Virus record (IMG/VR): IMGVR_UViG_3300037117_000082
Coordinates: 1-64,000 of that record
Strand: one strand, 5' to 3'
Source of the DNA: a virus
Taxonomy: Duplodnaviria; Caudoviricetes
Length of the DNA: 64,000 nucleotides
How positions within the stretch are numbered: the first letter of the stretch is position 1; each line of letters opens with the position of its first letter. The notes beneath the pieces were generated by a model. It worked only from the letters and a program-made list of their open reading frames with translations. It ran no database searches and had not been told where the DNA came from. Below are positions 1 to 64,000 of this stretch, one piece after another. The translations under genes were made by a program, and so were the position numbers.

Positions 1-394
1 GCCCGGCCGGCCCGCCGAACGCGGCGTTGACGACCCCGCGCCACTCCTCATCGCTCTCCCACGACGCCCACGGCTGCCGGGTAAGGACATCGCCGAGGAG
101 GGACAGCGGGCGCAGGGGCCGGATGTCGCAGTTGACGTAGGTGCCGCCGAACCTGTTCACCAGGTCGTAGGCGATCACGTCCGCGAGCGCGACGGCCATC
201 TCGATCGAGCCGCCCTTGGTGCAGCGGCCCCGGATGTCCTCCAGCACGTCCTCGTTAGCGAGATCCTCGGGCAGGTTGTGCCAGCCCCACTCGATGACCT
301 TCGCGCCGGGGTTGAGTTCCTGCCATTTCTTCCCGAAGCCGCGGAACGGCGCCGGCATGGGCCGGGGGCCGAGCCACATGCGGTGAATCAGCAC
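1..394 (-). CDS. GT32/Och1-like (DXD sugar-binding) glycosyltransferase, truncated by window edge
   Basis: Manual translation from GTG 394: LIHRMWLGPRPMP...WQELNPG...ADVIAYDLVNRFGGTYVNCD, matching the IHxxW / ADxxxxxxxxxxGGxYxDxD pattern (NCD here). Not in the ORF track. Confidence 0.75.
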   Translation of the reverse strand, partial: MLIHRMWLGPRPMPAPFRGFGKKWQELNPGAKVIEWGWHNLPEDLANEDVLEDIRGRCTKGGSIEMAVALADVIAYDLVNRFGGTYVNCDIRPLRPLSLLGDVLTRQPWASWESDEEWRGVVNAAFGGPAG

Positions 395-1275
395 CCGGCC
401 AGCTCCCGGTAGTGCGCGACCGTCCGGGCGAGCCCGTCCTCGAGCGGGACCGCTCCCGGCAGCCCGGCTTTCGCGAGCACGACGCTGCCGGGTGTCTCGC
501 CGGGCCGCATCGGCAGGAAATCCACCGTGGCCGTGATCCCCGTCTGCCGCTGCACCTCAGCGCGGGTCAGCCACGCTACCTGCGCAACCGTCGTCGCCCG
601 CCCGGTGCCGGCTTCCAGCGGCTCATCCGGCACATCCCCGGCGGCCAGGCCCTCCAGCGCGGTCACGAGCGCCCCGGAGACATCGGTCACGTAGACCATG
701 TCCATCACCTGGGAGCCGTCGCCGTAGACCTCTACAGGCTCGCCGTGCAGTGCCCGCATGATGAACGACGGGATGATCTTCCGCACCCTCGACGTGCCGT
801 AAGGCGCGGCGACCGACTGGCCCGGCCCGTAGGCGTTGAAGGCCCGCACCGACGCGACCGGCAGGCCCCGGTACCGCCGGTACATCCCCGCGAACCGCTC
901 CGCCGCGTTCTTCGTCACCGAGTAGGTGGAGAACTCGAACCAGTTCCCGACCGCGATGTTCACCAGCGGCACCCCGTACTGGGCGCATGCTTCCAGCACG
1001 TTCAGGGCGCCGAGGATGTTGACCTCCGCCGCCGGCCTCGGGTTCGTGATCGTCTCCGCCGTGCCGAGGACGCCGGCAAGGTGGATGACGCCCTCGCAGT
1101 GCGCGACCGCCTCCGTGACCGCCGTCGCGTCCCGGACATCGCCGAGGATCACGTCATGCGCGCAGTCGCGGTCCCGCAGCCGGTCAAGGACCAGCGGGGA
1201 ATGACCTGCTGCTATCAGGGCGTCACACGTATTCCGGCCGATGAATCCCGCGCCCCCGCTGACCATTACCCTCAT
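388..1275 (-). CDS. NAD-dependent epimerase/dehydratase (extended SDR)
   Basis: GGAGFIG Rossmann motif, YSVTK (YxxxK), RAFNAYGPGQ, GDGSQVMD. Confidence 0.92.
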   Translation of the reverse strand: MRVMVSGGAGFIGRNTCDALIAAGHSPLVLDRLRDRDCAHDVILGDVRDATAVTEAVAHCEGVIHLAGVLGTAETITNPRPAAEVNILGALNVLEACAQYGVPLVNIAVGNWFEFSTYSVTKNAAERFAGMYRRYRGLPVASVRAFNAYGPGQSVAAPYGTSRVRKIIPSFIMRALHGEPVEVYGDGSQVMDMVYVTDVSGALVTALEGLAAGDVPDEPLEAGTGRATTVAQVAWLTRAEVQRQTGITATVDFLPMRPGETPGSVVLAKAGLPGAVPLEDGLARTVAHYRELAGC

Positions 1276-2399
1276 GCGGTGATCCTCGCTTCCAGCTCGG
1301 CGAGAGCCGGGGCCCAGTGCTCCTTCAGCACCCGGTCAGCGTCGTACTGCGCGGCGAAGGGGACGCACTTAGCCCGCCTGGCCTCGTAGACCTTCCCCCG
1401 CAGGTACGCCTGCTCATACGCCCGGTGGATGGCGGCGATCGACGGGCGGGTCCAGCAGGCGTTGTGGACCGGGTTCCAGAACGGCTCCCCGGCGACTTTC
1501 CACCCGCCGCCGCACATCTCCGCCATCGCCCCGGCATCCGTGACCACAACCGGAATCCCGCAGCTCTGAGCCTCTAGCGCAGTGATCCCGAAGCCCTCGC
1601 CGAAACTGGCCTGCGAGTACAGGTCAAGTGCCCCGTACCAGTTCGCCACCTGCTGGCTGGTGATCATCCCGGTCAGGTACTCGTACTGCCCGCAGAACTT
1701 CACCGCGTCCTGGATGCCCAGGTGGTGCGTCACCTTCGACAAGTCCACTGAGCCCACCTCGTGGACCAGCCCGTGGATCAGCAGCAGCGTGTCCGGGTGC
1801 GCCGCGTGCAGCCTCGCGAACGCCGCCAGCTGCTCGTACATGCCTTTACGGAAGCTGTCCTTGTTGTTCGCGTTGATGCCGATCGTGAACTTCCCGGCGG
1901 CCCCCAGGATCTCCCTGGTCTCCTCCCGGATCGGCGACGGCGAGAACAGGGCCGTATCGATCCCGTGGGGCACGTAGAGCGGCGAGTATCCCGCTGCCCT
2001 GAGCCGTGCCTCCCCGGCGCGTGACATCGCGATCGGGATGGCCCCCGAGGCGTCCAGGAACGTCCTGTCGGCGCTCGACAGCGGCTCGGAGTCCGAGGGC
2101 ATCCAGCAGGCCAGGGGCTGGCCTTTCAGCGGCGCCGGGTCCAGCACCCACACGTCCATCAGGGTGATGATCAGGTCCGCCCCGTGCCGTGCCCGGTGCT
2201 GCGGCAGGATCCCGGCGCCGTACGGGTCGCCGGGGAACGCGCCGGGCAGGACCGTGATCCCGTTCCACGCCAGCGGCGACCCGCCGAGGCCGTGGAACGC
2301 GGAGATGACTACCTCATGGCCGAGCTGCGGCAGGCGGGTCGCAAGCATGGCGGTTTGCGTACCATATCCTGAGCGTTCCCATGGAGCATTTGATCCCAA
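1272..2399 (-). CDS. GT4 (GT-B) glycosyltransferase
   Basis: SNAPWERSGYGTQT N-terminus, YVPHGID, EGFGITALEAQSCGIPVV (ExFGxxxxEA). The true start may be ATA 2411. Confidence 0.9.
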   Translation of the reverse strand: MGSNAPWERSGYGTQTAMLATRLPQLGHEVVISAFHGLGGSPLAWNGITVLPGAFPGDPYGAGILPQHRARHGADLIITLMDVWVLDPAPLKGQPLACWMPSDSEPLSSADRTFLDASGAIPIAMSRAGEARLRAAGYSPLYVPHGIDTALFSPSPIREETREILGAAGKFTIGINANNKDSFRKGMYEQLAAFARLHAAHPDTLLLIHGLVHEVGSVDLSKVTHHLGIQDAVKFCGQYEYLTGMITSQQVANWYGALDLYSQASFGEGFGITALEAQSCGIPVVVTDAGAMAEMCGGGWKVAGEPFWNPVHNACWTRPSIAAIHRAYEQAYLRGKVYEARRAKCVPFAAQYDADRVLKEHWAPALAELEARITA

Positions 2400-2430
2400 A
2401 ATGACCTTTATCGGGCCACCCCCGCCCGGG

Positions 2431-2901
2431 TCATGCCGCGACCACGAAATACTGCACGTTGACGGTCTGGGTCGGCGCGACCGACCCCGAGTTGCTGACC
2501 GTGAACCCCGTAGTCGCCAGCGCGGTTGCCTCCACCGTGGTCACGCTCGCCACGGATCCGGTCGTGTTGGTGGCCGTCGCGAACACCGCCACCGGGGCAG
2601 CCGGCAGCGCAGTCCCGAACGCCACGGTGGCGATCGTCCCCGCCGCGACCCCCGAGGAGTCGACCGTGAGCAGGAAGTTCCCGCCCATGTCATGGCCCTT
2701 CGGCACCGACGCCACGCAGTGCGTGACCCCCGTGATCGTCGGCAGCGCCCCCCCGCCGTTGAGCGCGACGGCAGTAAGGCCGCCCGCCCCGTGGACGTTC
2801 AGGGAGCCGCCCTGCTCGCTGATGATCACGGCACCCGAGAACGTCACGTTCGCGGTTTCGCTCTTGGTCCCCGGTGCGAGGTTCTTTCCGGCTAGCGACA
2901 T
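2431..2901 (-). CDS. small beta-rich virion/decoration protein
   Basis: Ala/Thr/Gly/Val-rich, GGAG RBS, downstream of capsid; resembles the C-terminus of 11396..13360. Confidence 0.6.
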   Translation of the reverse strand: MSLAGKNLAPGTKSETANVTFSGAVIISEQGGSLNVHGAGGLTAVALNGGGALPTITGVTHCVASVPKGHDMGGNFLLTVDSSGVAAGTIATVAFGTALPAAPVAVFATATNTTGSVASVTTVEATALATTGFTVSNSGSVAPTQTVNVQYFVVAA

Positions 2902-3006
2902 GCATCTCCAATGCTTCCGGGACTCACCCGGCAGGGAAAAGGCGAACAGGGATGAGGGGCCGCGGCCCCGGCGGGAGCTGAGTACCGCCGGGAACCGCGA
3001 GCCCGG

Positions 3007-3291
3007 TCAGACGACTGACTCCACGGTCGCCAGCCCGCCCAGGGCCTGCGACGTCTTGGCCGTGTTGCAGATCGCGTAGATGCTGATCTCCTGCCCCTGC
3101 AGCGTCACCTGGTCGCCCGCCGCCACCAGCAGCCCCGTGGCGTAGGTGACCGAGGACGTCCCCAGGGCGAACGTGTTAGGTCCCTGGTTGATGACGGTGG
3201 GGTTGACCTGCAGCCCCCCCGAGGTGGCCGTGTAGACGAGCGTGGCGACGGTGCTGACGGTGGTTGCGGATCCGGGCCCGAAGAGAGCCAT
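3007..3291 (-). CDS. small virion-associated protein
   Basis: ATG 3291 preceded by AGGAGG (MALFGPGSATT...), directly after the capsid gene. Confidence 0.6.
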   Translation of the reverse strand: MALFGPGSATTVSTVATLVYTATSGGLQVNPTVINQGPNTFALGTSSVTYATGLLVAAGDQVTLQGQEISIYAICNTAKTSQALGGLATVESVV

Positions 3292-3356
3292 GCGCCTCCT
3301 GTTAGTGGTGACTGGCGGCATGGCCGCCCTGTTGCGGGTAGTGCGGGAAGTTGGGG

Positions 3357-3405
3357 AGCGATGCGCGGGCCGGGCGCCCTTGCTGAGCACCCGGCCCGGC
3401 ACCGC
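3357..3405 (-). terminator. GC-rich stem-loop after capsid gene (terminator or mRNA stabiliser)
   Basis: Minus strand GCGGTGC-CGGGCCGGGTGCTC...GGGCGCCCGGCCCG-CGCATCGC inverted repeat; a second hairpin lies at about 2960-3000. Confidence 0.5.
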
Positions 3406-3458
3406 TGTGAGACTCTGGCTACCCTGCCTGTCCTAATCGGACATAACAGGATGAATGC

Positions 3459-6336
3459 TCAGGAATAAGGCGTAACGTCACTAACCTGGAGTCCCTGGAG
3501 CAAACCGGAGAAGAACGGTGCGTTCGCGATCAATGCCCCATACCAGAAGATGCTGAACCTAAAGGTCGCATCTATGACAGGCCAGGCGATACTGGCGTAA
3601 TCTTGCACCATTCGGGCTTCCCAGGCATTGCTGATCTGGGAGTAGGTCATCGGCGGCTGGTAGGTCATGAAGGCCGCCGTGCCCTGCGTGAACCAGGGGT
3701 GGACGACCAGCTTGAGGATGGAGCGGGTGATCGGGTTCTGGAACTCGCTGACGGCGCCGCCGACGCGCATTCCCCCGACATCCTGCTGCTCCAGGAACAG
3801 GCGGTAGTTCGTCGCCGTCCCCGCCGAGATCACGTCGTTGGACAGGCGCATGATGTCGCCGCCGTCGCCGACGATCTCCTGCGGGTCCGCCTTGAACGCG
3901 CCCGGACTCGTGGTGTTGGACTCCCACAAGGCGTCCAGCGCCGTGTAGATGGCGTTGTAGGACAGGTGGGTGCCCACGGACTGGTTGACGTAGCCGCCCT
4001 GCCAGCCCGCCGGGTAGACCCCGGCTGCGGCAGACGCGCCGGAAAGCGTCGGGATGACGCCCTCCATCCGGGTGTTCTTCCCGGTGCCGGTGTCAGTCGC
4101 CGGCGGGACAACGGCGCTCGGCAGGGACGCGAAGCCCTGGAGGGTGTACTTCGTTCCGCCGACGCCCGATGCCAGCAGGTAGTAGCTGGTAGCGGACGTG
4201 TAGCCGTAGATGCTGTACGTCATCGCGCCCGCGGACGGGGCGATCGTGACATCCACGACCTGGCCGGAAGCCACGGCGAACGTGGACGACGCGGCCGAGA
4301 CGGCGGTGGAGCCGAAGTAGTTGGTCGCGGCCACCTTGACCGCGGTGAGGTTGGTGTTGAGCGCCGTCTCGTTGGAGCCGGCGGTGCGGACGGCGCAGGT
4401 CGGTGCTGCGGGAACGGCCAGCGGAGCCGAGGTTCCGGCGATGAACTGGTACTCCTCGCCGAGCATGGCCTCCTGAAGCATGATCAGGTTGGCCAGGCCG
4501 GCAATGTCCTCGAAGCCCTGCCCTGCGAACTGCGCGAGCCACGAAAGCTGCTCGCTGATGCCGAAGAAGCGGTACGGAACATTCCAGTCGTTGTTACTCG
4601 CCGCCAGAGGCGGCGGGGCTAGTCGTTTCCGCTAGCCTCCTGCGCTCTCACGCAGGCTCGGACTCGATCATGATCTGAACTTATGCAGCGACCGGCAGGC
4701 CAAGCTTCCTGGCCATATGCTGCCGGCGCCTAGTCAGGTCCAGCTCGCCTAGCAGGCGAGCGCCCTTCCATCGATTACATGTGCTGTGTGCAGGCAGGAT
4801 GTTGCCGGCAGTGTGCGTGCCGCCCCTCGCCAGCGGGATGACATGGTCGAAATCCATCGCATCGGCGGAAGGTATCTCCAGCGTGCAGATGTGACAGACC
4901 ATGCCGTGCTCGGCGAGCAGGGCCTCCAGGTCCACGCGCTCGGTCCTGGTGGTCCGCTTCTGAGCTTTCCGGCGCCGGACGAAGCCCTTGTAGAGCGCGG
5001 GGCGCTTCGCGTACTTCTGCCGCCCGTAGGCGCGAACGGCGTCCGGGTCCCGGGCCATCGCGTCATCCCGGTTGCGCTTGACGACTGCATGGAAGCAGTC
5101 GTTGCAGGTCCGGGCAAGCCAGACGCGATCGCCGGTCTTGTTCGGCGCCGGCCGGAAGAACTCGATGGTTAGCGGCTTCGGCTCTCCGCAGTCCCGGCAA
5201 ACCCGAAACAGTTCGGGCGGTGCCTGGCAGGCGAGAGAGCAGAACCGGCGCCCCGTGTAGTCACGGAACTCCTTGCCGCATGAGCAGCGGACTATCTGGC
5301 CGCCTTTGCGGTAGGCGCTAGCGTAAGCCGTCGTCCAGGCACGGCATTTGTCACACAACCTGGCGCCGCCGCGCGGCCCCATCGTTGCTGGCTGCTTCTC
5401 GCACCTGATGCACAACACATGTTTATCGTACTAGTGTTCAGACCCCGCGTGCAGAGTCTCTGAACCTTTCCCGTGGGCGTGTTGCCTTTAGGGACTCGGC
5501 TGCTGATTGCCCCTCTGTGCTGCTTGCTTTTTGAACCATCACGCTCGGGCTTTCGCCCCACGTTGTGGTGCAAGCAGGTGGCTCGGGTATTCCAGCAATT
5601 CTCGCGGTTTGCACTCACCCGTCACCGGATGAGGTCCCAATCAGTTCAGGAAGACCTCGGTCTGACTGCCCGAGGGAGGCAGGTTGAGAGGCCAGTTCGA
5701 GAACGTACCGCCGCTCTGAACCAGCTCGGTGATGGAGACGTCGAGGACGCCCTGGCCGCCGGTCTGGCTGCCAGAGATGCCGGTGATGACCCGTTCCTGC
5801 GCACTCGTGCCCTGGCCCTGGGGCCGGGGAAACTTGTTGCGGAAAACGGTATAAACCGGATAGATCAGACGACTCGGGCGCATGAGATCAAACGGCACCA
5901 ACCCGTACACACTGCCCACGCCGAGGTTCCCGGCCGTGAAGTTCTTGAACGCCTCGCTGCCGCCGGGCATGCCGGCGAAGACACCCGACAGGGTGTCCAT
6001 CAGCGAAGGCGCGGTCAGGGCCGTCTTCAGGTACCCGAACTGGTTCAGGAACCCCTGGTTCATGCCCTTGACCACGGCGGGCTTGTCGTTGATGCCGTTC
6101 CAGGTTGACTGCCGCAGGTCGATAGCGGCCTGGCTGGCCTTGGTCATGATCTGGATCTCGTCGGTGAGGGGGGCGTTGCCGAGTCCGGCGTAGCCCGCTC
6201 CCTTGACGAGGTTGGGGAGCCGGGCCTTCAGCATCTCTCCCGTGCGGGAGAACTGCTGGACGTTGCCGGCTACCTCGGCGCCCGTGGGGCTGAGCTGGTC
6301 AGCCGGGGCGATTGTTGCTTCGAGAATGTCTGCCAT
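3459..6336 (-). CDS. major capsid protein, intron-split (exon 1 about 6336-5648, exon 2 about 4584-3459; about 604 aa spliced)
   Basis: Follows the protease, AAGGAG RBS. Exon 1 ends ...SGSQTEV; exon 2 frame is open upstream of the tracked ORF (NVPYRFFGISEQLSWLAQFAG...MLQEAMLGEE). Removing 1063 nt restores the frame. Confidence 0.85.
4585..5651 (-). ncRNA. group I self-splicing intron with HNH ORF in the P8 loop
   Basis: P AATTGCTGGAA (5600-5590), Q AATCAGCAGCC (5508-5498), R GTTCAGAGACTC (5465-5454), S ATGATCGAGTCC (4671-4660). P7 G(A)GACTC/GAGTCC, P3 CCGCG/CGCGG, P8 GTCTGAAC/GTTCAGAT flanking the ORF, GNRA-capped P2. Splice sites are ambiguous by 4 nt. Confidence 0.92.
4681..5418 (-). CDS. 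intron-encoded HNH homing endonuclease
   Basis: CHIC...DFDHVIPLARGGTHTAGNILPAHSTCNRWKG; several N-terminal CxxC Zn ribbons. Confidence 0.9.
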   Translation of the reverse strand: MLCIRCEKQPATMGPRGGARLCDKCRAWTTAYASAYRKGGQIVRCSCGKEFRDYTGRRFCSLACQAPPELFRVCRDCGEPKPLTIEFFRPAPNKTGDRVWLARTCNDCFHAVVKRNRDDAMARDPDAVRAYGRQKYAKRPALYKGFVRRRKAQKRTTRTERVDLEALLAEHGMVCHICTLEIPSADAMDFDHVIPLARGGTHTAGNILPAHSTCNRWKGARLLGELDLTRRRQHMARKLGLPVAA

Positions 6337-6462
6337 GCACTCCTTAATGGGTGCTGGTAGTTGCGTTCTTGTTGTCTCCTATGGGGTCTGGCCCGTGCGC
6401 GCCGCGCTAGGGCAGTCGTTACCTCTCAGCACCGCTGAGGGGGACGTTTGAGGGTGTGCCGG

Positions 6463-6743
6463 TCAGGCCGCGCGGCCAGCGTTGCGCAGATCCCGCGCCA
6501 TCGCGCTCTTGCGGATCTGGCGGGCTAGCTGCTGGTCGGTGACTACGCTGCCGGCCACGTGGTAGGTGACGGTAACTCCCGGCATCGCTGGCGGCGTGAA
6601 AGTCGTGGCGCCGCCTGACGTGCCCGGGCCCGGCCAGATGGTCGTCGCGGGACCGAGCACGCCTGTGGTGCCGCCCGAGCACGGGCAGCAGTCAAGGTCA
6701 GGGGAGTTGATCCGCTGGCAGGCAGGGCAGCGCCATCCTTCAC
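6463..6743 (-). CDS. hypothetical Zn-ribbon protein
   Basis: GTG 6743 overlaps the upstream stop; GWRCPACQRINSP...CPC. Confidence 0.55.
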
Positions 6744-6976
6744 GCATCGCGGGACGCCGTTGCGGCAGCGCACTCGCGCTCAAAGCGGCGGGCACCGAGG
6801 AATGCGCGCAGCGGCGTCTTGTGGCCGCCTGCGCCCACCGGGCCGGCCGGGCCGTACTGGACGCCGCAGGACCATGAGCGCCGGGGAGCACCGGGAGGGT
6901 AGACCTCATGCTGGAAGGTGTAGCGGCCGATCTTCCACCCGCGCGGGGGCGACTCGGCGCCGTCGAGAATGGTCAT
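6740..6976 (-). CDS. hypothetical protein
   Basis: AGGGAG RBS, in operon orientation. Confidence 0.5.
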   Translation of the reverse strand: MTILDGAESPPRGWKIGRYTFQHEVYPPGAPRRSWSCGVQYGPAGPVGAGGHKTPLRAFLGARRFERECAAATASRDA

Positions 6977-7016
6977 CGCGCTTCCTCCCTTGGTGCGGTC
7001 AGCTCGCCCTGCCCGG

Positions 7017-7175
7017 TCACAGCCAGTGCCTCCGGCCGCCGACTGGATGGCCGGCGTGGCCGAGGACGAGCAGGATCAGGCCGGCGATCAGGACGACGGC
7101 GCCGGCCGTGACCAGCACGGCGAGCTTTGCCACGAGCAGCCCGATGACGAGCAGGATGATGCCGAGGGTGATCAT
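7017..7175 (-). CDS. small two-TM membrane protein (DUF6131-like)
   Basis: MITLGIILLVIG...GHPVGGRRHWL, AAGGAG RBS; the actinobacterial family ends GGRRHx(Y/W). Confidence 0.65.
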   Translation of the reverse strand: MITLGIILLVIGLLVAKLAVLVTAGAVVLIAGLILLVLGHAGHPVGGRRHWL

Positions 7176-7185
7176 TACGTCTCCT

Positions 7186-9945
7186 TTACCGCACGCCGCC
7201 CGCGACATTCAGCAGCCTGGTCAGCTCCTGCCACGCGACTTCGCGCTTGCCGGGGTCCGGGTCGTTGCGGGCCTGGTGCTGGAGGTCCCGGATGAGGGAT
7301 TCCTGCACGTTGCTGGCTGCCTTCTCCACGGCGCTCCGCTCGGGGACCGCCGGGGATGGCTGCATGGCCTTCGGGCGCACCCCGCCTGCGCCTACGGCCT
7401 TGAAGGGGGCGTAGCGGGGGTCAGGGGCAGAGGCCATCTGGTCGATGAGCTCTCCCTGCTGCTCAAGCTTCGCGGCAAGGGGGGCGACGGCCTTCTCGAC
7501 GGCTGCCTGCAGCGCCGCGGCGTCCAGCGACGGGACGGGCAGGGCAGCGACGACGGGAAGCGGGTCCGCTGCCTTGGCCGCCATGTCGCCCTTCACGGGC
7601 ATCTTGTCGCCGCAGCCGGGGCAGAACTTGCCGGGCCGTGCCTTCTTGCCGCACTTGCAGTCCATCTTGGCCGGCTTGCCCGGCGCGGCTGCCTTGGTGA
7701 CGGGCAGGTCGCCCTCGTACTGGACGCCCGTGGTCTCCCCGGACGCGCCGTCTGCCTTCCGGGCTCCCGGCACCGGGACGGGGCGCGCGCCAGCGGGCGG
7801 CTGCCCGCCGTGACCGGGCCCGTGCATGGGGCACAGGTCAGGGAACGTTCCCGCAATGTGGTCGTGCATGGACGCCATCGCGGACCTGGCGCCGTCACGG
7901 CTCGTGTTGCGGTAGAACGTCCGCTGCGGCTTCCCCGGCACCGAGGGGACAGCCTGGGAGCCGTTGTCCCCGCCGGGCTCGCTGGAGGCTTCCTGGCCCC
8001 CGGTGAGAGGACCGCGGGTGAAGTCCGTAGCGGAGATGTGCTCAGCGGTGATGGTCATCGGGCTCGCGCCGCTTGCCGCCGTCGTGTTCGACTGGTCCAT
8101 GCCGGACAGGGCCGGGCGGCGGAACGACTGCGGGCGCAGCTCGGACGGGGCCGGGTAGGTGGAAGGGCCGGGGTTCGCGTCGGCGAACGCCTTGTGCGCC
8201 TCCCAGCGCAGGCCGGTGACCGTCTCCGCGTCGGTTCCGGCGATGGTGAGGGCGTCCTGCCAGCGGCGCTGCGCCTTCCCCGCCTCGGCCAGCGGCGCGT
8301 CGATCGCGGCCGACAGGGCCTTCGACTGCCATTCCGCCGGGTCCGCGACCATCGCAAGCGTCTGGCCGGGGTAGGACTTCGCGGTCGCGTCCGGGGAGAA
8401 CGCCGGGCACAGGAAGTCGTGCAGCATCCCCTCGCCCCACGACGCGCCCGCGTTCCTGATGTGCCACGACGCGGCCTCGGAGCCCGCGGTCTTGCCCGTC
8501 TGCGCCATCTCGGCAGCAGGAGGGGCCACAGCGGCCTCGGCTGCCCGCTCGGAGGGCTCGTCCGGGTTGGTGCCCTCCAGGTGCGCGTCGTCCTCGAGCT
8601 GTTCCATCGCCACCCCGTCAGGCTCCCGGTGAGGGGTAACGGGGTCGGTCGGCGCGGAGTCCTTCACGCCATCGGCAGGAGACGGGGACGCGGCCTTGTC
8701 GGCAGCATCGGGCTTGTCGGGGGTCATCTTCTTGCCGCACTTGAAGCAGAACGGGTTCTTCGCGCCGGACTTCTTGCCGCACGACGGGCACGCCATCTTC
8801 GGCTTCGCGGCCTTGTCGGCGACAGGAACGGCGGGCGCGTCATCGGCCGTGGCGGCCTTCTCCGCGTCGTCGGTGAGCGGGTTGGCGACGCCCAGTTCAC
8901 TCGCGCGCTTGGCGATCAGCGCCTTCGCGGCGGTGACGTCACCGTGCCCGGAGCGGGCCAGGATCGCGGCGTTGCCCAGATCCTCCGCGTTGGCGATCGG
9001 ATAGGAACCGTCGCTCAATGCGTGGCCCTTGCCAGCCAGTTCCTTGCGCTCGGCAGCGGACACGTCCCGCTTCCAGATCGCCGACTCGACGGCCTTCAGC
9101 GCGTCGGCCACGGCAACCTCTGCCGCGTCCGTTTCCGCTGCCTTCGGCATGTCCGTGTCATCCGGGGCGTCCATGTCAGCGTCGGATGCCTCGTCCTCCT
9201 GGTCAGCCGCAGCGTTGTCGCCGCCGGCCTCGTCGGCTCCCGCAGCTGCCTTCTGCGCTTCAGCGTCCTCGGCGATCTCCCGGTGCTTCAGCAGCTTCGC
9301 GAGGTCGGACGGGGAGAACGTGAGGGACGCCTTGATCACGTCGGGCTCGTCTGTCTTGGTGGTCGTGCCATCGCCTCCGAGCATCTTGCCGACGAACTCC
9401 GGGCCGCCATCGGCTGCCGCCTTGAACAGCTGGAAAGCAGTGCCGAAGTTGGAACCGCGATCAACGACTGAGATCTCGCCGAGCCCGGTCATGCCGTCCG
9501 CGCGGTCGGTGATGACTCCCCGGACCGCCTTGTGCTCAGGGTCCAGGTGGTTGAAGCGCGGGTCGCCGACGCGGATGTCCGGGTGGCAGATGCCGATGCT
9601 CCAGTCGTTCAGCACCTTGGTGCGGATCTTGTGCTTGGCGTCGGGGTCGGCGATCAGGCCCTTGACGAAGTGGCCGTCGACCTCCAGCCCGCGCCCGACC
9701 GCCTTGCGCGGGTCGTGCTGCATGCGGATGTTGGCCTTGGTGTCGAACCACTTCTTGATCCACCGGAGGCTGGCTTCGGGGTCTACGACCTGAAGATCTC
9801 CGTCGAGGGTGCCATCGGTGACCTTCCCCCAGATCTCTATGTCCGGGGTGCCGTCCACGGGGTTAATCGTCCCCGTGTCCTCTGACTTCGAGATCGGCAT
9901 CGAGAAGTGGACCATCTCGTTGCCGGCGGTCAGTGTGTTCGCCAT
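7186..9945 (-). CDS. HK97-type prohead protease fused to scaffold and Zn-ribbon domains
   Basis: ATG 9945 with GGAGG; NIRMQHD, DWSIG, EISVVDRGSN protease motifs; ERKELAGKGHALSDGSYPI module; two CxxC pairs; many K-A/K-S junctions. Confidence 0.85.
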   Translation of the reverse strand: MANTLTAGNEMVHFSMPISKSEDTGTINPVDGTPDIEIWGKVTDGTLDGDLQVVDPEASLRWIKKWFDTKANIRMQHDPRKAVGRGLEVDGHFVKGLIADPDAKHKIRTKVLNDWSIGICHPDIRVGDPRFNHLDPEHKAVRGVITDRADGMTGLGEISVVDRGSNFGTAFQLFKAAADGGPEFVGKMLGGDGTTTKTDEPDVIKASLTFSPSDLAKLLKHREIAEDAEAQKAAAGADEAGGDNAAADQEDEASDADMDAPDDTDMPKAAETDAAEVAVADALKAVESAIWKRDVSAAERKELAGKGHALSDGSYPIANAEDLGNAAILARSGHGDVTAAKALIAKRASELGVANPLTDDAEKAATADDAPAVPVADKAAKPKMACPSCGKKSGAKNPFCFKCGKKMTPDKPDAADKAASPSPADGVKDSAPTDPVTPHREPDGVAMEQLEDDAHLEGTNPDEPSERAAEAAVAPPAAEMAQTGKTAGSEAASWHIRNAGASWGEGMLHDFLCPAFSPDATAKSYPGQTLAMVADPAEWQSKALSAAIDAPLAEAGKAQRRWQDALTIAGTDAETVTGLRWEAHKAFADANPGPSTYPAPSELRPQSFRRPALSGMDQSNTTAASGASPMTITAEHISATDFTRGPLTGGQEASSEPGGDNGSQAVPSVPGKPQRTFYRNTSRDGARSAMASMHDHIAGTFPDLCPMHGPGHGGQPPAGARPVPVPGARKADGASGETTGVQYEGDLPVTKAAAPGKPAKMDCKCGKKARPGKFCPGCGDKMPVKGDMAAKAADPLPVVAALPVPSLDAAALQAAVEKAVAPLAAKLEQQGELIDQMASAPDPRYAPFKAVGAGGVRPKAMQPSPAVPERSAVEKAASNVQESLIRDLQHQARNDPDPGKREVAWQELTRLLNVAGGVR

Positions 9946-10029
9946 GCACCTCCGGAAAGGGCAGATCGGGTAGACCGCCGTGGCGGCAAGGGGGAGAACG
10001 AAGATCACTAGGGGGGGGATGCGGCGGCG

Positions 10030-11097
10030 TCAGGACAGGTAGAGATAGGCGGTAGTACCTGCAATCAGGTTGCCGCCGCTGACCGTCGCGATTTTGACGG
10101 ACGTGATAGCTGACGTGGACCGCCACGCCACAACCCCGGTCTCGGTGACGCAATCCGCGGTGGCGGCGGCACCGTCAGCGAACCCGGAACGCCAGAAACC
10201 GGTTTTCTGGAAGGTAGTCCCGGTATAGAGGGGGATCGTGATCTCCAGGAGCCCGGCGACCCCGGCCGTCGCCGACGCACCGGGCATATCGCCCACACCG
10301 GTGATGGAGCTGCCAAGCCACCCGGTCTGGCCCGCATGAGCAGCGGCAGAAAGCACGGCGGCGCCGCCGGTCACATGCTCGCCGTCATAATCGGCGTTAG
10401 TGTCCGCGTTGACCACGACGAACCACCGGTCAGACTCGGCCGCAGCCGCCGAGCTGCCGACAACCACGATCCGCAGGAGGCTGTACCCCGAGGGGATGGC
10501 CGAGAACGTGATGTTCGCCGCCGCCGTGCCAAGGGTCTGCGAGGTGACCGGAGTGGACGGGTGGACGTGCCCGGCGTCGGCGGCCTTCCCTGTCGCCCCG
10601 GCGGCGGCGGTTCCGGCGGCCTTGATGTCCCCGGCGGTCCCGTCAAGCTCAACCGCGCCCTGAGCGCTGGTAGTGGCTGCCGGCAGGTCGCCGGAGACGA
10701 TAGTGGCCCACGCGGGAGCGGCGGAAGCGCTCCCGGTACCGGTCTGGGTGAGATACTGCTTCGTCGCCACCGTGCCGCCGGCGAGCCGCGCCGGGGCCGG
10801 GGTGGCGTTCTCGTAGATGATGTCGCCGAGCGTCGTCATCGGGTTAGCGAACCCCGAGGCCGATGCCTGCCAGGTAGCCGCCGAGCCGCTGGTAGCCGTC
10901 AGTACCTGGTTCACTGTCGGCGCCGTAGCTGCCGAGACGACGACGGGCGTCGTCAGGGTGGCCAGCGCGGTCGCGATCCCTGCCGAAACGGGTAGCCCGT
11001 TCTCGTCCACCAATGTGACGGCCTGGACCAGCATCCCAGGCTGAACTTCAACGACCGCGGTAGGCGCTCCCGCGCCCGTGACAAGGCTGCCTGCCAT
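10030..11097 (-). CDS. minor virion/fibre-like protein
   Basis: GGAGG RBS; NPMTTLGDIIY...RL fibre-type repeat; C-terminal ITFSAIPSGY...AITSVKI beta domain. Confidence 0.65.
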   Translation of the reverse strand: MAGSLVTGAGAPTAVVEVQPGMLVQAVTLVDENGLPVSAGIATALATLTTPVVVSAATAPTVNQVLTATSGSAATWQASASGFANPMTTLGDIIYENATPAPARLAGGTVATKQYLTQTGTGSASAAPAWATIVSGDLPAATTSAQGAVELDGTAGDIKAAGTAAAGATGKAADAGHVHPSTPVTSQTLGTAAANITFSAIPSGYSLLRIVVVGSSAAAAESDRWFVVVNADTNADYDGEHVTGGAAVLSAAAHAGQTGWLGSSITGVGDMPGASATAGVAGLLEITIPLYTGTTFQKTGFWRSGFADGAAATADCVTETGVVAWRSTSAITSVKIATVSGGNLIAGTTAYLYLS

Positions 11098-11136
11098 GCA
11101 CCTCCGGGATGTTGGGAACGGGCAGGACAGGCGGCG

Positions 11137-11391
11137 TCAGACGGTGGCGTAGGCCCCGGTGCCGTCCACGACGACCACGGGGAGAACCTTCATGCCGGGC
11201 TGGACCTGGACAGTTGCGTTCGCGGCGCCGGCGCCCGTGACGAGGCCGGCGCCTGCCGTCACTGCGGTCCCGGCGGTGACGAGGGCGCCGGCGAAGCTCA
11301 CCAGCACGACGGGCTTCACGTGCATTCCGGGCTGCACCGCGACGACCGTGCTGGCCGCCCCGGCGCCTGTCACCAGAGTGCCCATGCGCAC
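11137..11391 (-). CDS. small virion protein with two LVTGAGA...VQPGM repeats
   Basis: Internal duplication; the same motif begins 10030..11097. Confidence 0.6.
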   Translation of the reverse strand: MRMGTLVTGAGAASTVVAVQPGMHVKPVVLVSFAGALVTAGTAVTAGAGLVTGAGAANATVQVQPGMKVLPVVVVDGTGAYATV

Positions 11392-11395
11392 CGCC

Positions 11396-13360
11396 TCAGG
11401 CGAGAGTGAGAATGTCGAAGACGCAGGTCGCGCCGTCGGCGGGAGTGGCCGCGCACCAGACCTGCAGGGTTGCCCCGGCCTTCACCACCCACATGCCGCC
11501 CGCGAACAGGGTTGCCGCAGCCGCGTTCACCGGGGTCAGGCTCACCAGGGGAGTCGTCGCGTACGACAGGTTGAACGTGATGATGGCCAGATCCCCGGCA
11601 GAGGTCGCGCTAGCGCCCGTGACGAGCGTGAGGGACATCGCCATGTCATGCCCGGTGATGCTCGCCGAGGCCCCGGACCCGGCGGCGGACTGGACGGCAA
11701 CAGTGGGGGCGCTGCCCTGGGTGACGATGTGGTTGCGGACGAACAGGGGCCCCGTCTGCACGGTCCCGGCACGTCCGAAGAACACGTTCTGCCCTGTCCC
11801 GGAGCCGGTAGCTGCCAGCGTCATCAGCACGGCCGACGACGCGCCGATGTCAGTCCAGACCGCCGTGCCGTCGCTGACCGTACTGCCGTTAGTCGGGAAC
11901 GCCGGCTGGCTGGAGCCTGACGTCCCGGCGGTCGTGCACTGGTAGAGATGGGCGTTGGCCGTTGCCGGGCGCGTCACCTGCCCGGCGGCGTAGGCAAGGG
12001 AAGGCTGCCACGCGAACGCCGTGGAGGGAGTCCACGCCCAGACGATCGAGGTGTTCTGCGGGATGAGCCCGGAGGCGTAGATCCGCTCCCCGATGTCAGC
12101 GGAAGTCCAGGCCGCGGTCAGCGACGTGGCGACATTCGAGCCGCTGATGATGTTCCCGTCCGTGACCTCGGTACCCGGGATTATGTAAGGCGATATAGAC
12201 GGGTAGCCGCCCTGGTACAGGGCAGTCTTCCAGCCGGCCATGTTGCCGTAGTAGTCCTCGCCGTACGCCCCGGTGGAGACGGGGTTGGTGACGACGATGC
12301 CCGGCGTGCGCAGGGTGCTGCGGGAATCGGCAACCGACTGCCGGCCGGCGCTGATCACCGCGTTGCGCTGCGCCGTGGGGTCGAACAGCAGCGGGATGGT
12401 CACAGAGGAGAAACCCTCGATGACCTGATTCTCGGCCGAGTTGGCGTCCAGGCAGATGTAGCCGAGGGAGGCGGTGCCGGGATCGAAAAGGCCGTTCGGC
12501 CCGATGGTGTTCTGCTGGAGATAGGTGCCCTTGATCCCGAACGGGTAGTTCGTGACCTCGATGCAGTTGCCGTAGATGTTGCAGCCCAGCACGGGCAGCG
12601 GGGAAGTGCCGGCCGCCTCGATGCAGGCACCGAGGTACAGGTCCGATCCGCAGGTGGAGGAGACGGTGTTCCCGTAGACCTGGACCCCGTTGGCCGCCGG
12701 GTTCAGCAGGAGCATGCGGCGGATGCCGGTGAAGGAGTTCCGGTAGACGGCCCCGGCGTAGCCCTGGTACTGGGCGGTGTCGCCGGAGCCGGTGCCGGGG
12801 TAGCCGCCGAGCACGATGGCGTCCTGGAAGCAGGACGTGCCCGTGGCCGACCCGGCGAAGGCGTTGTCGTGGATGTTCGGGACCGGGTTAGTGGACTGGT
12901 AGAACGGCACCGGGGAGCCGCCGGAGTCCTGGAACAGGATGCCGCTGATCTCGACTGACCCGGAGTGCTGGAAGTCCATCCTGGCCGCGCCCGCGCCCGC
13001 ATACGACATGGAGACCGTAGTCGCGCCGCCGAAGTACGGGCCGTCATCCGCGATTGCCCCGGCGCCGGTGATCGCCAGCGGCGTGATAACCCCGGCACTG
13101 TAAGTCGTGGCCCACTGGTCAGCGAAGCTGTAAGCGCGCGGCGAGAGCACGATTGTCCCGCCCGCCGGCGAGGCGCCGAAAACGGCGGCGAGGGCACTCG
13201 CCATCTTCTGGTCGTCGGTACCGGTGTAGTCATCCAGGTAGTAGGCGCCCGGTACTGACTGCCCGGCAGGCCCTGGCAGTCCTCCTGGTGAGATGGTTAC
13301 CCCGGCCTGCCCGTTCCCGGCAGGGGAAACGATGAGGGAAGCGGAGTACGGGGTGCTCAC
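11396..13360 (-). CDS. spike/fibre protein with beta-helix and CBM-like module
   Basis: GTDD...LAA...GGTIVL beta-helix start, Asn-ladder repeats, AWQPSLAYAAGQV...YQCTTAGTSG module. Confidence 0.65.
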   Translation of the reverse strand: MSTPYSASLIVSPAGNGQAGVTISPGGLPGPAGQSVPGAYYLDDYTGTDDQKMASALAAVFGASPAGGTIVLSPRAYSFADQWATTYSAGVITPLAITGAGAIADDGPYFGGATTVSMSYAGAGAARMDFQHSGSVEISGILFQDSGGSPVPFYQSTNPVPNIHDNAFAGSATGTSCFQDAIVLGGYPGTGSGDTAQYQGYAGAVYRNSFTGIRRMLLLNPAANGVQVYGNTVSSTCGSDLYLGACIEAAGTSPLPVLGCNIYGNCIEVTNYPFGIKGTYLQQNTIGPNGLFDPGTASLGYICLDANSAENQVIEGFSSVTIPLLFDPTAQRNAVISAGRQSVADSRSTLRTPGIVVTNPVSTGAYGEDYYGNMAGWKTALYQGGYPSISPYIIPGTEVTDGNIISGSNVATSLTAAWTSADIGERIYASGLIPQNTSIVWAWTPSTAFAWQPSLAYAAGQVTRPATANAHLYQCTTAGTSGSSQPAFPTNGSTVSDGTAVWTDIGASSAVLMTLAATGSGTGQNVFFGRAGTVQTGPLFVRNHIVTQGSAPTVAVQSAAGSGASASITGHDMAMSLTLVTGASATSAGDLAIITFNLSYATTPLVSLTPVNAAAATLFAGGMWVVKAGATLQVWCAATPADGATCVFDILTLA

Positions 13361-13373
13361 GACCGCCTCCCGC

Positions 13374-13763
13374 TCACGGCTGAGGCGTCCCTAGGATCAG
13401 CAGATTGCCCGTGAACCAGGCGAATGCGTTGACGGTTGAGGGGTTCTGCCATAGCGAATGCCAGTACGTCCCCGGCGTCAGGGCCGCCGTCGCTGCCGGG
13501 TAGATCGACAGGAGCGCCCGGGAAACCGATGCGGTACTGGTGATCGTGATGACGCCCGAGGTGTTCGCCGTGGTGGTGATGGAGAACACGGGACTGCTCA
13601 CGTCGGTGGCGGTGTTTCTACAGACATATTCCCAGGTATTGCCCGTTATCGGCCACGGCGCGGAAGTGGCCGGGGAGTTGATGACGAAGTTGCAGGCGAG
13701 TTCCTGCAATGATCCCGCCGCCATGCGGTAGGTGAATTGCGGGTATGCATCCTGGTAGGCCAC
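13374..13763 (-). CDS. BppU-like adaptor/virion protein
   Basis: PITG.TW...IYPAATAALTPGTYWHSL...GNL pattern. Confidence 0.5.
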   Translation of the reverse strand: MAYQDAYPQFTYRMAAGSLQELACNFVINSPATSAPWPITGNTWEYVCRNTATDVSSPVFSITTTANTSGVITITSTASVSRALLSIYPAATAALTPGTYWHSLWQNPSTVNAFAWFTGNLLILGTPQP

Positions 13764-13773
13764 GGCTCACCGC

Positions 13774-16700
13774 CTACCCGTCATGCGTGGCCCGGAGGTG
13801 TTCCCATTCCTCGTGCGTGCGCTCGCTGGCAGCCGCTACCTCTGGCGTGACGTGACGGTGCGGTCCCCATTCCAGGTTCCCGTGCCGCCAGCGCTCCACC
13901 GCCGCGACCGCCATCGCGATGGCCTCGCTTTCCGGGACGCCGTGGTCGCGCTCGATCGCCGCCGCGATGTTTTGCACGTATGCGGGCAACTGCTGACGTT
14001 CCGGCACCTTCTTGCTCGGCGTGTGCCACAGTCCCTCATGCCCGAGCGGGTGATGCACGGTGGACAGGTACGGGGTGGCGGCCGACTTGCCGACATCGCC
14101 GAAGGGGAAGTGCTTCACGTCCTCGCCGCGATGCACGCTCAGGTGAGTGAAAGTCACCGGCATGTGCGGCAGGGGGTCCGGCAGCGGGTCGCCTTCTTCG
14201 AGGTACGCGATAGTGCAGTGCGGCTTGTAGCCGTGCTCGCGTGCCTTCGCGTCCGGTGACTGGAGTTCAGCCAGCGCCTCATGCAGCGACTCGGCACCGG
14301 GCAGGTTCACGCCAGCCCAGACCGGCACCCCGTCATCACCGGCAGGGAACGAGCCGATGCCGCCGATGGTCCCGGACAGCGGCTGCGTGGCCGCCGCTAC
14401 CCTGCGCGCCATGACGCACGCGAGGCTGAATGCGTCATCATCCACGTCCGGGCCAAGGTAAACCACGGTCACATGGTGATCAGTGATACCGCCCGGCAGG
14501 GGCTCGATCAGCCCTTCCGGCAGGTCCAGGGAGATCATGCCCGACCGCTTGCTGAGGCTGTAGCCGCGCGCCTCTTTCGGTGCGTCCTGGCCCCGCAGGT
14601 CATACGGCGCGAGGCCGTGCACCGAGCCGTCGCCGAGGTTCGCCGCCGTGAAGTTCTTCGTGGAGCGCCCGTCGTCGCCCGCGCCCGGCTTCTGGTCGCT
14701 GAATTGCGAGCTGTGAGTTTCCTCGGCCAGCTTCGCGCCTGCTGCAGTGACCTTGCCCACGTAGGCGACGACGGGACGATCTAGTTCCCTGAACGCGAGG
14801 GCACGGTGATGCCCGTCGATCACGATCAGGTGCGTTCCGGGCTTCGTGTCCGGCCGGTCGATGAGGACGGCCGGCTTGACCGGCCGGCCTGCCGCCTGCC
14901 GGCGCTCGATCTTGGCCTTGAAGCGATCGACCTTGGCGTCCTCGTGGCCGGCCTGCCACTTGTCCGGGGTGTACTCGATCGCGCTGAGCGGGACCTCTTG
15001 CGGGCCGGTCCAGGTAGCGTCCTTTACCCAGGTCAGCGCCGAGGCGGGGTAGTCCTCCAGCAGTTGCGCGTAGACCTGCTCAGCGACAGGGAGAGACGTG
15101 TCCGGGTGCTTCCAGGGTTTGTCGGCCTTGGTAAGGTGCACTGCGGCCGGGGTTCCGTAGGTTGCGGGTTCGAGTCCCGCCTCGCCATCCATGGTTGGCG
15201 GGTAGCTCAATGGGCCCCCATGGACGGGTCCTTGGTAGAGCAGCGGAGCCCCGGCCGCCTTCGCAGTCCCCGGCGCGGGAGGCGCAACACCCTGCTTCGG
15301 CGGATCGCTCGGAGCCAGCCAGCAACGACATCCTGGATGCTGGCACGGCTGGGCGACCCCGCCGGGGAACAGGCTCCCCAGCGGAACCGGGCCGGCGTCC
15401 TGGTTGGCCATGCAGCGGGCGCAGACCCTTGAGTCGTTACGGGTGTGCCAGCGGACGTAACTCACGCCTAGCTCGGTGTAGACCCCGAAGGCCCCGTCCG
15501 CGATGGCCTTCTCGATCTCCGTCAGGGCGATCAGCCCGGCGCGGTTCTCAGCGTTAAGGAACGCATCCAGCAGCGCCAGCAGCGCCCCAACGGTGACCGC
15601 GCCGCCGAGGAGCAGCTTCATGAGCGCGACGGTGAACCCGGCGAGCCCGGTGCCGGCCATCTGCCTTACCGCGGCCTGCTGAGCGATCTGGGACGTGTCC
15701 GCCTGCTGCGCCGCCGCGATCCCCTGCCGCTGCCGTGCGGAGGCTCCTGCTGCCTGCATGGCCGCTGCCCGGCCCAGTTCCCGGCCCTCCGCGTGCAAGG
15801 GGGCCAGGATGAGCGCGAGCCGTTGCCGGATCAGGTCCGCGATCATCGACGCGAGAACCGCCGCCGTGACGGCGAGGGTTCCGGCGAGGAACGCCGCGAA
15901 CAGCTTTCCCGCCTCGGTCATCACCGAGGAGAACGCGGCCCCGATCTGCTGCTCGTACTTGGCCGCTAGCTGGAGGTCGTGCTCCCAGGCGAGCCACGCC
16001 TGCCGCTGCTGGCCGCCGCTAGCGGCCCGCGATTTTGGGAGCGCCCGCCTCGCCTCGGTGAGCACCTCGGCGATGCCTATGCCCTTCGTCACGTCCTCGG
16101 TGATCATGGCCATGACGTGACCGGGGATATGGACCGGCTGCCAGGTAGCGGGGTCGCGGCCCTTCCTGACGTGCCTGCCCAGCGCGTCCAGCTCGCTCAG
16201 CGCGGCCTTGGAGCTGCCGCTGCCGAGGAACGGTGGCGGCCCGCAGTTCGGGCAGCCCTGGACGTGCAGGGCCTGATCCCGGAACACTTCCTCGCACCAG
16301 GGAGATCCCTTTGCCTCGGCCTCGGGCACCCGGTAGCCATCGCAGCGGTAGCACTCGTGGCCCGTCTCGTGCTCGCCGGCGCCGCCGCAGCAGGCACAGG
16401 GCGCGAGGGCAGCCAGGGCTTCCTTGCTCAGCGACGCGGCGTCCGGCGCGGTCAGGATCTCCGCGAGGACATGATCCGCCGGCCTTGGGGCGGCAGGCTC
16501 CGCGATGGCCTTGAGCATCATCCGCGACCCGATCGCCGTCACCGCGTGGGCGGCGTAGCTGCGGGGCAGGCTGCATTTCACGCACGCGGACTGGTCACCG
16601 GGGACGTACGGCTCGTAACGGTGCAGCCCGTCCGGGTCGCTCGCTGCCGCCTTCGAGGACGAGCCCGAGACCGCCGCCGCTGCCTCCGCCGCTCCCGCGA

Positions 16701-18414
16701 TCGCCGCCGAATGCGACGGTGTCGGGTCACGGTCCGGCTGAGCCGGGGGGACATGCGTGGTGCCCGGCATGTGCCCCTGCGCCAGCGCGGGCCTGCCGCT
16801 GACCTGTCCCTCGTTCGCGCCGGGTGATCCGCCGGCGGAGCCGCCCTGCGCGCCCTGCATCTGCTGCGTCACCGATGGCAGCCCGGCGAGCTGCCCGCCC
16901 GGCTGGCCCGTCGCCGGGTCCACGGAGCCCAGCAGCATGACCCCGTTCGCGGATGCCCACAGCGGGTCCTGGGTGACGGGCAGGCCCCACGGGTCCAGGC
17001 CCAGGACGCCACGGCCCTCGTCCACCGAACGCAGGCCGGTGCCGATCTGCGTTCCCAGCAGGCCCGTCAGGGAGACCTCGTCCTCGTCCTCTTCCAGGCC
17101 CTCGAACAGGAACTGCATGTCCGTCTGCCCGCAGGCAACCTGGATGACCTTGTCCAGCAGTCCCTGCTTGAGGAACTGGAGCATCGGGACGAGGGACTTG
17201 CGCTGGTGGCGCGCGGCATCGGCCTTGCTGGCCTGGTTCATCGCGCTAGGACTTTGAACCGTAGCAACCTGGGGCATCAGGCCCAGTTCGGTAGGCTGGA
17301 CCTGAAATGCCATGCAGACCTCAGTTGACACGATCATGTCGAACTGGTCCGCCAGCTCGGGCGGCTTCTGCGGCATCACCTTGGAGCCAGGGGGGAGCAC
17401 GACGATCTGGTGCTTCATCCCCACGTCGCCGGCGATGACGTTCAATGCCGTTTCCAGATCGCGGATCTGGGATGCCGTCATGGCCGCGTCGCCGGGGGAG
17501 ACGAACAGGCCGGGGATGCTTCCCGAGCGGTAGTAGTCGAGCTGGTAGCCCTGCTTGGAGAGCCCGGACATTACCGGGACAAGGGCCTGCTCAATGGGCG
17601 GGCTGCCGTAGGGCCGGTTCGCCGCGCGGGTGTACGGCAGGTAGAGGAGCTGGTCGCCGCGGTAGTCCTGCACCTTGGTTTTCCGCAGGTCATCCGACAG
17701 GTCCGCGTCGCACATGATCGAAATGTTGTCCGTGCGCGGAATGCCGTAAATGTACTGTTCGTAGGCTGGCGAGGGGGGTGTCGGGCGCGATCCGTGCAAA
17801 TCGACCAAAGGCCGGAAACTGGACCCGTCGATGATCTCTAGCGCCGACAGGTCAGACCCCATGAGGCCGCGCCCGCGCACCCTTGACGGACGTAGGTACA
17901 CGCTTGCGGCGTCAATGGCGTATATGTCCTCCAGGAGGGTATCCAGCCAAGACGACCACGAGCCGTACTCAGGGTCCGGGTTCTTGAAGAACCTGATGCA
18001 CTCGCTGCGGCGCTCCCCGAAGTCCCGCATGGCCTTGTGATCGCCGCGCATCGCCTTCGCCGCGTCCTTCGTGGGAACAATGTCCCACTCCAGGGCGCGG
18101 ATTTCGGACTTGAGTAGCTGGATGCAGGCCCGCGCGACCGAGTAGAGCTGCGCGAGTGACCGCAAGGTGCCGAAATCGGTAAGAGTGACACCTTCGGTAC
18201 GAGGCAGTGATCTGGGTATATTCCACCCGAAAGGGTACTGCCAGCGTCGCGGCATCGGCCGGTCGAAGCCATCCGGCGGCTGGTCGATCGGGATCGGGTC
18301 AAGGGGCGAGAGCGGGCCGAACGAGCCGTCAGTGAAGTCCGCGGCCGGGCGCGGGAGGGCGGACCCGTAGCCGCCTCCCCAGGCGTCGCCCATCGCGGCA
18401 ACGGCGGGAGACAT
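13774..18414 (-). CDS. portal polyprotein: portal + MuF minor head + ParB-like + 2H phosphoesterase + C-terminal domain
   Basis: Portal (VARACIQ, YGSPPIEQ, VCMAFQVQPTELG, VDEGRGVLGLDP); MuF (WHTRNDSRVCARC...QHPGCRC); VIDGHHR; HVT/HCT 2H motifs; LPAYVQNIA...AVERW domain. Confidence 0.88.
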   Translation of the reverse strand: MSPAVAAMGDAWGGGYGSALPRPAADFTDGSFGPLSPLDPIPIDQPPDGFDRPMPRRWQYPFGWNIPRSLPRTEGVTLTDFGTLRSLAQLYSVARACIQLLKSEIRALEWDIVPTKDAAKAMRGDHKAMRDFGERRSECIRFFKNPDPEYGSWSSWLDTLLEDIYAIDAASVYLRPSRVRGRGLMGSDLSALEIIDGSSFRPLVDLHGSRPTPPSPAYEQYIYGIPRTDNISIMCDADLSDDLRKTKVQDYRGDQLLYLPYTRAANRPYGSPPIEQALVPVMSGLSKQGYQLDYYRSGSIPGLFVSPGDAAMTASQIRDLETALNVIAGDVGMKHQIVVLPPGSKVMPQKPPELADQFDMIVSTEVCMAFQVQPTELGLMPQVATVQSPSAMNQASKADAARHQRKSLVPMLQFLKQGLLDKVIQVACGQTDMQFLFEGLEEDEDEVSLTGLLGTQIGTGLRSVDEGRGVLGLDPWGLPVTQDPLWASANGVMLLGSVDPATGQPGGQLAGLPSVTQQMQGAQGGSAGGSPGANEGQVSGRPALAQGHMPGTTHVPPAQPDRDPTPSHSAAIAGAAEAAAAVSGSSSKAAASDPDGLHRYEPYVPGDQSACVKCSLPRSYAAHAVTAIGSRMMLKAIAEPAAPRPADHVLAEILTAPDAASLSKEALAALAPCACCGGAGEHETGHECYRCDGYRVPEAEAKGSPWCEEVFRDQALHVQGCPNCGPPPFLGSGSSKAALSELDALGRHVRKGRDPATWQPVHIPGHVMAMITEDVTKGIGIAEVLTEARRALPKSRAASGGQQRQAWLAWEHDLQLAAKYEQQIGAAFSSVMTEAGKLFAAFLAGTLAVTAAVLASMIADLIRQRLALILAPLHAEGRELGRAAAMQAAGASARQRQGIAAAQQADTSQIAQQAAVRQMAGTGLAGFTVALMKLLLGGAVTVGALLALLDAFLNAENRAGLIALTEIEKAIADGAFGVYTELGVSYVRWHTRNDSRVCARCMANQDAGPVPLGSLFPGGVAQPCQHPGCRCWLAPSDPPKQGVAPPAPGTAKAAGAPLLYQGPVHGGPLSYPPTMDGEAGLEPATYGTPAAVHLTKADKPWKHPDTSLPVAEQVYAQLLEDYPASALTWVKDATWTGPQEVPLSAIEYTPDKWQAGHEDAKVDRFKAKIERRQAAGRPVKPAVLIDRPDTKPGTHLIVIDGHHRALAFRELDRPVVAYVGKVTAAGAKLAEETHSSQFSDQKPGAGDDGRSTKNFTAANLGDGSVHGLAPYDLRGQDAPKEARGYSLSKRSGMISLDLPEGLIEPLPGGITDHHVTVVYLGPDVDDDAFSLACVMARRVAAATQPLSGTIGGIGSFPAGDDGVPVWAGVNLPGAESLHEALAELQSPDAKAREHGYKPHCTIAYLEEGDPLPDPLPHMPVTFTHLSVHRGEDVKHFPFGDVGKSAATPYLSTVHHPLGHEGLWHTPSKKVPERQQLPAYVQNIAAAIERDHGVPESEAIAMAVAAVERWRHGNLEWGPHRHVTPEVAAASERTHEEWEHLRATHDG
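15143..15258 (+). ncRNA. circularly permuted tRNA-like RNA (YrlA/Y-RNA-like topology), antisense within portal gene
   Basis: 16-bp closing stem 15143-58/15243-58; T arm GCGGG-TTCGAGT-CCCGC; acceptor CTCGCCA/TGGCGGG closed by a loop; D arm TA-GCTC-AAT..TTGGTA-GAGC. Confidence 0.7.
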
Positions 18415-18508
18415 GGCGCTCTGGGGCGCCGGCTGTGCCCTTGCGGCCTTGGCTGCCTGGATTATGGCCGAAGCTGAAGCGATGCAACCACCGCCTCAAG
18501 CCGTTAGG

Positions 18509-18742
18509 TCAGGCCGGTGACGACTGCCACTCGAAGCGCAGGTCAGCGAAGCCGTGGGAGGCAAGGTGATCGTTCAGCGACTTCCTGATCGCCGCCGTGC
18601 GCGCAGGCAGTACCACGTCGCGGAACCCTGCCGTAGTGCCATCCCAGGGCGGGTCAGCATAGCCGTCCGGGTAGCCGTAATGCCAGTCGCAGTCATTGCC
18701 GAAGGGGCAGGCGCTGATGCGGTGCGGGCTGTCGTTGCTCAC
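18509..18742 (-). CDS. hypothetical protein
   Basis: Overlapping start/stop with upstream gene; CP..C..H motif. Confidence 0.5.
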   Translation of the reverse strand: MSNDSPHRISACPFGNDCDWHYGYPDGYADPPWDGTTAGFRDVVLPARTAAIRKSLNDHLASHGFADLRFEWQSSPA

Positions 18743-19200
18743 AGCCCCTCCGGTTCGGGAATGGCCTCGGCCTCATCCTTCGTGAGCAGCCGGTCACGGA
18801 ACTCAGCGGCGATGAACTCGGCCGGGATAGGCCCCACGCTCGCTATCTCGCCGCCGGGGTTGGCGCCGATAACGTGGCTGCGGGTGATGGCCGCCGCGAA
18901 CGTGGGGGCCTGCACGATGGCCACCCCGAGGAACTGGCTTCCGGCAGGGCGGTCCGTGTCGCAGAACGACAGCCACCACAGCGGGTCGCCGGGGTCCGGC
19001 TCGTACTTGCCTAGCTCGGCGTCCCAGGGGATGCGCATGGGCCGGCCGGCGGAGTTGATGGCGTAGTGGTCGTCCCCGATGCCGAGGCCGAGCAGGGCTT
19101 CCAGTTCCGGCCCCTCAATGATGACCGGCTCACCCACGGAGACGATCTTGACGTCATCCGGCACGGACGGCCAGCCTGCGCGCTTGCGGCGGCTTTTCAT
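18739..19200 (-). CDS. hypothetical protein
   Basis: WWLSFCD...FLGVAIV...GANPGGE recurrent phage-protein pattern. Confidence 0.6.
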   Translation of the reverse strand: MKSRRKRAGWPSVPDDVKIVSVGEPVIIEGPELEALLGLGIGDDHYAINSAGRPMRIPWDAELGKYEPDPGDPLWWLSFCDTDRPAGSQFLGVAIVQAPTFAAAITRSHVIGANPGGEIASVGPIPAEFIAAEFRDRLLTKDEAEAIPEPEGL

Positions 19201-19344
19201 CCGCCCATCATGCCTCAGACGGGACTCCCGGCGGCTCAGGCGGCGGCCAGGGCTTCCCGCAGCCCGGACAAATCCACGGCGCGGCGATCCCCTGATGACA
19301 CTTCCAGCCGCAGCAGGAGATGGTTACCTGCGCAGCGGAGCCGT

Positions 19345-19929
19345 TCACGCCTGCTTCCCGCCATGCGCCTCGGCGAGCATGACCCCGATAATGCGGTCCA
19401 CCGATTCCACCGGGATACCCGCCTCTACCGACTCGTGCCAGAACTGCGATAGAGCCGTGGCGCGGAGGTCACCGGCAGTAAAGGGATCAGCGGGGAGGGA
19501 AGCAGGAGCGGAGAACTGGCCGTCCATCGGGCCGGGCTTCCATGCCGGGTCATGCAGCCAGCCGGGACCAGAAGGCGTGTCAGGGATGATCTCCTGCTTC
19601 AGCCCTTCATCAACAGGTGCCGCGTTGGCGTGGGCTTCAGCCCATAGCGACTCGTCATCGCAGAGCACCCGCGAGTCGTGGACCGTATCGCAGCGGGGGC
19701 ACGGCGAGTAGTGCCGGGCGTCCTCGTCGCTGGCAGGGAGCGGGATCGTCGGTCGCCGTGCGCCCTTCAGCGCTGCCAGAAGCGCTTTCCCGTCCGTTCC
19801 CGGCGGGGTGAGGGCGCTGAAGACATCACCGAGGGACATTGAGGGCGGCAGGGGGCTGTCCATGACGGGCTCGCCTGCGTTCCCGGTGCGGCGCGCGGGA
19901 ATCGGGATCTCGTCAGCGGCCATCAGCAC
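19345..19929 (-). CDS. hypothetical protein
   Basis: Operon orientation, overlaps upstream stop. Confidence 0.5.
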   Translation of the reverse strand: MLMAADEIPIPARRTGNAGEPVMDSPLPPSMSLGDVFSALTPPGTDGKALLAALKGARRPTIPLPASDEDARHYSPCPRCDTVHDSRVLCDDESLWAEAHANAAPVDEGLKQEIIPDTPSGPGWLHDPAWKPGPMDGQFSAPASLPADPFTAGDLRATALSQFWHESVEAGIPVESVDRIIGVMLAEAHGGKQA

Positions 19930-20207
19930 TCACGCTCCCTGCCGGCCGCGGTCTTGTACAGGACCGTCCGCTTGCATGCGCCGCAGCTGACGCCGCTGGC
20001 CTGATCGGTGATCCACGCGGCAGCGAGCCACTTGCCGCATGCGGTCGGCGGCAGCGCAGTGGTTCCGTAGCGCAGGTGGATGACCGGCTCGCGCTCAACC
20101 TTGGCTGGCTCGGCAGCGACAAGGCCGGCATGGGTGAGCGACGCGAGTGCGTCATCGATCGCAGGGTCGTCCGGGCCATCGCCGGCGCGGCGGAACGGGT
20201 TTCTCAT
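19923..20207 (-). CDS. hypothetical Zn-binding protein
   Basis: H...TACG...VSCGAC; ATGA overlap. Confidence 0.55.
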   Translation of the reverse strand: MRNPFRRAGDGPDDPAIDDALASLTHAGLVAAEPAKVEREPVIHLRYGTTALPPTACGKWLAAAWITDQASGVSCGACKRTVLYKTAAGREREC

Positions 20208-20468
20208 GCATCCTCGCCTCCTGCCGCAATGTCGCGGGCCAGGACTGCCCGCTGCGCCGTTCTCGCCAGCTTGTGCGCCATCGCCTTGGCTGACTTCCCG
20301 TCTGGTGCCCCGAGGGTAGCGGCGATCTGCGCCCAGGAGGCTCCCCGGCTCTTGGCCTCGGCGATCATCCTCAGTTGCAGGAGAGCATGGGTGAGGGCAT
20401 CAGCGGGGGGAGGGGCGGGAGTGCGGTCTTCAGCCGGAAGCTCGTCAGCGATCATGAGCCTGCCGCGC

Positions 20469-20906
20469 TCACCCCGCATCGCTGCCCGCTTCCCCGGCCG
20501 GCGCCTCTTTCGCTTCCTCCACCAGCACCGTCCGTGACATGTCATAAGCCCCGTCCGGCCAGAACGACCCCGCCTTGATGTTCCCGTCGCCGTCAAGCTC
20601 GAACGTGGCGAGGCGGGGGCAGGAAAGCTCGGCTGCACGGTGATCCTGATGCCCGCATTGCGCGCAGGGCTTCACTTCCGCGCCGGGATGAACTCCGGCG
20701 CACAGGCGGCAGGCGGCACCGGAGGCGATGACGTCACCGAGGGCGGCGCGGTCAGCGTCGGTCAGCGCCGGGCGCTCGGGCTTCGGCATCAGCGCAGCGG
20801 GCAGCAAGGGCGCCTGCGGGGTGATGCGTCGCCGGGCTGCGTCGATGATCCCCGCGGCGATTGCCTGGGGTCCTGATACGGGAGCGCCGGGATAAGGGTC
20901 AGTCAC
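20469..20906 (-). CDS. hypothetical Zn-binding protein
   Basis: CRLCAGVH...CPR...WP; GTGA overlap. Confidence 0.6.
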   Translation of the reverse strand: MTDPYPGAPVSGPQAIAAGIIDAARRRITPQAPLLPAALMPKPERPALTDADRAALGDVIASGAACRLCAGVHPGAEVKPCAQCGHQDHRAAELSCPRLATFELDGDGNIKAGSFWPDGAYDMSRTVLVEEAKEAPAGEAGSDAG

Positions 20907-21664
20907 GGCAGGAAGCCCTTCAGTTCCCGCAGCACGTCCTCGCCGAGGGTGAACCTGTGATCACTGCCGCACTCGCAGTACGAGCAGTGAGGGAGGCTGT
21001 CGCAGGGGACGCTGAGCTGCACCGTGACGCGCGCCTCGCAGCAGCCTGCCTTGCAGGCCCCGTAGTCCGTGCGGACGATCAGGGGGGCGTCCTCGCCGGC
21101 CCCCAGGGGCAGCTCGCGGACATCATAGGAGGCGTCCCGGCAGAGGATGCGTGGGACCAGTATCTTCGCCGGGGGCGTGAGGTCAAACGGCTGGAGCGTG
21201 GCACGCTGCAGGTTCAGCGGGCGGATTCCGGACAGGTGATCCTCCAGTTCCCCCACCGTGGTCTCCCCGATAACGCTGCCGTCTGGCAGCGGCGTCCAGG
21301 TGCCGGCAGCGGCGCGCTGCGGGGTGTGCACCGGGATATCCGGGTGCCGGTGCACGAGGTCCAGCGGGCCGGGAACCAGAACCGTCCCGCCCGCCATGCA
21401 GGCGCCCGCGTCACGGCCATCGTGCCCGTCCAGGCGGTCGCAGCCGGGCAGGCAGTGCGGGCGCAGCGGCCATCTGGCGTGCAGGTAGTAGCCGCCGGGG
21501 AACCCGGACTCAGACGGCAGTACCGGCCCTCCGCCCATCTCGGGGTGGTAGCGGGACTCACTCATCGGGCTGTTCCGGCACGGCCCATCTTGACGAGCGC
21601 AGCCCCTTGAGCCGCAGCGCGGGCACTCCGCTACCTCGCCGTCAGGCCCGGCAATCCGCACCAC
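20903..21664 (-). CDS. hypothetical Cys-rich protein
   Basis: Abuts neighbours in the leftward operon. Confidence 0.5.
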   Translation of the reverse strand: MVRIAGPDGEVAECPRCGSRGCARQDGPCRNSPMSESRYHPEMGGGPVLPSESGFPGGYYLHARWPLRPHCLPGCDRLDGHDGRDAGACMAGGTVLVPGPLDLVHRHPDIPVHTPQRAAAGTWTPLPDGSVIGETTVGELEDHLSGIRPLNLQRATLQPFDLTPPAKILVPRILCRDASYDVRELPLGAGEDAPLIVRTDYGACKAGCCEARVTVQLSVPCDSLPHCSYCECGSDHRFTLGEDVLRELKGFLP

Positions 21665-22093
21665 TACTGCACCAGCCCGGCCGCGAAAGCCGCGAGGTTC
21701 AGCCCTGCCGTCGCGGCCAGCAGGGGGCGCCGCGGCCCGTCAGCGGCCAGCGGGACATGCGCCGGGCACACGTAGCAGGGTCCCGCGTTCGGGATCGTGG
21801 CCATCGTCACCGCTTCCTGTACCTGCGGCATGGAGGCGACAAGAGCCTCGCCGAGGTAGGCGCGCGGGTCCGGGGGCGGGCCGCCGTTTGCCACCGCCGC
21901 CATCATCGCGGCCTGGGCGGCTTCCAGGACGGCCCGGTTGGATTCCTCCCATGCCCGGCGCAGGCCCACGCAGAGGGCGCACTGCCAGCGCTGCACCGGC
22001 TGGGGGGGGCATCATGGAGCGGGCCTGCATGGCCCTGGCGAAGGCTTCGGGATCGGTGGCCTGCGGGATCTGGCCGTCCTGGTCCAGGGTCAT
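21664..22093 (-). pseudogene. gene frameshifted at a C8 tract
   Basis: MTLDQDG...SMMPP joins QPVQRWQCALC... if the C8 run at 22002-22009 is read as C7. Confidence 0.6.
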
Positions 22094-22587
22094 GACGCGG
22101 GCTCCGCGATGCCCAGTCCCTCAGCGGGCAGCACCATCGCCCTGAAGCCGAGGTCCCAGTGCGTGATCCCACTGTCAACGGCCTGCTGGTACTCACGGCA
22201 CTGACTCGGGGTCATGTTCTCGCTCACCCGGATGATCAGCGTCTCGCCCGGCTTCACTACCGTTACGCATTCCCGCAGGAGGGAGCGGATCTCGTCGCGG
22301 TCAAGGCCGGGCCGGAGCCAGACCGGGTGCGCGAACGGGGGCGCGTCCGCCATTGCCGCCTTGAACCTCTCCGCGAACTCTGCGGCCTGCCCGTCCGTCA
22401 TGGGGATGCTAGGCGAGATGCCCATCTCCCGCGCGACCGCCTCAGCGATGCTCAGGCCGCCTCCGCGCACCGGGTGATGCGGGTAGGTGACCATCCGCTC
22501 CACGTCATCGAAGGTCAGGCCGCACGCGCACGGCGACCTGTCCTCTGCCAGCAGGTTCGGGTCGGTGCCACAGCAGGTGCGGATCAT
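22090..22587 (-). CDS. hypothetical protein
   Basis: ATGA overlaps at both ends. Confidence 0.6.
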   Translation of the reverse strand: MIRTCCGTDPNLLAEDRSPCACGLTFDDVERMVTYPHHPVRGGGLSIAEAVAREMGISPSIPMTDGQAAEFAERFKAAMADAPPFAHPVWLRPGLDRDEIRSLLRECVTVVKPGETLIIRVSENMTPSQCREYQQAVDSGITHWDLGFRAMVLPAEGLGIAEPAS

Positions 22588-22856
22588 GATCCCTCACCGC
22601 CGGGCTCCTGCGGCCAGCAGGCCCGGACCACGCTGGCGAGCCGCTGCCCGAGGTCCGCCGGGATCAGGGCCGGCGGGTACTCGGCAGTCACGCAGATGCG
22701 CACGGGGCGGACGCTGTGATCCGGCATCTGGATGGTGATGATCTCGTCGCAGAGCGGCGGCCATGCGGCGACCGCCCCCCTGGCGCGCTCCCTGACCAGC
22801 CGCTCAGCTTCCGCATCCGGGTCTATGCGTCGTACTCCCGGCGGCAGGCCGGTCAT
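22584..22856 (-). CDS. hypothetical protein
   Basis: ATGA overlaps. Confidence 0.5.
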   Translation of the reverse strand: MTGLPPGVRRIDPDAEAERLVRERARGAVAAWPPLCDEIITIQMPDHSVRPVRICVTAEYPPALIPADLGQRLASVVRACWPQEPGGEGS

Positions 22857-23068
22857 GCGGGATCGGCCGCGCGCAGGATGTAGGCGACGTGCTCCGCCGG
22901 GACCTCCATCACCAGTCCGGCGGCGTCGCTGAACATGTAGGCGCTGCCGTCCGGGGTGCGGCGGGGCGGCTTCGAGGTGACCTCGATGCCGGGAAGGTCC
23001 GGGGCGTTCAGGTGGACATGCCAGACGGACAGCGCGGTCTCAGTGGCGGCGCCTTCGGGGACAGTCAC
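22853..23068 (-). CDS. hypothetical protein
   Basis: Small beta protein in the operon. Confidence 0.5.
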   Translation of the reverse strand: MTVPEGAATETALSVWHVHLNAPDLPGIEVTSKPPRRTPDGSAYMFSDAAGLVMEVPAEHVAYILRAADPA

Positions 23069-23117
23069 TTCTCATGCACTCCTTCGCGGGTTTGCCGGCC
23101 CCCGCGAAGGAGGCCGG

Positions 23118-23495
23118 TCAGGCTTGGTTCTCGCGCGGCTGGTAGCGGCGCGTCGGCTGCCGGCCTACGCGGCGCAGCCGCACCGGGCCGGTCCTCGGCT
23201 GCGGCAGCAGCCCGGCCGGGATGCTCTCGGGCAGGCCGGGCCACACGATCATGCCGTGCTCGTTCATGGATGCGCGCAGGGCGCGCTCGACGTCGATCAT
23301 CACGGCCTTGAGGGGATCAAGGCAGACGCCGGGATCGGCACCTGCCGCCTCGGCCTCGCAGACGTCCAGGCCCTTCTCGATCAGGGCCGACAGGGAGCGG
23401 CCCGACGCCTCGTAGCGGGCGCGGGTCGCGGCAGTCAGCCGGACGGATGTTTTCCACCAGGCGGCCGGCGGTGCGGCTCTCATGGGCTCAGTCAT
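23118..23495 (-). CDS. ribbon-helix-helix-like DNA-binding protein
   Basis: KTSVRL...SLSALIEKGL; TATGAT -10 just upstream of ATG 23495 suggests a leaderless transcript. Confidence 0.55.
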   Translation of the reverse strand: MTEPMRAAPPAAWWKTSVRLTAATRARYEASGRSLSALIEKGLDVCEAEAAGADPGVCLDPLKAVMIDVERALRASMNEHGMIVWPGLPESIPAGLLPQPRTGPVRLRRVGRQPTRRYQPRENQA

Positions 23496-23535
23496 GCGGC
23501 CATCATATACGGTATGCAGCAAGGAGTACAGTAAC

Positions 23536-25170
23536 TCAGGCAGCGATTTCCCCGCAGTCCGGGCACTTGCCGAGCCGCGCCATGTACGCCTTGCCGCAGT
23601 CACACCGAGTTACCCCGTAAGCGTCCAGCCATGTCGTACCATCCGATACGAGGGCAAATACCACAGCGTCGCCGTCGTCGGTGGACCGGCCGATCCGCTT
23701 GCGGATCTCCTTCTTGGACTCGACCTTGATCCGCGCGCCGGACTCCACCTTGGACTTGGGGGCGCACAGGTCACCGATCAGGAGATCATCATCGGGCAGG
23801 CACAGGTCCGGGTCGTTACGGGGGTCAAGCGCCTCGCGCAGCTTCCACCAGGCATAACTCCGGAAATCCGAGAAACGGTACTCGCCCGAGACATCCCTGC
23901 GCTGGCCTGCGCTCTTGGCTGCGGTGAACGGCTCGGCTTTCGCTTTCTGCTCGCGGAGCCGGTCGTACACGCCCTTGCCGATGCCGTCCGAGTCCACCAC
24001 GGCGGTGCACTCCGGATCGGCATCGAGGATGCCCTTGATCCGCCCCGTCGTCTGCATGGTGTCCTGCTTGCCGAACTTCCGCAGTTCCGTGACCACGGGA
24101 CCCCTGCGGATCGCCAGCACCGTCATGTCCGATCCCTCGCCGGCGATGTCCGCGCCGAGGGAATGCGGGCCGGGCAGATCAGGCTTGCCGGCGTCCTCCC
24201 AGGCGTGCCAGCGCTGGACCGCTGCCTCAACCCACGCCAGCGGGATCACGGCATCGTCGTCGGCCGCGTGGAACTCGCCGAGGACGTGGCACTGGACGAA
24301 CTGGGATGTCAGGCCGTACTGCTTGATGCGCTGGTCAGCCCACTTGCGGCTGATCTGCCCTGCCGCTACCGCCTCGTCCAGGGTGACGTGGCGGGCGGTC
24401 CAGTCCTCCAGGCCCTCACGGCGGGAGTGGATGTCGTAGAACCGGCCCTGCGGGTCACCCGGCGTCGACAAAGCGAGCGCGAGGGCCTCGCCGCCGCCGG
24501 ACAGGGCGCCCTCGATCGCATCCCATGTCGTCGCCGGGATGAGCTTCGCCTCATCGAACATGATCAGGATCGCGCTCGCGTGCGCGCCCTCGATCTTCGC
24601 CGAGTCAGTCGGCGCGGCGGCCAGCGCGAGGCCGTGGGGCAGGCGGAGGGCCTGGCGCATCAGCTCATCGGATTTCGGCGGCCTGCCATCACGGACGATG
24701 TCCCAGCGGATCAGGCCGGCCCACTTGTGGACCTCGGGCCAGAAGTAGTTCTTCAGCTGCTGCCACGCCCCGGCGGTGGTGACGATCTTCCAGTCGATGC
24801 CGGCGGCCTCGCGGGTCAGGGCGAACCAGAGGACCGTTATGGACCCGATGCAGCTTTTGCCCAAGCCCCTCGGGCCCCGGACGGCAACGCGCTGCTTCTC
24901 GTCCAGCAGGGTCAGGATCTCGGCCTGGTAGTCCGCCAGGCCCTTGGCGCCTTCCCCGGCTCCCTCGTCCTTGGAGCGGGGAACGGCGCCCCAGTCGATG
25001 CAATTTTCCGCGAACCCCGCTGGATCATGGAGGTACTTGACAACCGACTCGCGGGAGGTTTCCTGACGCCGCGCCAGTGCCTTCGCGTTGAGGGCCAGGA
25101 GGCGGCGGATCTCCGCGTCGATGTCCAGGGGCTCGGGCGGCTCAGCCGGCCGGGTCCTCGCCATCGCCAT
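23536..25170 (-). CDS. terL: terminase large subunit
   Basis: Walker A GPRGLGKS, Walker B LIMFDE, coupling motif LSTP, nuclease GADIAGEGSD, STDDGDA. Confidence 0.92.
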   Translation of the reverse strand: MAMARTRPAEPPEPLDIDAEIRRLLALNAKALARRQETSRESVVKYLHDPAGFAENCIDWGAVPRSKDEGAGEGAKGLADYQAEILTLLDEKQRVAVRGPRGLGKSCIGSITVLWFALTREAAGIDWKIVTTAGAWQQLKNYFWPEVHKWAGLIRWDIVRDGRPPKSDELMRQALRLPHGLALAAAPTDSAKIEGAHASAILIMFDEAKLIPATTWDAIEGALSGGGEALALALSTPGDPQGRFYDIHSRREGLEDWTARHVTLDEAVAAGQISRKWADQRIKQYGLTSQFVQCHVLGEFHAADDDAVIPLAWVEAAVQRWHAWEDAGKPDLPGPHSLGADIAGEGSDMTVLAIRRGPVVTELRKFGKQDTMQTTGRIKGILDADPECTAVVDSDGIGKGVYDRLREQKAKAEPFTAAKSAGQRRDVSGEYRFSDFRSYAWWKLREALDPRNDPDLCLPDDDLLIGDLCAPKSKVESGARIKVESKKEIRKRIGRSTDDGDAVVFALVSDGTTWLDAYGVTRCDCGKAYMARLGKCPDCGEIAA

Positions 25171-25696
25171 CCCTGCCGTTCAGGTAGATCTCCTCAGCCG
25201 GGATGCCCAGGTCAGCGGACATCTGCTGGAGTTCCTGGAGGCTGATCGCCGCCCTTGCCGACACCGACCTCGTGGGCGCGTCGAGGCCCATCAGCTTGCG
25301 CAGCGACTCCGACGCCTTCAGGATCGTCTGGTGGTGCCGGTCGATGACCGCCTGGTCCGGGACCGCGTACTCGCTGCCGTCCTCGCCGATGAGCGTCACC
25401 GGGTGACCCGTCTTGTCCACGAGGGGCTGCGGCTCGGAGATCAGGTCCCACGCGCCGCGGATCACCAGCATGGTCCGGTTGTACTCCATCGCCCGCAGCT
25501 CGTCCGCGGGCTGCTGCATGGTCTCCAGGAGCGCCCGGCGGATGTCCGCCTCGGCGGCGGCCTTCCCCGAGTAGCCCAGCTCGCCGGCGATTTCCTGCAT
25601 GGAGTGGCCGCGTGCCCGCAGCGTCATCGCCTCGGCGGCCCGCTTCGCGCGCTCCAGCGCCTTCTCGTCCAGCCTCCGCGCCGCCAGTTCCCCCAT
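25142..25696 (-). CDS. terminase small subunit-like HTH protein
   Basis: LRARGHSMQEIAGELGYS HTH; KLMGLDAP; overlaps terL start. Confidence 0.75.
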   Translation of the reverse strand: MGELAARRLDEKALERAKRAAEAMTLRARGHSMQEIAGELGYSGKAAAEADIRRALLETMQQPADELRAMEYNRTMLVIRGAWDLISEPQPLVDKTGHPVTLIGEDGSEYAVPDQAVIDRHHQTILKASESLRKLMGLDAPTRSVSARAAISLQELQQMSADLGIPAEEIYLNGRDGDGEDPAG

Positions 25697-25742
25697 CGCC
25701 CGCTCACCCCCCGTATCCGTGGTGAGCAGTTACGATGCGTGC

Positions 25743-25979
25743 ATGAGCGGAAACCGGATCGGCTTCGTGGTCCTGACGCGCGTTACGGAGTCAGACGGCA
25801 CGCCGGGCGCGTTCGTCACCTACCAGGAGGTCACCGGCCCCCGCGCCGTCGCCGAGAATGAGCGCGACCGGCAGCGGGCGCACTACGAGGTAGACGTGCG
25901 CTTCGGGGATGACAGGCCGGACCGCTACGCCTACGAGGTAGCCGAACTGGTCACCTGCGACCCGGCAGAGGCGTGCTGA
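25743..25979 (+). CDS. hypothetical protein
   Basis: ATG 25743 lies 6 nt after TACGAT (leaderless-type promoter). Confidence 0.5.
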   Translation: MSGNRIGFVVLTRVTESDGTPGAFVTYQEVTGPRAVAENERDRQRAHYEVDVRFGDDRPDRYAYEVAELVTCDPAEAC

Positions 25980-25982
25980 GCC

Positions 25983-26372
25983 TTGAGCGAGCTGGCATGC
26001 CGCTGGGACCTGGACTGGCGGCATGCACCGCGAGGGCTGCCCGAGGGCCCGGTTGAGATGTGGCTCGCGGTCGCCAGCGATGAAGGCACCGTGATGGGCG
26101 CCGGGCCCATGACGCAAGCCCCGGCGTGGTGCTGGAAGGACGGCAGGCCTGCCATCGGCTACGGCCCTGTCCGCATCCGCATCCAGCGGCGGGGACGTTA
26201 CGCGCGGGGCCTGATCGTCGCGGTATCGCGGGAATCCGGGGCATGGGCGCCCGTCTGCCCGATCGACCTGTCCGGCGGGAAACACCGGGAACTCCGGGCC
26301 GGGGATGAAATGACAATGGCCGATGGCGTGCTCGCCCTCTACCCGGAGTTGCCGGCCGCCGTGAGACCATGA
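25983..26372 (+). CDS. hypothetical protein
   Basis: Follows the previous gene; start uncertain. Confidence 0.4.
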   Translation: MSELACRWDLDWRHAPRGLPEGPVEMWLAVASDEGTVMGAGPMTQAPAWCWKDGRPAIGYGPVRIRIQRRGRYARGLIVAVSRESGAWAPVCPIDLSGGKHRELRAGDEMTMADGVLALYPELPAAVRP

Positions 26373-26393
26373 CCCCGATGGGGCGGCAGTTCA

Positions 26394-26450
26394 GGAGCGG
26401 GGTCGCTACCCGCCACGGTCTTGCGGGTTCGAATCCCGTCCGCTCCGCTA
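26394..26450 (+). ncRNA. truncated tRNA-like element (acceptor + T arm, no canonical D or anticodon arm)
   Basis: GGAGCGG...GCGGG-TTCGAAT-CCCGT-CCGCTCC-G-CTA with only 22 nt between acceptor and T arm. Confidence 0.55.
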
Positions 26451-26834
26451 GCCGGCGTGAGTCCCGCAGGCTCCGCAGTAGCCCTTGATCACTCGCGCCT
26501 TCGGGTGGGGGCACGACTCGTCCCGCCGCGCTGGCGACTGCTCAGCCGCACGTCGCGTCTCTGCCCGCACCAGCGCCTTGCGTGAGGGCGCCGGAACTGG
26601 GGGCAGCGGAGGCACATCACCAGCCGGCCGGAGCCTGCCAGTCCTCACGGGCGACGCGCGCTTGCCGGTCACCGGAACGGCGCCGGCGGTTACCAGCGCC
26701 TCGCGGAGAGCCGCCTCCAGGAACGCCGACCGGGACACGTCCCCGCGAACCTCGTCAAGCTGAGCCGCCAGCGACTCGCTCACCTTGGCACCCACCGTGA
26801 CCCTGCGGCCCTCATCCAGGCGCTTCCGCCCCAT
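26448..26834 (-). CDS. CopG/RHH DNA-binding protein
   Basis: MGRKRL...VTVGAKVSESLAAQLDEVRGDVSRSAFLEAALRE. Confidence 0.7.
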   Translation of the reverse strand: MGRKRLDEGRRVTVGAKVSESLAAQLDEVRGDVSRSAFLEAALREALVTAGAVPVTGKRASPVRTGRLRPAGDVPPLPPVPAPSRKALVRAETRRAAEQSPARRDESCPHPKARVIKGYCGACGTHAG

Positions 26835-26836
26835 GG

Positions 26837-26886
26837 ATAGAAGTTTACCGGAATCAGGGGCACGGGCGCATAGAGGTTTACCGGAA
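26837..26886. repeat. 17-bp direct repeat ATAGARGTTTACCGGAA (candidate operator)
   Basis: Copies at 26837-53 and 26870-86; partial third copy at 28535-48. Confidence 0.7.
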
Positions 26887-27256
26887 CGGGCCTGGACGCA
26901 CGAGGCGAACCGCCGCAAGAAATTCCGGGAGTTCCGGAGTCCCGGCGCGCAGGGAAAAAACGGCGCGCTGAAAATCTAGATGTACCCTTGGGTGCCCAAG
27001 ACCGACTAAAGGGACAAGACGGGGGTCTTCGGTACATACCTGACATACAGGTATGCGTGACCACCCTGACCATGTTCCCGCCCGGGGCGGCCTGCCTCAG
27101 AGCTCTCTCATTGGTGCGCCGGCCCAGGTCCGCGCCACGCTCTCAGGCACCGCGCATAGTGCACCACTTTACGCGGCATGGTGGTGGGCGCAGGGTCGTG
27201 ACCTGCGGCTACGTGGCAGGCTACCAAGATCACTACGGAAACTTTACGCGGCAGGG

Positions 27257-27285
27257 TTGACACCGGGCTAGGGTGCTGCCATCAT
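27257..27285 (+). promoter_or_regulatory. sigma70-type promoter for the rightward array
   Basis: TTGACA-17 nt-CATCAT followed by an AT-rich segment. Confidence 0.5.
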
Positions 27286-27371
27286 TACGGTATCGGTTTA
27301 GATATATTCTAGAACGGCATTCGGTTCCCCGGGCATCCCGGGTGGCTGCCGATCAAAGCCAGGAGGTTTCA

Positions 27372-27818
27372 GTGCAGATGATGACACCCGGCGACGCTAA
27401 CGCTCTCGGCTGGTCATATGACGAGGCCATGGCGGCACGGGATGCGGTGCAGGACGAGCGGACCGCTGCGCTTGACGCACTGGCAGCGGAGAACGGGGTC
27501 GAGCGAGGGGACGGGCCGGCGCTGTGCGAGTGCTCTGGCCGTGACGAGTTCACGCGGCCGGAGTCGGGTTACTGCCCGAGCTGCGAGGGATGGGTTCCCG
27601 AAGGCGCCGGCCTGAGCACGGCCCGTGAGCCGGACGGCGGAGTGCGAGCGTGCGAGCGGAACCTGTACGGGTTCTGCCGTACCTGCGGCACCGACATGAG
27701 GGAGTGCGTCGCCTGCGGGATCACCGGCGGCGAGCTGGTCCGCGGCCTGACCGGCGTGCTGTGCGCCGATGCGGCCACGTGCGAGGACCGGTTCCTCTCG
27801 GCGGCAGGTGCGCTGTGA
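27372..27818 (+). CDS. hypothetical Cys-rich protein
   Basis: GTG 27372 with AGGAGG; several CxxC. Confidence 0.65.
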   Translation: MQMMTPGDANALGWSYDEAMAARDAVQDERTAALDALAAENGVERGDGPALCECSGRDEFTRPESGYCPSCEGWVPEGAGLSTAREPDGGVRACERNLYGFCRTCGTDMRECVACGITGGELVRGLTGVLCADAATCEDRFLSAAGAL

Positions 27819-28044
27819 GGTACCTGCTCGGGTTCGCCGTCGCCCACGTGGACCTGTTCCGCCCGTGCGGACGGCACCTGTGCGAGGTGGTGAGGCTGCG
27901 GGACGGGGTTACCTCGGTCATGCGGGCAGTGATGCTGCGGCATATGGCGAGCTAGGGAAGATCCGCCCGGCTGGCAGGCCGTCACGTTCGAGCCGTGACA
28001 CGGGCACTCGGGAAGATCAATCACTAGCCAGGGGAGCAACGATC

Positions 28045-28215
28045 ATGAAGACCAAGGACCCGCGCGTGCAGGTGACCAGCTTCGGCCGCGAGAACTGGCG
28101 GACCGTGGTCAAGGACGATTGCGGCGACTGGGCAATCACGGGCCCGCCGTACCCGACTAAGACCGAAGCGCTGGTGAACGTTGACCAGGTGGTCCGGGAC
28201 TACTTCGGCGAGTAG
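28045..28215 (+). CDS. hypothetical protein (MKTKDPRVQV...)
   Basis: ATG after the conserved RBS motif. Confidence 0.7.
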   Translation: MKTKDPRVQVTSFGRENWRTVVKDDCGDWAITGPPYPTKTEALVNVDQVVRDYFGE

Positions 28216-28311
28216 CAGGCAGCCTGCCGTGCCGGAAGTCGCGGCGCACGGTTCACAGCCGGCGGCAGGCACGGAAAGATCAAGAAAAACTCACCCGAGA
28301 GGACAGAGCAA

Positions 28312-28470
28312 ATGGGCGCGCTAGCAGAACCGATGTACGCGGTCACCTGGCCGAACGGAGGCGACTACCACAACGGCGAGCTGTTTACCCGCGAGCAGGC
28401 ACTAGCCATCGCGGAGAGCATGGGCAAGACGGCCGACGGGCGGACAGCGAAGATCCGCAAGGTCGTATAG
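28312..28470 (+). CDS. hypothetical 52-aa protein (MGALAEPMYAVTWP...)
   Basis: GAGAGGA RBS; manual translation; not in the ORF track. Confidence 0.65.
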   Translation: MGALAEPMYAVTWPNGGDYHNGELFTREQALAIAESMGKTADGRTAKIRKVV

Positions 28471-28547
28471 CGCTCAGCCTGCCGTTGCGCTCGCAGATCG
28501 GGCGGCAGGCACTCGATGCAGGAACCTAGCCAGGGAGGTTTACCGGA

Positions 28548-28871
28548 ATGTACGACGTAGAGATGACCGATCCGCGGGTGTCGCATGCCGTGCACGCGGA
28601 GAACGGCGCGAGCCGTGACCAGGAGGACCGGATCATGGCGGTTGCGGCCAGGGCCGATCGCGCGGCGCGCGTCCTGCTCACGCAGGCGGAGGTTATCCAG
28701 CTCAGCGGGCGCATGATCAACGCCACGGCGGACTGCTCGCGGATCGCCGCCGGACTCAGCGGCAGGCGGAGCGAGCAGCCGCTGTATGCAGTGATCGCAG
28801 ACGAACTGCGGGCGATCCGCGATGCGCTCACGCTCTGCCCGGTCAGCGGGCCCGTGCCTATCCCGTTCTGA
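28548..28871 (+). CDS. hypothetical protein
   Basis: ATG after the conserved motif. Confidence 0.65.
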   Translation: MYDVEMTDPRVSHAVHAENGASRDQEDRIMAVAARADRAARVLLTQAEVIQLSGRMINATADCSRIAAGLSGRRSEQPLYAVIADELRAIRDALTLCPVSGPVPIPF

Positions 28872-28997
28872 CGCGCTGTAGGGCGCACGCCTCACGGGAC
28901 GTCCAGGCTGAGAACAGCTTGTGTCGCGTCGTGATCCGCAAGGCGTGCGCCCGGCAGCCTGCCAGAGCAGGAAGACTCCAGCCAGGGAGAGTCACCA

Positions 28998-29282
28998 GTG
29001 AGCTACACCGTCATAGGGATCAAGCCTCACGGCTTCCACCGTGCCAGTGCCGCGGGAACGTTCCGCAAGATCGTGCGCGTCGTCAGGACCGGCCTGCGTG
29101 CCGCGCGGATCCTGGCCACCGAGCCGGCGTTGCCGAAGCTGCTTCGCGTGCTGCTGGTGGTCGGCATGATCCAGACCCCGCTGCCTCTCGATGAGGCTTG
29201 CCTGGCCATCGCACTGCCGTGGCTGCTCATCGGGCACCGCGCCACGCTGCGGGCGGCGATCGTGAAGGCGCGGCTGGCATGA
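28998..29282 (+). CDS. hypothetical membrane protein
   Basis: GTG after the conserved motif; P.P.DE hydrophobic hairpin. Confidence 0.65.
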   Translation: MSYTVIGIKPHGFHRASAAGTFRKIVRVVRTGLRAARILATEPALPKLLRVLLVVGMIQTPLPLDEACLAIALPWLLIGHRATLRAAIVKARLA

Positions 29283-29546
29283 GCCTCATTGCGCGGCTCA
29301 TGTTCGAGCTTGACTGCCGTTTCGCCGAGTGGCTCTGCACGCGCTTTGAGGCGATGGCGCGGCACCGCTAGCGGTGAACCGGAGGACAGCCCAACGGCCA
29401 GGGAGGGCTGTCCTCCGGCATGTCAGGGAGCTTACCGGCTGGCAGGAAAAGGCCGGCGTGTTGCCGCGTAAAGCTAGACAGGACCATGCCCCATGCATTA
29501 AGGTATAGCTATACCGTAATTCACTCTTAGCCAGGGGAGAGACCAA

Positions 29547-29960
29547 GTGAGCATCAGGACCGGCACAGAACTAGACCAGCGTGATCAGGAAATCCTCGCG
29601 TGGCGCACTACCGAGCTTGACCTGATCACCGGGCCGCGCGAAGGCGATTACGTGGAGTTCGCCAACGGGATCACGCGGCGCGTCTCCCATGTGTGGGGCA
29701 CCGAGTGGGACACCGAGGACGGCTGCATGTCCGGCGTCCAGACCACCGAAGGCGGATCGTTCTACCTCGGCAACGGGCACGTCAGCTACTCCGGGTCGCT
29801 GTACCAGATGGTGCCGATGGCCAGCCTGACGGACACGTGGACGGCTCGCGCCGGCTCAGTGTGGATCTTCCACCACGACCACCACACCGCGCACAACGGC
29901 ATCGCCGCCGAAATCCCGTTCCGTGTCTACAAGTGCTCGCAGGACGCACCGCGTTCCTAG
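29547..29960 (+). CDS. DUF4121-like protein
   Basis: PREGDYV...GSFYLG.G.VSYSG...WIFHH...AHNG...RVY pattern. Confidence 0.6.
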   Translation: MSIRTGTELDQRDQEILAWRTTELDLITGPREGDYVEFANGITRRVSHVWGTEWDTEDGCMSGVQTTEGGSFYLGNGHVSYSGSLYQMVPMASLTDTWTARAGSVWIFHHDHHTAHNGIAAEIPFRVYKCSQDAPRS

Positions 29961-30041
29961 GTGCTCATGGCCGGGCTGGTCACGTACCAGCCCGTGCCAT
30001 GTCCGCTAGGGCAGCCCGAACTAGCCAGGGGAGAAAAGATC

Positions 30042-30560
30042 ATGACCTACAGAGACCGGCGCGAGGCCCGCGCAGAACGACTGCGCGGATGGGCCGGGAC
30101 ACGCGAAGCACGCGCCGAGGCCGTATTCAAGGCCGGTGAACCGTTCACATCTGACTACGCGTTCAACACCCAGCCGGGGCACATCCCGTTCCGGGCGAAG
30201 CTGATCGCCCGCGAGGACCGGGCGCACGAGTCGGTCACCAAGGCCGCGTCGATGCGATCCCGCGCGGACGGCATCGAAGGCCAGCTGGCGAACGCGATCT
30301 ACGAGGATGACCCGGACGCGATCGAGCAGTTGCGGGCCAGGATCGCCCGGCTGGAGACTGAGCGCGACGCGGCCAAGGCAGTCAACGCCGCCTACCGCAA
30401 AGAGCACAAGGCCGAACTGGCGGCGATGGAACCCTACGAGCGCAGGCAGGCGGTGCCGTACCCCGGCTATCACTTCGAGAACCTGTCGGGGAACCTGAGC
30501 CGGCAACGCGCCCGGCTGGCCCGGCTGGCCCGGCTGGAGAGGGCGGCTGCCAGCGCCTAG
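30042..30560 (+). CDS. DUF3560-like protein
   Basis: Y.DRREARAERL...QPGH...IYEDDPDAIEQLRARI...NL..NL.R.R.RL. Confidence 0.75.
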   Translation: MTYRDRREARAERLRGWAGTREARAEAVFKAGEPFTSDYAFNTQPGHIPFRAKLIAREDRAHESVTKAASMRSRADGIEGQLANAIYEDDPDAIEQLRARIARLETERDAAKAVNAAYRKEHKAELAAMEPYERRQAVPYPGYHFENLSGNLSRQRARLARLARLERAAASA

Positions 30561-30657
30561 CACGTCAAGCCCTCGGACCGGCTAAGGACCGGGCACCTGC
30601 GAGCGAGACGCAGGAGGGCACGCAGTAGGCGAAGCACCCTAGCCAGAGGAGACAGTA

Positions 30658-30870
30658 ATGGATAACGAGAGACTGCACCGCGCCGGGCAGGCTTACCGCG
30701 AGGCAGTCGCCGCAGCGGATGCGCAGTACGAGGCGGACGGCGACCGGGGCGCCTGCAACGCCGCCAAGGTTGCCGCATCAGAGGCGCTCAGCGCCGAGAA
30801 GAACGCGGTATACGCGCCGGTCGACGCGATGCTCGACCGCATAGACGACGACGACAGCCCCGTCAGCTGA
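30658..30870 (+). CDS. hypothetical protein
   Basis: ATG after the conserved motif. Confidence 0.6.
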   Translation: MDNERLHRAGQAYREAVAAADAQYEADGDRGACNAAKVAASEALSAEKNAVYAPVDAMLDRIDDDDSPVS

Positions 30871-30948
30871 TGGCCCCGAGGCTGCGCGTCTCGCACGCGC
30901 AGCCGATCGGGCACTCAGCCCAAAGTCCCTGCCAGGGAGGACTACGCA

Positions 30949-32679
30949 ATGACCATCACCCTTGACCGGCCCGACGTCCGGTCGCTGTCCGATGCCGAGC
31001 TAACTGAGCTTGCATGGGTAACCGCCACCTACTGCGGAGGCGGGGAACTGTCGCAGGACGCGACCGCGGAGCAGCGGCGGCGTGAGGCAGCGAAGCGCCG
31101 TTACGCGGCCCGCAGCACGGGACTCGCGGGCGAGTGGATGGACGCGGCGCACGCTCAGATGCTTGCTGCCGAGTCCGTTTGCTGCGGCAACCTCGTGCGC
31201 AAGGGATCGGAAGTCACCGACGGCTGGTCGCTCTGGTCCGGCACCGAAGCATGGGCCAGGGCGAACGCTACCGAGGAGCTGCGGGAGTTCTGGGATCAGT
31301 CCCCGCGCATCACCGTAACGCAGTACAAGGCGCAGGAAAGGCGCCAGAGGGAGGTTTACGAAGATGACCGACTGGACCGAGATGCAGCCGGCGGAGTTCG
31401 ACAGGAGCGCAGCGGGGAAGAGGGAGCGCGCGATCATCGAGAGCGCGCCGGCCACCCTGTTCCCGCGGCTCCTGCCGGCGCCGTCACGCAAGGCCACGCC
31501 GGCGGCAGTACAGCTGCCCGGCCAGGATTCCCTGTTCGGGGAGGACGCATGACCACTGACACCGCGTGCCTGCACACGGACGACTCGTGCACGCACAAGA
31601 GTCCTACCGGGCGGGCGATAAGGGCAGCGGCGATGGGCGCCACGGAGCCCGTGGCGATGGCATACCGGGCGCCGGCTCAGGTAGCGGTAAGGGAGCCGTC
31701 AGCGGTCATCGTGCCGCAGCGCAGCGCAGCTAGGCGCACGATTGACGGGGCGATGGTGCTGGACTACACCCGGCTCTACCTGTCGCGCTACGTGGCGTTC
31801 CCGAGTGCCGCAGCGCTGGACCTTACTACCGCGTGGATCGTGCACGCATCGGCCCGTGACCGTGACGACACCGGCATCGGCCCGCTGATCTGGCGGGCGA
31901 GCCCGCGGCTGCTGGTCACGTCGGCGACGCGCGGCAGCGGCAAGTCAACCGTGCTGGACCTGATCACGATCCTGACCAGGTCGCGCAACGGGCGCATGCC
32001 CAAGGTCACGCCCAGGGCGATTGCCTGCGTGCTGGGACGCCGCCACGAGACCGCGATCCTTGACGAGGCGAAGCTGATCCTCGGTGCCGGGAACCGGTCC
32101 CAGGAACTCCAGGGCATCCTGCTGGCGGGCTATACCCCGCGGTCCAACTACGTCGCCAGCAAGGGCGGCAAGGATGACCCGATCCCGCTTTTCGGCCCCG
32201 TCGCCTACGCCGGCAAGGATGAGCTGATCACCGACACCGGCGGCATGCTCGGCGACCTGCTGGACCGCTCCGTGATCGTGCGCATGCGCACCTCGCCCCG
32301 GCACATGCCGGAGGTAGACGAGGACGCCGAGGATGACGGCGACCTGCTCGCCGGCGCTCTCGCGGCCTGGACGAGCGAGGCCAAGGGCGATCTGCGGGAA
32401 GCCGCCAGGGCGCTCGGCGCGGCCGACAGGGAGACTGGCGCGGTCACTGACGGCGCGGCGCTGCGGGCAGCTCAGATATGCCGTCCCCTGCGCGCTGTCG
32501 GCATGGTCGCCGGCGGAGGCTGGGCAGAGCGCATTGACGAGGCATGCCGCCGCAGCGAGGACGAGGACATGATGGACGTGCTCAGCGCGCGTTTCGGTTC
32601 CGCTGGCGCGGCATCAGACGGCGATGACGAGTGGGGCACCGGCAGCGTGGTAAGCGGAGAAGGTGACTGGGATGCCTGA
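30949..32679 (+). CDS. ORF whose C-terminal part (internal start 31549) is a DUF3631-like replication NTPase
   Basis: YLSRYVAFPS...AW.VH...PRLLVTS.TRGSGKS Walker A, ILDE Walker B, DRS; internal GGAGG-ATG at 31549. Confidence 0.75.
   Translation: MTITLDRPDVRSLSDAELTELAWVTATYCGGGELSQDATAEQRRREAAKRRYAARSTGLAGEWMDAAHAQMLAAESVCCGNLVRKGSEVTDGWSLWSGTEAWARANATEELREFWDQSPRITVTQYKAQERRQREVYEDDRLDRDAAGGVRQERSGEEGARDHRERAGHPVPAAPAGAVTQGHAGGSTAARPGFPVRGGRMTTDTACLHTDDSCTHKSPTGRAIRAAAMGATEPVAMAYRAPAQVAVREPSAVIVPQRSAARRTIDGAMVLDYTRLYLSRYVAFPSAAALDLTTAWIVHASARDRDDTGIGPLIWRASPRLLVTSATRGSGKSTVLDLITILTRSRNGRMPKVTPRAIACVLGRRHETAILDEAKLILGAGNRSQELQGILLAGYTPRSNYVASKGGKDDPIPLFGPVAYAGKDELITDTGGMLGDLLDRSVIVRMRTSPRHMPEVDEDAEDDGDLLAGALAAWTSEAKGDLREAARALGAADRETGAVTDGAALRAAQICRPLRAVGMVAGGGWAERIDEACRRSEDEDMMDVLSARFGSAGAASDGDDEWGTGSVVSGEGDWDA
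31364..31552 (+). CDS. nested small hypothetical protein
   Basis: GGAGG upstream; its stop overlaps ATG 31549 (ATGA); ends LPGQDSLF. Confidence 0.55.
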   Translation: MTDWTEMQPAEFDRSAAGKRERAIIESAPATLFPRLLPAPSRKATPAAVQLPGQDSLFGEDA

Positions 32680-32830
32680 TCAGGTAACCCGCGACAAGCT
32701 CGCGGCACTCAATCCCGGCATGGACGAGCGCGGGCTAGCGCGCCTTGCCGCGTTCGAGCAGCTCATCGCCGAGGATGACGAGGCCAGTGGCTACGAGGAC
32801 CCCGCGGACGAATGCGAGGGTGCACCGTGA
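32672..32830 (+). CDS. small acidic hypothetical protein
   Basis: MPDQVTRDKL...; stop overlaps the recombinase GTG. Confidence 0.5.
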   Translation: MPDQVTRDKLAALNPGMDERGLARLAAFEQLIAEDDEASGYEDPADECEGAP

Positions 32831-33753
32831 CCCGCGCGCTGCGTGCCGTCCCCAGCACCACGATGCCCCTGTGGGATGCCGTGGCCAGCTACCTGGCCAC
32901 CATGGACCACCCGGAGAGCGCCGGAACGCGGAAGCAGTACGGGTCGATCCTGAACCGCATGGCCAGGGGCATCGGCGAGGAAAGGGACGTGCAGGCCGTC
33001 ACCGCCGCCGACCTTACGGCGTGGATGAAGGCCACGTCCGGGGATCGCGCCCCCCGGACGTGGAACCTGGCGAGAGTATGCCTGCGCTCCGCATGGTCGT
33101 ACTGGGGGCAGGCAGGCTGGGCTGACCCGGAGGTTGCACGGGGCATCCCGCCGCGGAAGGTCGCGGAGGACCGTGACCGGGCAATACCGGGAGACGTGCT
33201 GGAGGCACTGCTGGCGGACCAGAAGATCCCGCTGCGGGAGCGCGTGCTCTGGCGGATGATGCTGGAGACCGCGGCGAGGGAGTCGGAGCTGCTGCGGCTT
33301 GACGTCGGCGACCTGGACCTGCCGCACCACCGTGCGCGGGTAACACGCAAGGGAGGCGACACAACCGGCCTGTGCTGGCAGTCGGGCACCGCATCGGCGC
33401 TTCCCCGGCTGCTGAAAGGGCGCAGGAGCGGCCCGCTGTTCGTCACGTCCCGGAAGGCGCCGGCGGGAACGCCGCGCGCCGACGTGGCACCTGACGGCCG
33501 GGGAAGGCTGTCAGCAAGGCAGGCGCAGGACACGTTCATGAAGGCAACCCGGGACTTCCCCGGAGGCCCCTGGACGCTGCACCAGATCCGCCACCGCGCA
33601 CTCACCGACGCGGCCGAGGCAGGCGCGTCGACCGCGATGATGATGGCGCTGAGCGGCCACAAGAACGTCAAGAGCCTGCTGATCTACGCCAGGGTAGGGA
33701 CGGACGCGCTGGCAGCCTGGCAGGCCGATCGTGACCCGAACCGGAGGCACTGA
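32827..33753 (+). CDS. tyrosine recombinase (Xer-like, no arm-binding domain)
   Basis: Catalytic set: ARESELL (R), RKGG (K), HQIRH, SGH, IYA (Y). Confidence 0.92.
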   Translation: MTRALRAVPSTTMPLWDAVASYLATMDHPESAGTRKQYGSILNRMARGIGEERDVQAVTAADLTAWMKATSGDRAPRTWNLARVCLRSAWSYWGQAGWADPEVARGIPPRKVAEDRDRAIPGDVLEALLADQKIPLRERVLWRMMLETAARESELLRLDVGDLDLPHHRARVTRKGGDTTGLCWQSGTASALPRLLKGRRSGPLFVTSRKAPAGTPRADVAPDGRGRLSARQAQDTFMKATRDFPGGPWTLHQIRHRALTDAAEAGASTAMMMALSGHKNVKSLLIYARVGTDALAAWQADRDPNRRH

Positions 33754-33754
33754 G

Positions 33755-34072
33755 ATGGAGAGCACCGGCAAGGCCGAGTACGACCGGCTCATGAGCGAGT
33801 TGCGCGCCGGGATGGCATCGCCGGAGCGCGAGTCCGGCAGCCGCACATTCTCCGCCAGCCCTGCCGTGAACGCCGCGTGCGCTCTTGCCCTCGCCGCGTT
33901 CGTGCTCGGCCTGGCAGCGGTCCTGGCCCCTGGTGAGCACGCTACCTACTGGGCATCCCTCTGGCACTGCTGCGAGTTCATCACCGGGATTGGGTTGTGC
34001 GCGCTGTTCGGGGTTTACTGCAAGTGGCGGAGTGCTGCGGTAGCGCGGAACCAGGCACGGCAGAGACGCTAG
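33755..34072 (+). CDS. small membrane protein
   Basis: Two hydrophobic segments. Confidence 0.5.
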   Translation: MESTGKAEYDRLMSELRAGMASPERESGSRTFSASPAVNAACALALAAFVLGLAAVLAPGEHATYWASLWHCCEFITGIGLCALFGVYCKWRSAAVARNQARQRR

Positions 34073-34245
34073 GTGCTGGGCGGATCTTCCGAGTTCACGC
34101 GCTGGAAGACCACGATGTAGGCCACGGCGGCGATGATGGGCATTCCGCCGTGGCGGAGCTGCCGGTACCACTCGCTCATGGTGATGATGCCGACGTCCAG
34201 CTGCGATACCGGATCGACCGGGCCGGCCTGCGGCTGCTCGCTCAC
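34069..34245 (-). CDS. hypothetical 58-aa protein
   Basis: Manual translation MSEQPQAGPVDP...; GTGA overlap. Confidence 0.5.
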   Translation of the reverse strand: MSEQPQAGPVDPVSQLDVGIITMSEWYRQLRHGGMPIIAAVAYIVVFQRVNSEDPPST

Positions 34246-34487
34246 GCGGCACGCTGCCTTCGCAGGATGCGAGGATCAACGCCGCCCGTGCGGATTCCGT
34301 GCTCGCGGACGTCCTTGTCTGCCTGCGCAACATCGTCAGGGTGATACAGCGGGTGGCCGCGTTCCGACAGGCCGCGCGGACTCAGGAAGCCGCGCGATGC
34401 CCAGGTGCGGATCGTGGACGGGCTGACGCCGGCAAACTTGGCTGCCTGGGCCGTGGTGACCAGGCCATCCCCCCGGGTAATGAGCAT
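34242..34487 (-). CDS. MerR-type HTH DNA-binding protein
   Basis: LVTTAQAAKFAGVSPSTIRTWASRGFL...PLY. Confidence 0.8.
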   Translation of the reverse strand: MLITRGDGLVTTAQAAKFAGVSPSTIRTWASRGFLSPRGLSERGHPLYHPDDVAQADKDVREHGIRTGGVDPRILRRQRAA

Positions 34488-34603
34488 GCTCACCTGCCCG
34501 GGAATGCGAAATGACCCGGGCCGCAATCGGGTCCGGGTCATGGATGTGTTAAGTCCTATGCCAGTGTCGTACCCCCGGTGACCTCTGTCAACTAGCCGCG
34601 CGA

Positions 34604-35545
34604 TCATGCCGCGTCTAATCTGGCTGCCCTCACCCGGTCAAGTTCCGCCGTGCTCAGCGTGGCTGCGTAGAGCCGGGTCCAGGCCCGGTACTCGGCCGTA
34701 TTCAGCAGCCTGCCGCAAGCCCGGCATTCAGCTTCGTACGCGCTGCCCTGGACGCGCTCCAGCATCAGCAGGTCGCACGACGGGTCCGGGCACGGCACGT
34801 CCAGCCGTTCCACCATGCGCGTCTCCCCGAGCACCGAGCGGGAGCGGTACTGCAGCGCCATGATCTCGCTGCCCGCATCCGCTCCGGACAGTTCCACGGT
34901 CACTTCCGCGTAGCCGCCGATCCGGTTGGTGCGCCCGTGGCAGCCTTCCGGGATCTTCCCCAGGTCATGCAGGGAGTAGGCACGTGACATGGCGTCGGCG
35001 GGCAGCTCGAGCAGGCGGTCCAGGTGCGCGGCGAGGGTGCGGCAGAACGCGGCGACCTGCCGGCCGTGGTCCGGGCGGCGGCGCTGCTCATCGGTGTCGG
35101 GCATCGTGAGGCCCGCGTCCATGCGGCAGCGCTCGTCCCAGGACGCGAGGATGTCGACGTGCTCCCGCAGCAGCGCGTCGATGTCTGCGCGCAGGGGCAG
35201 CGGCGCGGAGTGGCCCTTGATGGCTACCTTCTCGCCGCCCTGGCCCTTGCTGCCGAGTTCCTGGTGAAGGCGTACCCACAGCTCGGGGATGAGGGTGAGC
35301 GCCCGGTAGACCTGGTTACGGCACTTCTGGCAGAACGCCGCATAGCAGAGAGCGGGAGTCTTGACGGTCTTCCCGTCGTCGCCCACGGCAGCGGTTGAGC
35401 CTGAGCAGTAGTCACCGCGCCGGCATTCGTGCTGGCCTGCGGCTGGCGATCGGGGTGGCGGGGTGGTGGCGTGATCCCGCCGCCGCTCGCGGAAGCTATC
35501 GGAAGCCTGAAAATCAACCTGCCAGTAGTTCCCGCGATTGGCCAT
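34604..35545 (-). CDS. Zn-finger phage protein, probable late-transcription regulator
   Basis: CQKC...L..IPELW..L, PLPLR, CP...C...CRAC; TTGACA follows directly downstream (34591-86). Confidence 0.5.
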   Translation of the reverse strand: MANRGNYWQVDFQASDSFRERRRDHATTPPPRSPAAGQHECRRGDYCSGSTAAVGDDGKTVKTPALCYAAFCQKCRNQVYRALTLIPELWVRLHQELGSKGQGGEKVAIKGHSAPLPLRADIDALLREHVDILASWDERCRMDAGLTMPDTDEQRRRPDHGRQVAAFCRTLAAHLDRLLELPADAMSRAYSLHDLGKIPEGCHGRTNRIGGYAEVTVELSGADAGSEIMALQYRSRSVLGETRMVERLDVPCPDPSCDLLMLERVQGSAYEAECRACGRLLNTAEYRAWTRLYAATLSTAELDRVRAARLDAA

Positions 35546-35870
35546 AGCGTCACCCCTGATGCTCGCGGTGTGGATGAGGCCATAATGCCACGCAGGGCGA
35601 CTACCCGGCTACGAAGCGCTAGCCAGCTGCTCCGGCATGATCTCGGTTAGCGGCCAGAGGTTAGCGGGATAGTCGCCGGCTTCGTAGCACCGGCTGCAGT
35701 TCAGCTCACCCTCGCAGAGCATCCGCCCGTGGTTCGCGGCGTGAGGCGCGCAGAAGAGGGCGTCCAGCACGTGCCCGTTCCCGCACCTGCCTGCCAGGCG
35801 GACGGTTCCGGTCTCATGGCAGCTGGTGATGTGGCACTCCGGGTGATCAGCCATGGCGTCCATCCTGCCA

Positions 35871-36221
35871 TCACGGCGTGAACTTCCGCCGCAGCTCGGT
35901 CTCCTGCGCACGGTGGCCGCCGGTCACTTCCTCAATCAGCGTTGAGATCATCTCCTGCAGGCGGGAGATCTCCGCGTACTCGGCGATCTTGTCCTCGGGC
36001 GGGTCGCCGTTACGGTGCAGGTTCGAACGCTGCCACCCGTGGATGGCCGCGATGCGCTTGCGCTCCCTCGCCAGTTCCGCGTCCTTCGCCTCGATGACCG
36101 GCTGCACGATCGACATGACCGCGGTTACGGGATCAGTGCCGGACGGGAGGGACAGGAGGCGGCGGTGGATGGCGCGCTCTACGTCTGCGCAGGAGGCGGT
36201 AGCGGGGTCCTGTCCGGTCAT
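35871..36221 (-). CDS. hypothetical protein
   Basis: GGAG RBS before MTGQDP. Confidence 0.5.
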   Translation of the reverse strand: MTGQDPATASCADVERAIHRRLLSLPSGTDPVTAVMSIVQPVIEAKDAELARERKRIAAIHGWQRSNLHRNGDPPEDKIAEYAEISRLQEMISTLIEEVTGGHRAQETELRRKFTP

Positions 36222-36506
36222 GGCGTGTTCTCCCGCGCGTAGACCCACGCCTGGATCACGATCGCCAGCACCTCAAGCTGATCCCCAGCGGGCAGCGGCA
36301 GCAGCCGGGAAAGCAGGTCGGCAGCACTGGCAAGATGGCGCTTGCGCTCAGCGGTCACTCGCAGGTGCACGGGCACGTGTAATCCTCCAGGTAGTCGCTC
36401 CAGCCGCAGTCCGAGCCCTCTCCGGCGTGGCAGCCGAGGCGAGTACAGCAGGTGCAGTCCCCGCAGGGCTCGTAGGGCGCGGCATCATCCAGCCCGTCCA
36501 TGGTCT

Positions 36507-37208
36507 CTACCTCCCCGCAATCAGGGTGTGTACAGGCAGGCTCAGCGCCAGTTCGTGCCATGCCAGCGCGAGCAGGGCCAGGGTGAGCAGCGGGTCGATG
36601 ATCCACAACTCCGGGCGCGTTCCGGTGGTGAAGGCTGCGCGGCCTGGCAGGAAGTGGAAGCGGTGCTGGCTCAGCGGGTAGAACCACATCACGCCCGACT
36701 CAGTGCAGGAATCGCCAATCAGGTGAACTCCGGTGCCGAGCGCGACCGCCAGCGGGATCAGCGCGAGCCCGTAGCCGTACCAGATGACCCCGGCCGCTGC
36801 GGCGATGCCCAGCACGTCGGCCAGGTGCCCGTCAGTGACGTGCGTGGCCTCCAGTGCCGAGGAGAGGGCGATCGTGATGAGCAGCGCGAGCCCGGCCTTG
36901 CCTGCGATGTCGGCCCGGAAATGGCAGGCGAGCCCTGCGAGTCCGGTGAAGGCGGCGATGCCGATCAGGCTATGCGTGAGGTGCCTGTGGCCACCGCTGA
37001 CGGACCGGATCACCCAGGCGAGCGAGCGCGTCAGGAAGCCGAGGCAACGGGCCTGCGAGCTACCGCAGCTGTCGAGGTCCGGGGTTAGCGCCATGCCTGC
37101 CGTGAAGCCAGCCAGCGCGAGCGTGCCGGGCACGGATAGGTGGAGGACGAACTCCCCGGCTGCCGCTCCCGCCACGGCTCCGGACAGGCTATGCGAATGT
37201 CCCATCAT
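36507..37208 (-). CDS. YdjM-like membrane metal-dependent hydrolase
   Basis: GHSH, PDLD, HRHLTHS, HLIGD...GV..FYP motifs. Confidence 0.88.
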   Translation of the reverse strand: MMGHSHSLSGAVAGAAAGEFVLHLSVPGTLALAGFTAGMALTPDLDSCGSSQARCLGFLTRSLAWVIRSVSGGHRHLTHSLIGIAAFTGLAGLACHFRADIAGKAGLALLITIALSSALEATHVTDGHLADVLGIAAAAGVIWYGYGLALIPLAVALGTGVHLIGDSCTESGVMWFYPLSQHRFHFLPGRAAFTTGTRPELWIIDPLLTLALLALAWHELALSLPVHTLIAGR

Positions 37209-37210
37209 GG

Positions 37211-38326
37211 CTAGCCCACCACGGCAAAGCTAGGGCGCTCGGCATGCCACATCGCCAGCAGCCGGTCAGCCTTCGGCTCGCCAACGGGAAGCTCCTTGGC
37301 GACCCTGTAGCGGGTCATGGCCGCGCCGCTTTCAGCTAGCTCCCGGATGGCCTCCAGCAGCAGGTCATCGGTAGCGCGGCGTCCGGCCCTCTGTGCCCTC
37401 TTAACGGCACTGAGGGATGGCCTCCGGGGGGTAGCCCCGGCAGGCTCCGGGAGGGGTGCGGCGATGGCCTCCGGGGGTGCTTCGGCGACCACGGCGGGAG
37501 GGGTCACGGGAGCCACTTCGCGGCGGTCGTTGGACAGCACCTCGGCGATAGTCTCGGGCAGCCCCAGGCGGGACGCCAGCCACGTCTCCAGGGCAGGCTC
37601 CCAGACTGTCGCGCCGCCATAGCCCAGGGACCGCTTGATGGCGTCCGCGACGTCCGCCGGGAACCGCCCGGAGCGCATGGCCCGGCGGACGGTCAGCGGC
37701 ACCGGCAGGTCCGGGCGCCGCACCCTCGCGGCGGTCACCACATCGGCGCAGTGCAGCCGGGCGTCCTCGGTGACGAGCATCAGCGGCCACGACGCGATGC
37801 CCAGCAGGTGCTTGCGGCGCCACAGCAGGAGCGTCGGCCAGGGTGCCGCGAGCCACCGGCCGGCCGGGACGCGGTCCGGGCGGGCGGCAGGATCCCGGCG
37901 CAGTGCCCGCCAGGTGAACCGCAGGGCCTCCACGCCGAGCACCCACAGCGCCGGCATGGCCGCGTGGATGACGCGCCACACGTTCCCGTCAGCCGGGGAG
38001 ACCGCGGCGTTGGCCCACACCGTGAACGCGGCCAGCGCCCATGCCACCGCGTGCAGCCAGCGGGACCGCTCGCCGAGGGTGACGGCCAGGTGGTCGAGCA
38101 CCACGTAGGCGAGAATCCCGGAATCGACGCCCAGGGGCAGCAGCGCCGGGAACACCCATCCGTGCGCGCTGGCGGCGCCGTACAGCGTCGTGAAGGATGA
38201 CAGGAAGCCCATGGCCATGCCGGCGGTTACCACGGCGACGGCGAAGCGCAGGGCATTGCGCTGGCCGCGTGTCAGTCGTGCGTTCATCTCGCCATCCTGT
38301 GTCTGGCTGGTGATCAATCGCTGCAT
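37211..38326 (-). CDS. DUF2637/SpdA-like membrane protein with C-terminal HTH
   Basis: SF..L...A...G...LLPLGVD; four TMs; RWLAAPWPTLLLWRR. Confidence 0.8.
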   Translation of the reverse strand: MQRLITSQTQDGEMNARLTRGQRNALRFAVAVVTAGMAMGFLSSFTTLYGAASAHGWVFPALLPLGVDSGILAYVVLDHLAVTLGERSRWLHAVAWALAAFTVWANAAVSPADGNVWRVIHAAMPALWVLGVEALRFTWRALRRDPAARPDRVPAGRWLAAPWPTLLLWRRKHLLGIASWPLMLVTEDARLHCADVVTAARVRRPDLPVPLTVRRAMRSGRFPADVADAIKRSLGYGGATVWEPALETWLASRLGLPETIAEVLSNDRREVAPVTPPAVVAEAPPEAIAAPLPEPAGATPRRPSLSAVKRAQRAGRRATDDLLLEAIRELAESGAAMTRYRVAKELPVGEPKADRLLAMWHAERPSFAVVG

Positions 38327-38350
38327 TTCCGTCCGTGTCGCGCTACCCGC

Positions 38351-40417
38351 TCATCCTCCGGTGGCAGTGTGATCGCTAGGGGCACTTCCGGCCAGGACGG
38401 TGAGGCTGGGACGGGTGAGGACATAGAAGCCCGTCCGCGGCCTGCCGATCTGGCCGGCCTCGGTGAGCGCCCGCAGCGAATCGGAGATGACGCGCAGCCC
38501 GAACGGCTTAGGGCGCCCCCATTCCCCGGTCGCGAGAATGCCGGCGCGCTCGCAGATGACGCCGCGGTCCAGCTCGCCGGCTGCCTCGTGCAGGACGGCG
38601 AGGATGGCGTCTGACGAGGTGCGGCCCTCGGGTCCGTCAGTGTCCGGGACGGCAGCGAGAGGAGCGGGCAGCGTGGCGGCGGCCGGGCGCGGCGCGGCGA
38701 TCCTCTGCTGGTCGAGGCAGCGGCGGAACGCATCGCCGAACACGGCATCCATCTCGCGGGGGGTGGCGTCCACGGCGACCTTGCGCGGGTTGGGCACGAG
38801 CCGCACGCGCATCGGGGAGTCGGGGCGGTTGTCCGGGCCGACGATGTAGCCGAGCCCGTGAGTCTCCGAGCCGTCCGGGAAGGTGCGCGGCAGCAGCTTC
38901 GGGTCAGCCTCCAGCCCGATGATGCCGCCCGACAGCGCCTCCCCGGTGCGGAGCGCGACCGCGTTGCCGCCGACGACCATTGCCCGCAGCGTCATGTCGC
39001 CGAGCTGGGACAGCAGCAGCGTGTGGGAGACGATCATCAGGTGGCCGCCGGCCTTGCGGTTGAGCTTCACGAGGTTGCCGACGATCCGCTGCGCCTCGGT
39101 GCCGTGTTTCGGGTCGCCGAGCACGAGGTGCGCCTCATCGAAGACGGCGAAGATCAGCGGCAGCCCGGACAGGACCGGGTCGTAGAAGTCCATGCCGGGC
39201 CGCTCGTAGCCGTCCTCATCGGTCCACGTGAGGTCGGCCAGGTACTCCGACCGGGCCATCATCCCGGCCTCGAACGCGCGCAGGTAGGCCATGCACTCCG
39301 GGACGCCGCGGGCGTAGGTGACCTGGCCGCGCCAGTCCGGCAGCGACTGCCCTTGCTGCGGGTCCAGCACGATCGGGATGACGGGAATCTCGGACGTGAC
39401 CGCGGCGGACAGCAGGAGATGCAGGAGGTAGCTCTTCCCCGAGCCTTTTACGCCCACCACGACGGACTGCTCAGCGCCGTTGCGGGGTGACCAGAACCGG
39501 AAGTGCGCGGGGTCGCCGTCCGGGAAGTCGCCGAGCACGGCTAGCCCGGTTGCGGGGTCGATGCCCTCGCCGTCCCAGCGGCGGACCCTGGCGAGGGTGT
39601 TGGTGCGCAGCAGCGTCAGCGTCACCTCATGCTCGCGGCCATCGGGCAGCCGCTCCGGGTAGACCTCGGTGACCGGCCGGCCGAACAGGGACGCGATCTT
39701 CTTGGTCATGCCGAACACGTCGGAGGTGTCCTGGTCGCCGCGGACGAGCCGCAGCGTGTACTTCGTGCCGTTGCGGATCTCCAGCGGCAGCGACAGCCTC
39801 GAGCCCGCGAGCCGGCCCTTGGTGCCGAGCGTGGCGGCCCAGAGCGCCGTATCGCTCAGCGGTGCGGGCTCAGGCTCGCGCTCGGGCAGCACCGGCCGCC
39901 AGCGGTACTGCCGTACCCAGAGGATCACGACGGGCAGCCAGCAGCAGAGCAGCAGCGGCGGGAGCGGGCCCTTGTGCAGCCCGAGAGCGGCGATGAGCGG
40001 CAGCAACAGGAGCGTCAGGCAGGCGAGCACGGCAGCGGTGCCGCGGGCGAAGGCAGTCAGGTGACGGCACAGCAGGACCATGCAGGCGGCGGCGAGGAAG
40101 GCAGTCAGGAAGGCGGCAGGCAGCGCATGGTGCAGCGCGAGTCCTGCGCCGGTGACGCCGCCGAGCCACCAGAACGGAACGAGGTGCAGGCGGTAGCGGT
40201 AGGCCCCGGTCCGGGCGGCGAGCTTCGAGCCCGGCAGCCGTGACGGCACTACCTGCCCGGCGAGTGCAGTGCCGGGTGCAGCCGCCAGTGCAGCGGCCTG
40301 CGCCCGGCCCATCTCGCGGGCAAACTTCTTCGCCTGCCTGCCGTCCATGCGGATGACCGGCCCCGCTGGCGGGTGCTTGCGCCGCCAGCGGGGGATCTCC
40401 CTCGTCGCCTGCTTCAT
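38351..40417 (-). CDS. TraB-like FtsK/SpoIIIE conjugative DNA translocase
   Basis: N-terminal TMs; Walker A GVKGSGKS; Walker B AVFDE; RKAGG; C-terminal wHTH. Confidence 0.85.
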   Translation of the reverse strand: MKQATREIPRWRRKHPPAGPVIRMDGRQAKKFAREMGRAQAAALAAAPGTALAGQVVPSRLPGSKLAARTGAYRYRLHLVPFWWLGGVTGAGLALHHALPAAFLTAFLAAACMVLLCRHLTAFARGTAAVLACLTLLLLPLIAALGLHKGPLPPLLLCCWLPVVILWVRQYRWRPVLPEREPEPAPLSDTALWAATLGTKGRLAGSRLSLPLEIRNGTKYTLRLVRGDQDTSDVFGMTKKIASLFGRPVTEVYPERLPDGREHEVTLTLLRTNTLARVRRWDGEGIDPATGLAVLGDFPDGDPAHFRFWSPRNGAEQSVVVGVKGSGKSYLLHLLLSAAVTSEIPVIPIVLDPQQGQSLPDWRGQVTYARGVPECMAYLRAFEAGMMARSEYLADLTWTDEDGYERPGMDFYDPVLSGLPLIFAVFDEAHLVLGDPKHGTEAQRIVGNLVKLNRKAGGHLMIVSHTLLLSQLGDMTLRAMVVGGNAVALRTGEALSGGIIGLEADPKLLPRTFPDGSETHGLGYIVGPDNRPDSPMRVRLVPNPRKVAVDATPREMDAVFGDAFRRCLDQQRIAAPRPAAATLPAPLAAVPDTDGPEGRTSSDAILAVLHEAAGELDRGVICERAGILATGEWGRPKPFGLRVISDSLRALTEAGQIGRPRTGFYVLTRPSLTVLAGSAPSDHTATGG

Positions 40418-40419
40418 GG

Positions 40420-41730
40420 TCAGCCCGCGTAGAACTCGGGCTGCGCGCCGACTACCGGCGCTCCCTGGTGAGCCTCGTTCATCGCACCGTGGTCGCGCTT
40501 GAGGCCGTCGCGGAACGCCTGCGCGGCGTCGAGGGCCTGCTGCGCTGCCTTCTCCTGTGCCTTCAGCGCGTCATCGATCTCCATGGCGCGGCCGATGCTG
40601 CCGGAATCCAGCCCGGCGGACGCCATCTGCTCGACCCTGGCGGCGAGACGCCGGGCCTGCAGCCGGGCGATCTCCTGCTCGCACTCGGCGATGATGCCGT
40701 TTGCCTCGACGACGGTCTGGTCGTAGGTGGTCTCTGCGGTGCCAGTTGGCATTGCTTTTCCTTCCGTTGCGAGTGACGCATCGCCATGGCGGCGGTGCGG
40801 GATGCCTGCGGGCCAGTCGCCATCGGCCTGAGCGGTGTCTGCCTCGAACTGCCGGTTGTGAGCCTCCACTAGCGCAGCCTGGTCGGCTGGCTGCCGCCGG
40901 TTCGCTGCCGCATCCACGGCGTGAGAGCGATGGAAGTTCTCGCCGCCCTCGGTGAGAACCGGGTCAGCGTCGGTGCCCGGATGGCCGCACGCACCGCAGA
41001 TGGTTCCGGGTGCGGCCAGCGGCGCGTCCGGGTCGGGGTCAGCTGATCCCCAGCCACGGCAGTACGAGCAGGCACCAGCCGGACCGGCGCCCGATCCGCC
41101 GCACTGAGGGCAGCGCTTCTGGCCGGGGCGCAGGTGGTCGGAGTCATCCGGGCGGGCGTCATCGCGGACGGGGTAAGGGTCCCCGGGAAGATCGCTGGTG
41201 GCTGACTCGTCATCAGGGTCGCCCGGCTCATCATCGGGCACCCAGTCATCGCGGCGGGGGAAGTCCGGGTGCAGTACCACTGCATCGGCTGCCTCCTGCA
41301 CTGCCTGCCTGCCCGTGCGCCCGGCCGGAGGCGAGTCGTCGTAGACGCGGATAATCTCGTCCCGCAGGGCCTTCTGGCGCGTCTTGTGATCCCGCAGGGC
41401 CGGGCCGTAGGCAGCCTTCGCCTCAAGATCGGACGTGCGCGCTTCCTCGCGGATATGGCGCTGGTGGCGGGACTCGCGGCGGTGCGCTATCCAGCCCGCG
41501 TGCCAGCCTGTCCGCGCCACGGGGAAGCCCCCGCCTGCCTCGCGGATCCACCAGCCGATGGCGTGACGGCGGCGCATGGCGCGCTCGCGGTTCCTGGGAA
41601 CGTCGCCGGTCTTCTTGGCTGCCTTCACCTTCGCGTCACCGGACTTGCGCCGGTCGTCGCCCATGTGATCCCACGCGGACTTGACCGAGACGCCGATGCC
41701 GACGCACAGCAGCAGGAATACGAGTTCCAT
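40420..41730 (-). CDS. AICE-type transfer-region protein
   Basis: N-terminal TM, DnaJ-like CxxCxGxG, C-terminal helical hairpin; immediately upstream of TraB. Confidence 0.6.
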   Translation of the reverse strand: MELVFLLLCVGIGVSVKSAWDHMGDDRRKSGDAKVKAAKKTGDVPRNRERAMRRRHAIGWWIREAGGGFPVARTGWHAGWIAHRRESRHQRHIREEARTSDLEAKAAYGPALRDHKTRQKALRDEIIRVYDDSPPAGRTGRQAVQEAADAVVLHPDFPRRDDWVPDDEPGDPDDESATSDLPGDPYPVRDDARPDDSDHLRPGQKRCPQCGGSGAGPAGACSYCRGWGSADPDPDAPLAAPGTICGACGHPGTDADPVLTEGGENFHRSHAVDAAANRRQPADQAALVEAHNRQFEADTAQADGDWPAGIPHRRHGDASLATEGKAMPTGTAETTYDQTVVEANGIIAECEQEIARLQARRLAARVEQMASAGLDSGSIGRAMEIDDALKAQEKAAQQALDAAQAFRDGLKRDHGAMNEAHQGAPVVGAQPEFYAG

Positions 41731-41739
41731 GTCAGCCCC

Positions 41740-42165
41740 CTAGACCTGGTTGATCGCGGTCGTGAGGCTGCCCATGACGCCGACGATCGCGCCACGGAGC
41801 CCGGCCAGCGCGGGGATGCCCGCCACGCCGACAGCCACCAGCACGCCGAGCGCCAGCCCGATCCAGCCGGTCCGCGGCTGAGCCGTCTTCTTCGGGTGCA
41901 GGTCGTGGGCAAAGATGATCGCCAGGATGATGAACAGTCCCGCTGCCAGCGGGACGCCCACGGCCCAGTTGAGAACCGACCCGAACGCGCCCTGCGCCCA
42001 GGCGCCGACGTCCCCGAGGATCCTGCCGAGGAACCCGGTAGTGCCGATCACCACGACGCCGAGGAACACCAGCACGGCGCGGATGGCCGTGAAGATGCCC
42101 AGCCAGTGGAAGACGCCGAACAGGAGCAGGAACAGCGCCCCCAGGTCGGTAACGGTCAGAGTCAT
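41740..42165 (-). CDS. membrane protein (spread-like)
   Basis: Four hydrophobic segments; GGAGG RBS. Confidence 0.65.
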   Translation of the reverse strand: MTLTVTDLGALFLLLFGVFHWLGIFTAIRAVLVFLGVVVIGTTGFLGRILGDVGAWAQGAFGSVLNWAVGVPLAAGLFIILAIIFAHDLHPKKTAQPRTGWIGLALGVLVAVGVAGIPALAGLRGAIVGVMGSLTTAINQV

Positions 42166-42177
42166 GGTGCGGCCCTC

Positions 42178-42648
42178 CTAGGACCTGAACAGGAATACGT
42201 AGATGACGACGGCGGCGATAACCACACGGGGCGGCGATTCCAGCACCCACTCGATGCAGTGCAGGAGAGCCTTGACGCACAGGTGCCCGTAGCCGTAGAT
42301 GATGCGCGGCCAGACCATGGCCAGCGCGTTCCACTGCCCGGCGGCGCGGTGATGGCGTTCGCGGGTCTCGGCCAGCGACGGCGGCTGCGCGTGCAGCACC
42401 GAGACGCCGGACGAGATGCGGGTGAAGGCGCGCTGAGCGCGGTCGGCGGCTTCCTGCCAGCCCGCAGGAGCAGGCCGGAGGTCGTCACTTTCCGTGACGG
42501 GCGCCAGTTCGGCGGAGTGCAGTGCTGGCAGGGTAGCCGGTGGCTTTGGTATGCTTTCCCCGCGCCCGCGCGCCTCTGCCCGTTGGAATCCAGATCCGGC
42601 TTCCGGCGGGACTGCACTGTGCACTGCCTCCTGCGTCACGCTGCGCAA
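42178..42648 (-). CDS. membrane protein
   Basis: QPPSL...EW...P.R + C-terminal TM. Confidence 0.6.
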   Translation of the reverse strand: MRSVTQEAVHSAVPPEAGSGFQRAEARGRGESIPKPPATLPALHSAELAPVTESDDLRPAPAGWQEAADRAQRAFTRISSGVSVLHAQPPSLAETRERHHRAAGQWNALAMVWPRIIYGYGHLCVKALLHCIEWVLESPPRVVIAAVVIYVFLFRS

Positions 42649-42902
42649 CCTTCCTTGTGGTTGTAGTCGCCGCGCTCGATCGCCGCGGCGAGCCCGTTCA
42701 CGTAGTCGGCCGCGATGCCCAGAAGCTCGGCCGCGCGCTCGGAGTCCATCCGCCGGGCGGCGGGATCACGCTGCGGGCGCTGCATGTGCTTGGCTGCCGC
42801 GCGCAGCCGGTCACTCGCCGCAGCGAACTGGTCGGCCGGCGTCTGCGCCGCTGCCGCTCGCTGCCGCCAGCGCGGCACGGGGCGTTCCTTCCGCTTCGCC
42901 AT
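42636..42902 (-). CDS. hypothetical protein
   Basis: MAKRKERP...; operon context. Confidence 0.5.
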   Translation of the reverse strand: MAKRKERPVPRWRQRAAAAQTPADQFAAASDRLRAAAKHMQRPQRDPAARRMDSERAAELLGIAADYVNGLAAAIERGDYNHKEGCAA

Positions 42903-42904
42903 GA

Positions 42905-43120
42905 TCAGGCCCTGACCTTCCTGCGCACCTTGTACTCGCCCGCGTGGCGCACGAGCAGCTCGAACTCGCCCCACCGGCCCTTAGCCCAGCCGTTGCCCTC
43001 GAGCCAGCCCGTCAGGGTGTCCTTGAGCGTCCCCACGTCGTCGGGGTCCGCGTGCAGGTCGATGTCGTCCGCGTGCCTGCCGCGGCGGAGGATCTCCAGC
43101 TCGAGGTTGCGGGCGGTCAC
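42905..43120 (-). CDS. hypothetical protein
   Basis: GTGA overlap with GGAGG RBS. Confidence 0.55.
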   Translation of the reverse strand: MTARNLELEILRRGRHADDIDLHADPDDVGTLKDTLTGWLEGNGWAKGRWGEFELLVRHAGEYKVRRKVRA

Positions 43121-43755
43121 GACGGGCCTCCGTTGCAGTAGGAGCAGGACGGGCAGGTAGTGGTCTCGCCGGCGAAGGCAGCCAGCATGGGCCAGAGGCG
43201 GGCGTTGGTGCCCGGCTCCGGGTCCGTGATGGTGATCAGCCACGCGGCGCGGATCTCGCTCGCGGCGTCAGGGCAGCGCGCCTCGTAGAAGCCCGTCTCG
43301 TCACGCCACGCCCGGCGCAGGCTGTAGCGGCTCTCGCCGAAGCGCTGGCGCCCTCTCGCGCCTGCGAGCAGGAGCGGCGTGCCGATCACGGCAGCCTGGA
43401 TGCGCTGCAGCGTGTTGTCGCTGACGAGCCCGTCGACCCATGCCTCGCACTCGCCGTACCCCGGCGGGTCGCTGGGTCCGGGCGGATCATCCTCCGGGTT
43501 ACTCGCGGACTGCGAGCTGGTCGTGACGAAGGCTGCCCGGTTGGCCGCGGCGAGCACGTCGAGGTGCGGGATGGTCTCGGCTTCCGGCGGACCTCCGGGG
43601 CGGGGCGTATGGATGATCTCCCCGTACAGCCATGCGACGGTTAGCTCACCGATGTCAGCGAGGGAGGATGCGGTCTTCCAGCGGGCGCGGTCGGCCCGGC
43701 TCATGTCGGTGTCGAAGGCGAACAGGAACCAGTCCGCAATGCGCTGGAGGTTCAC
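43117..43755 (-). CDS. DUF6919-like protein
   Basis: MSRADRARW..A..L...GEL...WL.G...ET...LAAANRAAFVT.SSQ. Confidence 0.6.
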   Translation of the reverse strand: MNLQRIADWFLFAFDTDMSRADRARWKTASSLADIGELTVAWLYGEIIHTPRPGGPPEAETIPHLDVLAAANRAAFVTTSSQSASNPEDDPPGPSDPPGYGECEAWVDGLVSDNTLQRIQAAVIGTPLLLAGARGRQRFGESRYSLRRAWRDETGFYEARCPDAASEIRAAWLITITDPEPGTNARLWPMLAAFAGETTTCPSCSYCNGGPS

Positions 43756-44279
43756 GCGGCCACCTCCGTCGCGGCGCGCTGTCCCTTGCGCTTGGCGCCC
43801 CGGGCTGCCGTGCAGTCGGTGCAGACGGTCTTGCCGTAGGGGTAGGCGGGGGACGGGGCTTCCCTGCGGGTGTTCGCGGCAGTCCGGGTGTGGTCGTTGC
43901 GGCATTTCCCGGGACACTGCAAGGCGGAGTTCGGGCCGGTCAGGTGCGGTCGCCGGATGACGACCCTGCCGGGAGCCCGCACTGCGGGGACACTGGCCCG
44001 GATCAGCTGACCCCGGTCGCTGAACAGCTCGCCGCCCCAGATGCCGGCGACGGCCGGGCTGGCGTTCATGGCCGCGGACAGGCACTCCGCCCGGACGGGG
44101 CAGCCGGCGCAGACGGCCTTGGCCGCGGCGATGCCGGCGCCGTCCATGGCGTCGGGGAAGAACCGTTCCGGATCCACGCCGCGGCAGGCAGCCAGTGCCC
44201 GCCAGTCGCGGCGTTTGGCCACGGCCAGCACCGGGCCTGCCGCGCCGTCGCTCCACTGGAGACCTGGACGGGCGGTCAT
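43752..44279 (-). CDS. WhiB-family regulator with extra C-terminal Zn finger
   Basis: WRALAAC..VDPERFF...AKAVCAGCPVRAECL...GIWGG; CRNDH...NT...CTDC tail. Confidence 0.9.
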   Translation of the reverse strand: MTARPGLQWSDGAAGPVLAVAKRRDWRALAACRGVDPERFFPDAMDGAGIAAAKAVCAGCPVRAECLSAAMNASPAVAGIWGGELFSDRGQLIRASVPAVRAPGRVVIRRPHLTGPNSALQCPGKCRNDHTRTAANTRREAPSPAYPYGKTVCTDCTAARGAKRKGQRAATEVAA

Positions 44280-44536
44280 GGCCTGGCATCCCGCATCGCT
44301 GCCCAGGCAGTACCCAGGACTTCCAGCACGGCGCGGCCGGTGCGCAGGGCCTCGGCGAGCACGAACGCGACGAACGCGCCCGGCACCCGGCTTCCGTCAC
44401 CGAGATCAACTACGGGGATGACGCCGCCGGCGATGCGCCGGGCGATGGTCCGCTCGCTGAGCCGGAAGGCCACGGCAGCCTCCTGCGTGGTGAGCATCAG
44501 GGAGGCAAGATCCGGCGCCTGCGTGGCTGCTGTCAT
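44276..44536 (-). CDS. excisionase-like HTH protein
   Basis: LTTQEAA..FRLSERTIARRI..G.IP....G.RVP. Confidence 0.75.
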   Translation of the reverse strand: MTAATQAPDLASLMLTTQEAAVAFRLSERTIARRIAGGVIPVVDLGDGSRVPGAFVAFVLAEALRTGRAVLEVLGTAWAAMRDARP

Positions 44537-44576
44537 CCCCGGCTCCTGGTCCGTCGTTGTCAGACTGAATTAACCC

Positions 44577-44607
44577 GAGTCAACCATAGTCACACAGTTG
44601 AGTCAAC
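44577..44607. promoter_or_regulatory. candidate GntR operator between divergent genes
   Basis: Palindrome GTTGAGTCAAC (44597-607) plus a second GAGTCAAC (44577-84). Confidence 0.55.
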
Positions 44608-44649
44608 ACGTAGGTAACTCGCGGTTTTTCAGGTTGTTACGCTTGGCGC

Positions 44650-45012
44650 GTGGACCAGCGGCCAGGCAGGGCAACAGCGAAGTACCGGCAGGTTGCCGCC
44701 GCGCTGCGCGCCCGCATTGAGGCAGGGGAGTTCCCGGCCGGGGCGCAGCTGCTGACCAAGCCCGAGATCAGGGCGCAGTACGGCGTATCCCTCGGGACGG
44801 TTGACGCGGCGCTGAGGGTGCTCAGCGACCTGGGCATGACCGAATCGCAGCAAGGGGCGGGCACGTTCGTGCTCAGCGAGCACGGCACGGAGAGCGAGCC
44901 GGAACTCGTCAGGAAGCTCGCAGTGCAGCTTGAGGATGTCCTGCGCCGGCTGGCGAAGGTCGAGCAGCGGATCGAGGACGCGGAAAGCGCGCTAGGGCCA
45001 GACGGCCCGTGA
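44650..45012 (+). CDS. GntR-family repressor (KorSA/TraR-like position)
   Basis: KYRQVAAALRARIEAGEF..G..L...YGVS.GTV..AL..L...G...QGAGTFV. Confidence 0.88.
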   Translation: MDQRPGRATAKYRQVAAALRARIEAGEFPAGAQLLTKPEIRAQYGVSLGTVDAALRVLSDLGMTESQQGAGTFVLSEHGTESEPELVRKLAVQLEDVLRRLAKVEQRIEDAESALGPDGP

Positions 45013-45191
45013 GCCTGTCCGCGCGGGCCTCCGCGCTCTCCAGCCGGCGCATGGCCTCATCCAGGGCGGCGGACAGGTACCGGAGTTCATCGCGCATCCT
45101 GCCACGCTAGGCGTGACGGACACTGACTGTCTGCGTCAAAGCCGGGGCAACGCATGTACCATTCCTGCGTCACGAACCTTACGATGGCTGC

Positions 45192-45920
45192 ATGGCCAAC
45201 ACGGCACTGCGCGCGGCGCGGATCCGCGCTCACCTGAGCCAGGACGACCTGGCCCGCCGCATCCGCGAGGCTGGCAGCCGGACGGGCGACCGGAATGGCT
45301 GCACCCGCGGCATGGTGCAGCGGTGGGAGTCCGGCAGGACGCTGCGCCCGCAGGGACGCTACCTGCTGGCGCTGGAGAACGTCCTCGGGCAGCCCGCGTA
45401 CAGTCTCGGCTTCGCTGACGAGATCCACGGCGTTGACCGGGCGCGCGCGCTGGACGACGCGGGCCTGAGCGCCGCCTACCCGGTGCCGGACCCGGCCGCC
45501 GACTACGGGCCGCTCACCGGCATCTGGCTCTCGGCCTACGAGTACCACTCCAGCAGCCGGGGCGAGGATCTCACCAGCAGGCATTACGTGACCGTGACCC
45601 AGCAGGGCCTGATGCTGCGGGTTCACTCGCTGCCGAAAGCCGGGTCCCGGCTGTCGATGGAGCTGAGCGTCAACGGCTCCGTGGTCACCGGGACATGGGC
45701 CGAGCGGACCGACCAGGCGGGCTACTACCAGGGCGCGGTGTACCACGGGGCCATCCAGATGCTGCTGGAGCCGACCGGGCACCGGATGCAGGGCAAGTGG
45801 CTCGGCTTCGGCCGCGACCTGGAGGTCAACATCGGCGGATGGACGCTCAGTCTTGTTGACGCCGATTTCAGCGAGCGGGCCATGAGCCGGTGGGACCGGG
45901 AGCCAGGCACCGGAGGATGA
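45192..45920 (+). CDS. XRE HTH protein with C-terminal beta-barrel domain
   Basis: LRAAR...LSQDDLA...VQRWESG; LTGIW.S.YEY...GTW.E...YHGA.Q...M.GKW.GFG. Confidence 0.75.
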   Translation: MANTALRAARIRAHLSQDDLARRIREAGSRTGDRNGCTRGMVQRWESGRTLRPQGRYLLALENVLGQPAYSLGFADEIHGVDRARALDDAGLSAAYPVPDPAADYGPLTGIWLSAYEYHSSSRGEDLTSRHYVTVTQQGLMLRVHSLPKAGSRLSMELSVNGSVVTGTWAERTDQAGYYQGAVYHGAIQMLLEPTGHRMQGKWLGFGRDLEVNIGGWTLSLVDADFSERAMSRWDREPGTGG

Positions 45921-46261
45921 GCCGCCGAACGCTCTACAAGGCACAGGACGGCATCTGCCGCTGGTGCTCACTGCCGCTTCCCGAGGACTTCGCGGACACG
46001 GAGATTGATCACATCATCCCGAGATGCAGGGGCGGTCCTGACAAGCCCTGGAACAAGCAGCTACTCCACCGGGAGTGCAACAGGGGCCCGGGCGGCAAAT
46101 GGAAGGCGCTCACCGAGGAAGCCCGCGCACTAGCCGGCGAGCACGGTGTCACCCTGCGTGAGCCAACGCCGGCGTGGCTCTACGGCGGGCGCAGCTGGCG
46201 TGATGCCGTCAACCTGGACCCGGGCGCAGCATCCGACCCGCACTGGCCGGCCGGCGCCTGA
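45917..46261 (+). CDS. HNH endonuclease
   Basis: QDGICRWC...EIDHIIPRCRGG...N.QLLHRECN; ATGA overlap. Confidence 0.85.
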   Translation: MSRRTLYKAQDGICRWCSLPLPEDFADTEIDHIIPRCRGGPDKPWNKQLLHRECNRGPGGKWKALTEEARALAGEHGVTLREPTPAWLYGGRSWRDAVNLDPGAASDPHWPAGA

Positions 46262-46446
46262 TGGCCTCGGCAAGGATCGAGCCCCCCGACCCCGGCAGCT
46301 GGGGAGCCGTGAGGCTGCTGATAGCTCACCTGAACCGGCTGAACTACCACGTCGATGAGGCGAGATCGTTTTGCGACGGGGAGCCCATCTCCACGCTGCT
46401 GCTCAGCTAGCCCGCAGCATTGAGTGACGGCGTGTGCGCGTTCCGC

Positions 46447-46487
46447 TTGACAGTGGTAACCACACCGGGATACGTTGTGCTTACCAC
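46447..46487 (+). promoter_or_regulatory. sigma70 promoter with two operator palindromes
   Basis: TTGACA-18 nt-TACGTT; GTGGTAACCAC in the spacer and GTGCTTACCAC directly after the -10. Confidence 0.75.
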
Positions 46488-46504
46488 CTAGCGAGGGAGC
46501 GGAC

Positions 46505-46726
46505 ATGGGCAGGCAGCCAGAGGCCAGGATCGGCGACGTGATCAGCGGGACGTGCGTCACGTTCGGGAGCCAGAAGACCGGCATCGTGGCCGAGGTCATC
46601 GGCCCCATCGCCTTGCCGGACTGCGGCGGCTACCGCTACCAGCTCACCGAGACCGGCGAGTTCTACGCCAGTGGCAAGCCCGTCAGGCCGATCGTGTTCT
46701 ACGGACGGCACGAGGCGCTGGCCTGA
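46505..46726 (+). CDS. hypothetical protein
   Basis: GAGGGAG RBS after the promoter. Confidence 0.6.
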   Translation: MGRQPEARIGDVISGTCVTFGSQKTGIVAEVIGPIALPDCGGYRYQLTETGEFYASGKPVRPIVFYGRHEALA

Positions 46727-47085
46727 TGTCCGAGCGCCACAAGTCCCCGATGCTCGGCTGGCACCCGCCGGCCGAGCTATCGGCGTGGGCAAGAGCAGAA
46801 GCGCAGCGACGGGGAGTGCGCCTCTCGGTGATCCTTACCGAGGCCCTTTCCCGTCTCCGTGCCTCTGCCGGCTTCGATCACTTCCGCATCGGCGGCTTCG
46901 ATGACGAGGGCCGGGCCGGCGCTGAGTACACCGAGCCAGTGCAGGTCACCTGCGGCCTGTGCGGTACCTCGCAGGCGTTCACGTGGCGGGACGACGGGGG
47001 CGCCGACAGGACCGAGAGCCTCGCCGTGCTCACCGCATGGGCGCAGGATCATGAGTGCCAGCCACCTACAGGGGAGGACCGATGA
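46726..47085 (+). CDS. RHH-like regulator with Zn-binding C-terminus
   Basis: HKSPMLGWHPPAEL..W...AQRRG..LS.IL.EAL. Confidence 0.6.
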   Translation: MSERHKSPMLGWHPPAELSAWARAEAQRRGVRLSVILTEALSRLRASAGFDHFRIGGFDDEGRAGAEYTEPVQVTCGLCGTSQAFTWRDDGGADRTESLAVLTAWAQDHECQPPTGEDR

Positions 47086-48699
47086 GCGAGACAGCACGCA
47101 AGCCATCGAAGCCGTGGCGCGTAGACGGCCCGGCGGATCGCGGCAACGGCCAGACTTACCGTAGCCAGAGCGCAGCCTACGAGGCGGTGCGCGAGCTGGC
47201 CGGATTCGGTCACGACAGCACCGTCTGGCACTGGGAGGACGGCCGGTGGCGCACCTACGACAAGGTGAGCGCCGCTGACATGACCGCCGCATTCGATACG
47301 CAAGCCGTGACAGCTACCGGGACTACGGAGGAGGGGTCATGATCTTCGGTCACACGCACGACTACGAGGCAGTAGCCGTAGAGCACTCAGCAACGGGCCC
47401 GTTCTCGCCCACGGGAACCGCGATCCTCTGGCGCTGCAAGTGCGCTCACGTGTTCTCCGAGCGCATCGAGGGAAAGTGGACGCTCGGGCAGGTGCGCGGG
47501 GAGCGGGAGTTGACGGAAGCTGAGCGGATCGAGTTCGAGGCTGAGCTCGGCGAGGCAGCGGAGAGGCTGTCATGACCTACGCAGGCTGCCGCCGGGCAAT
47601 GGCCCCGCAGAGTACCGCTCCTCCGCAACGACCCAGATCAGCCCCGTAGGGGGACCGGATAAGACCGCTTAGGTTCAAGAGCGGAAGTAGGAGGACGGCA
47701 ACATGAGCACAACCGCCAGCGAGCACCCAAGGTGCGGATACTGCTACAAGAAGATCCGCATGCAGCGCAACGGCGCGTGGTATCACGACCACAACGCCAG
47801 CGTGTCCTGTAACCCCGGCTCGGGGTCGGACCGGAAGGCTTTTCCGGCGCCCGCTAGGGACCGAAGGGAAAGTGCGGCATGACAACAGGCAAGATCAGCG
47901 AGCGGCAGGCTCCCAATCCCGGCAAGTGTGACCACTGCGGAACGCGCTTCGCTGCTGGCGTCCAGATCGTCTCCGATGATGATGGCGGCTGGCTTTGCGG
48001 GGACTGCGCAGAGGCTGACTGGCTTTGCTCTGACGGGCCGACCTGGCTTTGCTCGGGCACGTCATGAGTGAGATGAGCGCCGACCACCTGTCCGCCTGGG
48101 GCAGCCAGCCATGGTGCCACGCCTGCCAGTCGCGGACAGTCCGCTGGCATTGCGCCGACCGTGGCTGCCGCAAGGTCATCTGCCTGAAGTGCATGGCTGA
48201 GACGATCTGCACGGGTGTGCGGGTGCTGCTCACCTACCAGGGAGTTGAGCGGGTGTGAGCGAGCTGCTGACCCTCTACTGGGTGCGTCCCTGCAATGCCC
48301 GGGATGACCCGGAGCCCGGCGTCCGGCTGGAGCGCGCAGGCGAACTGATGAACAGGCTGTCGCCCACTGAGGCTCGCGAGCTTGGCGCCGAGATGATCCT
48401 CGCCGCTGGCGCCAGTGAAACGCAGTGGGGACAGGGCAGCGGTGACCGCGATGCGTGAGCTGCCACCCGAGGCTGTCAACGTTGCCGCGGACGCCATTGA
48501 GGCGCACCCGGACTGGAACCTGCCATGGGCCACCGCAGAGGCGATGGCGCGCGCCGCGCTTGAGGCCGCCGGGCCGGTCACTGAGGCTCTGGTAATCGGC
48601 TACCTGGTCGATGGCAACGTCTGGCACCCCTCAGACGTAACGATCGTGCGGCGGGAGACTACCGCTACCGCAACTAAGCGGCCGACGGAGGAGCTATGA
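47082..48699 (+). other. run of small hypothetical genes (47082-47342, 47339-47575, 47703-47882, 47879-48067, 48064-48258, 48255-48458, about 48451-48699)
   Basis: Chained ATGA/GTGA overlaps and RBSs. Confidence 0.55.
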
Positions 48700-49088
48700 C
48701 TGAACATCTGACGCTTGACGGACTGCTCATGCGCGTCCAGGCCATTGATGACGTCCTCGACTCGTCGGGAAGCCCGGACTATCTCGCGCAGCCGCTCGCC
48801 CGGCACTGGGCACGGGTGACCAAGGTCTGCGAGGAAGCCGGTGAGGTGTGGCAGGCCCTGAGCAAGTGGACCGGCGAGAACCCGCGCAAGGCCTGCGGCA
48901 CTAAGGACGAACTGCTGGGGGAGCTGGGTGACACGCTCGGCGCGGCTATCTGCGCCATCCAGCACCTCACGAAGGACACCGAGGCAACCTGGGCCGTCGT
49001 CTCAGCGGCCGTGGACAAGTGCCATTCCAGGCTGACGGAGCCTGCGCTGTCTACCGCTTTGCTTTCTAAGCGGCAGGAGACGCCATGA
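48696..49088 (+). CDS. MazG-like nucleotide pyrophosphohydrolase
   Basis: KVCEEAGEV...GENPRK...ELGD (EExxE...ExxD). Confidence 0.85.
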   Translation: MTEHLTLDGLLMRVQAIDDVLDSSGSPDYLAQPLARHWARVTKVCEEAGEVWQALSKWTGENPRKACGTKDELLGELGDTLGAAICAIQHLTKDTEATWAVVSAAVDKCHSRLTEPALSTALLSKRQETP

Positions 49089-49306
49089 CCGACTACCGCG
49101 TTGAGTTCTCTATTACGCGGCGCAAGGACGGCGAGGGCGACTTCACGGAGATCGGCTTCGGATCGTCGGGAGCGCTCGACAGTATCGACGCCGCCTCGTT
49201 CGAGGTTGCGTCCATGATCCAGAACTGGCAGTGGGAAACCCAGCCCGGCATGCCTGACCCCGAGTCGCTCCGCGTCGCGGAGCGCGACCGGGAGCTGCCG
49301 GAATGA
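49085..49306 (+). CDS. hypothetical protein
   Basis: ATGA overlap, AGGAG RBS. Confidence 0.6.
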   Translation: MTDYRVEFSITRRKDGEGDFTEIGFGSSGALDSIDAASFEVASMIQNWQWETQPGMPDPESLRVAERDRELPE

Positions 49307-49821
49307 CGGGGCCGTGTACCGCTAACCTGCCGAAGCGGAAGGACTGAGCGATGACCAAGCAGACTGTAGAACCGGGCGACCGGGTACTGATCCCCGCCAT
49401 CGTGGAGTGCCTGGGCCACGACGATAACCACGTCATCGTCCGGGTCGCTGGCATCCCGGTTCAGGTGTCTACCGCTTCCTGTGAAGAACGGAAGGATTGC
49501 CCTTGAGGCAGACCCCGTGAGCTACGCCAGCCACCGCCACCTAGAGCGGCACGCTGGCAGTCGCCTTCGCCTTCGACACGGCCACCTGGATCTAGCCGCG
49601 TGGCTACCGCGCGCAAGCCCCCGCGACTGCCACAATCCCCCATGTGCGCTTATCCCTGGCAATCCTCCTAGCCCTGGCGCTCAACCTCGCTGCCTGGCGC
49701 TGGGACACCCGGAGTGAGCGCAGGAAGCCACGACGGCGGCGATGGTGGCGGGGTCCGGGCTGTCACTGCCGGTAGCGGCTAGGCTTCGGGGAGACAGGAA
49801 AGAGCGCACCGAGGGGGAGCC

Positions 49822-49983
49822 GTGGCACCACCGATCGAGACCGCACTGCCGGACCTGCGCGGCATCCCCCTCGGTGATGTCCCTGGCCGTTACCCGGCGC
49901 TGGACGCCGTGCTCGAGCGGCTGGTGGACGTACCGCGGGTAGTTCCGGTGGCCGGGTTCAACTCCTCGTTGGCGCCGTACTAG
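49822..49983 (+). CDS. FxSxx-COOH (FxsA-like) RiPP precursor peptide, 53 aa
   Basis: GAGGGGGAG RBS + GTG; MAPPIETALPDLRGIPLGDVPGRYPALDAVLERLVDVPRVVPVAGFNSSLAPY*. Not in the ORF track. Confidence 0.8.
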   Translation: MAPPIETALPDLRGIPLGDVPGRYPALDAVLERLVDVPRVVPVAGFNSSLAPY

Positions 49984-49991
49984 GTGCGCTC

Positions 49992-51307
49992 GTGAACTAC
50001 CAGGACGCCTGCGCAGCCGTTGCCCTCCCGTGGCGCACCGGACGGCACAACAGCCAGGTCGCCTACGCGCAGGCAGGGGAAACGGCCAGCGACGATGACG
50101 TGATGGTCGGCACGTTCATGGCCCCGGAACTGGCAGAGGATGCCGTGAGAGCTCACAACGCGGCAGTCGAGGCGCGGCAGATGAGTCCTGCTGCGCCCGC
50201 TGGTGACGCAATGTGGACGTGCCCTGACTGCAACGAGCCTGCGCCTCACAAGCGCGGAGAATGCCCGGTGTACTGATGGCCAGGATGCTAGGCCGGGAGC
50301 GGCGCGCTGGCTGCGGCAACTTCCGCTGCCGTCTCTGCGGTCCCGGTGATACGCGGTGGGCCAAGCGACGGGAAGCGCGGGAGGCCGAGCGCGAGATCGA
50401 GGCTGACTACGACCACGCCGCTCCGGTTGCCCTGGCGCTGAGGCCGTGGCGCATCCTGCGGGAGGACCAATGACCTACAGCGCACCGCTCCGTGACCGCA
50501 TAGCCGTCAGGATCTGCAACGCGGTCATGCGGGTACTGGCAACCGAGCACTACCGGAAGATGATCACCGGGGCGATACGGCTTGGACTCCAGACCGCAGC
50601 GGACGAGTCGCTGGCGCTGGTCACGATCTCGCCGGACGTGCCGCCCGTCGTGAGCTTCGATGAGCGCGACCTGGCCGTCATCGCCATGTACGACGAAGAC
50701 GAGGGCTGATGCCCGGCACCCGCTGGGATGCCCGTGCAGGCCGCATGATCCGGATCCCGGAGTCCTGCGATCACTGCGGGCGCAGGCTGGCCAGCGGGCA
50801 TGCAAGAGGCAGCAACGGGGAGAGGCTCTGTCACCCGGACAACCCGGGCCTGCCTGACTGCGCAAGGCGCGTGGCCGCTGGTGAGATACTCGGCGCGCTC
50901 AAGGGCATCGGGCAGCCGCCGCCGGGGGTCACGGGCATCACCGAGGAGGCCCGATCATGACCACGCCAGCCGCGCTCCGTGAGGACGCTGACCAGTTCAT
51001 CGAACTCGTCCGGCTGGACTGGGCGGTCACCAAGACCTGGAACCGGCTGCACGCCGTCAAACCGGAGACCTGGACCGATGAGCACCGGGACGACATGGAG
51101 TGCGAGTGGGCCGTCCTGGCGCCTGTGCGGCTTGCCTGCGGGCGCACCGCAGCGTACCTGTGCATCCCCGGGCTGTTCTCGCGGATGGGCGCTCAGCGCT
51201 GCACGGGCTGCTGCCGAGCTACCGGGATGCCGCAGGGGAAGGGATCGCCGAAGAACGACGACGCCTGCCGCGTGATCCTGGGACTGCCGACCGATCCCGA
51301 CCGCTAG
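49992..51307 (+). other. run of small hypothetical genes (49992-50276, 50276-50473, 50470-50709, 50709-50960, 50957-51307)
   Basis: Overlapping starts and stops; several Cys-rich. Confidence 0.55.
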
Positions 51308-51384
51308 GATTGCCTCTCCGCGTCCACGGAGACAGCCCGGCAGGGCATCTAGGTCCCGAACCTGCCGGGCTTTCCCGTTGCCAG

Positions 51385-52189
51385 TCACGTCTCCGGGCCG
51401 CAAGTAAGGCACACGTTCTGAGTCATGACGTGCTCGCCATCCGGCATGTCCAGGAAGCGCACCGCGTAGCCGTCATACGGCGTGAACGGAACCCCGCAGG
51501 CCGGGCACGGAAACTCCCCGCCCGCGTCGGCCGGTTCCTCGTAGTCGTCTGGGTGAAAGAGCCGGACGTGATCGAGCAGCCCGGTGGCAATGCCGAGATC
51601 GGCGTCAATATCCGAACCGCACCGCAGGCAGGCTGCGCTCATTCCGCCACCGTGCCTTCCCGCTCGGCAGGCAGCCGGCGCATCATCATCGGGTGGTCAC
51701 GGTCGCCGCTGGCCTTGAACTCAATCTTCACGCTGGTGACTGGACCTGGCGGGATGCACTCAGGGTCAACGGGGCCGAAGTTGCTGACCGTGAGCGGCGT
51801 GTCCACCCTGATGTCCAGGCCGTGGGGCTTGGCCGCCTCGAACTCGTAGCCGGTGCCGTCCGCGAACTCCACGCGGGTAAGGACGCGGGAGACCTGCGGG
51901 ACCGGATCGAAGGCAGTGCGCGCGGGCTCGGTCATGGTCGTGATCCCGCCGCGCCTTCCCGCCCGGCATCCGGCAGGTACTCGATCACGAATCCGCCGCC
52001 GTCCAGTGCCCGGATCCGGGCGCCCTTGCTGAGCCGTATGCCCGCGTCGCCGGCGTCACTGGTGACGGTGATGCTGCCGCCGGGGCCGAACTCCACGCCG
52101 AAGCCGGAGCCGTCCAGCCCGGCAACCTGGGTTGCGCTGTAGAGGCTGCACCCGACGATTTCGATGGGCGCCTCTGCTGTCTCGGTCAT
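51385..52189 (-). other. three small hypothetical genes (51932-52189, 51639-51935, 51385-51642)
   Basis: ATGA overlaps; GAGAGGA RBS before 52189. Confidence 0.55.
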
Positions 52190-52211
52190 GGTCTTGATCC
52201 TCTCAAATTGC

Positions 52212-52268
52212 AGTCTCATCATGAGACTTCTGCCTGTCTCATCAAGAGATTCAGTCTCATCATGAGCC
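52212..52268. repeat. three palindromic repeats GTCTCATCAWGAG
   Basis: 52213-27 (perfect GTCTCAT-C-ATGAGAC), 52236-50, 52254-68. Confidence 0.8.
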
Positions 52269-52333
52269 TGCCGGTTGCTGCGAAACGCCCGTCTGGCCTG
52301 CATGTACTTGACGTGATCTTCCTCCGGTCGGTA

Positions 52334-52822
52334 TCACTTAGTGGTCCGGGAAGTGACCGCGCGCCGCGATCTGAAAGCCTCCGCGCGGGACACATGGACC
52401 GCGCCGGCCAACTCGACCAGCGCAGCGCCCGGCGGCAACTCCCCTCCCGGCGAGTCAAGCAGGGCAAGCGCCCGCAGCCGCACGTCGGCATGGCCGAGGT
52501 CGGACGTGAGCATTTCCCGCAGGGTCTCCTCGAAGTCGCGTGACTCGGCGGCGGAACGCGGCAGGCACGACGGATGGATGCCCAGCCCAATGAGCTTGTG
52601 CCGGATCTTCCGCTCGCTGCACCCCGCGTGGCAGAACCAGACGAGCCGGTGCTTCCCCTCGCTGATCTTGAGCGAGCGCTTCGCGTCGTCGTGACCGGGG
52701 CAGTACGCCGTGAAGTACCAGCGGCCCGTGTCGGTGTCCATGCGCAGATCTGCGGGCGCTCCCGGCACCTTGGGGCGCACGTGCTGGTGGAGGCACTCCC
52801 TGGACGGCACATCGCATGCCAC
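52334..52822 (-). CDS. primase-type (CHC2-like) Zn-binding domain + C-terminal HTH
   Basis: CPGHDD..RSL.I......CHAGC; LVELAGAVHVSRAEAFR. Confidence 0.75.
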   Translation of the reverse strand: MACDVPSRECLHQHVRPKVPGAPADLRMDTDTGRWYFTAYCPGHDDAKRSLKISEGKHRLVWFCHAGCSERKIRHKLIGLGIHPSCLPRSAAESRDFEETLREMLTSDLGHADVRLRALALLDSPGGELPPGAALVELAGAVHVSRAEAFRSRRAVTSRTTK

Positions 52823-53107
52823 GGCGCGCTCAGACGGCGAGAGGGATTGCGGGGCGCGGCTGATCGGGGAGGCTGTCGCCAGTTATGCTCTGCATAGGCT
52901 GCACCGGGTTTCTTAGCCGAGACGGTGACGGCTTAGGCCCGGCGAGTGTTTCCGCACTCGTTCGGGCCGCCGTTTTTTGTTGTCCTCGAACAGTCTACCG
53001 GTTGTAAGCACCCCGACACGGTGTGTGCGTGCAGGTTTTCGACCCTCCGCCCGCTACCATCCACGCCGGGGGGCCGGGGAGACCCGATGGGGATCGGGTC
53101 TCCCGCC

Positions 53108-53151
53108 ACAGAAGCCCCGGCTGGCTCGGCTCAGCAGCCGGGGCTTTCTGT
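53108..53151. terminator. intrinsic terminator-like hairpin
   Basis: AGAAGCCCCGGCTG...CAGCCGGGGCTTTCT. Confidence 0.6.
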
Positions 53152-53347
53152 GTGCGCACATGAAAAAGCGCCGCCGCCAGTGCGGGGGGCGCTGGCGGCG
53201 GCGCGGGGCAGCCTCCGGGAGCGGGTGGGCTTGAGAGGCCGCACGGGGCAGCCAGCCGGACGGCTGCCGTTGCCGAGAGTAGCGCTCCCCTTACCGCTCA
53301 CGGTGTTGCCGCAGGACAGGGCGCGTGTCGGGCGGTACGGTGCTGGC

Positions 53348-53680
53348 ATGAGCCTCACGGAGCACGCCAGGCGCGAACTAGAGCTATGCGGCCAGTACGC
53401 CGAGGATCCCGCCTACTCGGAGTCCATCATCAAGGCCGTCGAGGCGTTCGCGTCCTACGGCCACTCGGGCGGTTCGGCCATGTGCGCCCGCGAGCAGCTT
53501 CATGCCCTGCTTGCCTTCCAGGCGCTGTCTCCGCTGACCGACGATCCTGCCGAGTGGGTAGATCAGTCCGAGGTCAGCGGAAGCCCGATGTGGCAGAACA
53601 AGCGTGACCCGGCCGTGTTCAGCACGGACGGCGACAAGACGTGGTACTCGCTGGATGACAGGCAGCCCGAGTCGGCCTAG
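53348..53680 (+). CDS. conserved phage hypothetical protein
   Basis: L.EHA.REL...F...GHSGGSA...L....LSPLT...EW...WQN.R...FS. Confidence 0.7.
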   Translation: MSLTEHARRELELCGQYAEDPAYSESIIKAVEAFASYGHSGGSAMCAREQLHALLAFQALSPLTDDPAEWVDQSEVSGSPMWQNKRDPAVFSTDGDKTWYSLDDRQPESA

Positions 53681-53860
53681 CCGCTTCCATGCCCCGCGTG
53701 TCCGCTACCGCCAGTTGCCGCGTGAACGCAGACCGCTAGAAATTTAATTAGCCCGGCTGTACGGTGCTAAGTGACGCTAATCACTGAACCACCAGTACGC
53801 CGGGCTTGGTCACTAATCGTAGCCCCGCCCGCGTGCTCACGGCAAGCGGGAGGGGCAGTC

Positions 53861-54588
53861 ATGAACGTAGATCGGCCGCGCTTACGGGATGACATCGACG
53901 GGGACGTGCGGGCGCTGGACGACCTGTCTTACCACTGGGGGCCGTTCTGGTCCTTCTCCGTCAGGTACGGCCGCGAGGGCCCCGTCTGGAAAGCCACCCC
54001 CGCAGACGACAGCACGCCCATGACGGCAGTCAGCGCGGAACTCCTGCGGTCCATGCTGAGAGGGTCCGCGGAAAGGAACAGGGCGCCCCGTCATGGCTGA
54101 GTGGCTGATGGACCGCCTAGCCGCGCTGTATGGCGCCGAGTACGACCTGATCGCCACCGCTGCCGGGCTCGCCGCGGTACCTCACGAGACGGGCCGGGAG
54201 ACGCTGAGAGCGCATTCCCCTCTGGTGCTGGCCGTGCTGCTCGGGCAGGCCGCAGCCGGGAAGGCGCACGGCGAGCCCGCGCTGGAGCGCTGCCACCGGG
54301 CGCACGGGCGCGTACAGGGCGCGCATGCGGCGAGAGAGGCGCGCCGTGGCTGAGCGGCTCGAATCCACGAGCGACACCTGCGACCGGCTCGGCGGGGCTC
54401 ACGATCACTGGAGTTTCTGGTTCGCCGGCGAGTTCTACGCTGCACGGACTGGCGACCTGACGCCAGGCGAGCACCGGCACGGGGTGATGGCCCCGCTGTC
54501 GGCCGCGGACCCGGACGAGCTGTCCGCGATGGTCACGGCGCAGGACGAGCCTGCCGCGGATGCCGAGCAGTTCGCCTGGGAAACCTAG
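53861..54588 (+). other. three tandem small related proteins (53861-54100, 54093-54353, 54346-54588)
   Basis: Overlapping ORFs sharing an aromatic strand...A...L.A.S..(E/L)L...L pattern. Confidence 0.55.
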
Positions 54589-55026
54589 AGACCGGCTGCG
54601 GCGGCCGGGTTCCCCCCGTACCCGGCTGCCGCAGTCTCTAAGTGATCACGGCGGGCGCGCAAGGCATCGGCCAACTTCGACCCCCGAAGAAACCGGCCAG
54701 CTTATTAAGGGTTGCGTGGCCCGCCGTGATCTCCCCTCCTGCTTGTCACACCGGGAGCGTAGCGTTGTTCCTGTGGCTCTTGCATGTTTGCTCTCCGTAG
54801 CAGGGCCGTTACGGTAAGTTAGGTTCCCTGTCAAGGAGACACGCGGGGGAAGGGTACGGAAGATGCGCTTGCGGCCACGGGGGAAGATGGCATTGATCGC
54901 CGCACTGTCGGCCGATCTGGCGGCGAGCCGTGAGCGCGAGGGCAAACTCACCGAGAGGCTTGCGTGGTACCGCGTGGCAGTCGAGGGCGGCACGACGCCA
55001 CTGCGGCTGCTGGAAGGCGGGGCGGT

Positions 55027-55380
55027 TCAGGCGCCCCTGCGCTCCCCGTTACGGGTGGCGCGCATCCCCTGAATGACGGCGATCACGACCCGGCGTTCCT
55101 CGTCGTCTAGCTCGGGCAACTCGGTCGCGACCTCGCGTGGCTCCCGGATCACGGGCTCGGCGCCGGCCAGGACGCGCCGCGCCGAGTCAGGTTCCCAGCC
55201 GAGCGCGAGTTCGACATCCGCGAGCGTGACCGCGCCGACAGGGCGACCGGTCTCCAGCTTGCCGAGCGTCCGCGCCGTCACCCCTGACACGGCGGCCAGG
55301 GCCTTGCGGTCCCGGTAGCCGAGCTTCACCCTGCGCGCTATCACGTAGCTGGCAAGGCGTCCCCAGTCCTCAAGAGGCAT
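55027..55380 (-). CDS. XRE-family immunity repressor (CI-like)
   Basis: W.RL...RR..LGY...LA..SGV...TL..LE.G...E.ALGW..S; divergent from the Cro-like gene. Confidence 0.82.
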   Translation of the reverse strand: MPLEDWGRLASYVIARRVKLGYRDRKALAAVSGVTARTLGKLETGRPVGAVTLADVELALGWEPDSARRVLAGAEPVIREPREVATELPELDDEERRVVIAVIQGMRATRNGERRGA

Positions 55381-55487
55381 GACGCCACTATGCCGGAAGG
55401 GTTCGGAAGAATCCAGCGTGTCCGCATAACTTACGCCCGCATCCGGTCACGCCACGGTCACCAAAGAGGAAACGGTGCGCGTTTAGT

Positions 55488-55516
55488 TTGACTTTGCTTC
55501 CACTTCGCTGCATCCT
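55488..55516 (+). promoter_or_regulatory. leaderless early promoter
   Basis: TTGACT-17 nt-CATCCT, 6 nt before the ATG at 55523. Confidence 0.6.
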
Positions 55517-55522
55517 GATGAC

Positions 55523-55780
55523 ATGGCAAACGGACGACCGCGCGGACCAGCAATCAAGGGCTCCGGCCTCCGCGAGCGCCGCGTTCAGCTCGGGCTCAGG
55601 AAGACCGAGCTGGCGGCGCGCTGCGGGGTCTCGGCCCGTTACATCGCGGACCTGGAAAAGGAGCGCTACTCCCCGAGTATCGAGGCACTGCACCGGCTCG
55701 CCGGCGTGCTTGAGATGCCCGTGACGAGCCTCATGCGTGACCCGGAAAGCGATCCGATCACGGCCGGGAACGCCGCGTGA
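55523..55780 (+). CDS. Cro-like XRE regulator
   Basis: LRERR..LGL...ELA..CGVS..YI..LE.....PS...L..LA..L. Confidence 0.88.
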   Translation: MANGRPRGPAIKGSGLRERRVQLGLRKTELAARCGVSARYIADLEKERYSPSIEALHRLAGVLEMPVTSLMRDPESDPITAGNAA

Positions 55781-55877
55781 CCAAGGAGAGCAACCGAGCC
55801 TGAGACGTGAACGGGGCGCCAGTGCTAGCTGACGCCCCGGAAAGAACCGCAGGACCACGATACATGAAGGGACCGCA

Positions 55878-56192
55878 ATGCGTACCAAAACCACCCTTGC
55901 CGCCGATGGGCGCGAGGCGAGCATCCTCAGCCCGAAGGCCGTACTGGGCCCGATCGTGCGCCTCTCCAAGCACCGCGCGTCCAAGCCGGGGCACCACCAC
56001 ATGGAGCGGTCGCAGCGGTCCGTCAGCGGCAACACGGCGCGGGCGCTCACCAGCGTGCGGCGTAGCACCGGCAAGAAGCGCGCAGGCCAGCGCGGGGCGC
56101 TCGGCGCGGTCCCGCAGCACAAGCGGCCGGCCGTCTACAAGACCGACGCCCGGCGCGCCCGTGAGGCAGCAGCAGACCGGCAGGCGTCATGA
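55878..56192 (+). CDS. highly basic hypothetical protein
   Basis: AAGGGA RBS; Arg/Lys-rich. Confidence 0.55.
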   Translation: MRTKTTLAADGREASILSPKAVLGPIVRLSKHRASKPGHHHMERSQRSVSGNTARALTSVRRSTGKKRAGQRGALGAVPQHKRPAVYKTDARRAREAAADRQAS

Positions 56193-56425
56193 CCTCCCTT
56201 ACCGGGAGCGGCACCGTCACCCTGGCCATGCCCCAGCCGGTAGCGATCGGGTTCTACTGCCCGGCCTGTGGTGCCTGCGGATCGAGTGAGACCCACCGCG
56301 TCGACTGCCCGCGCCGCCCGCGCGGCTACTGCGGCTGCTGGCAGGTCACCGGCAGGCAGCCTGCTAACGGGGTCCACTGCTACATCTGCGACCGGCCTGC
56401 TGATCCTGCGCAGGTAGCGGCGTGA
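56189..56425 (+). CDS. Cys-rich hypothetical protein
   Basis: Several CxxC; overlaps neighbours. Confidence 0.55.
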   Translation: MTSLTGSGTVTLAMPQPVAIGFYCPACGACGSSETHRVDCPRRPRGYCGCWQVTGRQPANGVHCYICDRPADPAQVAA

Positions 56426-56706
56426 GCGCCGCAGCGATGGAGGCCGAGGCTGGCCGCCGGGTGGATGACCTGATCGCCTTCGAGGCTGACTACCGCTCCC
56501 GGATGCGCGCCTACCTGCAAGGACTGCTGCGCGACCTGGACAGGCGCGGCGAGTTGGCAGGCGATAAATGCGCCGATCCGGTCACGGTCAGCCGCGATGA
56601 CTTGCGTACGTTCTTCACGGCTCTGGGCGGTAGCCAGTTCCTGCGCCTCGGCTGTGCGGCCGGGCAGGCAGAGCAGCGGTTGCGGGCCGCTGGCGGTGCG
56701 TCATGA
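56422..56706 (+). CDS. protein with DivIVA/Wag31 C-terminal-like segment
   Basis: RVDDLIAFEADYRSRMRAYLQGLLRDL resembles the actinobacterial DivIVA motif L..FEREYR.RL..YL..QL..L. Confidence 0.7.
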   Translation: MSAAAMEAEAGRRVDDLIAFEADYRSRMRAYLQGLLRDLDRRGELAGDKCADPVTVSRDDLRTFFTALGGSQFLRLGCAAGQAEQRLRAAGGAS

Positions 56707-56899
56707 CCGCCGCAGGGATGGCCGGCACTCTCGCCGCTATCGCGGAGCGGGACCTCATCACCGGGGACCAGGCAGCCCGCAACCGCATCGCCGATGGATA
56801 CGAGCGGCTCGCGGCGGCCATCCGGCACAGGGCAGACGTCGAGGACCGCATACGCGCCCGGCTGCTGCCGCAACTGACTTTCACCAACAGGGGGACGAC

Positions 56900-57613
56900 A
56901 TGACCACGCCTACCAAGACCCGCAGGAAGCCCGCATCCAAGGCCACCGCAGCCGGCGCCGAGGCAGACACCATGCACGCAGAGGCGATGGCGGCACCACT
57001 GGGCCTGCCGCTGAGCCCGGACGCCCTGGCCGCGCTCGAGCGGGAATCACCCGGCGGCCCCATGACCATCATCGCCGCCGTCAGGGAGTCCTACGACGCC
57101 TGCAAGACCGTCACCAAAGGCGACTGCGAGGCCCTGCTCGAGCAGTGGCACGGGGAAGCACGGGAAGCCGTCTACGGGCCGCTGGCCGCATGGCTGGGAG
57201 CCGGGAAGCCCGATCACGTCCCGGCGCCGGCTGCCGGGATTGAGCGTGACGAGCCGCCGGCCCCGGAGGAATCGCAGCCTCGCCCGTACGCTCACCTGCC
57301 CCCCGATCCCTTCGATGCGTCTTTCGGCCCCCGCCGCGACGACGCGGTGCAGGCAGACGCCCTGGCATCCCTGGACCGCTGGTCTAAGGGCGGCACGAGC
57401 CAGTTCCCCGCCATCACGGACGAGCCCGCAGGAGAGCCGGAAGCCGCTGAGCCGGCCCTGTCCCCTCCCGCAGCGCCACCTGCTGCCGTAGATGCCGCAG
57501 AGGACTGGGACGCGCTCAAGGCACTCGGCGACGCGATCCCTGACGATGACGCTCCGCACACGGAAACGATGACCGTGATCATCGACCGCGCGGACGGGGA
57601 TGAGGCGGCATGA
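56900..57613 (+). CDS. hypothetical Pro/Ala/acidic protein
   Basis: ATG 56900 with AGGGGA; preceded by small ORF 56703-56903. Confidence 0.55.
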   Translation: MTTPTKTRRKPASKATAAGAEADTMHAEAMAAPLGLPLSPDALAALERESPGGPMTIIAAVRESYDACKTVTKGDCEALLEQWHGEAREAVYGPLAAWLGAGKPDHVPAPAAGIERDEPPAPEESQPRPYAHLPPDPFDASFGPRRDDAVQADALASLDRWSKGGTSQFPAITDEPAGEPEAAEPALSPPAAPPAAVDAAEDWDALKALGDAIPDDDAPHTETMTVIIDRADGDEAA

Positions 57614-57945
57614 CTCTCGCAACCATCACGCCGCTGCCCGTCGCAGAGCAGACGACCGCGGATCTGCTGGACGACGCTGCAGGGCGCCTGGCGCCCCTGT
57701 TCGAGATCGCAAGGTATGCCTGCCCGGCACTCACCGAGGACGAGCTGGCGCTGGCCTGGGAAGACCTGTGCGAAGCCGTGCGGGTCCGGGACGGGCTGGC
57801 CAGCGGCTACATCACCTGGGCTGAAGTTCAGCCCGACCTGACCTGCTCCGGCAGGCAAGAGGAAGCACTCCAGATGGCGTGCGCCGAGGCCGACGAGGCC
57901 CGCGACCGCCTCCAGCACGGCTACATCCGGGGGGATGCACGATGA
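57610..57945 (+). CDS. hypothetical protein
   Basis: ATGA overlaps. Confidence 0.55.
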   Translation: MTLATITPLPVAEQTTADLLDDAAGRLAPLFEIARYACPALTEDELALAWEDLCEAVRVRDGLASGYITWAEVQPDLTCSGRQEEALQMACAEADEARDRLQHGYIRGDAR

Positions 57946-58931
57946 CCGAGACGACTATCACCGAGGCAACGCCGGCCGACTACGACCCGCCGACGCCGAA
58001 GCTGAACGCGGCACTGGCGAAGGTGCAGGCCGAGATGCCGTCCGTGGCCAAGGACAACCTGGCCAGCATTCCCGGCAAGGACGGGAAGACCGGCTACAAG
58101 TACGGCTACGCGGACCTGGCCGACTGCAGCAAGGCGATCCTGCCGCTGCTGGGCAGGCACGGGCTGTCGTTCCGCGCCAAGCCGACGCTGCGCCCGGACG
58201 GCAAGTTCGTCCTGGCCTACGCGCTCAAGCACGAGTCCGGGGAGCAGGACTGCGGGGAGTACCCGCTGCACCTGAACTCGACCCCGCAGGCACTCGGCGG
58301 GGAGATCACCTACGCCCGCCGGTACAGCCTGTGCGCCATCACGGGGCTGGCGCCCGGCGGCGATGACGACGACGCGGCATCGGCTCAGGTGGAGGCGCAG
58401 CACCGCGGCTCCGGGTACGGCCGGGCCGACGACTCGTGGCGTGACCAGCCGCCGGTAAACCGCGCGCAGCCGCCAGCGAACGGTAATGGCCACGCGCCGG
58501 CTCATGCACCCGCGCAGGAGGCTCAGCCCGAGGCGCCCGACGCGGCCACGATCGCCGAGTGGGGCGCGCTGATCGACACCATCACCTGCCAGGAGGACGC
58601 GGACAAGGCTGACGCGGAGCTGAAGGAGATCTTCAAGCAGGACAAGATCACCTCCGCGACCGCCAACGCGATCCGCATGGCCATCCGGGCAAAGACAGCC
58701 TCCCTCGGCAGCCGTGAGGCAGTCCGCCAGCCAGATGAGCAGGTGCTCGCCCTGGCCGCGCGGATCGAGGAAGCGCCGGACATCGCCACCCTGCGGTCCA
58801 TCAGCGACGCGGCGAAGGTGACCCGCAAGGCGAGTGCCTCCTACATGCGCGAGGGGAAGCCGGTCACGATCAGCCAGCGCATCGGCGCGCGGCGGGCCGA
58901 GCTTGAGGCCGCGATGGCCGGTGCGTCGTGA
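57942..58931 (+). CDS. ERF-family single-strand annealing protein
   Basis: ALAKVQ.E...V.KD...Y.YADL...PLL..HGL...PQ.LG..ITYARRYSL....G...DDDA. Confidence 0.92.
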   Translation: MTETTITEATPADYDPPTPKLNAALAKVQAEMPSVAKDNLASIPGKDGKTGYKYGYADLADCSKAILPLLGRHGLSFRAKPTLRPDGKFVLAYALKHESGEQDCGEYPLHLNSTPQALGGEITYARRYSLCAITGLAPGGDDDDAASAQVEAQHRGSGYGRADDSWRDQPPVNRAQPPANGNGHAPAHAPAQEAQPEAPDAATIAEWGALIDTITCQEDADKADAELKEIFKQDKITSATANAIRMAIRAKTASLGSREAVRQPDEQVLALAARIEEAPDIATLRSISDAAKVTRKASASYMREGKPVTISQRIGARRAELEAAMAGAS

Positions 58932-59232
58932 CCGTGGCAACCTTCCGGTCAGCGTGGACCGACCCGGAGTTCGTGCGGCTGGCGTCCTACCGCTCATGGT
59001 GGGACGCCGGGACGTCAACTCGCGGGCCGCTGGCTGACGGGGAGAACCCGTGGCTGACGGACGAGCACCCGGAAGTCACGACCGTGAACGCGGCACCGGT
59101 GCCCCGGCCAAGGCTGGCGCGGGCCGATGAGTACGCGAGCCAGCGGTGCAGCTGTACGCATATTGCTTACGCCGATGAGTACGACGGCGGCTTCTGCCGG
59201 TTCTGCAAGTGCTCGGAGCACGGGGCGGCGTC

Positions 59233-59481
59233 ATGAGCCTCTACTCAGTGCGCCCGTGCAGCACGAGGACCGACCCGGCACCGGGCGTGCAGCTGATGCG
59301 CCAGGGGCAGAACCTGAACCGGCTGAGTCCCGCCGAGGCGCGCGAGCTAGGCGCCGAACTGATCCTCGCCGCCGGCGCGAGCGAGGCACAGTGGCCCGCA
59401 TCCGAAGCCGAAGCCGAGGAAGACGAGGACACGGCCATGCTCGGCGCGGGCTGGTCCGACATGTACGGGTCACCGGGATGA
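59233..59481 (+). CDS. hypothetical protein, paralogue of 48255..48458
   Basis: Shared VRPC...DP.PGV.L...NRLSP.EARELGAE.ILAAGASE.QW. Confidence 0.7.
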   Translation: MSLYSVRPCSTRTDPAPGVQLMRQGQNLNRLSPAEARELGAELILAAGASEAQWPASEAEAEEDEDTAMLGAGWSDMYGSPG

Positions 59482-59837
59482 CCGCCGGCAGCGACGTCCT
59501 GAACCCGGTGGACGTGGAGAACCACATCCAGTCCTGCTCCAACCGGATCGCCGAGGGCGTTCGCGTGGTCACGCAGGCCGAGCGCGAGGCCAGGGCAAAG
59601 CGCCGCGCGTTCGACCTGGCCTTCGCTCACGCCTACAAGCGCGCGGAAGGCCCGGCGCACGAGCGGAAGTACAGCGCCGAGATCGAGGCCATGCCGCACC
59701 GTGAGGCAGCCGACATCGCGGAGATCGCGTTCAGGCACGCGGAGCGGACGGCCAAGGCGCTGGAGAAGGAACTGTTCGCCTGGCAGAGCATTAATTCCAA
59801 TATCAGGGCCATGTACGGCGCGGCGGGTGTCCGGTGA
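59478..59837 (+). CDS. conserved actinophage helical protein
   Basis: LNPVDVE..I...SNRIA.GV...QS....IR..Y; ATGA overlap. Confidence 0.7.
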   Translation: MTAGSDVLNPVDVENHIQSCSNRIAEGVRVVTQAEREARAKRRAFDLAFAHAYKRAEGPAHERKYSAEIEAMPHREAADIAEIAFRHAERTAKALEKELFAWQSINSNIRAMYGAAGVR

Positions 59838-60322
59838 ACCGCGGCGGACCCCTGCGCGCATGCGGACGCCGCTGGCCAGCCGAGGAAGCCGCCCGCCACT
59901 CCAAGCGGGGACTCACCGAGGGTGCCGTTGTCATCCCCTGCTCTACGGGATGCGGGGGCTTTCACGTAGGGGTGCCGAAGGTAAAAGCGGCACCAGCGAG
60001 AAAGGCCGTGCGCAAGCCGCTGGAAACCCGGACACGGCTGCGGCCACGCAGCGCCAAGACGGCAGCCCGCTACGTGACGCGCCGCCAGATCGTCGCCGAG
60101 ATGTTCGCTGAGCCGTCCATCTGCGAAGTGCCGTGGTGCACAGACATTGCCACCGACCCGCATGAGCCGCTGACCCGTGCGCGAGGCGGCGACATCCTCA
60201 ACCGCGACGGCATCCGCAAGGTTTGCAACCCGCACAACGTGATGTTCAGCGCGGATGAGCAGCTGTGGATGTACGAGCTTGGCTTCTTGATCCACTCATG
60301 GGCCCGGGGCGGTGCAGCATGA
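59834..60322 (+). CDS. HNH-like nuclease
   Basis: CEVPWC...ATDPHEPLTRARGG...VCNPHN. Confidence 0.7.
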   Translation: MNRGGPLRACGRRWPAEEAARHSKRGLTEGAVVIPCSTGCGGFHVGVPKVKAAPARKAVRKPLETRTRLRPRSAKTAARYVTRRQIVAEMFAEPSICEVPWCTDIATDPHEPLTRARGGDILNRDGIRKVCNPHNVMFSADEQLWMYELGFLIHSWARGGAA

Positions 60323-61140
60323 CTGAGTGCTCGGTAGATGGCTGCACGAAATCCGCTCGGAGCAGCAAAACCGCTTACTGCGAAATGCATTATTACCGGC
60401 TTCGGAGAACCGGCACTCTCGAAATTATTACTAAGCCTCAGCGCCCGCCTGGCACTTGCACAGTTGACGGCTGCACCAAGCCTCGGTGCAGCCTCGGCTA
60501 CTGCCAGATGCATTACTCGCGGATGCGCAGGAACGGATCGGTGGAGCAGACAAGGCCGTGGAGTCCGACGACCGGCCAGTGCCCGGTTGAAGGATGCGAG
60601 AAACCGCAGAACTACAACGGCATGTGCAAACTGCATGCATCCAGAGTCGCCCGGCACGGTGATCCGTTCGCGTACACGTCGCACAGGGAGCGCAACTTGG
60701 CACGCGGTGAGGCGAACCCGAACTGGACTGGCAGCAATGCCACGTATTCCGCTATCCATCAGCGGCTACCCCGCGTAAAGGGTCGCGCAGCAGATCATCC
60801 GTGCGCAGAGTGCGGCGGGAATGCGAAGCAGTGGTCATACGATCACGCCGACCCGGACGAGCGCACATCAGAGTTCGGTCCCTACTCCACCGATCTTGAC
60901 CGCTACATTCCGCGCTGCGTCCCCTGTCACAAGACGCTTGACCTAGAGGTCAACCCGCCGAAGCGCTCGCCGGTTGATCTTGATGAGGTACGGCGCTTGC
61001 ACGCCGCCGGCGTCCGGGTGGCTGCCATGGCACGCCAGCTCGGCGTCGGCCGGGAGCGAGTCAACTACGCACTGACCGAGCTTGGGCTACCCCGGTTCGG
61101 TCCCGGCAGCCCTGGCAAGAATCTGGCGGTGTCCGCATGA
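60319..61140 (+). CDS. HNH-type endonuclease with three CxVxGC...CxxH Zn repeats
   Basis: Repeats CSVDGC/CTVDGC/CPVEGC; CAECG...WSYDH...YIPRCVPCH; C-terminal HTH; lower GC. Confidence 0.8.
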   Translation: MTECSVDGCTKSARSSKTAYCEMHYYRLRRTGTLEIITKPQRPPGTCTVDGCTKPRCSLGYCQMHYSRMRRNGSVEQTRPWSPTTGQCPVEGCEKPQNYNGMCKLHASRVARHGDPFAYTSHRERNLARGEANPNWTGSNATYSAIHQRLPRVKGRAADHPCAECGGNAKQWSYDHADPDERTSEFGPYSTDLDRYIPRCVPCHKTLDLEVNPPKRSPVDLDEVRRLHAAGVRVAAMARQLGVGRERVNYALTELGLPRFGPGSPGKNLAVSA

Positions 61141-62096
61141 TCCACGCCGGCGGCACCTTCATCGCCATCCTCACCGTAGCCGTCGCCTTCTGGGTGGTCC
61201 CGTACGGCTGGCGGGCCATCGAGTACCTGACCCGCCGCACCCCGTCCCGGTTCCTGGCCCCGGACGACGAGATGGCGCTGCGGATAGCACTGTCACGGCA
61301 CCCGGCAGGGCAGGGAATGGACGCACGGGACGCGGCGTGGTGGGCCGAGCTGGATGCGCTGGCAGCCTGGGCGGACTGGGACCGGCTGACGGCCGATAGC
61401 GCCGATGAGGACCCCCCGTGACACCCCGCGAGCGAGCACTGATCTGGTCAGCCCGGAGGCGGCTCCTGAGCACCCGGCGCATGCCCACGAAGGCCGGGGC
61501 GCTCGTGCAGGTAGAACTCGCGGCCGGGGAACTCACGAAGGCGCTGAGCCTCGCGGGACCGGCCAAGAAAGACATCACCGACAAGGAAAGGGGGCAGGCG
61601 TGAATACCGGAATGGTCATAGGCGTTTCCCTGTTCGCCGTCATCTGCATAGTGGTCGTGGTCGCAATGGCGCTTGGCTACAAGATTACCAACACATTCAC
61701 CATTGCGAAGCAATACCCGCCGAAAGACAGGGCTGCGGCTAAGGCGGAAGTCACGGGCATTGCGGACAGGCGATCGGCTGGCGCGGCATGAACGCCAATG
61801 TTGCCCCGCTAGTCGCCGCAGGAGTGGCCCTCATCGAGGCCAAGCGCCCCGGTGCGGTAGCCCTGCTAGACCCGGCCGTCCTGCGCGTGGATTCCTCCTG
61901 CGACTGCCCGCTAGGCCAGACCTGGGGCAGCTACGTGAAGGGAAAGAAGGCGCTGCGCCTGGACGAGACGGGAGCGCTCCAGCACGGGTTCACGTGGCCG
62001 GCGAGCGGCTACGCGGCTACCCGGTCGTGCGACTTCATCGAGGGCCTGAATGCGGAATGGCGGCGCGTTATCGCGGCTAGGAGGGCAGTCCTGTGA
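61137..62096 (+). other. four small genes (61137-61421, 61418-61603, 61600-61791 membrane, 61788-62096)
   Basis: Chained 4-nt overlaps. Confidence 0.6.
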
Positions 62097-62227
62097 ATGA
62101 GGAAAGATGCGACCTCCTGTGCGCTGAATGCCCTAAGTGTGACTGCGTATGCGAGGACCGCTGCGACGTCGATTGCCATCAGATAACGGCTGGCAACAGG
62201 GCAGCGAGAGGCGAGGGTGCAGCGTAG

Positions 62228-63154
62228 ATGGCTGACAAGACTGGCATTTCCTGGACGGATGCCACATGGAACCCGACGACCGGCTGCGACCGCGTTTCAC
62301 CGGGCTGCGATAACTGCTATGCGATGACGCTGGCGAAGCGGCTAAAGGGCATGGGATCGGCGAAGTACCAGACTGATGGCCACCCGTTTACCAGCGGTCC
62401 CGGATTCGGCGTGGCGGTCCACCCTGACGCACTTGACCAGCCGCTCCGCTGGAAACGGCCACGGCGCATCTTCGTCAACAGCATGTCGGACCTGTTCCAC
62501 AAGGACATTCCCGAGGGCTTCATTGCCCGCGTGTTCGCGGTCATGGCCGGGGCGCCGCAGCACACATTCCAGGTGCTCACCAAGCGCCACGGGCGCATGC
62601 GGTCGCTTGTGGGCAGCGGCCAGTTCCGCGACGCCGTGGCCGATGCCCTGGCGCCGCTGATCACGGACGGCATACCGGGCTTCCGCTCAGTCCCGCCGTG
62701 GCCGCTGCCGAATGTCTGGCTGGGCGTAAGCGCTGAGGATCAGCACTGGGCAGACATCCGCATACCAGCGCTCAACCGGACGCCGGCTGCCGTGCGGTTC
62801 GTCTCAGCCGAGCCGCTGCTAGGGCCGATCAAACTGCACCGGGGACACGGGCACTGCCCGGTCCATGACTTCCCCGGCGGCTTCTGTTCCAGCCCGTGCG
62901 GCGATCTGATCCTGCCTGACTGGCTGATCATTGGCGGCGAGTCCGGACCCGGCGCCCGGCCTATGCAAATCGACTGGGCGCGCGATCTGGTGAGGCAGTC
63001 CCGCGCGGCGGGAATCGCGCCGTTCGTCAAGCAGCTCGGCGCGGTGACGGGCATTCCCCTTGGTGCCGGTTCTCACGGCGCCGACTGGGACGCATGGCCT
63101 GCCGACTTGCGCGTCCGCGAGTTCCCTGCTGCCGCGCAACTGGCCGCGTCATGA
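62228..63154 (+). CDS. phage Gp37/Gp68 (DUF5131) protein
   Basis: I.WTDATWNPTTGC.RVSPGCDNCYA...IFVNSMSDLFH...LTKR...S.EPLLG...GGESGPGARP. Confidence 0.93.
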   Translation: MADKTGISWTDATWNPTTGCDRVSPGCDNCYAMTLAKRLKGMGSAKYQTDGHPFTSGPGFGVAVHPDALDQPLRWKRPRRIFVNSMSDLFHKDIPEGFIARVFAVMAGAPQHTFQVLTKRHGRMRSLVGSGQFRDAVADALAPLITDGIPGFRSVPPWPLPNVWLGVSAEDQHWADIRIPALNRTPAAVRFVSAEPLLGPIKLHRGHGHCPVHDFPGGFCSSPCGDLILPDWLIIGGESGPGARPMQIDWARDLVRQSRAAGIAPFVKQLGAVTGIPLGAGSHGADWDAWPADLRVREFPAAAQLAAS

Positions 63155-63362
63155 CCGCCACAGACCACCGCCGCATAGCCACCCAGGCCGTGAGCCTCCT
63201 GCTGACCATCGGCTGCTACGGGCTGGACCGCAGCAAGCAGCGGGAGTTGTGGCAGCGCGCCCTTGACCTTGACCGGCATCTGCACCCGGGCTTCCCACCC
63301 ACCACCGTCTGGACGGCCGGGGAAGGCGACATAGACCCGCCGCGACGAGAGCAGGCGACCGC

Positions 63363-63854
63363 ATGACGCGCGGCGCGATTGCCGGCAGCGAGCCGGGTTT
63401 CTTCGCCATCGGCATCTACCACCCGAAGGCTGAGGTCAATGTCGGCTCCCTCTGGCGATCCGCCACCCTGTACGGCGCGGCGTTCGTGTTCACGGTCGGC
63501 CGCCGTTACGAGCCGCAGTGCAGCGATACCCCGGTCACGCCGAAGCGCATTCCGTACTTCGCGTTCGATGGCATGGATGACCTGACCGGCAACCTGCCGT
63601 GGTCGTGCCCGCTGATAGCCGTCGAGATGACCCCGTTCTCGCAGCCGCTGTACCAGTTCAGGCACCCGGAGCGCGCCGCCTATCTCCTTGGCGCCGAGGA
63701 TCACGGGCTGCCGCGATCGATCAGTGACCGCTGCCACGACCAGGTAGTGATCGAGGGGCCCGTAGCGGAGTCGATGAATGTCGCCTGCGCCGGCTCCGTG
63801 CTGCTGCATGACCGCTACGTGAAAGCCGATCTGAAGGCGGCGAGGCCGTCATGA
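63363..63854 (+). CDS. SpoU/TrmH-family (SPOUT) RNA methyltransferase
   Basis: NVGSLWRSA, LLGAEDHGL, SMNVACAGSVLLHD motifs. Confidence 0.88.
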   Translation: MTRGAIAGSEPGFFAIGIYHPKAEVNVGSLWRSATLYGAAFVFTVGRRYEPQCSDTPVTPKRIPYFAFDGMDDLTGNLPWSCPLIAVEMTPFSQPLYQFRHPERAAYLLGAEDHGLPRSISDRCHDQVVIEGPVAESMNVACAGSVLLHDRYVKADLKAARPS

Positions 63855-64000
63855 CCACCTCCCCTATCACTCCCGTACCTGCGGTGGAAGGGAAGTCCGC
63901 CGTAGGTACGGGTTCCACCCCGCGCTCGTGGACGCTGGAGTTGCCCGCGGGCATGCGCCTGCTGTCCCTCAACGGCCGGTACCACTGGGCCGAGAAGGGC
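63851..64000 (+). CDS. probable RusA-like resolvase, truncated by window edge
   Basis: WTLELP...LSLNGR.HW N-terminal pattern. Confidence 0.5.
   Translation, partial: MTTSPITPVPAVEGKSAVGTGSTPRSWTLELPAGMRLLSLNGRYHWAEKG

Follow-up and report, generated by a model that had tools for sequence, protein, structure and literature searches.

In T4, phiKZ and SPN3US, the capsid protein, the portal and the ejection proteins packaged in the head are all processed by a single prohead protease (gp21, gp175 and gp245, respectively) at a short motif common to its substrates; in SPN3US, 14 sites in nine substrates include the portal gp81 and the capsid protein (available text of PMC10052503). Several unrelated substrates of Prp, the protease of the 80alpha case, share an extended sequence around the cut, a case of substrate mimicry (available text of PMC5744158). 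In HK97, the scaffold domain is cut off at K103/S104, and the N-arm and cleavage site lie in an unstructured part of Prohead I (available text of PMC10275583). For polyvalent phage proteins, packaging and delivery are expected, and processing has been proposed to release their domains (available text of PMC5512222).

Here we describe a portal polyprotein that carries a copy of a capsid segment. The window, the 64-kb stretch of DNA analyzed here, is the start of the complete 115-kb (115,040 bp) genome of an uncultivated actinobacterial phage, and its relevant features are collected in Table 1. Our best explanation is that the 21-aa portal segment (~31 aa in its extended form) is an old copy of the capsid maturation junction. 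Its most likely function, which we hold at about even odds, is mimicry of the capsid maturation site as a protease substrate, which would release the C-terminal cargo.

Table 1. Features of the head module discussed in the text, in window coordinates
Feature	Coordinates	Strand	Details
Portal-polyprotein copy of the capsid motif, KNFTAANLGDGSVHGLAPYDL	14596..14658	-	residues 1253-1273; proposed scissile bond K1253/N1254
Extended capsid-like segment in portal	14593..14688	-	residues 1243-1274: PGAGDDGRSTK + 21 aa + R
Capsid original of the motif, KNFTAGNLGVGSVYGLVPFDL	5884..5946	-	residues 131-151; within ORF 5641..6336
Portal polyprotein ORF	13774..18414	-	1546 aa
Portal-polyprotein domains			portal 92-472; MuF-like 956-1033 (weak); DGHHR/ParB-like ~1111-1238; motif 1253-1273
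Portal-polyprotein C-terminal part			2H phosphoesterase 1314-1418, HxT at 1314 and 1399; conserved module from K1443/S1444
Major capsid protein exon 1	5648..6336	-	residues 1-229 + 2 bases of codon 230
Group I-like intron, capsid gene	4585..5647	-	1063 nt; HNH endonuclease ORF inside, 4681..5418
Major capsid protein exon 2	3459..4584	-	spliced product 604 aa
940-aa protein, S78-like domain + probable scaffold	7186..10008	-	protease part ~residues 21-230 = 9319-9948
Terminase large subunit	23536..25170	-	fixes head-module context

The original prediction held that a 21-aa capsid motif is duplicated inside the portal polyprotein, and pairwise BLASTP bears this out (16/21 identical, 18/21 positive, E 3e-07). 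Its coordinates are correct, with both peptides read from the minus strand; the plus strand of 14596-14658 encodes an unrelated peptide. None of 1,000 shuffles of the portal protein reached the Smith-Waterman score of 91 (shuffled mean 40.2, s.d. 5.0, maximum 60). A motif HMM of 32 columns, built from 66 unique capsid segments and run on the six-frame window, matched two ORFs only, scoring 63.9 bits for one and 32.3 bits for the other, while nothing else exceeded 3.5 bits; likewise, capsid exon 1 was matched at only two places across the whole genome. Among the other head proteins of the window, neither the HMM nor a regex found a third copy, a regex match in the 940-aa protein being unconvincing. 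The likeness runs on for ~10 residues upstream of the motif, where the portal stretch listed in Table 1 faces capsid PGG.D..K, and for one residue downstream (DLR). At the DNA level, 48/63 bases are identical. The 16 identical residues share the same codon in 10 cases and differ synonymously in six, including Ser TCG versus AGT. The copy therefore did not arise by recent duplication of the DNA, nor is it an error of assembly. The dN/dS between the two copies is 0.41, a weak value drawn from only 21 codons.

Modelling supports the original call of a capsid for the second protein and identifies it as a major capsid protein with the HK97 fold. We built an AF2 model on P0016, an intron-free capsid homologue, from an alignment of 79 diverse sequences (pLDDT 82.2, against only 45.6 for a capsid model from a shallow 28-sequence alignment). 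Foldseek matched this model to phage capsids with E values of 4e-12 to 1e-4, and VIA-align returned Z scores ranging from 20.2 to 14.5, with SPO1 at 20.2, SU10 at 18.8 and HK97 at 16.9 (1ohg_A, 257 residues, rmsd 3.2). By sequence, the capsid protein aligned with the 'major head protein' of Alicyclobacillus phage MMB025 (26% identity, E 9e-7, tblastn). Neither the protein nor its profile gave a family match in Pfam, NCBIfam or PDB sequences, and exon 1 found nothing in phage records by tblastn; the sole family-profile match was phrog_13692, of 'unknown function', with SU10_MCP as an Atlas lead only.

The motif lysine had been placed where an HK97-type scaffold-domain cut would be expected, and structural alignment agrees (model residue 152 pairs with HK97 residue 114). 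Linear extrapolation of the structural alignments puts S104, where the mature HK97 chain begins, at model residue ~142, compared with K139/N140 of the model; for the aligned T5 chain, the residue at which its model starts falls at ~145. The capsid junction and the HK97 maturation cut (K103/S104) are thus only about 1-3 residues apart in the structural alignment. Capsid residues 1-130 are predicted to be helical and the motif itself to be flexible; model residues 140-158 fall below pLDDT 50, and AlphaFold does not place the capsid motif confidently even in cis. Across the 79 capsid homologues, the stretch before the junction is 66-145 aa long and poorly conserved, and mean column conservation climbs from ~0.2-0.35 before the motif to ~0.55-0.65 after it. 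The position of the motif lysine is K in 72 and R in 6 (78/79, down to 23% identity), P4 is D/E in 54 and P3 is L/I in 59, and the P' side reads D/S/N at P1', I/F/W at P2' and T/S at P3'. In the model, the motif is the junction of a variable helical N-terminal region with the conserved HK97-fold core, at the start of the N-arm. By analogy with HK97, the N-terminal region is probably trimmed at the motif during head maturation.

The capsid gene is interrupted by an intron whose match to Rfam Intron_gpI (27.9 bits, E 7.5e-05, gathering score 50) covers model positions 56-151 only. Removing it restores the frame: the junction ...EVFLN/VPYRFF... equals the consensus of intron-free capsid homologues, which are 599-626 aa long, bracketing the spliced product. 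A splice junction with U ending the 5' exon and G ending the intron is possible, and the internal endonuclease ORF has an HNH Pfam match at 35.9 bits. In other loci, the capsid reading frame is broken inside the motif (L044 and L004) or just after it (L078), which we read as intron insertions. As a source of the motif, a homing footprint was kept only within the neutral reading considered below; 80 codons separate the motif from the window intron downstream of it, and nothing found ties that intron directly to the portal copy.

The recipient is a multidomain portal fusion. Pfam recognizes Phage_portal at 43.7 bits (cutoff 39.1) and 2_5_RNA_ligase2 at 40.7 bits (cutoff 27), Phage_Mu_F scores 20.1-21.6 bits, under its cutoff of 29.6, and the polyprotein matches the phrog_2662 portal at E 6.6e-55. 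The motif does lie between a DGHHR-signature domain and the 2H domain, as claimed, while the 'ParB-like' name given to the former finds no counterpart in Pfam, where the DGHHR region has no match at E<=1. Two things stand behind the ParB label: the DGHHR signature, and the name that one source gives to the homologue P0141. No metallopeptidase domain was detected in the polyprotein. Module junctions in this family end in Lys, with an invariant K before the C-terminal module in 29/29 unique sequences. The extended segment stands in place of the family's usual HxGxDPxN[KR] junction; after G.DP.N[KR], a stop occurs within 3 aa in 23 of 78 unique portal-family ORFs, and cargo comes next in the others. 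Portal D-P-x-N-K loosely resembles the capsid D-[LI]-x-K junction, a comparison in which the regex forced G and N. The segment was originally proposed to be a capsid-mimic packaging tag. With the cargo covalently built into the portal protein, packaging requires no such tag.

The 940-aa protein, whose gene lies two genes upstream of that for the capsid, has an S78-like (HK97 gp4-like) protease domain in its N-terminal part. The window's own domain has no Pfam match; among 52 homologues, 38 match PF04586 (Peptidase_S78) at E<=1, the best at 2.2e-5, and nine match PF14550, and an Atlas lead agrees with an S78-like assignment. A His (..QH[DN]..), a Ser (..[WY]S[IV]G..) and an E-x-S-x-V-D are invariant in 52/52 homologues, the His and Ser being the putative catalytic residues. 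A homologous ORF is present in 78 loci, just upstream of the capsid gene where coordinates were compared. The rest of the 940-aa protein is probably a scaffold, since it is Ala/Asp/Glu-rich with zinc-ribbon-like CxxC pairs. With this long scaffold-like protein encoded separately, the N-terminal region of the capsid protein may not be a delta domain that is removed. A K following the protease domain (..LVK-[SA]A.DG..) in 48/52 homologues may be an autoprocessing site; we do not count it as evidence because the surrounding stretch is itself conserved. The protease domains of the window and a related genome, L086, are only 33% identical, yet both motif copies are identical between these genomes, and so we see no sign of protease-substrate co-evolution.

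Taken as a substrate mimic, the portal copy would work as follows. The S78-type protease would cut the capsid protein after K131 and, meeting the same sequence again, would cut the portal polyprotein after K1253. Inside the procapsid, the second cut would free the cargo, here the 2H phosphoesterase with the conserved C-terminal module and in relatives NUDIX, which would then be able to leave with the DNA. We infer all three events: removal of the capsid N-terminal region, the cut after this Lys, and the cut of the portal copy. Some observations count against cleavage. A cleavage site alone leaves the retention of residues 15-21 after the cut unexplained, and the motif is dispensable, as the relatives P0128 and P0140 lack a copy.

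Retention of the whole segment is what docking by N-arm mimicry would account for, with or without cleavage, a reading that we consider unlikely. The cargo or the portal tether would occupy inner-shell N-arm sites, the candidates being hexons around the portal vertex that lack a penton neighbour, and this would position or retain the cargo, in analogy with encapsulin cargo-loading peptides or T4 capsid-targeting sequences. In five strong portal copies the 21-aa stretch is kept to its end, where the distal G-L-x-P-[FY]-D-L is a family-wide feature of capsids, and the copy in P0127 is 20/21 identical to the window capsid; however, the distal half is the first to decay in degenerate copies (P0201 and P0167), where the Lys-proximal K-SFTAG survives, and every portal copy has a portal-specific Asp (G-D-G) where capsids have Ile/Val. 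The HK97 N-arm takes up inner-surface positions once the scaffold is removed (available text of PMC10275583), but in an assembled shell the N-arm sites are already filled by the capsid's own N-arms. The motif also acts as a constant leader before swappable cargo, although the portal tether makes targeting for packaging unnecessary, and the low AlphaFold confidence of the motif in cis weighs against docking. A complex prediction with two capsid cores and portal residues 1243-1292 gave no verdict on binding in either direction (score 0.00).

A transferable 'capsid N-arm leader' seems distinctly improbable to us: following a cut at K1253/N1254, the released enzymes would dock into the inner-shell N-arm sites, for example on portal-adjacent hexons without a penton partner. 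The freed 2H or NUDIX enzyme with its C-terminal module would then share its first ~20 residues with the mature capsid subunit. If true, release and placement of injected effectors would be united in one capsid-derived cassette, movable between cargo types, a phage counterpart of encapsulin cargo-loading peptides.

We then considered how the portal copy is distributed. The original prediction had counted absence of the motif from related portals against itself, and in part this is what we found: the copy is present in seven and absent from 113 of the best 120 of 157 portal homologues, and it appears in 0/57 other loci having the region. Only two genomes, the window and L086, hold both copies, and each copy is identical between them; the contigs of P0186 and P0129 (L087, L088, L089) end before the capsid gene. 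When the 28 loci whose portals continue for 30 aa or more beyond the DGHHR domain were each searched for similarity between their own capsid and portal, L086 alone stood out with a score of 88, the next scores (51, 45, 45) being unconvincing alignments. Mixed-pair controls had a median of 27, a 95th percentile of 44 and a maximum of 97, presumably from a pairing with the L086 portal. A metagenome pattern match in L091, DPAKNFTAGNKGDGS, has no portal or capsid homology around it and may be a chance match.

So patchy a distribution would suit a neutral footprint, which we nonetheless judge rather improbable. In these intron-rich phages, illegitimate recombination or homing-endonuclease-associated repair would have placed a short piece of the capsid gene in a linker that tolerates it, and the piece would persist only because the clade is young. 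The clade with strong motifs is indeed shallow (75-84% identity in the portal domain), and within it the motif (15-21 of 21) is conserved no better than the folded domains are. Its divergence roughly keeps pace with that of the remaining polyprotein. Two losses fall inside this 6-tip clade, in P0128 and P0140; P0128 joins the DGHHR domain to 2H by a short ...SEK-SAGG... linker. P0127, basal in the midpoint-rooted portal tree, has the copy closest to the window capsid, the others being 4-6 changes away, and the capsid frame breaks in or near the motif, read as introns, also fit a footprint. The flanks, however, have diverged far more than the motif: for P0129, the left flank is 5/15 identical and the right flank unalignable, against 15/21 in the motif. 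A second portal clade, at ~50% identity, has a related cassette that is degenerate yet shares the portal-specific ...GQ ending, and the element is therefore older or mobile, and retained. The copy is also in frame, begins exactly at the module junction, and has outlived a cargo swap, preceding 2H in some relatives and NUDIX in others. Portal copies retain the positions conserved family-wide in capsids (K, F, T and G-L-x-P-[FY]-D-L). Comparing the window with L087/L089, the 21 motif codons differ by three synonymous and no non-synonymous changes; with L086, 0/63 motif bases differ, against 11/30 codons to the left.

The cargo swap bears on a further reading, which we regard as very unlikely. 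The motif plus RGQ[DE] would be a conserved boundary for exchange of cargo modules, comparable to the conserved pre-toxin motifs of polymorphic toxins, and would have no proteolytic role. The cargo diverges into 2H or NUDIX immediately after ...DLRGQ[DE], and elsewhere in the portal family G.DP.N[KR] is the usual boundary. A recombination boundary leaves the capsid origin of the segment and its retention of capsid-conserved positions unexplained, and it is compatible with cleavage at the same place, so it does not exclude the copied maturation junction that we prefer.

If the copied junction is indeed cut, the specificity of an S78-type prohead protease becomes approachable from sequence in a large group of uncultivated soil actinobacterial phages. 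The candidate rule would be P1 Lys, followed on the P' side by D/S/N, an aromatic or aliphatic residue, and T/S. A portal-fused 'polyvalent' effector would then be released through a borrowed capsid maturation junction rather than by its own peptidase, and the segment would be a compact natural cassette for protease-dependent cargo release inside phage heads. If this is wrong, the segment exemplifies how recombination scatters short pieces of structural genes in intron-rich phage genomes.

In the full-text literature, searched non-exhaustively and without supplementary files, we found no description of a portal or MuF fusion that contains a copy of a capsid junction. The HK97 portal is not a polyprotein, unlike the fusion here, and to our knowledge it carries no copy of the gp5 junction. 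The locus otherwise parallels HK97, where the S78 protease gp4 removes the delta domain of gp5, in its HK97-fold capsid protein, helical N-terminal region and junction Lys before a flexible N-arm. Unlike in HK97, a large beta domain is inserted in the capsid protein, a long scaffold-like region follows the protease in one polypeptide, and the putative cleavage is placed by position. Encapsulin cargo-loading peptides are terminal tags on free cargo; they resemble the docking reading in that a short cargo peptide binds the inside of an HK97-fold shell, and there is a superficial likeness in the L-G-I-G-S core. As in HK97, the head module includes a protease gene, here S78-like, and the junction is ~1-3 residues from K103/S104 (available text of PMC10275583).

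Polyvalent proteins share the combination of portal and 2H/NUDIX domains and, putatively, the MuF and ParB-like domains; for their release, the available text of Iyer et al. 2017 (PMC5512222) invokes embedded zincin-like peptidases or autoproteolysis, with no capsid-derived junction in that text. Prp, a host protease, removes 13-14 residue N-terminal leaders (available text of PMC5744158), whereas the copy here is internal in a portal fusion and falls mostly on the P' side, so that the greater part of it would remain attached to the cargo after release. In T4, phiKZ and SPN3US, consensus sites of 3-5 residues evolved in each substrate and remove N-terminal propeptides (available text of PMC10052503); here, in contrast, 21-31 aa are literally shared with the capsid protein and stand before C-terminal cargo.

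The portal polyprotein and the capsid protein of this phage carry a common 21-residue motif, with both peptides read from the minus strand; the plus-strand reading of the portal segment is an unrelated peptide. The two copies are identical at 16 of 21 positions (BLASTP E 3e-07), and shuffling the portal protein 1000 times never gave a score equal to their local alignment score of 91 (shuffle mean 40.2, maximum 60), confirming the match reported in the original prediction. A motif profile built on 66 unique capsid-homologue segments and searched against the six-frame translation of the window matched only the capsid and portal ORFs (63.9 and 32.3 bits, against 3.5 for the runner-up), and the same two places were the only matches in the whole genome. 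That genome is recorded as a complete virus of 115,040 bp, bounded by direct terminal repeats, and its first 64 kb form the window. Resemblance reaches upstream of the motif (portal PGAGDDGRSTK versus PGG.D..K) and one residue downstream, giving a copy of ~31 aa. At the DNA level, 48 of 63 bases are equal and, among the 16 conserved residues, six have codons that differ between the copies (in one case TCG against AGT), which excludes a recent duplication. The phage's relatives come from viral contigs of metagenomes, the longest ~135 kb, and from a few actinobacterial assemblies (Streptomyces, Cellulomonadaceae, Streptosporangiaceae).

Coordinates of the motif copies and associated features in the window
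Feature	Position	Strand	Details
Portal copy of motif, KNFTAANLGDGSVHGLAPYDL	14596-14658	minus	residues 1253-1273 of 1546-aa ORF 13774..18414
Capsid motif, KNFTAGNLGVGSVYGLVPFDL	5884-5946	minus	residues 131-151 of 231-aa ORF 5641..6336
Group I-like intron in capsid gene	4585-5647	minus	1063 nt; sub-threshold Rfam match and HNH ORF
HNH endonuclease ORF inside capsid intron	4681-5418	minus	
940-aa ORF, S78-like protease domain and long C-terminal region	7186-10008	minus	two genes upstream of capsid gene
C-terminal module of polyprotein	13777-14085	minus	~100 aa
654-aa Ala/Gly/Thr-rich protein	11396-13360	minus	between portal and protease
355-aa Ala/Gly/Thr-rich protein	10030-11097	minus	between portal and protease

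Because the capsid ORF had no match in Pfam, NCBIfam or PDB sequences, we put its label to the test. The gene is interrupted: exon 1 closes with ...SQTEVFLN and the frame resumes downstream at VPYRFFG..., with an insert that matches Rfam group I below threshold (27.9 bits, E 7.5e-05). Splicing yields a 604-aa product matching intron-free homologues of ~600-626 aa, which run uninterrupted across the exon junction. The predicted structure of one such homologue, P0016 (pLDDT 82.2 with a diverse 79-sequence alignment), resembled phage capsid proteins in Foldseek (E down to 4e-12) and in VIA-align (Z 20.2 for SPO1, 18.8 for SU10, 16.9 for HK97). The model identifies the protein as a major capsid protein with the HK97 fold, into which a large beta domain has been inserted. 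Genes for a glycosyltransferase (phrog_2170) and for a nucleotide-sugar epimerase (phrog_540), candidates for modification of the virion or of the host surface, lie a few genes downstream on the same strand (388-2399, minus).

Gene interruptions appear to recur among the relatives. The capsid frame is broken inside the motif in loci L044 (~10373) and L004 (~8782), an apparent insertion in L078 (~3198) sits at a different place from the window intron, and putative insertions in L043 and L045 are deduced from over-long match spans; all these are probably introns. Portal genes of L043, L044, L057, L060 and L076 gave split tblastn matches ~0.7-1.1 kb apart, and Hint and LAGLIDADG, both intein families, are present in the precomputed Pfam lists for portal homologues. 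Phages of this group appear intron-rich.

In the P0016 model, residues 1-130 are predicted to be helical, the motif is of low confidence, and the confident core begins ~20 residues beyond it. The pattern [KR]-S/N-F-T-A-G-N-L-G-I/V-G-... occurs at residue ~97-143 in 95 of the 96 close homologues longer than 560 aa among the matches listed, and the remaining one has the distal part. Of 79 diverse homologues (identity down to 23%), 72 have K and 6 have R at the position of the motif lysine. Next come D/S/N, I/F/W and T/S in that order, with G-L-V-P-[FY]-D-L farther along; the stretch preceding the motif is 66-145 aa long and of low conservation. In structural alignments, model residue 152 lines up with HK97 residue 114 (the HK97 chain begins at 104) and residue 149 with T5 residue 168. 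By linear extrapolation, the mature HK97 N-terminus falls ~1-3 residues from K139/N140 of P0016, the equivalent of K131/N132 in the window. The HK97 cleavage site, K103/S104, lies ahead of the N-arm where the chain is flexible (PMC10275583). The predicted structure backs the earlier view that the motif sits at an HK97-style junction.

A candidate protease is encoded nearby. The 940-aa protein begins with an S78-like domain of ~210 aa; Pfam Peptidase_S78 gave no match to the window's own domain and matched 38 of its 52 relatives at E<=1 (best 2.2e-5), while His, Ser and E-x-S-x-V-D are invariant in all 52. A protein-language-model search gave the same S78 lead. Homologues occur in 78 loci, directly upstream of the capsid gene wherever coordinates were compared. 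The remaining ~700 aa are probably a scaffold, being acidic and Ala-rich with two zinc-ribbon-like CxxC...CxxC pairs. Mosaicism shows in the N-terminal domain, which shares 56% identity with that of L048 and only 33% with that of L086, otherwise the closest genome. For the two Ala/Gly/Thr-rich proteins, we found no membership of any known family; residues 448-503 of the larger have a short match to a head-decoration PHROG.

The portal polyprotein is modular. It comprises a portal domain (Pfam 43.7 bits, above cutoff; phrog_2662 E 6.6e-55), a weakly matching MuF-like stretch, a DGHHR-signature region, previously called ParB-like, that had no Pfam match, and a 2H phosphoesterase domain (40.7 bits, two HxT motifs), an architecture corresponding to the "polyvalent" phage proteins of Iyer et al. 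(PMC5512222). In relatives, the portal-MuF-DGHHR core usually ends or changes module at ETHSSQxHxGxDPxN[KR]: 23 of 78 unique sequences stop <=3 residues past it, and others continue into zinc-ribbon-like (Cys-rich SKESVNYR...CGTCSMF), NUDIX or 2H modules, or directly into the C-terminal module. This layout of core and variable cargo is like that of polymorphic toxins. The C-terminal module, whose sole database match is a weak one to DUF5631, starts K-S-[AE]-x-T-P...H-x-P-L-G-x-E-G-L-W and in some relatives occupies a reading frame separate from the portal ORF.

The best-supported reading, which we consider plausible, is that the capsid's putative maturation junction was copied into the polyprotein, allowing proteolysis to release the C-terminal cargo. 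An S78-type protease would cut the capsid at its maturation junction and the polyprotein after K1253, freeing the modules beyond. Circumstantial support comes from module junctions across the polyprotein family, which end in Lys, and from the K-S-[AE]-x-T-P preceding the C-terminal module, invariant in all 29 unique sequences irrespective of what precedes it.

The portal copy is rare. The capsid motif was absent from the portal region of all 57 other loci containing that region, and a copy was present in 7, the window's own included, of the best 120 of 157 portal homologues retrieved with the C-terminal third of the polyprotein. Homologues P0126 and P0186 have the same 21 residues as the window's portal copy, and the capsid motif of P0126's genome, L086, is likewise identical to the window's capsid motif; P0127 matches the window's capsid motif at 20/21 and P0129 its portal copy at 15/21. 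Cargo is NUDIX in P0186 and P0129. P0201 and P0167 have degenerate copies retaining DPANK-SFTAG...SGL. A tree of 95 portal-domain sequences, from which P0186 was left out for its incomplete domain, groups four of the five strong copies in a 6-tip clade (support 1.0); P0128 and P0140, where the motif is missing, are in this clade too. The weak copies lie in a separate 7-tip clade whose other five members run directly from DPxNK to 2H. Since the P0167 copy ends in the portal-specific ...GQ of other portal copies, the copies look mutually related, not separately taken from capsids. In metagenome contig L091 (9442-9486, minus), a 102-aa ORF encodes DPAKNFTAGNKGDGS, with no portal or capsid homology found nearby; this reflects either chance or a junction cassette of very remote kinship.

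Signs of constraint on the portal copy are modest, given a strong-motif clade only 16-25% diverged and a dN/dS of 0.41 between the window's two copies over 21 codons. Across the motif codons, the window differs from L087/L089 by 3 synonymous and 0 non-synonymous changes, from L088 by 5 and 5, and from L086 at none of 63 bases, with 11 of 30 codons to the left differing. P0129 is identical at 5/15 positions in the left flank and 15/21 in the motif, with an unalignable right flank. Positions kept in portal copies are those conserved family-wide in capsids, and degenerate copies best preserve the Lys-proximal half.

Several findings weigh against cleavage. The copy is dispensable in P0128 and P0140, and the protease domains of the window and L086 have diverged to the extent noted, yet both motif copies are the same. 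A cleavage site alone also leaves conservation 15-21 residues beyond the putative cut unexplained, which keeps alive a possible docking role for the portal copy as an N-arm mimic. The motif's rarity and the shallowness of its clade likewise make it possible that the copy is a neutral footprint without function, as do the apparent intron richness and the capsid frames broken inside the motif. The packaging tag originally proposed found no support.

Our search of main texts, which was not exhaustive, found no description of a capsid-junction copy in a portal fusion. Precedents exist for a single protease serving capsid, portal and packaged proteins: gp245 of SPN3US has nine substrates, portal and capsid among them (PMC10052503), and in 80alpha the capsid protein, the scaffold and host L27 have an extended common sequence around their cleavage sites (PMC5744158). 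Compared with these, the present case is unusual in that the copy is a literal 21-31 aa stretch of capsid junction, internal to a portal fusion, and in that, if cut, most of it would stay with the released cargo.

Follow-up and report, generated by a model that had tools for sequence, protein, structure and literature searches.

The window analyzed here covers positions 1–64,000 of a 115-kb phage record (68.6% GC, with terminal repeats) from an uncultured phage whose host group is actinobacterial. It contains an array of 11 genes, all on the + strand at 27372–32679 (Table 1). Two of the 10 junctions between these genes are 4-nt overlaps (g1/g2 and g6/g7), and the remaining eight are spacers of 77–175 nt each, 819 nt in sum. 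Every spacer carries a predicted stem-loop that begins 2–9 nt 3' of the stop codon, and across 27358–30948 the order is the same in all eight: stop, stem-loop, linker, start. This bears out the first-pass annotation, which had described nearly every spacer as stop, hairpin, short gap and RBS motif; a 12-nt motif or variant is present in seven of the eight. The pattern stops at g11.

Table 1. Coordinates of the array genes, spacer elements, start motifs and regulatory sites in the window
Feature	Position	Strand	Description
Operator-like copy 1	27167–27178	+	12-mer CTTTACGCGGCA; kept in sister phage G001
Operator-like copy 2	27242–27253	+	12-mer; adjoins the −35 hexamer
Promoter	27257–27285	+	sigma-70-like; TTGACA, 17 nt, CATCAT, TG extension; drives the array
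Start motif, g1	27358–27367	+	variant GCCAGGAGG
g1	27372–27818	+	148 aa; Cys-rich, zinc-ribbon-like (weak)
g2	27815–27955	+	46 aa; orthologue is gene C of G001 (65% aa)
H1	27965–28007	+	three-way junction; P1 GCCC(G)/(C)GGGC, 4-bp arm, T-arm-like arm, then AC
Start motif, g3	28025–28036	+	TAGCCAGGGGAG; 8 nt 5' of the ATG
g3	28045–28215	+	56 aa; no family
H2	28222–28272	+	three-way junction; P1 GCCTGCCG/CGGCAGGC, 5–6-bp arm, CGG-TTCACAG-CCG arm, then AC
RBS, g4	28294–28303	+	different RBS type CCCGAGAGGA; sole spacer without the 12-mer
g4	28312–28470	+	52 aa; no family
H3	28477–28512	+	hairpin; closing stem GCCTGCCG/CGGCAGGC identical to that of H2, then AC
Start motif, g5	28527–28538	+	TAGCCAGGGAGG
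g5	28548–28871	+	107 aa; no family
H4	28880–28957	+	long hairpin, 28 pairs
Start motif, g6	28979–28990	+	variant CAGCCAGGGAGA; kept in G001
g6	28998–29282	+	94 aa; first 35 aa common to truncated gene H of G001
g7	29279–29371	+	30 aa; 4-nt overlap with g6; 52% match in L033
H5	29379–29420	+	perfect 14-bp hairpin; ends the first transcription unit, without U tract
Operator-like copy 3	29462–29473	−	12-mer, inverted; within AT-richer 29460–29525
Start motif, g8	29528–29539	+	TAGCCAGGGGAG
g8	29547–29960	+	137 aa; no family
H6	29966–30001	+	15-pair hairpin; closes GGCC.../...GCC+AT
Start motif, g9	30022–30033	+	TAGCCAGGGGAG
g9	30042–30560	+	172 aa; DUF3560 protein (Pfam E 8.7e-8)
H7	30569–30621	+	three-way junction; P1 GCCCTC/GAGGGC, CCGG/CCGG arm, second arm flush with P1, then AC
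Start motif, g10	30640–30651	+	TAGCCAGAGGAG
g10	30658–30870	+	70 aa; part of cassette ~30622–30914
H8	30873–30914	+	10-bp hairpin within 4-bp closing stem GCCC/GGGC, then AC
Start motif, g11	30930–30941	+	variant TGCCAGGGAGGA
g11	30949–32679	+	576 aa; no family

The sigma-70-like promoter was the sole promoter-like site found in a scan of 26500–33000, and its region is 76% identical to that of the sister phage G001 (113,096 bp; TerL 88%). The operator-like 12-mer occurs exactly three times in the 115-kb genome (≤1 mismatch), each time at one of the array's two regulatory regions. We infer a second promoter in the 29460–29525 region, to which the contigs assembled from one metatranscriptome run, covering only 29462–29732 and thus beginning at operator-like copy 3, are a weak pointer. 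A scan for terminator-like sites (a stem followed by a U tract) had no match on the array's + strand and did not call H5 a terminator. The phage encodes a tyrosine integrase (Pfam E 1.2e-17) and is therefore probably temperate; a search of its genome found no RNase III, CCA-adding enzyme or Ro/TROVE domain.

Only three of the 11 array genes have a homologue in G001. With g1, the first codons alone are in common, and a g1 homologue is present in L059 (73%/43%), where the leader and start of g8 also recur. Orthologues of g11 are found in G001 (45%) and in a second sister, L033 (30%; TerL 76%), and g9 is 85–89% identical in nucleotides to genes in the unrelated contigs L005 and L006, the similarity ending at gene borders. 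The DUF3560-like gene proposed from the first reading is confirmed as g9; a DUF4121-like gene proposed with it found no support, with no match among 10 array proteins (g1–g6 and g8–g11) at E ≤ 0.01 and 8 of them rescanned at E ≤ 5.

The 12-nt motif (TAGCCAGGGGAG or a variant) contains a Shine–Dalgarno core and lies 6–9 nt upstream of the start in the seven spacers that have it. Four copies of TAGCCAGGGGAG with ≤1 mismatch occur in the 115-kb genome, all of them inside the array, on the + strand and 6–8 nt 5' of a start codon, and looser variants stand upstream of four further starts; read backwards as a control, the sequence has no match in the genome.

The arms of the stem-loops vary in sequence from element to element, yet pair, with 5 to ~50 nt between them. 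Five of the eight (H1, H2, H3, H7 and H8) close as GCC.../...GGC+AC, just as the first-pass annotation had noted a common base in five hairpins, and the arms that it had placed are also confirmed, at 27981–27999 (GTCACG-TTCGAGC-CGTGAC in H1, loop context G-TTCGAGC-C), 28249–28261 (CGG-TTCACAG-CCG) and 30597–30613 (CTGCG-AGCGAGA-CGCAG, the flush arm of H7). A closing-stem descriptor (GCC, at least 5 pairs, GGCAC, span 25–70 nt) gives 149 matches genome-wide versus 134 ± 13 in 30 dinucleotide shuffles, which is chance level; it is locally dense, with four matches in the 819 nt of spacer versus ~0.6 expected from the + strand rate. A three-way-junction descriptor has four matches genome-wide versus a shuffle mean of 1.6, three of them in spacers, a result that is partly circular because the descriptor was written after the elements were seen.

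Compared with 200 dinucleotide shuffles, five of the eight folds are unusually stable (H3 z −2.67, H4 −4.36, H5 −6.18, H6 −6.78 and H8 −3.79), and the three junctions do not exceed the shuffles in stability (H1 z +0.17, H2 −1.85 and H7 −1.74). Folding energies add up to −231.3 kcal/mol on the sense strand versus −218.8 kcal/mol on the antisense, and the predicted stems of H1–H4 hold seven G-U pairs. Most array stems are shorter than the duplexes that RNase III needs. In high-GC genomes, GC-rich hairpins 3' of stop codons are common. Exact-pattern scans of IMG/VR found these elements in G000 and G001 only.

Conservation is higher in the array spacers than in the genes that they separate. G001 keeps H1 (87% over 61 nt) and H7 (84%), and there H1, H7 and the start motif stand around mostly different genes. 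In its H1 the small arm is rebuilt from different sequence and a single A-to-G substitution leaves a G-U pair; its H7 keeps 15 of 15 pairs, including one double compensatory change (U-A to C-G), with the other differences in loops and a junction. Covariation of the H7 type, with two sequences per element, is equalled by 244 of 500 shuffles. The whole G001 record holds exactly two good Hammerhead_II matches (34.4 and 32.3 bits), each with the GAAA/GUC/CUGAUGA core intact and each immediately 3' of a TAG stop in an array spacer. The first has a plain GGGAGG RBS directly 3' and follows gene C, at the slot that holds H1 in the window; the second has the start motif 8 nt 3'. Two type II hammerheads are also present in the L033 array, at 39.7 bits (gathering score 37) and 34.4 bits. 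The window phage has no hammerhead (best match 12.4 bits), and its array has no other Rfam ribozyme at E ≤ 10; because it has no ribozyme match, the equivalence of its elements with the sister ribozymes is argued from position only.

The g10 cassette is missing from G001 and is flanked by GGGCAC, H1 is located 3' of different genes in the two phages, and the 33-nt leader at 28518–28550 (g5) is 100% identical to that of gene F of G001, which is not homologous to g5. Several cassette indels terminate at spacer modules. The left end of one large indel, however, lies inside g6, which shows that some breakpoints fall elsewhere. The earlier suggestion that the elements are recombination points thus gains partial support, from the g10 indel, the leader shared by unrelated genes and the differing placement of H1.

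We give an about even chance to the reading that the spacers work as punctuation modules at the RNA level and double as recombination joints. Each module runs from a stop through a sense-strand fold 2–9 nt on and a short, mostly unpaired linker to the 12-nt motif and a start 6–9 nt later. This layout is confined to the operon, a sister phage conserves it with different genes around it, and hammerheads fill the same slot in two sister phages. Because those hammerheads lie at the same positions, the probable role of the spacers is to cut or insulate the long early transcript, and there is strong indirect support for their cutting the polycistron into units. In prophages, clustered hammerheads flank single genes or short blocks, cleave in vitro and have been suggested to divide long phage transcripts into mRNAs the length of a gene (PMC3088659). 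We envision the elements as sites of early-transcript cutting or of decay arrest that would make each small gene a separately stable, separately translated unit, in which a protective hairpin would close the upstream RNA and a standardized strong RBS would stand near the 5' end of the downstream RNA. Cutting would occur by self-cleavage in the sister phages and would need a host endonuclease in the window phage. Candidate enzymes for H1, H2 and H7 would be RNase P or RNase Z, because the G-C closing pair, the following A and the stacked 7-nt-loop arm copy the acceptor/T-arm half of a tRNA; the plain hairpins H3–H6 and H8 could be 3' stabilizers or pause sites. The module ends (GGGCAC and the motif leader) could serve as joints for cassette gain, loss and swap, a secondary effect that is partly shown.

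Mitochondrial transcripts are punctuated by tRNAs, and a specific form of this reading, which we consider unlikely, takes H1, H2 and H7 (perhaps H3 and H8 as well) as acceptor/T-arm minihelices cut by host RNase P 5' of the closing G and/or by RNase Z after the A. All five GCC/GGCAC elements close with a G-C pair followed by A then C, and in H1, H2 and H7, as in the G001 orthologues, a 7-nt-loop arm lies 0–2 nt from the closing strand. H1 has the exact T-loop signature G-TTCRA-NN-C on a 6-bp stem, kept in G001; on stems of ≥5 bp, the signature has four genome copies (both strands) versus 0.48 expected, the other three being a true tRNA-Met, a Y-RNA-like tRNA mimic and a tRNA-like fragment. RNase P cleaves model hairpins that combine an acceptor stem with a T stem and T loop, using G+1/C+72, the discriminator and C74/C75 (PMC11143913). 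However, the signature is found in only one of the five loops, the stack has ~10–11 pairs rather than 12, the tail is AC then U or G rather than RCCA, and, just 5' of the closing G, the elements have C, A, A, A or G where that source marks U at position −1. H1, H2 and H7 also fold no more stably than shuffles. ARAGORN found no tRNA in the window, and none at the elements in mitochondrial (armless) mode either, and Rfam gave no tRNA, tmRNA or tRNA-like family match in 27200–31100 even at E ≤ 10. The acceptor plus T-arm geometry proposed in the first-pass annotation holds for H1, H2 and H7, with an exact T-loop signature in H1 that the sister keeps, but the tail departs from RCCA and tRNA detectors reject all of the elements.

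Transcription signals offer a still less probable account: the hairpins would be U-tract-less intrinsic terminators or pause sites producing stepwise attenuation along the operon, which a phage antiterminator might override, and the 12-mer simply a strong RBS. The simple and very stable H3, H4, H5, H6 and H8 (z −2.7 to −6.8), just 3' of stops, would suit this role, H5 is followed by the second regulatory region with its operator-like 12-mer as at a real unit boundary, and PeSL cassettes of T4-type phages join stem-loop terminators with recombination (PMC2839356). Yet no element has a U tract, the array's + strand has no terminator-like site, the three-way junctions are weak folds and would make poor terminators, and termination leaves the conserved AC tail and the sister hammerheads unexplained. 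We think it improbable that the 12-mer and/or inverted repeats act at the DNA level, binding a phage repressor or another protein like stoperators, or in the role proposed for ESAS, in a way that would silence the early operon in lysogens. The tyrosine integrase of a probably temperate phage and the asymmetric, single-orientation, intergenic motif are consistent with such sites, and Pope et al. favored DNA binding for ESAS, in which repeat departures did not preserve pairing (PMC3203893); here, by contrast, arms that vary between elements still pair, stems contain G-U pairs, arm spacing varies, the distance of the motif from starts is exactly that of an RBS and the separate promoter 12-mer CTTTACGCGGCA is a better operator candidate. 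About as improbable, in our view, is that these are ordinary GC-rich spacers without special function, whose hairpins reflect chance or generic 3'-stability selection and whose similarities reflect recent spacer duplication in one lineage. The chance-level closing-stem count, the three folds no better than shuffles, the restriction to G000 and G001 in the IMG/VR scans and the identical closing stems of H2 and H3, as duplicates would have, all point that way, but the spacers outlast genes in conservation, an identical 33-nt leader stands beside unrelated genes, pairing in the stems survives sequence change, the motif occurs in the array alone and sister phages have ribozymes at this slot.

Early intergenic hairpins are familiar from coliphage T7, in which every early intergenic spacer has an RNase III hairpin that leaves a protective 3' stem, all of one two-stem-plus-bubble shape with ~20 pairs; most window elements are shorter and mixed in shape. 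The PeSL cassettes of T4-type phages are also short repeated stem-loop modules between small non-essential early ORFans (PMC2839356; PMC4122927), and indels and replacements between close relatives end at them (PMC2839356). A PeSL, however, is a sigma-70 promoter plus terminator (PMC2839356), whereas the conserved part here is an RBS motif and 11 genes share only two promoter-like regions. The model substrates of RNase P (PMC11143913) share the G-C closing pair, the A then C and the stacked 7-nt-loop arm, and the window elements differ from RNase P substrates in having neither cloverleaf nor RCCA and in their shorter stack.

The SAS/ESAS of Cluster K mycobacteriophages and Cluster EF Microbacterium phages (PMC3203893; PMC7302621) are similar in being a 12–13-nt asymmetric motif with a Shine–Dalgarno core, conserved far beyond RBS needs, that lies in one orientation a few nucleotides 5' of the starts of unrelated, exclusively non-structural genes, with an inverted repeat of variable spacer before about half or more of the copies. 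The motif is TAGCCAGGGGAG here versus GGGATAGGAGCCC or GGGAAAGGACCCC there, in eight copies versus 10–19. ESAS repeats are sequence-conserved 17-mers whose departures, according to their authors, do not preserve pairing (PMC3203893), whereas the stems here vary and keep pairing, some as three-way junctions, and the available text of PMC3203893 and PMC7302621 mentions no hammerhead link. From the prophage hammerheads of Perreault et al. (2011; PMC3088659) the window phage differs in having no hammerhead core and no conserved junction nucleotides, its slots holding tRNA-like junctions and plain hairpins instead. The two systems are alike in placing structured RNAs between genes or short blocks while the flanked genes vary, and G001 and L033, with two type II hammerheads each, are plain examples of that kind.

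The early operon of this phage, an array of 11 plus-strand genes (g1–g11) in 27372-32679, has two gene junctions that are 4-nt overlaps and eight that are spacers of 77–175 nt, 819 nt in total. The first-pass annotation had described these spacers as stop codon, hairpin, short gap and ribosome-binding-site (RBS) motif, with five hairpins closed by a GCC.../...GGC stem and AC, and the layout held throughout: a stem-loop (elements H1–H8) begins 2–9 nt past the stop codon in all eight spacers, the GCC.../...GGC closing followed by AC is present in H1, H2, H3, H7 and H8 (five of eight elements), and the arms that it quoted were found at their positions. The element arms have only GCC/GGC in common, plus one duplicated 8-mer, and the loops and inserts between them run from 5 to about 50 nt.

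Features of the phage genome (positions on the 115-kb record); z, folding stability of the element against 200 dinucleotide shuffles
Feature	Position	Strand	Description	z
Partial group I intron match (RF00028)	5451-5601	-	model positions 56-151 of 253; 27.9 bits, E 0.0043	
Portal/MuF-like giant ORF	13774-18414	-	ORF	
Y-RNA-like match (YrlA, RF02553)	15140-15270	+	48.2 bits, E 1.1e-7; gathering score 69	
TerL	23536-25167	-	weak Terminase_6N match	
tRNA-like fragment	26393-26447	+	7-bp acceptor-like stem GGAGCGG/CCGCTCC around perfect T-arm GCGGG-TTCGAAT-CCCGT	
Operator-like 12-mer CTTTACGCGGCA	27167-27178	+		
Operator-like 12-mer CTTTACGCGGCA	27242-27253	+		
Sigma-70-like promoter	27257-27285	+	opens operon of small genes	
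H1	27965-28007	+	three-way junction	+0.17
H2	28222-28272	+	three-way junction	-1.85
H3	28477-28512	+	hairpin	-2.67
H4	28880-28957	+	long hairpin, 28 pairs	-4.36
H5	29379-29420	+	perfect 14-bp hairpin	-6.18
Operator-like 12-mer CTTTACGCGGCA	29462-29473	-		
H6	29966-30001	+	15-pair hairpin	-6.78
H7	30569-30621	+	three-way junction	-1.74
H8	30873-30914	+	10-bp hairpin within 4-bp closing stem	-3.79
Tyrosine integrase	32812-33750	+	E 1.2e-17	
DUF2637 protein	37211-38323	-	E 2.2e-14	
FtsK/SpoIIIE-like ATPase	38351-40414	-	weak, E 3.5e-4	
tRNA-Met (CAT)	111483-111557	+	bona fide; beyond the window; ARAGORN on whole genome	

Five of the eight elements are clearly stabler than their shuffles; the branched, 'tRNA-like' H1, H2 and H7 are no stabler. 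The predicted stems contain seven G-U pairs, and folding favours the sense strand (summed energy -231.3 kcal/mol versus -218.8 for the antisense). The five GCC/GGCAC elements were too heterogeneous for in-register alignment with MAFFT, and explicit structure descriptors with shuffles were used instead. A closing-stem descriptor (GCC, at least 5 pairs, GGCAC) matched 149 genomic sites versus 134 ± 13 in shuffles, so the closing stem is not special in itself; its density is unusual in the spacers only, with four matches in 819 nt versus about 0.6 from the plus-strand rate. A three-way-junction descriptor (closing stem, small arm of at least 4 bp, second arm with a 5–7-nt loop separated from the closing strand by 0–2 nt, and 10 or more pairs in the combined stack) matched four sites genome-wide, namely H1, H2, H7 and one intragenic site; 40 shuffles averaged 1.6 matches and never gave more than 3, a comparison that overstates significance because the descriptor was composed after the elements had been seen.

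The 'RBS motif' of the first-pass annotation does sit at the RBS position, but that name understates it, as the start-associated motif TAGCCAGGGGAG recurs only in the array and only before starts. With at most one mismatch allowed, the genome contains four copies, each a plus-strand site within the array lying 6–8 nt before a start codon, and a backwards-read control found no matches across the genome. Looser variants precede four further starts, including that of g1, and every copy lies within 27358-30941, in front of proteins that share no family. A reading of the motif as a -10 promoter element was dismissed by eye, since its last base is A instead of T and an RNA initiated downstream of it would be left with no SD. 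A single spacer carries a different RBS, CCCGAGAGGA (28294-28303), before g4. The second recurring RBS context, CC(C/T)GAGAGGA(A/C)A, is found at g4 and at two genes near 69.7-70.4 kb, outside the window (about 69660-69682 and 70357-70381), with a strong hairpin upstream of the latter copy at about 70310-70355. TAG is the stop codon of six of the eight genes that precede spacers (g2, g3, g4, g7, g8 and g9) versus 40 of 170 elsewhere in a rough, approximate gene set (Fisher p 0.004).

The window is the first 64 kb of an IMG/VR virus record of 115,040 bp, which carries direct terminal repeats and has 68.6% G+C; its structural genes occupy the minus strand as far as about 26.9 kb. The TerL of the phage is at most 49% identical to those of named phages, the best being Streptomyces phage TurkishDelight and Actinoplanes phage phiAsp2, and the array had no nucleotide match among 50,697 GenBank phages by megablast or blastn; together these point to an undescribed actinophage-like lineage. 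Queries with g11 returned no relatives in IMG/VR, and the sole TerL match among one-per-species genomes (47%) lies in a Chloroflexi MAG. The DUF2637 and FtsK-like pair is reminiscent of actinomycete conjugative elements. The partial group I intron match scores below its gathering score of 50 and falls between minus-strand ORFs 4681-5418 and 5641-6336. Among phage-encoded RNA enzymes, we found no RNase III, CCA-adding or Ro/TROVE domain, so any processing enzyme would be the host's.

A TerL search retrieved two sister phages: G001 (IMGVR_UViG_3300014501_000001; loci L013, L027 and L028), a 113,096-bp record with terminal repeats and a TerL at 88%, and L033, a 33-kb metagenome contig with a TerL at 76%. 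The promoter, the operator-like 12-mers of the first regulatory region, the start motifs, H1 (87% over 61 nt) and H7 (84%) are conserved in G001, and only three of the 11 genes have homologues there, namely g2 (gene C, 65%), the first 35 residues of g6, and g11 (gene I, 45%), so the spacers are better conserved than the genes. All 15 pairs of H7 are kept, one through a double compensatory change from U-A to C-G, and the remaining differences fall in loops and a junction; with two sequences this covariation is statistically weak, being equalled by 244 of 500 shuffles. In H1 the small arm is rebuilt (GGCU/GGCC versus CCUG/CAGG), and an A-to-G change in the T-arm keeps a G-U pair. A third, more distant relative, L059, has homologues of g1, g2 and g11 and two exact copies of the start motif, one with a hairpin upstream; a scan with a 13-mer plus ATG had found 18 contigs with one exact match each, and among the loci fetched from them only L059 carries two 12-mers on one strand, L064 having one per strand. 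Exact-pattern scans of IMG/VR (promoter/operator, H1, H7 and g5 leader) found G001 alone, and because the collections hold two to three sister records, the covariation evidence is thin.

The sisters show what else can occupy the slot between stop codon and start motif. An Rfam scan of the G001 array locus yielded two Hammerhead_II matches, one of 34.4 bits (E 0.0011) and one of 32.3 bits (E 0.004). Both score under the RF02276 gathering threshold of 37 and have an intact GAAA / GUC / CUGAUGA core; a search of the whole record gave only these two. Both begin directly at a TAG stop codon, which forms the opening part of the outer stem; modules may carry their own stop codon. One is followed by 8 nt and then the start motif and start codon, the other directly by an RBS. 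The L033 array holds two further Hammerhead_II matches (39.7 and 34.4 bits), after which comes another repeated pre-start motif, GTAATACAGGGCAGCG, and then a GAGG-type RBS (minus strand, reverse-complement coordinates about 4285-4325 and 4845-4885). The start motif seems lineage-specific and the slot conserved. Our phage has no hammerhead: its best genome-wide match is 12.4 bits on the wrong strand, and a regex search did not find the core. A minus-strand match at 29217-29327, which scored 22.5 bits and in the genome search 12.4 bits over 29217-29280, was set aside as noise. In the available portions of Perreault et al. (PMC3088659), several prophage hammerheads flank single genes or short blocks whose genes vary, show in vitro activity on transcripts of roughly 2 kb and are proposed to process long phage RNAs to gene-length mRNAs. 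The sisters' hammerheads match that arrangement, which argues that the slot held by H1–H8 is a self-cleavage site in close kin.

How the elements of our phage act is a matter of weighing alternatives. The elements do not resemble intrinsic (rho-independent) terminators: no T run follows any of the eight stems, which leaves them without a U tract, and a scan found no terminator-like sites on the plus strand of 27358-30948. We instead read the elements as probable RNA-level punctuation, on the grounds that they fold on the sense strand, have no U tracts, keep their pairing despite variation and are replaced by ribozymes in kin. The early transcript would be cut at the elements or trimmed back to them, leaving each small gene with a protective structure at its end, and the next cistron would start just upstream of a standardised RBS. 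The acceptor plus T-arm geometry that the first-pass annotation saw in H1, H2 and H7 bears on the enzyme, and it survives in part. The closing pair is G-C with A as the next base, a purine discriminator, in all five GCC/GGCAC elements. H1 (27981-27999) and its orthologue in G001 carry the exact T-loop signature G53-UUCRA-NN-C61; the H2 loop, UUCACAG, departs from it once, the H7 and H8 loops bear no relation to it, and H3 lacks an arm of this kind. A genome-wide search for G-TTCRA-NN-C with a stem of 5 bp or more gave four sites versus 0.48 expected: H1, the tRNA-Met, the Y-RNA-like match and the tRNA-like fragment. The T-arm reading of H1 is well founded because the signature is over-represented and its other sites are tRNA or tRNA-like. 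The rest of the geometry did not hold: the acceptor/T stack has 10–11 pairs in our models, not 12, the 3' tails are ACU or ACG, not RCCA, ARAGORN called no tRNA in the window, nor any at the elements when the whole genome was run in standard and mitochondrial (armless) mode, and Rfam returned no tRNA-type family for 27200-31100 at E<=10.

RNase P accepts model hairpins that represent a tRNA half, according to the part of PMC11143913 available. Because H1, H2 and H7 copy that half through their closing G-C pair, the A-C after it and the stacked arm with its 7-nt loop, RNase P or RNase Z would be the most specific candidates, and these three elements may be cut by one of the two host enzymes. 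The full proposal, that the GCC.../...GGC-AC three-way junctions are undescribed tRNA-half mimics at which host RNase P and/or Z would cut the early mRNA into single-gene units, strikes us as improbable in its entirety. The bolder form, in which H1, H2 and H7 make up a new class of self-cleaving ribozyme, is much further from likely, since they have no common junction nucleotides. A loop-tail pseudoknot in H1 (CGAG with CUCG) was dropped when, by eye, it proved not to be kept in G001.

Two tRNA-like features lie elsewhere in the window. The Y-RNA-like match has tRNA-like T and D arms and runs antisense within the portal/MuF-like ORF; G001 has a match of identical score (L013 18901-19031, minus strand). 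The fragment upstream of the operon has about 22 nt replacing the D and anticodon arms, drew no ARAGORN call and is missing from the G001 locus. An attP-type remnant of a tRNA is one candidate identity, a further tRNA mimic another.

Transcription seems to be divided as well. H5 probably ends a first transcription unit, because an AT-richer region with the third, inverted operator-like 12-mer follows it. This sequence, likely a repressor operator, has exactly three copies in the 115-kb genome, all beside the array's two regulatory regions, the second of which is absent from G001. In a peat metatranscriptome run, 5% of the sampled words were present, and coverage of 26800-32800 was limited to 29462-29732, as two 151-nt contigs that reveal nothing of transcript ends, strand or processing. 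One (29582-29732) is identical to the window and the other (29462-29603) has 14 differences, which indicates a close variant of the phage in the same sample; DNA carry-over is possible for both.

The first-pass annotation had offered recombination points for cassette exchange as a second role for the elements, and the edges that we could place agree with it in part. G001 lacks the segment that begins just past the H7 GGGCAC and runs to that of H8 (linker, start motif, g10 and the H8 hairpin); there H7 is joined directly to an H8-type tail and the g11 orthologue. The two phages share, at 100% identity, a 33-nt leader (28518-28550) that stands before the non-homologous genes g5 and F and after different hairpins. 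H1 has moved: it follows g2 in our phage, but in G001 it follows gene A and precedes B and C. A module also coincides with the right edge of g2. The g2 orthologue C is followed by the first hammerhead in G001, and g2 by the tRNA-like H1. The exception is the 29098-30551 indel: G001 lacks this stretch, which takes in the remainder of g6 together with g7, H5, the second regulatory region, g8, H6 and g9, and its left end lies in g6. The DUF3560-like cargo that had been noted is g9 (Pfam E 8.7e-8), which has 85–89% nucleotide identity to genes in two otherwise unrelated contigs; the identity ends within about 15–30 nt of the gene ends, and both contigs have tightly packed genes without such spacers. 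With modules as its joints, the array offers an example of ORFan cassette swapping among phages.

If the RNase P/Z proposal were true, tRNA-half mimics would be interchangeable in evolution with hammerhead self-cleavage at one slot. Within one small lineage, a fixed start motif is preceded in that slot by a hammerhead, a tRNA-like junction or a plain hairpin, which nominates H1, H2 and H7 as short RNAs that could substitute for ribozymes. It also suggests a hypothesis for start-associated modules, in which transcript punctuation is coupled to standardised translation starts.

To our knowledge, hammerheads flanking phage genes are established but unexplained, and start-associated sequences (SAS) and their extended form (ESAS), catalogued in actinophages since 2011, have no known function. 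If host RNase P and/or Z did cut at them, the three-way junctions would amount to a phage version of the tRNA punctuation of mitochondria. Compared with hammerhead-flanked prophage cassettes as described in the available text of PMC3088659, G001 and L033 have the ribozyme core and our phage does not. PeSL cassettes of T4-type phages, in the portion of PMC2839356 at hand, fuse an early sigma-70 promoter to a stem-loop terminator, whereas the array has one promoter-like site in 26500-33000 plus one inferred region (29460-29525), and its spacers hold an RBS motif in place of a promoter. PeSL indels and replacements end at modules, as do several edges in the array, unlike the left end of 29098-30551. 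With these two kinds of cassette, SAS and ESAS are the nearest known systems. Like the array, they have a multi-copy, asymmetric 12–13-nt motif in a single orientation at the RBS position before starts; it keeps to non-structural regions and precedes genes unrelated to one another. Their consensus differs, being GGGATAGGAGCCC in Cluster K and GGGAAAGGACCCC in Cluster EF in the passages available (PMC3203893, PMC7302621). ESAS are there described as inverted repeats of 17 bp, imperfect but with a derivable consensus, that are separated by a 4–13-bp spacer and in which departures do not maintain pairing (PMC3203893), whereas the array stems vary and yet the changes between our phage and G001 preserve it. 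Judged from the sequences compared here, what would be new in the array is a start-associated motif tied to ribozyme slots.

What the first reader, a model, noticed from the sequence alone, without database searches (positions are those of the whole stretch)
49822..49983. Orphan FxSxx-COOH RiPP precursor carried by a phage
Seen: a 53-aa ORF below the track cut-off, with a strong RBS, leader LPDLRGIPL...LDAVLERL and core VAGFNSSL plus a 3-residue APY extension. Known: actinobacterial FxsA peptides (LxDL leader, terminal FxSxx) are cyclophane-crosslinked by the radical SAM enzyme FxsB, in operons with FxsC and FxsT proposed to be conflict systems. No FxsB is in this window. Inference: a decoy or mimic that titrates or hijacks a host Fxs pathway, that is, a peptide-based anti-defence gene. 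It sits near MazG in an accessory operon.
Basis: partly seen in the sequence, partly recalled or inferred. Interest (0 to 1): 0.85.

Follow-up and report, generated by a model that had tools for sequence, protein, structure and literature searches.

The report
Phage-borne orphan FxsA peptide precursor
A complete 115-kb soil actinomycete phage carries, without any modifying enzyme, a copy of the small peptide gene that its likely hosts keep beside a ring-forming enzyme and suicide-type immune proteins, so the phage probably feeds a look-alike peptide into that host system.

Summary
ORF 49822-49983 (+, 53 aa) passes the NCBIfam FxSxx-COOH model TIGR04268 (34 bits, cut-off 28, whole profile).

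- **Orphan status:** the window is part of a complete 115,040-bp phage genome with terminal repeats. It has no FxsB, no radical SAM enzyme, and no FxsC or FxsT.
- **Conservation:** a diverged 113-kb sister phage keeps the gene at the same position and also lacks a radical SAM enzyme. Two further IMG/VR records carry orphan copies.
- **Likely hosts:** the closest bacterial copies are in Streptosporangiaceae. There the same peptide subclass lies directly upstream of fxsB-fxsC-fxsT.
- **Co-occurrence:** one Streptosporangium genome holds chromosomal fxsAB loci together with two prophage-type orphan copies.
- **APY tail:** the 3-residue tail is real and identical in three other runs, but atypical. 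All 11 bacterial subclass members end at FxSxx.

The anti-defence reading is plausible but untested, and the host system itself is uncharacterised. This scan already noted phage-borne orphan FxsA on other DNA: 43 notes in at least 33 genomes. My literature searches found no paper on it.

The parts
49811..49819 (+). Shine-Dalgarno-like run GAGGGGGAG, 2 nt upstream of the GTG start
   Evidence: Read directly from the sequence. Function is inferred.
49822..49983 (+). Orphan fxsA-like gene: 53-aa FxSxx-type RiPP precursor homologue (GTG start, TAG stop)
   Evidence: ORF. TIGR04268 gives 34 bits against cut-off 28 over the full profile. It is the only such place in the genome. Homologues begin at the same position. 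A syntenic homologue exists in sister phage L002.
49822..49956 (+). Leader part (residues 1-45) with the conserved T7, P10-D11-x-R13, P16-L17, L31-x-R33 and V41-P-V-A44
   Evidence: These columns are invariant in the 11-sequence alignment A1. D11, R13, P16, L17, V41, V43 and A44 remain invariant when bacterial copies are added in A3.
49957..49971 (+). Core motif F46-N-S48-S-L50 (FxSxx). F and S are the residues that FxsB/MscB-type enzymes cross-link in characterised relatives.
   Evidence: F46 and S48 are invariant in A1 and A3. The chemistry comes from a review passage in PMC11002830: C4 of Phe to C-beta of Ser. It was not tested for this peptide.
49972..49980 (+). Atypical 3-residue C-terminal tail A-P-Y after the FxSxx core
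   Evidence: It is identical in contigs of runs X3, X4 and X6. It is absent from the 92%-identical variant P0012, which ends FTSGI, from sister phage L002, and from 11 of 11 bacterial subclass members.
49992..50276 (+). Conserved downstream partner gene (94 aa, no family), starting 8 nt after the fxsA stop
   Evidence: It is 51% identical to the ORF directly after fxsA in L002, tblastn E 4e-16. No Pfam or PHROG hit. The Atlas gave only scores under 0.8.
50261..50473 (+). Small Cys-rich ORF (70 aa), weakly similar to a gene of the same block in L002 and in a Streptosporangium prophage-type contig
   Evidence: BLASTP against L002 10652-10987 gives E 4e-4 over 31 residues only, which is weak. tblastn against L014 gives E 7e-4. 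L002 against L014 is 45% identical, E 7e-19.
48696..49088 (+). MazG-like nucleotide pyrophosphohydrolase (130 aa), 730 nt upstream on the same strand
   Evidence: Pfam PF03819 gives 22.2 bits against cut-off 22. PHROG 4856 gives E 0.0045. Both are marginal.

Best explanation
**What is shown.** The gene encodes a true homologue of the actinobacterial FxsA (FxSxx) precursor peptide. A complete, probably temperate 115-kb phage carries it as a stand-alone gene.

**What is inferred.**
- The peptide is made during infection or lysogeny of a filamentous actinomycete, probably Streptosporangiales, that has its own fxsA-fxsB(H)-fxsC-fxsT locus.
- Because the phage copy keeps both the leader motifs and the F-x-S core, the host's FxsB(H) maturase recognises it. 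That enzyme is a radical SAM/SPASM cyclophane synthase, fused to an aKG-HExxH hydroxylase.
- The phage-made product then stands in for, or competes with, the host's own modified peptide at the FxsC/FxsT apparatus (TIR effector plus ParA-STAND-TPR switch).
- This keeps the predicted suicide-type immune system silent or desensitised.

The phage supplies only the cheap, specific part, the peptide, and borrows the enzymes.
For: **Family identity.** TIGR04268 scores over its cut-off across the whole profile. It is the only such place in the genome, and 0 of 14 controls ring.

**Orphan on a complete phage.** The record has direct terminal repeats and is rated 100% complete. It has portal, TerL and Erf genes. 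TIGR04269 and PF04055 find nothing at E<=1. tblastn with Microbispora FxsBH, FxsC and FxsT finds nothing better than E 0.56.

**Retention.**
- Sister phage G001 (113,096 bp, DTR, complete) has the gene at the syntenic place, followed by the same downstream gene, and has no radical SAM enzyme.
- dN/dS against that copy is about 0.49, from dN 0.32 and dS 0.65.
- A contig in run X3 has 22 substitutions and 4 indels at 49622-49763 but none listed inside fxsA or the next gene.
- Both further IMG/VR records found carry orphan copies. The complete 119,829-bp record has three in tandem. Neither record has a radical SAM enzyme.

**Leader and core are both conserved.** T7, P10, D11, R13, P16, L17, L31, R33, V41-A44, F46 and S48 are invariant in A1. 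This fits a peptide that must be recognised and modified, not a leader-only decoy.

**Hosts have the system.**
- The 3 of 3 bacterial relatives found are Streptosporangiaceae.
- The Microbispora copy lies directly before FxsB+HExxH, FxsC and FxsT.
- FxsB is over its cut-off in 63 of 121 sampled genomes of that family.
- 8 of 11 bacterial peptides of the phage's subclass abut a long FxsB frame.

**Co-occurrence in one genome.** Streptosporangium sp. G004 has fxsAB on contigs C13 and C17. It also has orphan fxsA copies beside a minor tail protein, an endolysin and a holin on C93 and C102. C102 shares the three-gene block with sister phage L002. The prophage copies end in the same eight residues as the host copy next to FxsB.

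**Literature.** The Fxs partners are predicted immune or apoptosis proteins.
Against: - No experiment or expression data exist, and no RNA holder is listed (not evidence either way).
- The function of the Fxs system and of its peptide is unknown. The authors I read propose a toxin, an antiviral molecule or an alarm signal, not an inhibitory ligand, so the direction of the effect (silencing) is my inference.
- The host of this phage is not identified. The family-level link rests on peptide similarity and on one shared gene block of the sister phage.
- FxsB was not found in 58 of the 121 sampled family genomes.
- The APY tail departs from the FxSxx-COOH rule in this very copy (0 of 11 bacterial subclass members have a tail). 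It might prevent maturation or recognition.
- dN/dS of 0.49 over 49 codons is only moderate constraint and equals that of the unrelated neighbour, 0.46.
- Orphan chromosomal copies also occur (L030), so orphan status alone is not phage-specific.
Confidence: 0.45

Rival explanations
1. Lysogenic-conversion gene. The temperate phage gives its lysogen an extra precursor, which the host FxsB matures. The product strengthens or retunes the host's Fxs response against other phages, or acts as a diffusible signal among hyphae. It benefits prophage and host together rather than disarming the host.
For: - The phage has two tyrosine-recombinase genes.
- In Streptosporangium sp. the orphan copies lie just after the lysis genes (endolysin, holin), a classic moron place.
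- In S. carneum a copy lies beside a truncated integrase and a tRNA.
- The authors read here propose that the peptide is an antiviral molecule or an alarm signal.
- One complete phage carries three diverged tandem copies, which suits diversification of a signal or effector.
Against: - In this window the gene lies among many small + strand ORFs of early or accessory type, not next to the lysis or integration genes.
- No receptor or exporter is encoded beside it.
- Nothing shows expression in lysogens.
Confidence: 0.25
2. Dead-end decoy. The peptide binds host FxsB(H), or the leader-processing step, through its leader but is not converted to an active product. In this copy the APY tail masks the C-terminus. 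Maturation of the host's own FxsA is therefore blocked by competition.
For: - The leader motifs are fully conserved.
- This copy has a 3-residue tail that none of the 11 bacterial subclass members has.
- The tail is stable in three other runs.
Against: - The 92%-identical variant P0012, the sister phage, and all four copies in G125 and G126 end canonically at FxSxx. The tail is therefore not the general phage strategy.
- F46 and S48 are invariant in all phage-type copies, which a leader-only decoy would not need.
Confidence: 0.15
3. The peptide acts independently of any host Fxs system, for instance as a small phage protein with another partner such as the conserved downstream gene. Or it is a neutral passenger picked up from a host.
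For: - The fxsA gene and the next gene are kept as a pair in two diverged phages.
- No binding or modification has been shown.
- FxsB was not found in 58 of 121 sampled family genomes.
Against: - Conservation covers exactly the positions that define the bacterial family.
- The gene is retained in at least three complete phage genomes.
- There are no differences in a variant whose flank is 22 substitutions away.
- A passenger would decay.
Confidence: 0.1

Closest known systems
FxsA / FxSxx-COOH precursor peptides (NCBIfam TIGR04268) with the FxsB / MscB radical SAM-SPASM three-residue cyclophane synthase (TIGR04269)
   Same: The peptide gives a full-length HMM match over the cut-off. It shares the D-x-R-x-x-P-L leader, the R at position 33, the V-x-V-A stretch and the F-x-S core with bacterial copies. 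Its subclass is the one that lies directly before the long FxsB(H) gene in Streptosporangiaceae.
   Different: It is encoded by a phage with no FxsB, FxsC or FxsT anywhere in the complete genome. It has a 3-residue tail after FxSxx, so the motif is not at the carboxyl end. Modification has not been shown.
Fxs-linked TIR-ParA-STAND 'apoptosis' systems (FxsC/FxsT) as described by comparative genomics (PMC7159879 section 24; bioRxiv 10.64898/2026.10.19.760177, passages)
   Same: The peptide family is the one these papers couple to the TIR and STAND-TPR proteins. The Microbispora locus fetched here has that architecture.
   Different: Those papers treat the peptide as a host product: toxin, antiviral molecule or alarm signal. 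The passages I read do not mention a phage-borne copy.
Phage-encoded stand-ins for a labile host immunity component, such as pseudo-ToxI RNA of phage phiTE or T4 Dmd (recalled from memory; no call)
   Same: Only the proposed logic is shared: the phage supplies its own copy of the small component that keeps a suicide system quiet.
   Different: Those are an RNA or an unrelated protein acting on toxin-antitoxin pairs. Here the stand-in would be a ribosomal peptide that must first be modified by a host enzyme. This is an analogy only and has not been tested.
Phage arbitrium peptides AimP with their TPR receptor AimR (recalled from memory; no call)
   Same: Both are short phage-encoded precursor peptides whose processed C-terminal part would act on a TPR-type receptor.
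   Different: Arbitrium phages encode their own receptor and need no radical SAM modification. This phage encodes neither a receptor nor an enzyme.

Membership tests
FxsA / FxSxx-COOH RiPP precursor (NCBIfam TIGR04268) | Sequence scores over the curated cut-off of the family model along the whole profile | tested here: met
   The score is 34 bits against cut-off 28, E 2.4e-8, on profile positions 1-44 of 44. The six-frame search gives 33.1 bits.
FxsA / FxSxx-COOH RiPP precursor (NCBIfam TIGR04268) | F-x-S motif in the core, with F and S as the cross-linked residues | tested here: met
   F46-N-S48 is present. Both residues are invariant in alignments A1 and A3.
FxsA / FxSxx-COOH RiPP precursor (NCBIfam TIGR04268) | The FxSxx motif ends the protein (free carboxyl two residues after Ser) | tested here: not met
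   FNSSL is followed by APY and then the stop. Of 26 bacterial hits, 16 end exactly at FxSxx, including 11 of 11 in this peptide's subclass. One hit (L035) has FxSxx plus a 4-residue tail. I therefore file this copy as a homologue of the family with a variant C-terminus, not as a canonical FxSxx-COOH peptide.
FxsA / FxSxx-COOH RiPP precursor (NCBIfam TIGR04268) | Encoded next to an FxsB-family radical SAM/SPASM maturase | tested here: not met
   The 115,040-bp genome has no TIGR04269 or PF04055 match at E<=1. The best tblastn with FxsBH is E 0.82. In bacteria, 8 of 11 subclass members abut FxsB.
FxsA / FxSxx-COOH RiPP precursor (NCBIfam TIGR04268) | Phe C4 to Ser C-beta cyclophane installed by FxsB/MscB | not testable with these tools
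   The chemistry comes from a review passage. The FxsB-domain plus peptide complex job gave no verdict (see Tried and rejected).
Phage anti-defence gene | Presence of the gene raises phage success on hosts that carry the targeted defence system | not testable with these tools
   This needs plating assays. The Fxs system itself is functionally uncharacterised.
Phage anti-defence gene | The targeted system is present in the host range of the phage | tested here: inconclusive
   The host is not identified. The closest bacterial peptides are 3 of 3 Streptosporangiaceae. FxsB is over the cut-off in 63 of 121 sampled genomes of that family. One Streptosporangium genome has both fxsAB loci and prophage-type orphan copies.

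The most novel reading that the evidence does not exclude
The Fxs locus is a peptide-guarded abortive-infection system. The host's modified FxsA peptide would be a short-lived ligand that holds the FxsT (ParA-STAND-TPR) switch and the FxsC TIR NADase off. When a phage shuts down host gene expression, the ligand is lost and the system fires. Phages of filamentous actinomycetes would escape by encoding their own precursor, which the still-present host FxsB(H) matures into a surrogate 'antidote'. This would be the first case of a virus borrowing a host RiPP enzyme to make an immune-silencing peptide. The C-terminal variants, such as the APY tail here and the three tandem copies elsewhere, would reflect an arms race with the TPR sensor.
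Probability: 0.2. Interest if true: 0.85.

Novelty: new variant of a known kind. Interest (0 to 1): 0.66.

Why it matters
FxsA/FxsB chemistry is known, but nobody knows what the peptide does or whether the linked TIR-ParA-STAND genes are really immune genes. Phages that keep only the peptide gene are an independent, evolutionary pointer that the peptide is the control point of a phage-relevant host system.

They also turn the question into simple experiments: co-express the phage peptide with host FxsB, and plate phages with and without the gene on Fxs+ and Fxs- hosts. If confirmed, this would add a new class of viral counter-measure or manipulation, a host-matured ribosomal peptide. It would also give RiPP chemists natural substrate variants such as the C-terminally extended form.

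Tried and rejected
- **Local Pfam-A and PHROGs scans of the peptide:** no hit. The database's precomputed tag PF27839.1 on P0001 and P0002 could not be reproduced or named from my calls.
- **GenBank phage isolates (INPHARED):** tblastn gave 6 records, all at E>=0.5 and inside unrelated genes. I rejected these as chance. blastn of 6 kb gave no match.
- **IMG/VR with the single peptide:** 108 pattern hits, none confirmed.
- **Representative-library search:** 9 hits. Three are long proteins (268, 615 and 529 aa) that match only 22-35 residues. I set these aside as not related, and only P0004 was read.
- **Complex prediction of the FxsB rSAM/SPASM domain (alignment A2) with the phage peptide (A1):** no verdict. 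Scores were 0.23 and 0.03, under the mark of 0.32, and the controls were not run. This counts neither for nor against binding.
- **The look-up of sequencing runs:** no RNA holder listed, so nothing can be said on expression.
- **Promoter and terminator scan of 46000-53000:** 0 and 0 sites. This is uninformative for a high-G+C actinomycete phage.
- **Atlas search of the downstream gene:** best scores 0.79, below the level that means anything. I did not pursue the Lar-like lead.
- **L030 (G011:C50):** examined as a possible third prophage copy and rejected. Its neighbours are a TPR protein and an NADH-dehydrogenase-like gene, with no phage similarity.
- **L004 (S. carneum):** it has a truncated integrase and a tRNA next to fxsA but no phage structural genes in the 16 kb read. 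I call it an integrated-element remnant, not a prophage.
- **TIGR04268 search of G003:** it missed the copy that the search for related loci had found, because only 150 of 673 candidates were scored. The 18 of 61 is therefore a lower bound.
- **Papers:**
  - PMC7159879: passages and all of section 24.
  - PMC10114670, PMC11002830, PMC12912966 and bioRxiv 10.64898/2026.10.19.760177: passages only.
  - All other papers: search listings only.
  - Supplements are closed and I did not ask for them. The supplementary neighbourhood tables of the two comparative-genomics papers might list phage-borne copies.
  - 'Not in print' rests on searches of the held library only.
Full report
**1. The observation**

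A purine-rich run, GAGGGGGAG, lies at 49811-49819. The ORF's frame has the highest third-position G+C of the three + frames there, 0.75-0.79.

NCBIfam TIGR04268 (FxSxx-COOH cyclophane-containing RiPP peptide) matches residues 10-50 over profile positions 1-44 of 44. The score is 34 bits against a curated cut-off of 28, E 2.4e-8. A six-frame search of the whole genome finds this place only, and 0 of 14 control genomes ring. The local Pfam-A copy and PHROGs give nothing.

**2. The genome**

The window is bases 1-64000 of an IMG/VR virus record of 115,040 bp with direct terminal repeats, rated 100% complete. G+C is 65-71%.

PHROG hits on 10 large ORFs include the following:
- a portal inside a 1545-aa fusion, E 6.7e-55
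- a large terminase, E 1.7e-34
- a head-decoration domain
- an Erf-like annealing protein, E 1.3e-25

Two tyrosine-recombinase matches (33193-33696, and 89769-90317 outside the window) suggest a temperate life style. No resolvase-type match was found.

The gene lies in a + strand run of small ORFs (46.5-51.3 kb), most without any family. The MazG-like ORF 48696-49088 is a marginal hit, 22.2 bits against cut-off 22.

**3. Orphan status**

- The FxsB model TIGR04269 and the general radical SAM model PF04055 find nothing in the 115 kb at E<=1.
- I took the FxsA, FxsB+HExxH, acetyltransferase, FxsC and FxsT proteins of a bacterial locus (section 5) as tblastn queries against the whole phage genome.
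- Only FxsA hits, at E 4e-7. Every other query stays at E>=0.56.

**4. Relatives on phage-type DNA**

- *Word-indexed protein search.* It found the peptide itself (P0001, on 3 contigs) and P0002 at 65% identity.
- *Exhaustive representative search.* It found 9 proteins at E<=0.001. Six are 51-68-aa peptides of the same kind. Three are long proteins matching 22-35 residues, which I set aside.
- *Cluster look-up.* It shows:
  - the identical peptide (P0011) on a 99,234-bp contig
  - a 92%-identical form, P0012, that ends canonically in FTSGI
  - a 61-65%-identical group (P0007, P0013, P0014) on contigs of 113,096 and 112,941 bp
- *The sister phage.* The 113,096-bp contig is in IMG/VR (L002 = G001: DTR, complete) and has no radical SAM match.
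  - Its fxsA (52 aa, ending FNSSI) is followed directly by a homologue of the window's ORF 49992-50276, 51% identical.
  - About ten further genes downstream are colinear with the window at 33-77% identity.
  - The gene therefore stood at this place in the common ancestor of two well-diverged phages.
- *Selection.* Nei-Gojobori estimates for the pair are dN 0.32 and dS 0.65, a ratio of about 0.49. The neighbour gene gives 0.46. This is moderate constraint on few codons.
- *Second IMG/VR scan.* Using a bacterial-subclass alignment, it found two more records.
  - G125 (119,829 bp, DTR, complete) has three tandem copies ending FQSSI, FNSSL and FNASL.
  - G126 is a 30.6-kb fragment rated 34% complete. 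It has one copy ending FNSSI and a 66%-identical homologue of window ORF 48049-48258.
  - Neither record has a radical SAM match.
- *Complete genomes.* In all, 3 of 3 complete DTR phage genomes examined carry fxsA and no radical SAM enzyme.
- *Isolates.* GenBank phage isolates gave no credible relative.

**5. The bacterial counterpart and the likely host group**

- The scan of species-representative genomes gave three loci, all Streptosporangiaceae: Microbispora rosea, Streptosporangium carneum and Streptosporangium sp..
- In M. rosea (L003) the 59-aa FxsA (36.6 bits) is followed directly by:
  - a 753-aa protein joining the FxsB rSAM/SPASM domain (569.7 bits) to an aKG-HExxH peptide beta-hydroxylase domain (TIGR04267)
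  - an AAC(3)-like acetyltransferase
  - FxsC, with its TIR-like N-terminus and FxsC C-terminal domain
  - FxsT, with a KGGVGR ATPase plus the FxSxx-system TPR protein, 988.7 bits
- All three genomes have FxsB over its cut-off.
- In a sample of the same family, 63 of 121 genomes have FxsB over the cut-off. 18 of 61 have a TIGR04268 match at E<=0.001. That is a lower bound, because only 96 candidates per genome were scored.
- Reading the 26 peptide hits to their stops shows two leader types.
- The phage peptide belongs to the D-L-R-x-V-P-L ... V-x-V-A-A-F-x-S-x-x type, which has 11 hits.
- Eight of these 11 lie within about 50 nt of a long FxsB frame of 767-854 aa (coordinates). I verified the HExxH fusion only for M. 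rosea.

**6. Phage-type copies inside a host that has the system**

- Streptosporangium sp. G004 has fxsA-fxsB on contig C13 and an fxsB with an fxsA 4 kb away on C17. It has two further fxsA copies with no fxsB nearby.
- On C93 (L005) the copy follows a minor tail protein (E 5.8e-34), an endolysin (E 6.8e-39) and small membrane proteins.
- On C102 (L014) the copy follows a holin, E 3.9e-20.
- On C102 it is followed by two small genes that are 44% and 45% identical to the two genes after fxsA in sister phage L002 (E 3e-12 and 7e-19).
- This ties the phage group to Streptosporangium-like hosts. It also shows phage-type orphan copies and chromosomal Fxs loci together in one genome.
- The prophage copies are 54-55% identical to the host's FxsB-adjacent peptide and share its last eight residues exactly.
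- In S. carneum the copy lies beside a truncated integrase (PF00589, 68.7 bits) and a tRNA, next to an HTH protein and a NACHT STAND gene. This looks like an integrated-element remnant.

**7. The APY tail**

- All 11 bacterial subclass members end at FxSxx. Among all 26 hits, 16 do, and one (L035) has FxSxx plus four residues.
- Among metagenomic relatives, three have one extra residue (P0003, P0009, P0010).
- The tail is not an assembly slip. Contigs of runs X3, X4 and X6 (coded; not marked as the source) cover 49972-49983 with no listed difference. These runs may belong to related campaigns.
- The X3 contig differs from the window by 22 substitutions and 4 indels, all listed between 49622 and 49763. 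That region covers the small Arg-rich ORF 49644-49775 and its flanks.
- The same contig shows no listed difference in fxsA or the next gene. The gene pair is thus preserved across a recombination or hypervariable boundary.

**8. What is known**

- Review passages state that MscB (InterPro IPR026335) links C4 of Phe to C-beta of Ser in a three-residue cyclophane, and that FxsB forms cyclophanes. That MscB belongs to the FxsB family is my equation (earlier scan notes), not something the review passage says.
- Section 24 of PMC7159879 couples FxSxx peptides, a radical SAM-SPASM enzyme and an HExxH protein to a TIR-AP-ATPase-TPR gene and to vWA-MoxR conflict systems. That paper read the HExxH protein as a peptidase; NCBIfam now names it a hydroxylase. 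It proposes that the peptide is a toxin or a signal.
- A 2026 preprint (passages) maps FxsC to an active TIR plus an inactive TIR, and FxsT to ParA plus an inactive TIR with STAND modules.
  - It calls them functionally uncharacterised.
  - It proposes an antiviral or alarm peptide in multicellular bacteria.
- None of the passages or listings I saw mentions phage-borne copies. Supplements were closed.
- This scan has noted the same thing on other DNA: 43 notes in at least 33 genomes. None was found on look-alike sequence of this peptide.

**9. Mechanism**

*Shown:*
- family homology
- phage location
- absence of all partner genes
- retention in related phages
- presence of the partner genes in the likely host family, and in one genome that also holds prophage-type copies

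*Inferred:*
- The host FxsB(H) matures the phage peptide.
- The product acts on FxsC/FxsT.
- The effect favours the phage.

I put 0.45 on host-matured mimicry that interferes with the system. The main reason is that the phage copies conserve the core F and S as strictly as the leader. The rivals get:
- 0.25 for lysogenic conversion, supported by the moron-like positions, the integrases and the tandem diversified copies
- 0.15 for a non-maturable competitive decoy, suggested by the APY tail but contradicted by the canonical ends of all the other phage copies
- 0.10 for an Fxs-independent or neutral role

The complex prediction gave no verdict, and no RNA holder was listed. Neither counts either way.

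**10. Verdict**

This is a real, conserved, orphan FxsA-family gene on a complete phage, with an unusual C-terminal tail. It is a new variant of a known kind. The family and its chemistry are known. The phage-borne, enzyme-less setting is not in the literature I could search, but this scan has seen it repeatedly. It is worth testing, because it offers a handle on the unknown function of the Fxs system.

Noticed in passing
window 49622-49763 (small ORF 49644-49775 and flanks): A contig in run X3 differs here by 22 substitutions and 4 single-base indels. It shows no listed difference in the next 500 nt, which cover fxsA and the following gene. Run X4 shows a second variant of the same stretch. 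The ORF encodes a hydrophobic N-terminus followed by an Arg-rich tail. Sister phage L002 has a similar membrane plus Arg/His-rich ORF upstream (9442-9699). This is a hypervariable or recombining segment next to a fixed one.
   Followed up: partly
window 13774-18414 (-): A 1545-aa fusion protein carries portal (phrog_2662), minor-head/MuF-like (phrog_115, 4728) and RNA-ligase-like (phrog_14859, residues 1305-1407) matches. It is a portal polyprotein with cargo domains.
   Followed up: no
window 33193-33696 (+), and genome 89769-90317 (outside the window): The phage has two tyrosine-recombinase (PF00589) genes, 66 and 70 bits, although its ends are direct terminal repeats. It is possibly temperate, or one of the two is a Xer-like resolvase.
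   Followed up: no
L005 7908-8141 and L014 638-790 (Streptosporangium sp. G004, contigs C93 and C102): Two orphan fxsA copies lie right after the lysis genes of prophage-type regions. The same genome has two chromosomal fxsB loci. Both contigs end close by, so the elements' extent is unknown.
   Followed up: partly
L004 6810-8147 and 13697-15736 (Streptosporangium carneum): This fxsA copy lies next to a 185-aa integrase fragment and a tRNA called tRNA-SeC by ARAGORN, directly after a selD-like gene. An HTH gene and a NACHT STAND NTPase lie a few kb away. It looks like an integration hot spot holding a decayed element.
   Followed up: partly
L068 (G125 34320-35068): A complete 119,829-bp DTR phage carries three tandem fxsA-like ORFs with different leaders. 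They end FQSSI, FNSSL and FNASL, and the last lacks the Ser of FxS.
   Followed up: partly
L003 10427-11260 (Microbispora rosea): An AAC(3)-like N-acetyltransferase gene (182 bits, below the equivalog cut-off of 270) lies between fxsB(H) and fxsC. It may be a further tailoring enzyme of the peptide rather than a resistance gene.
   Followed up: no
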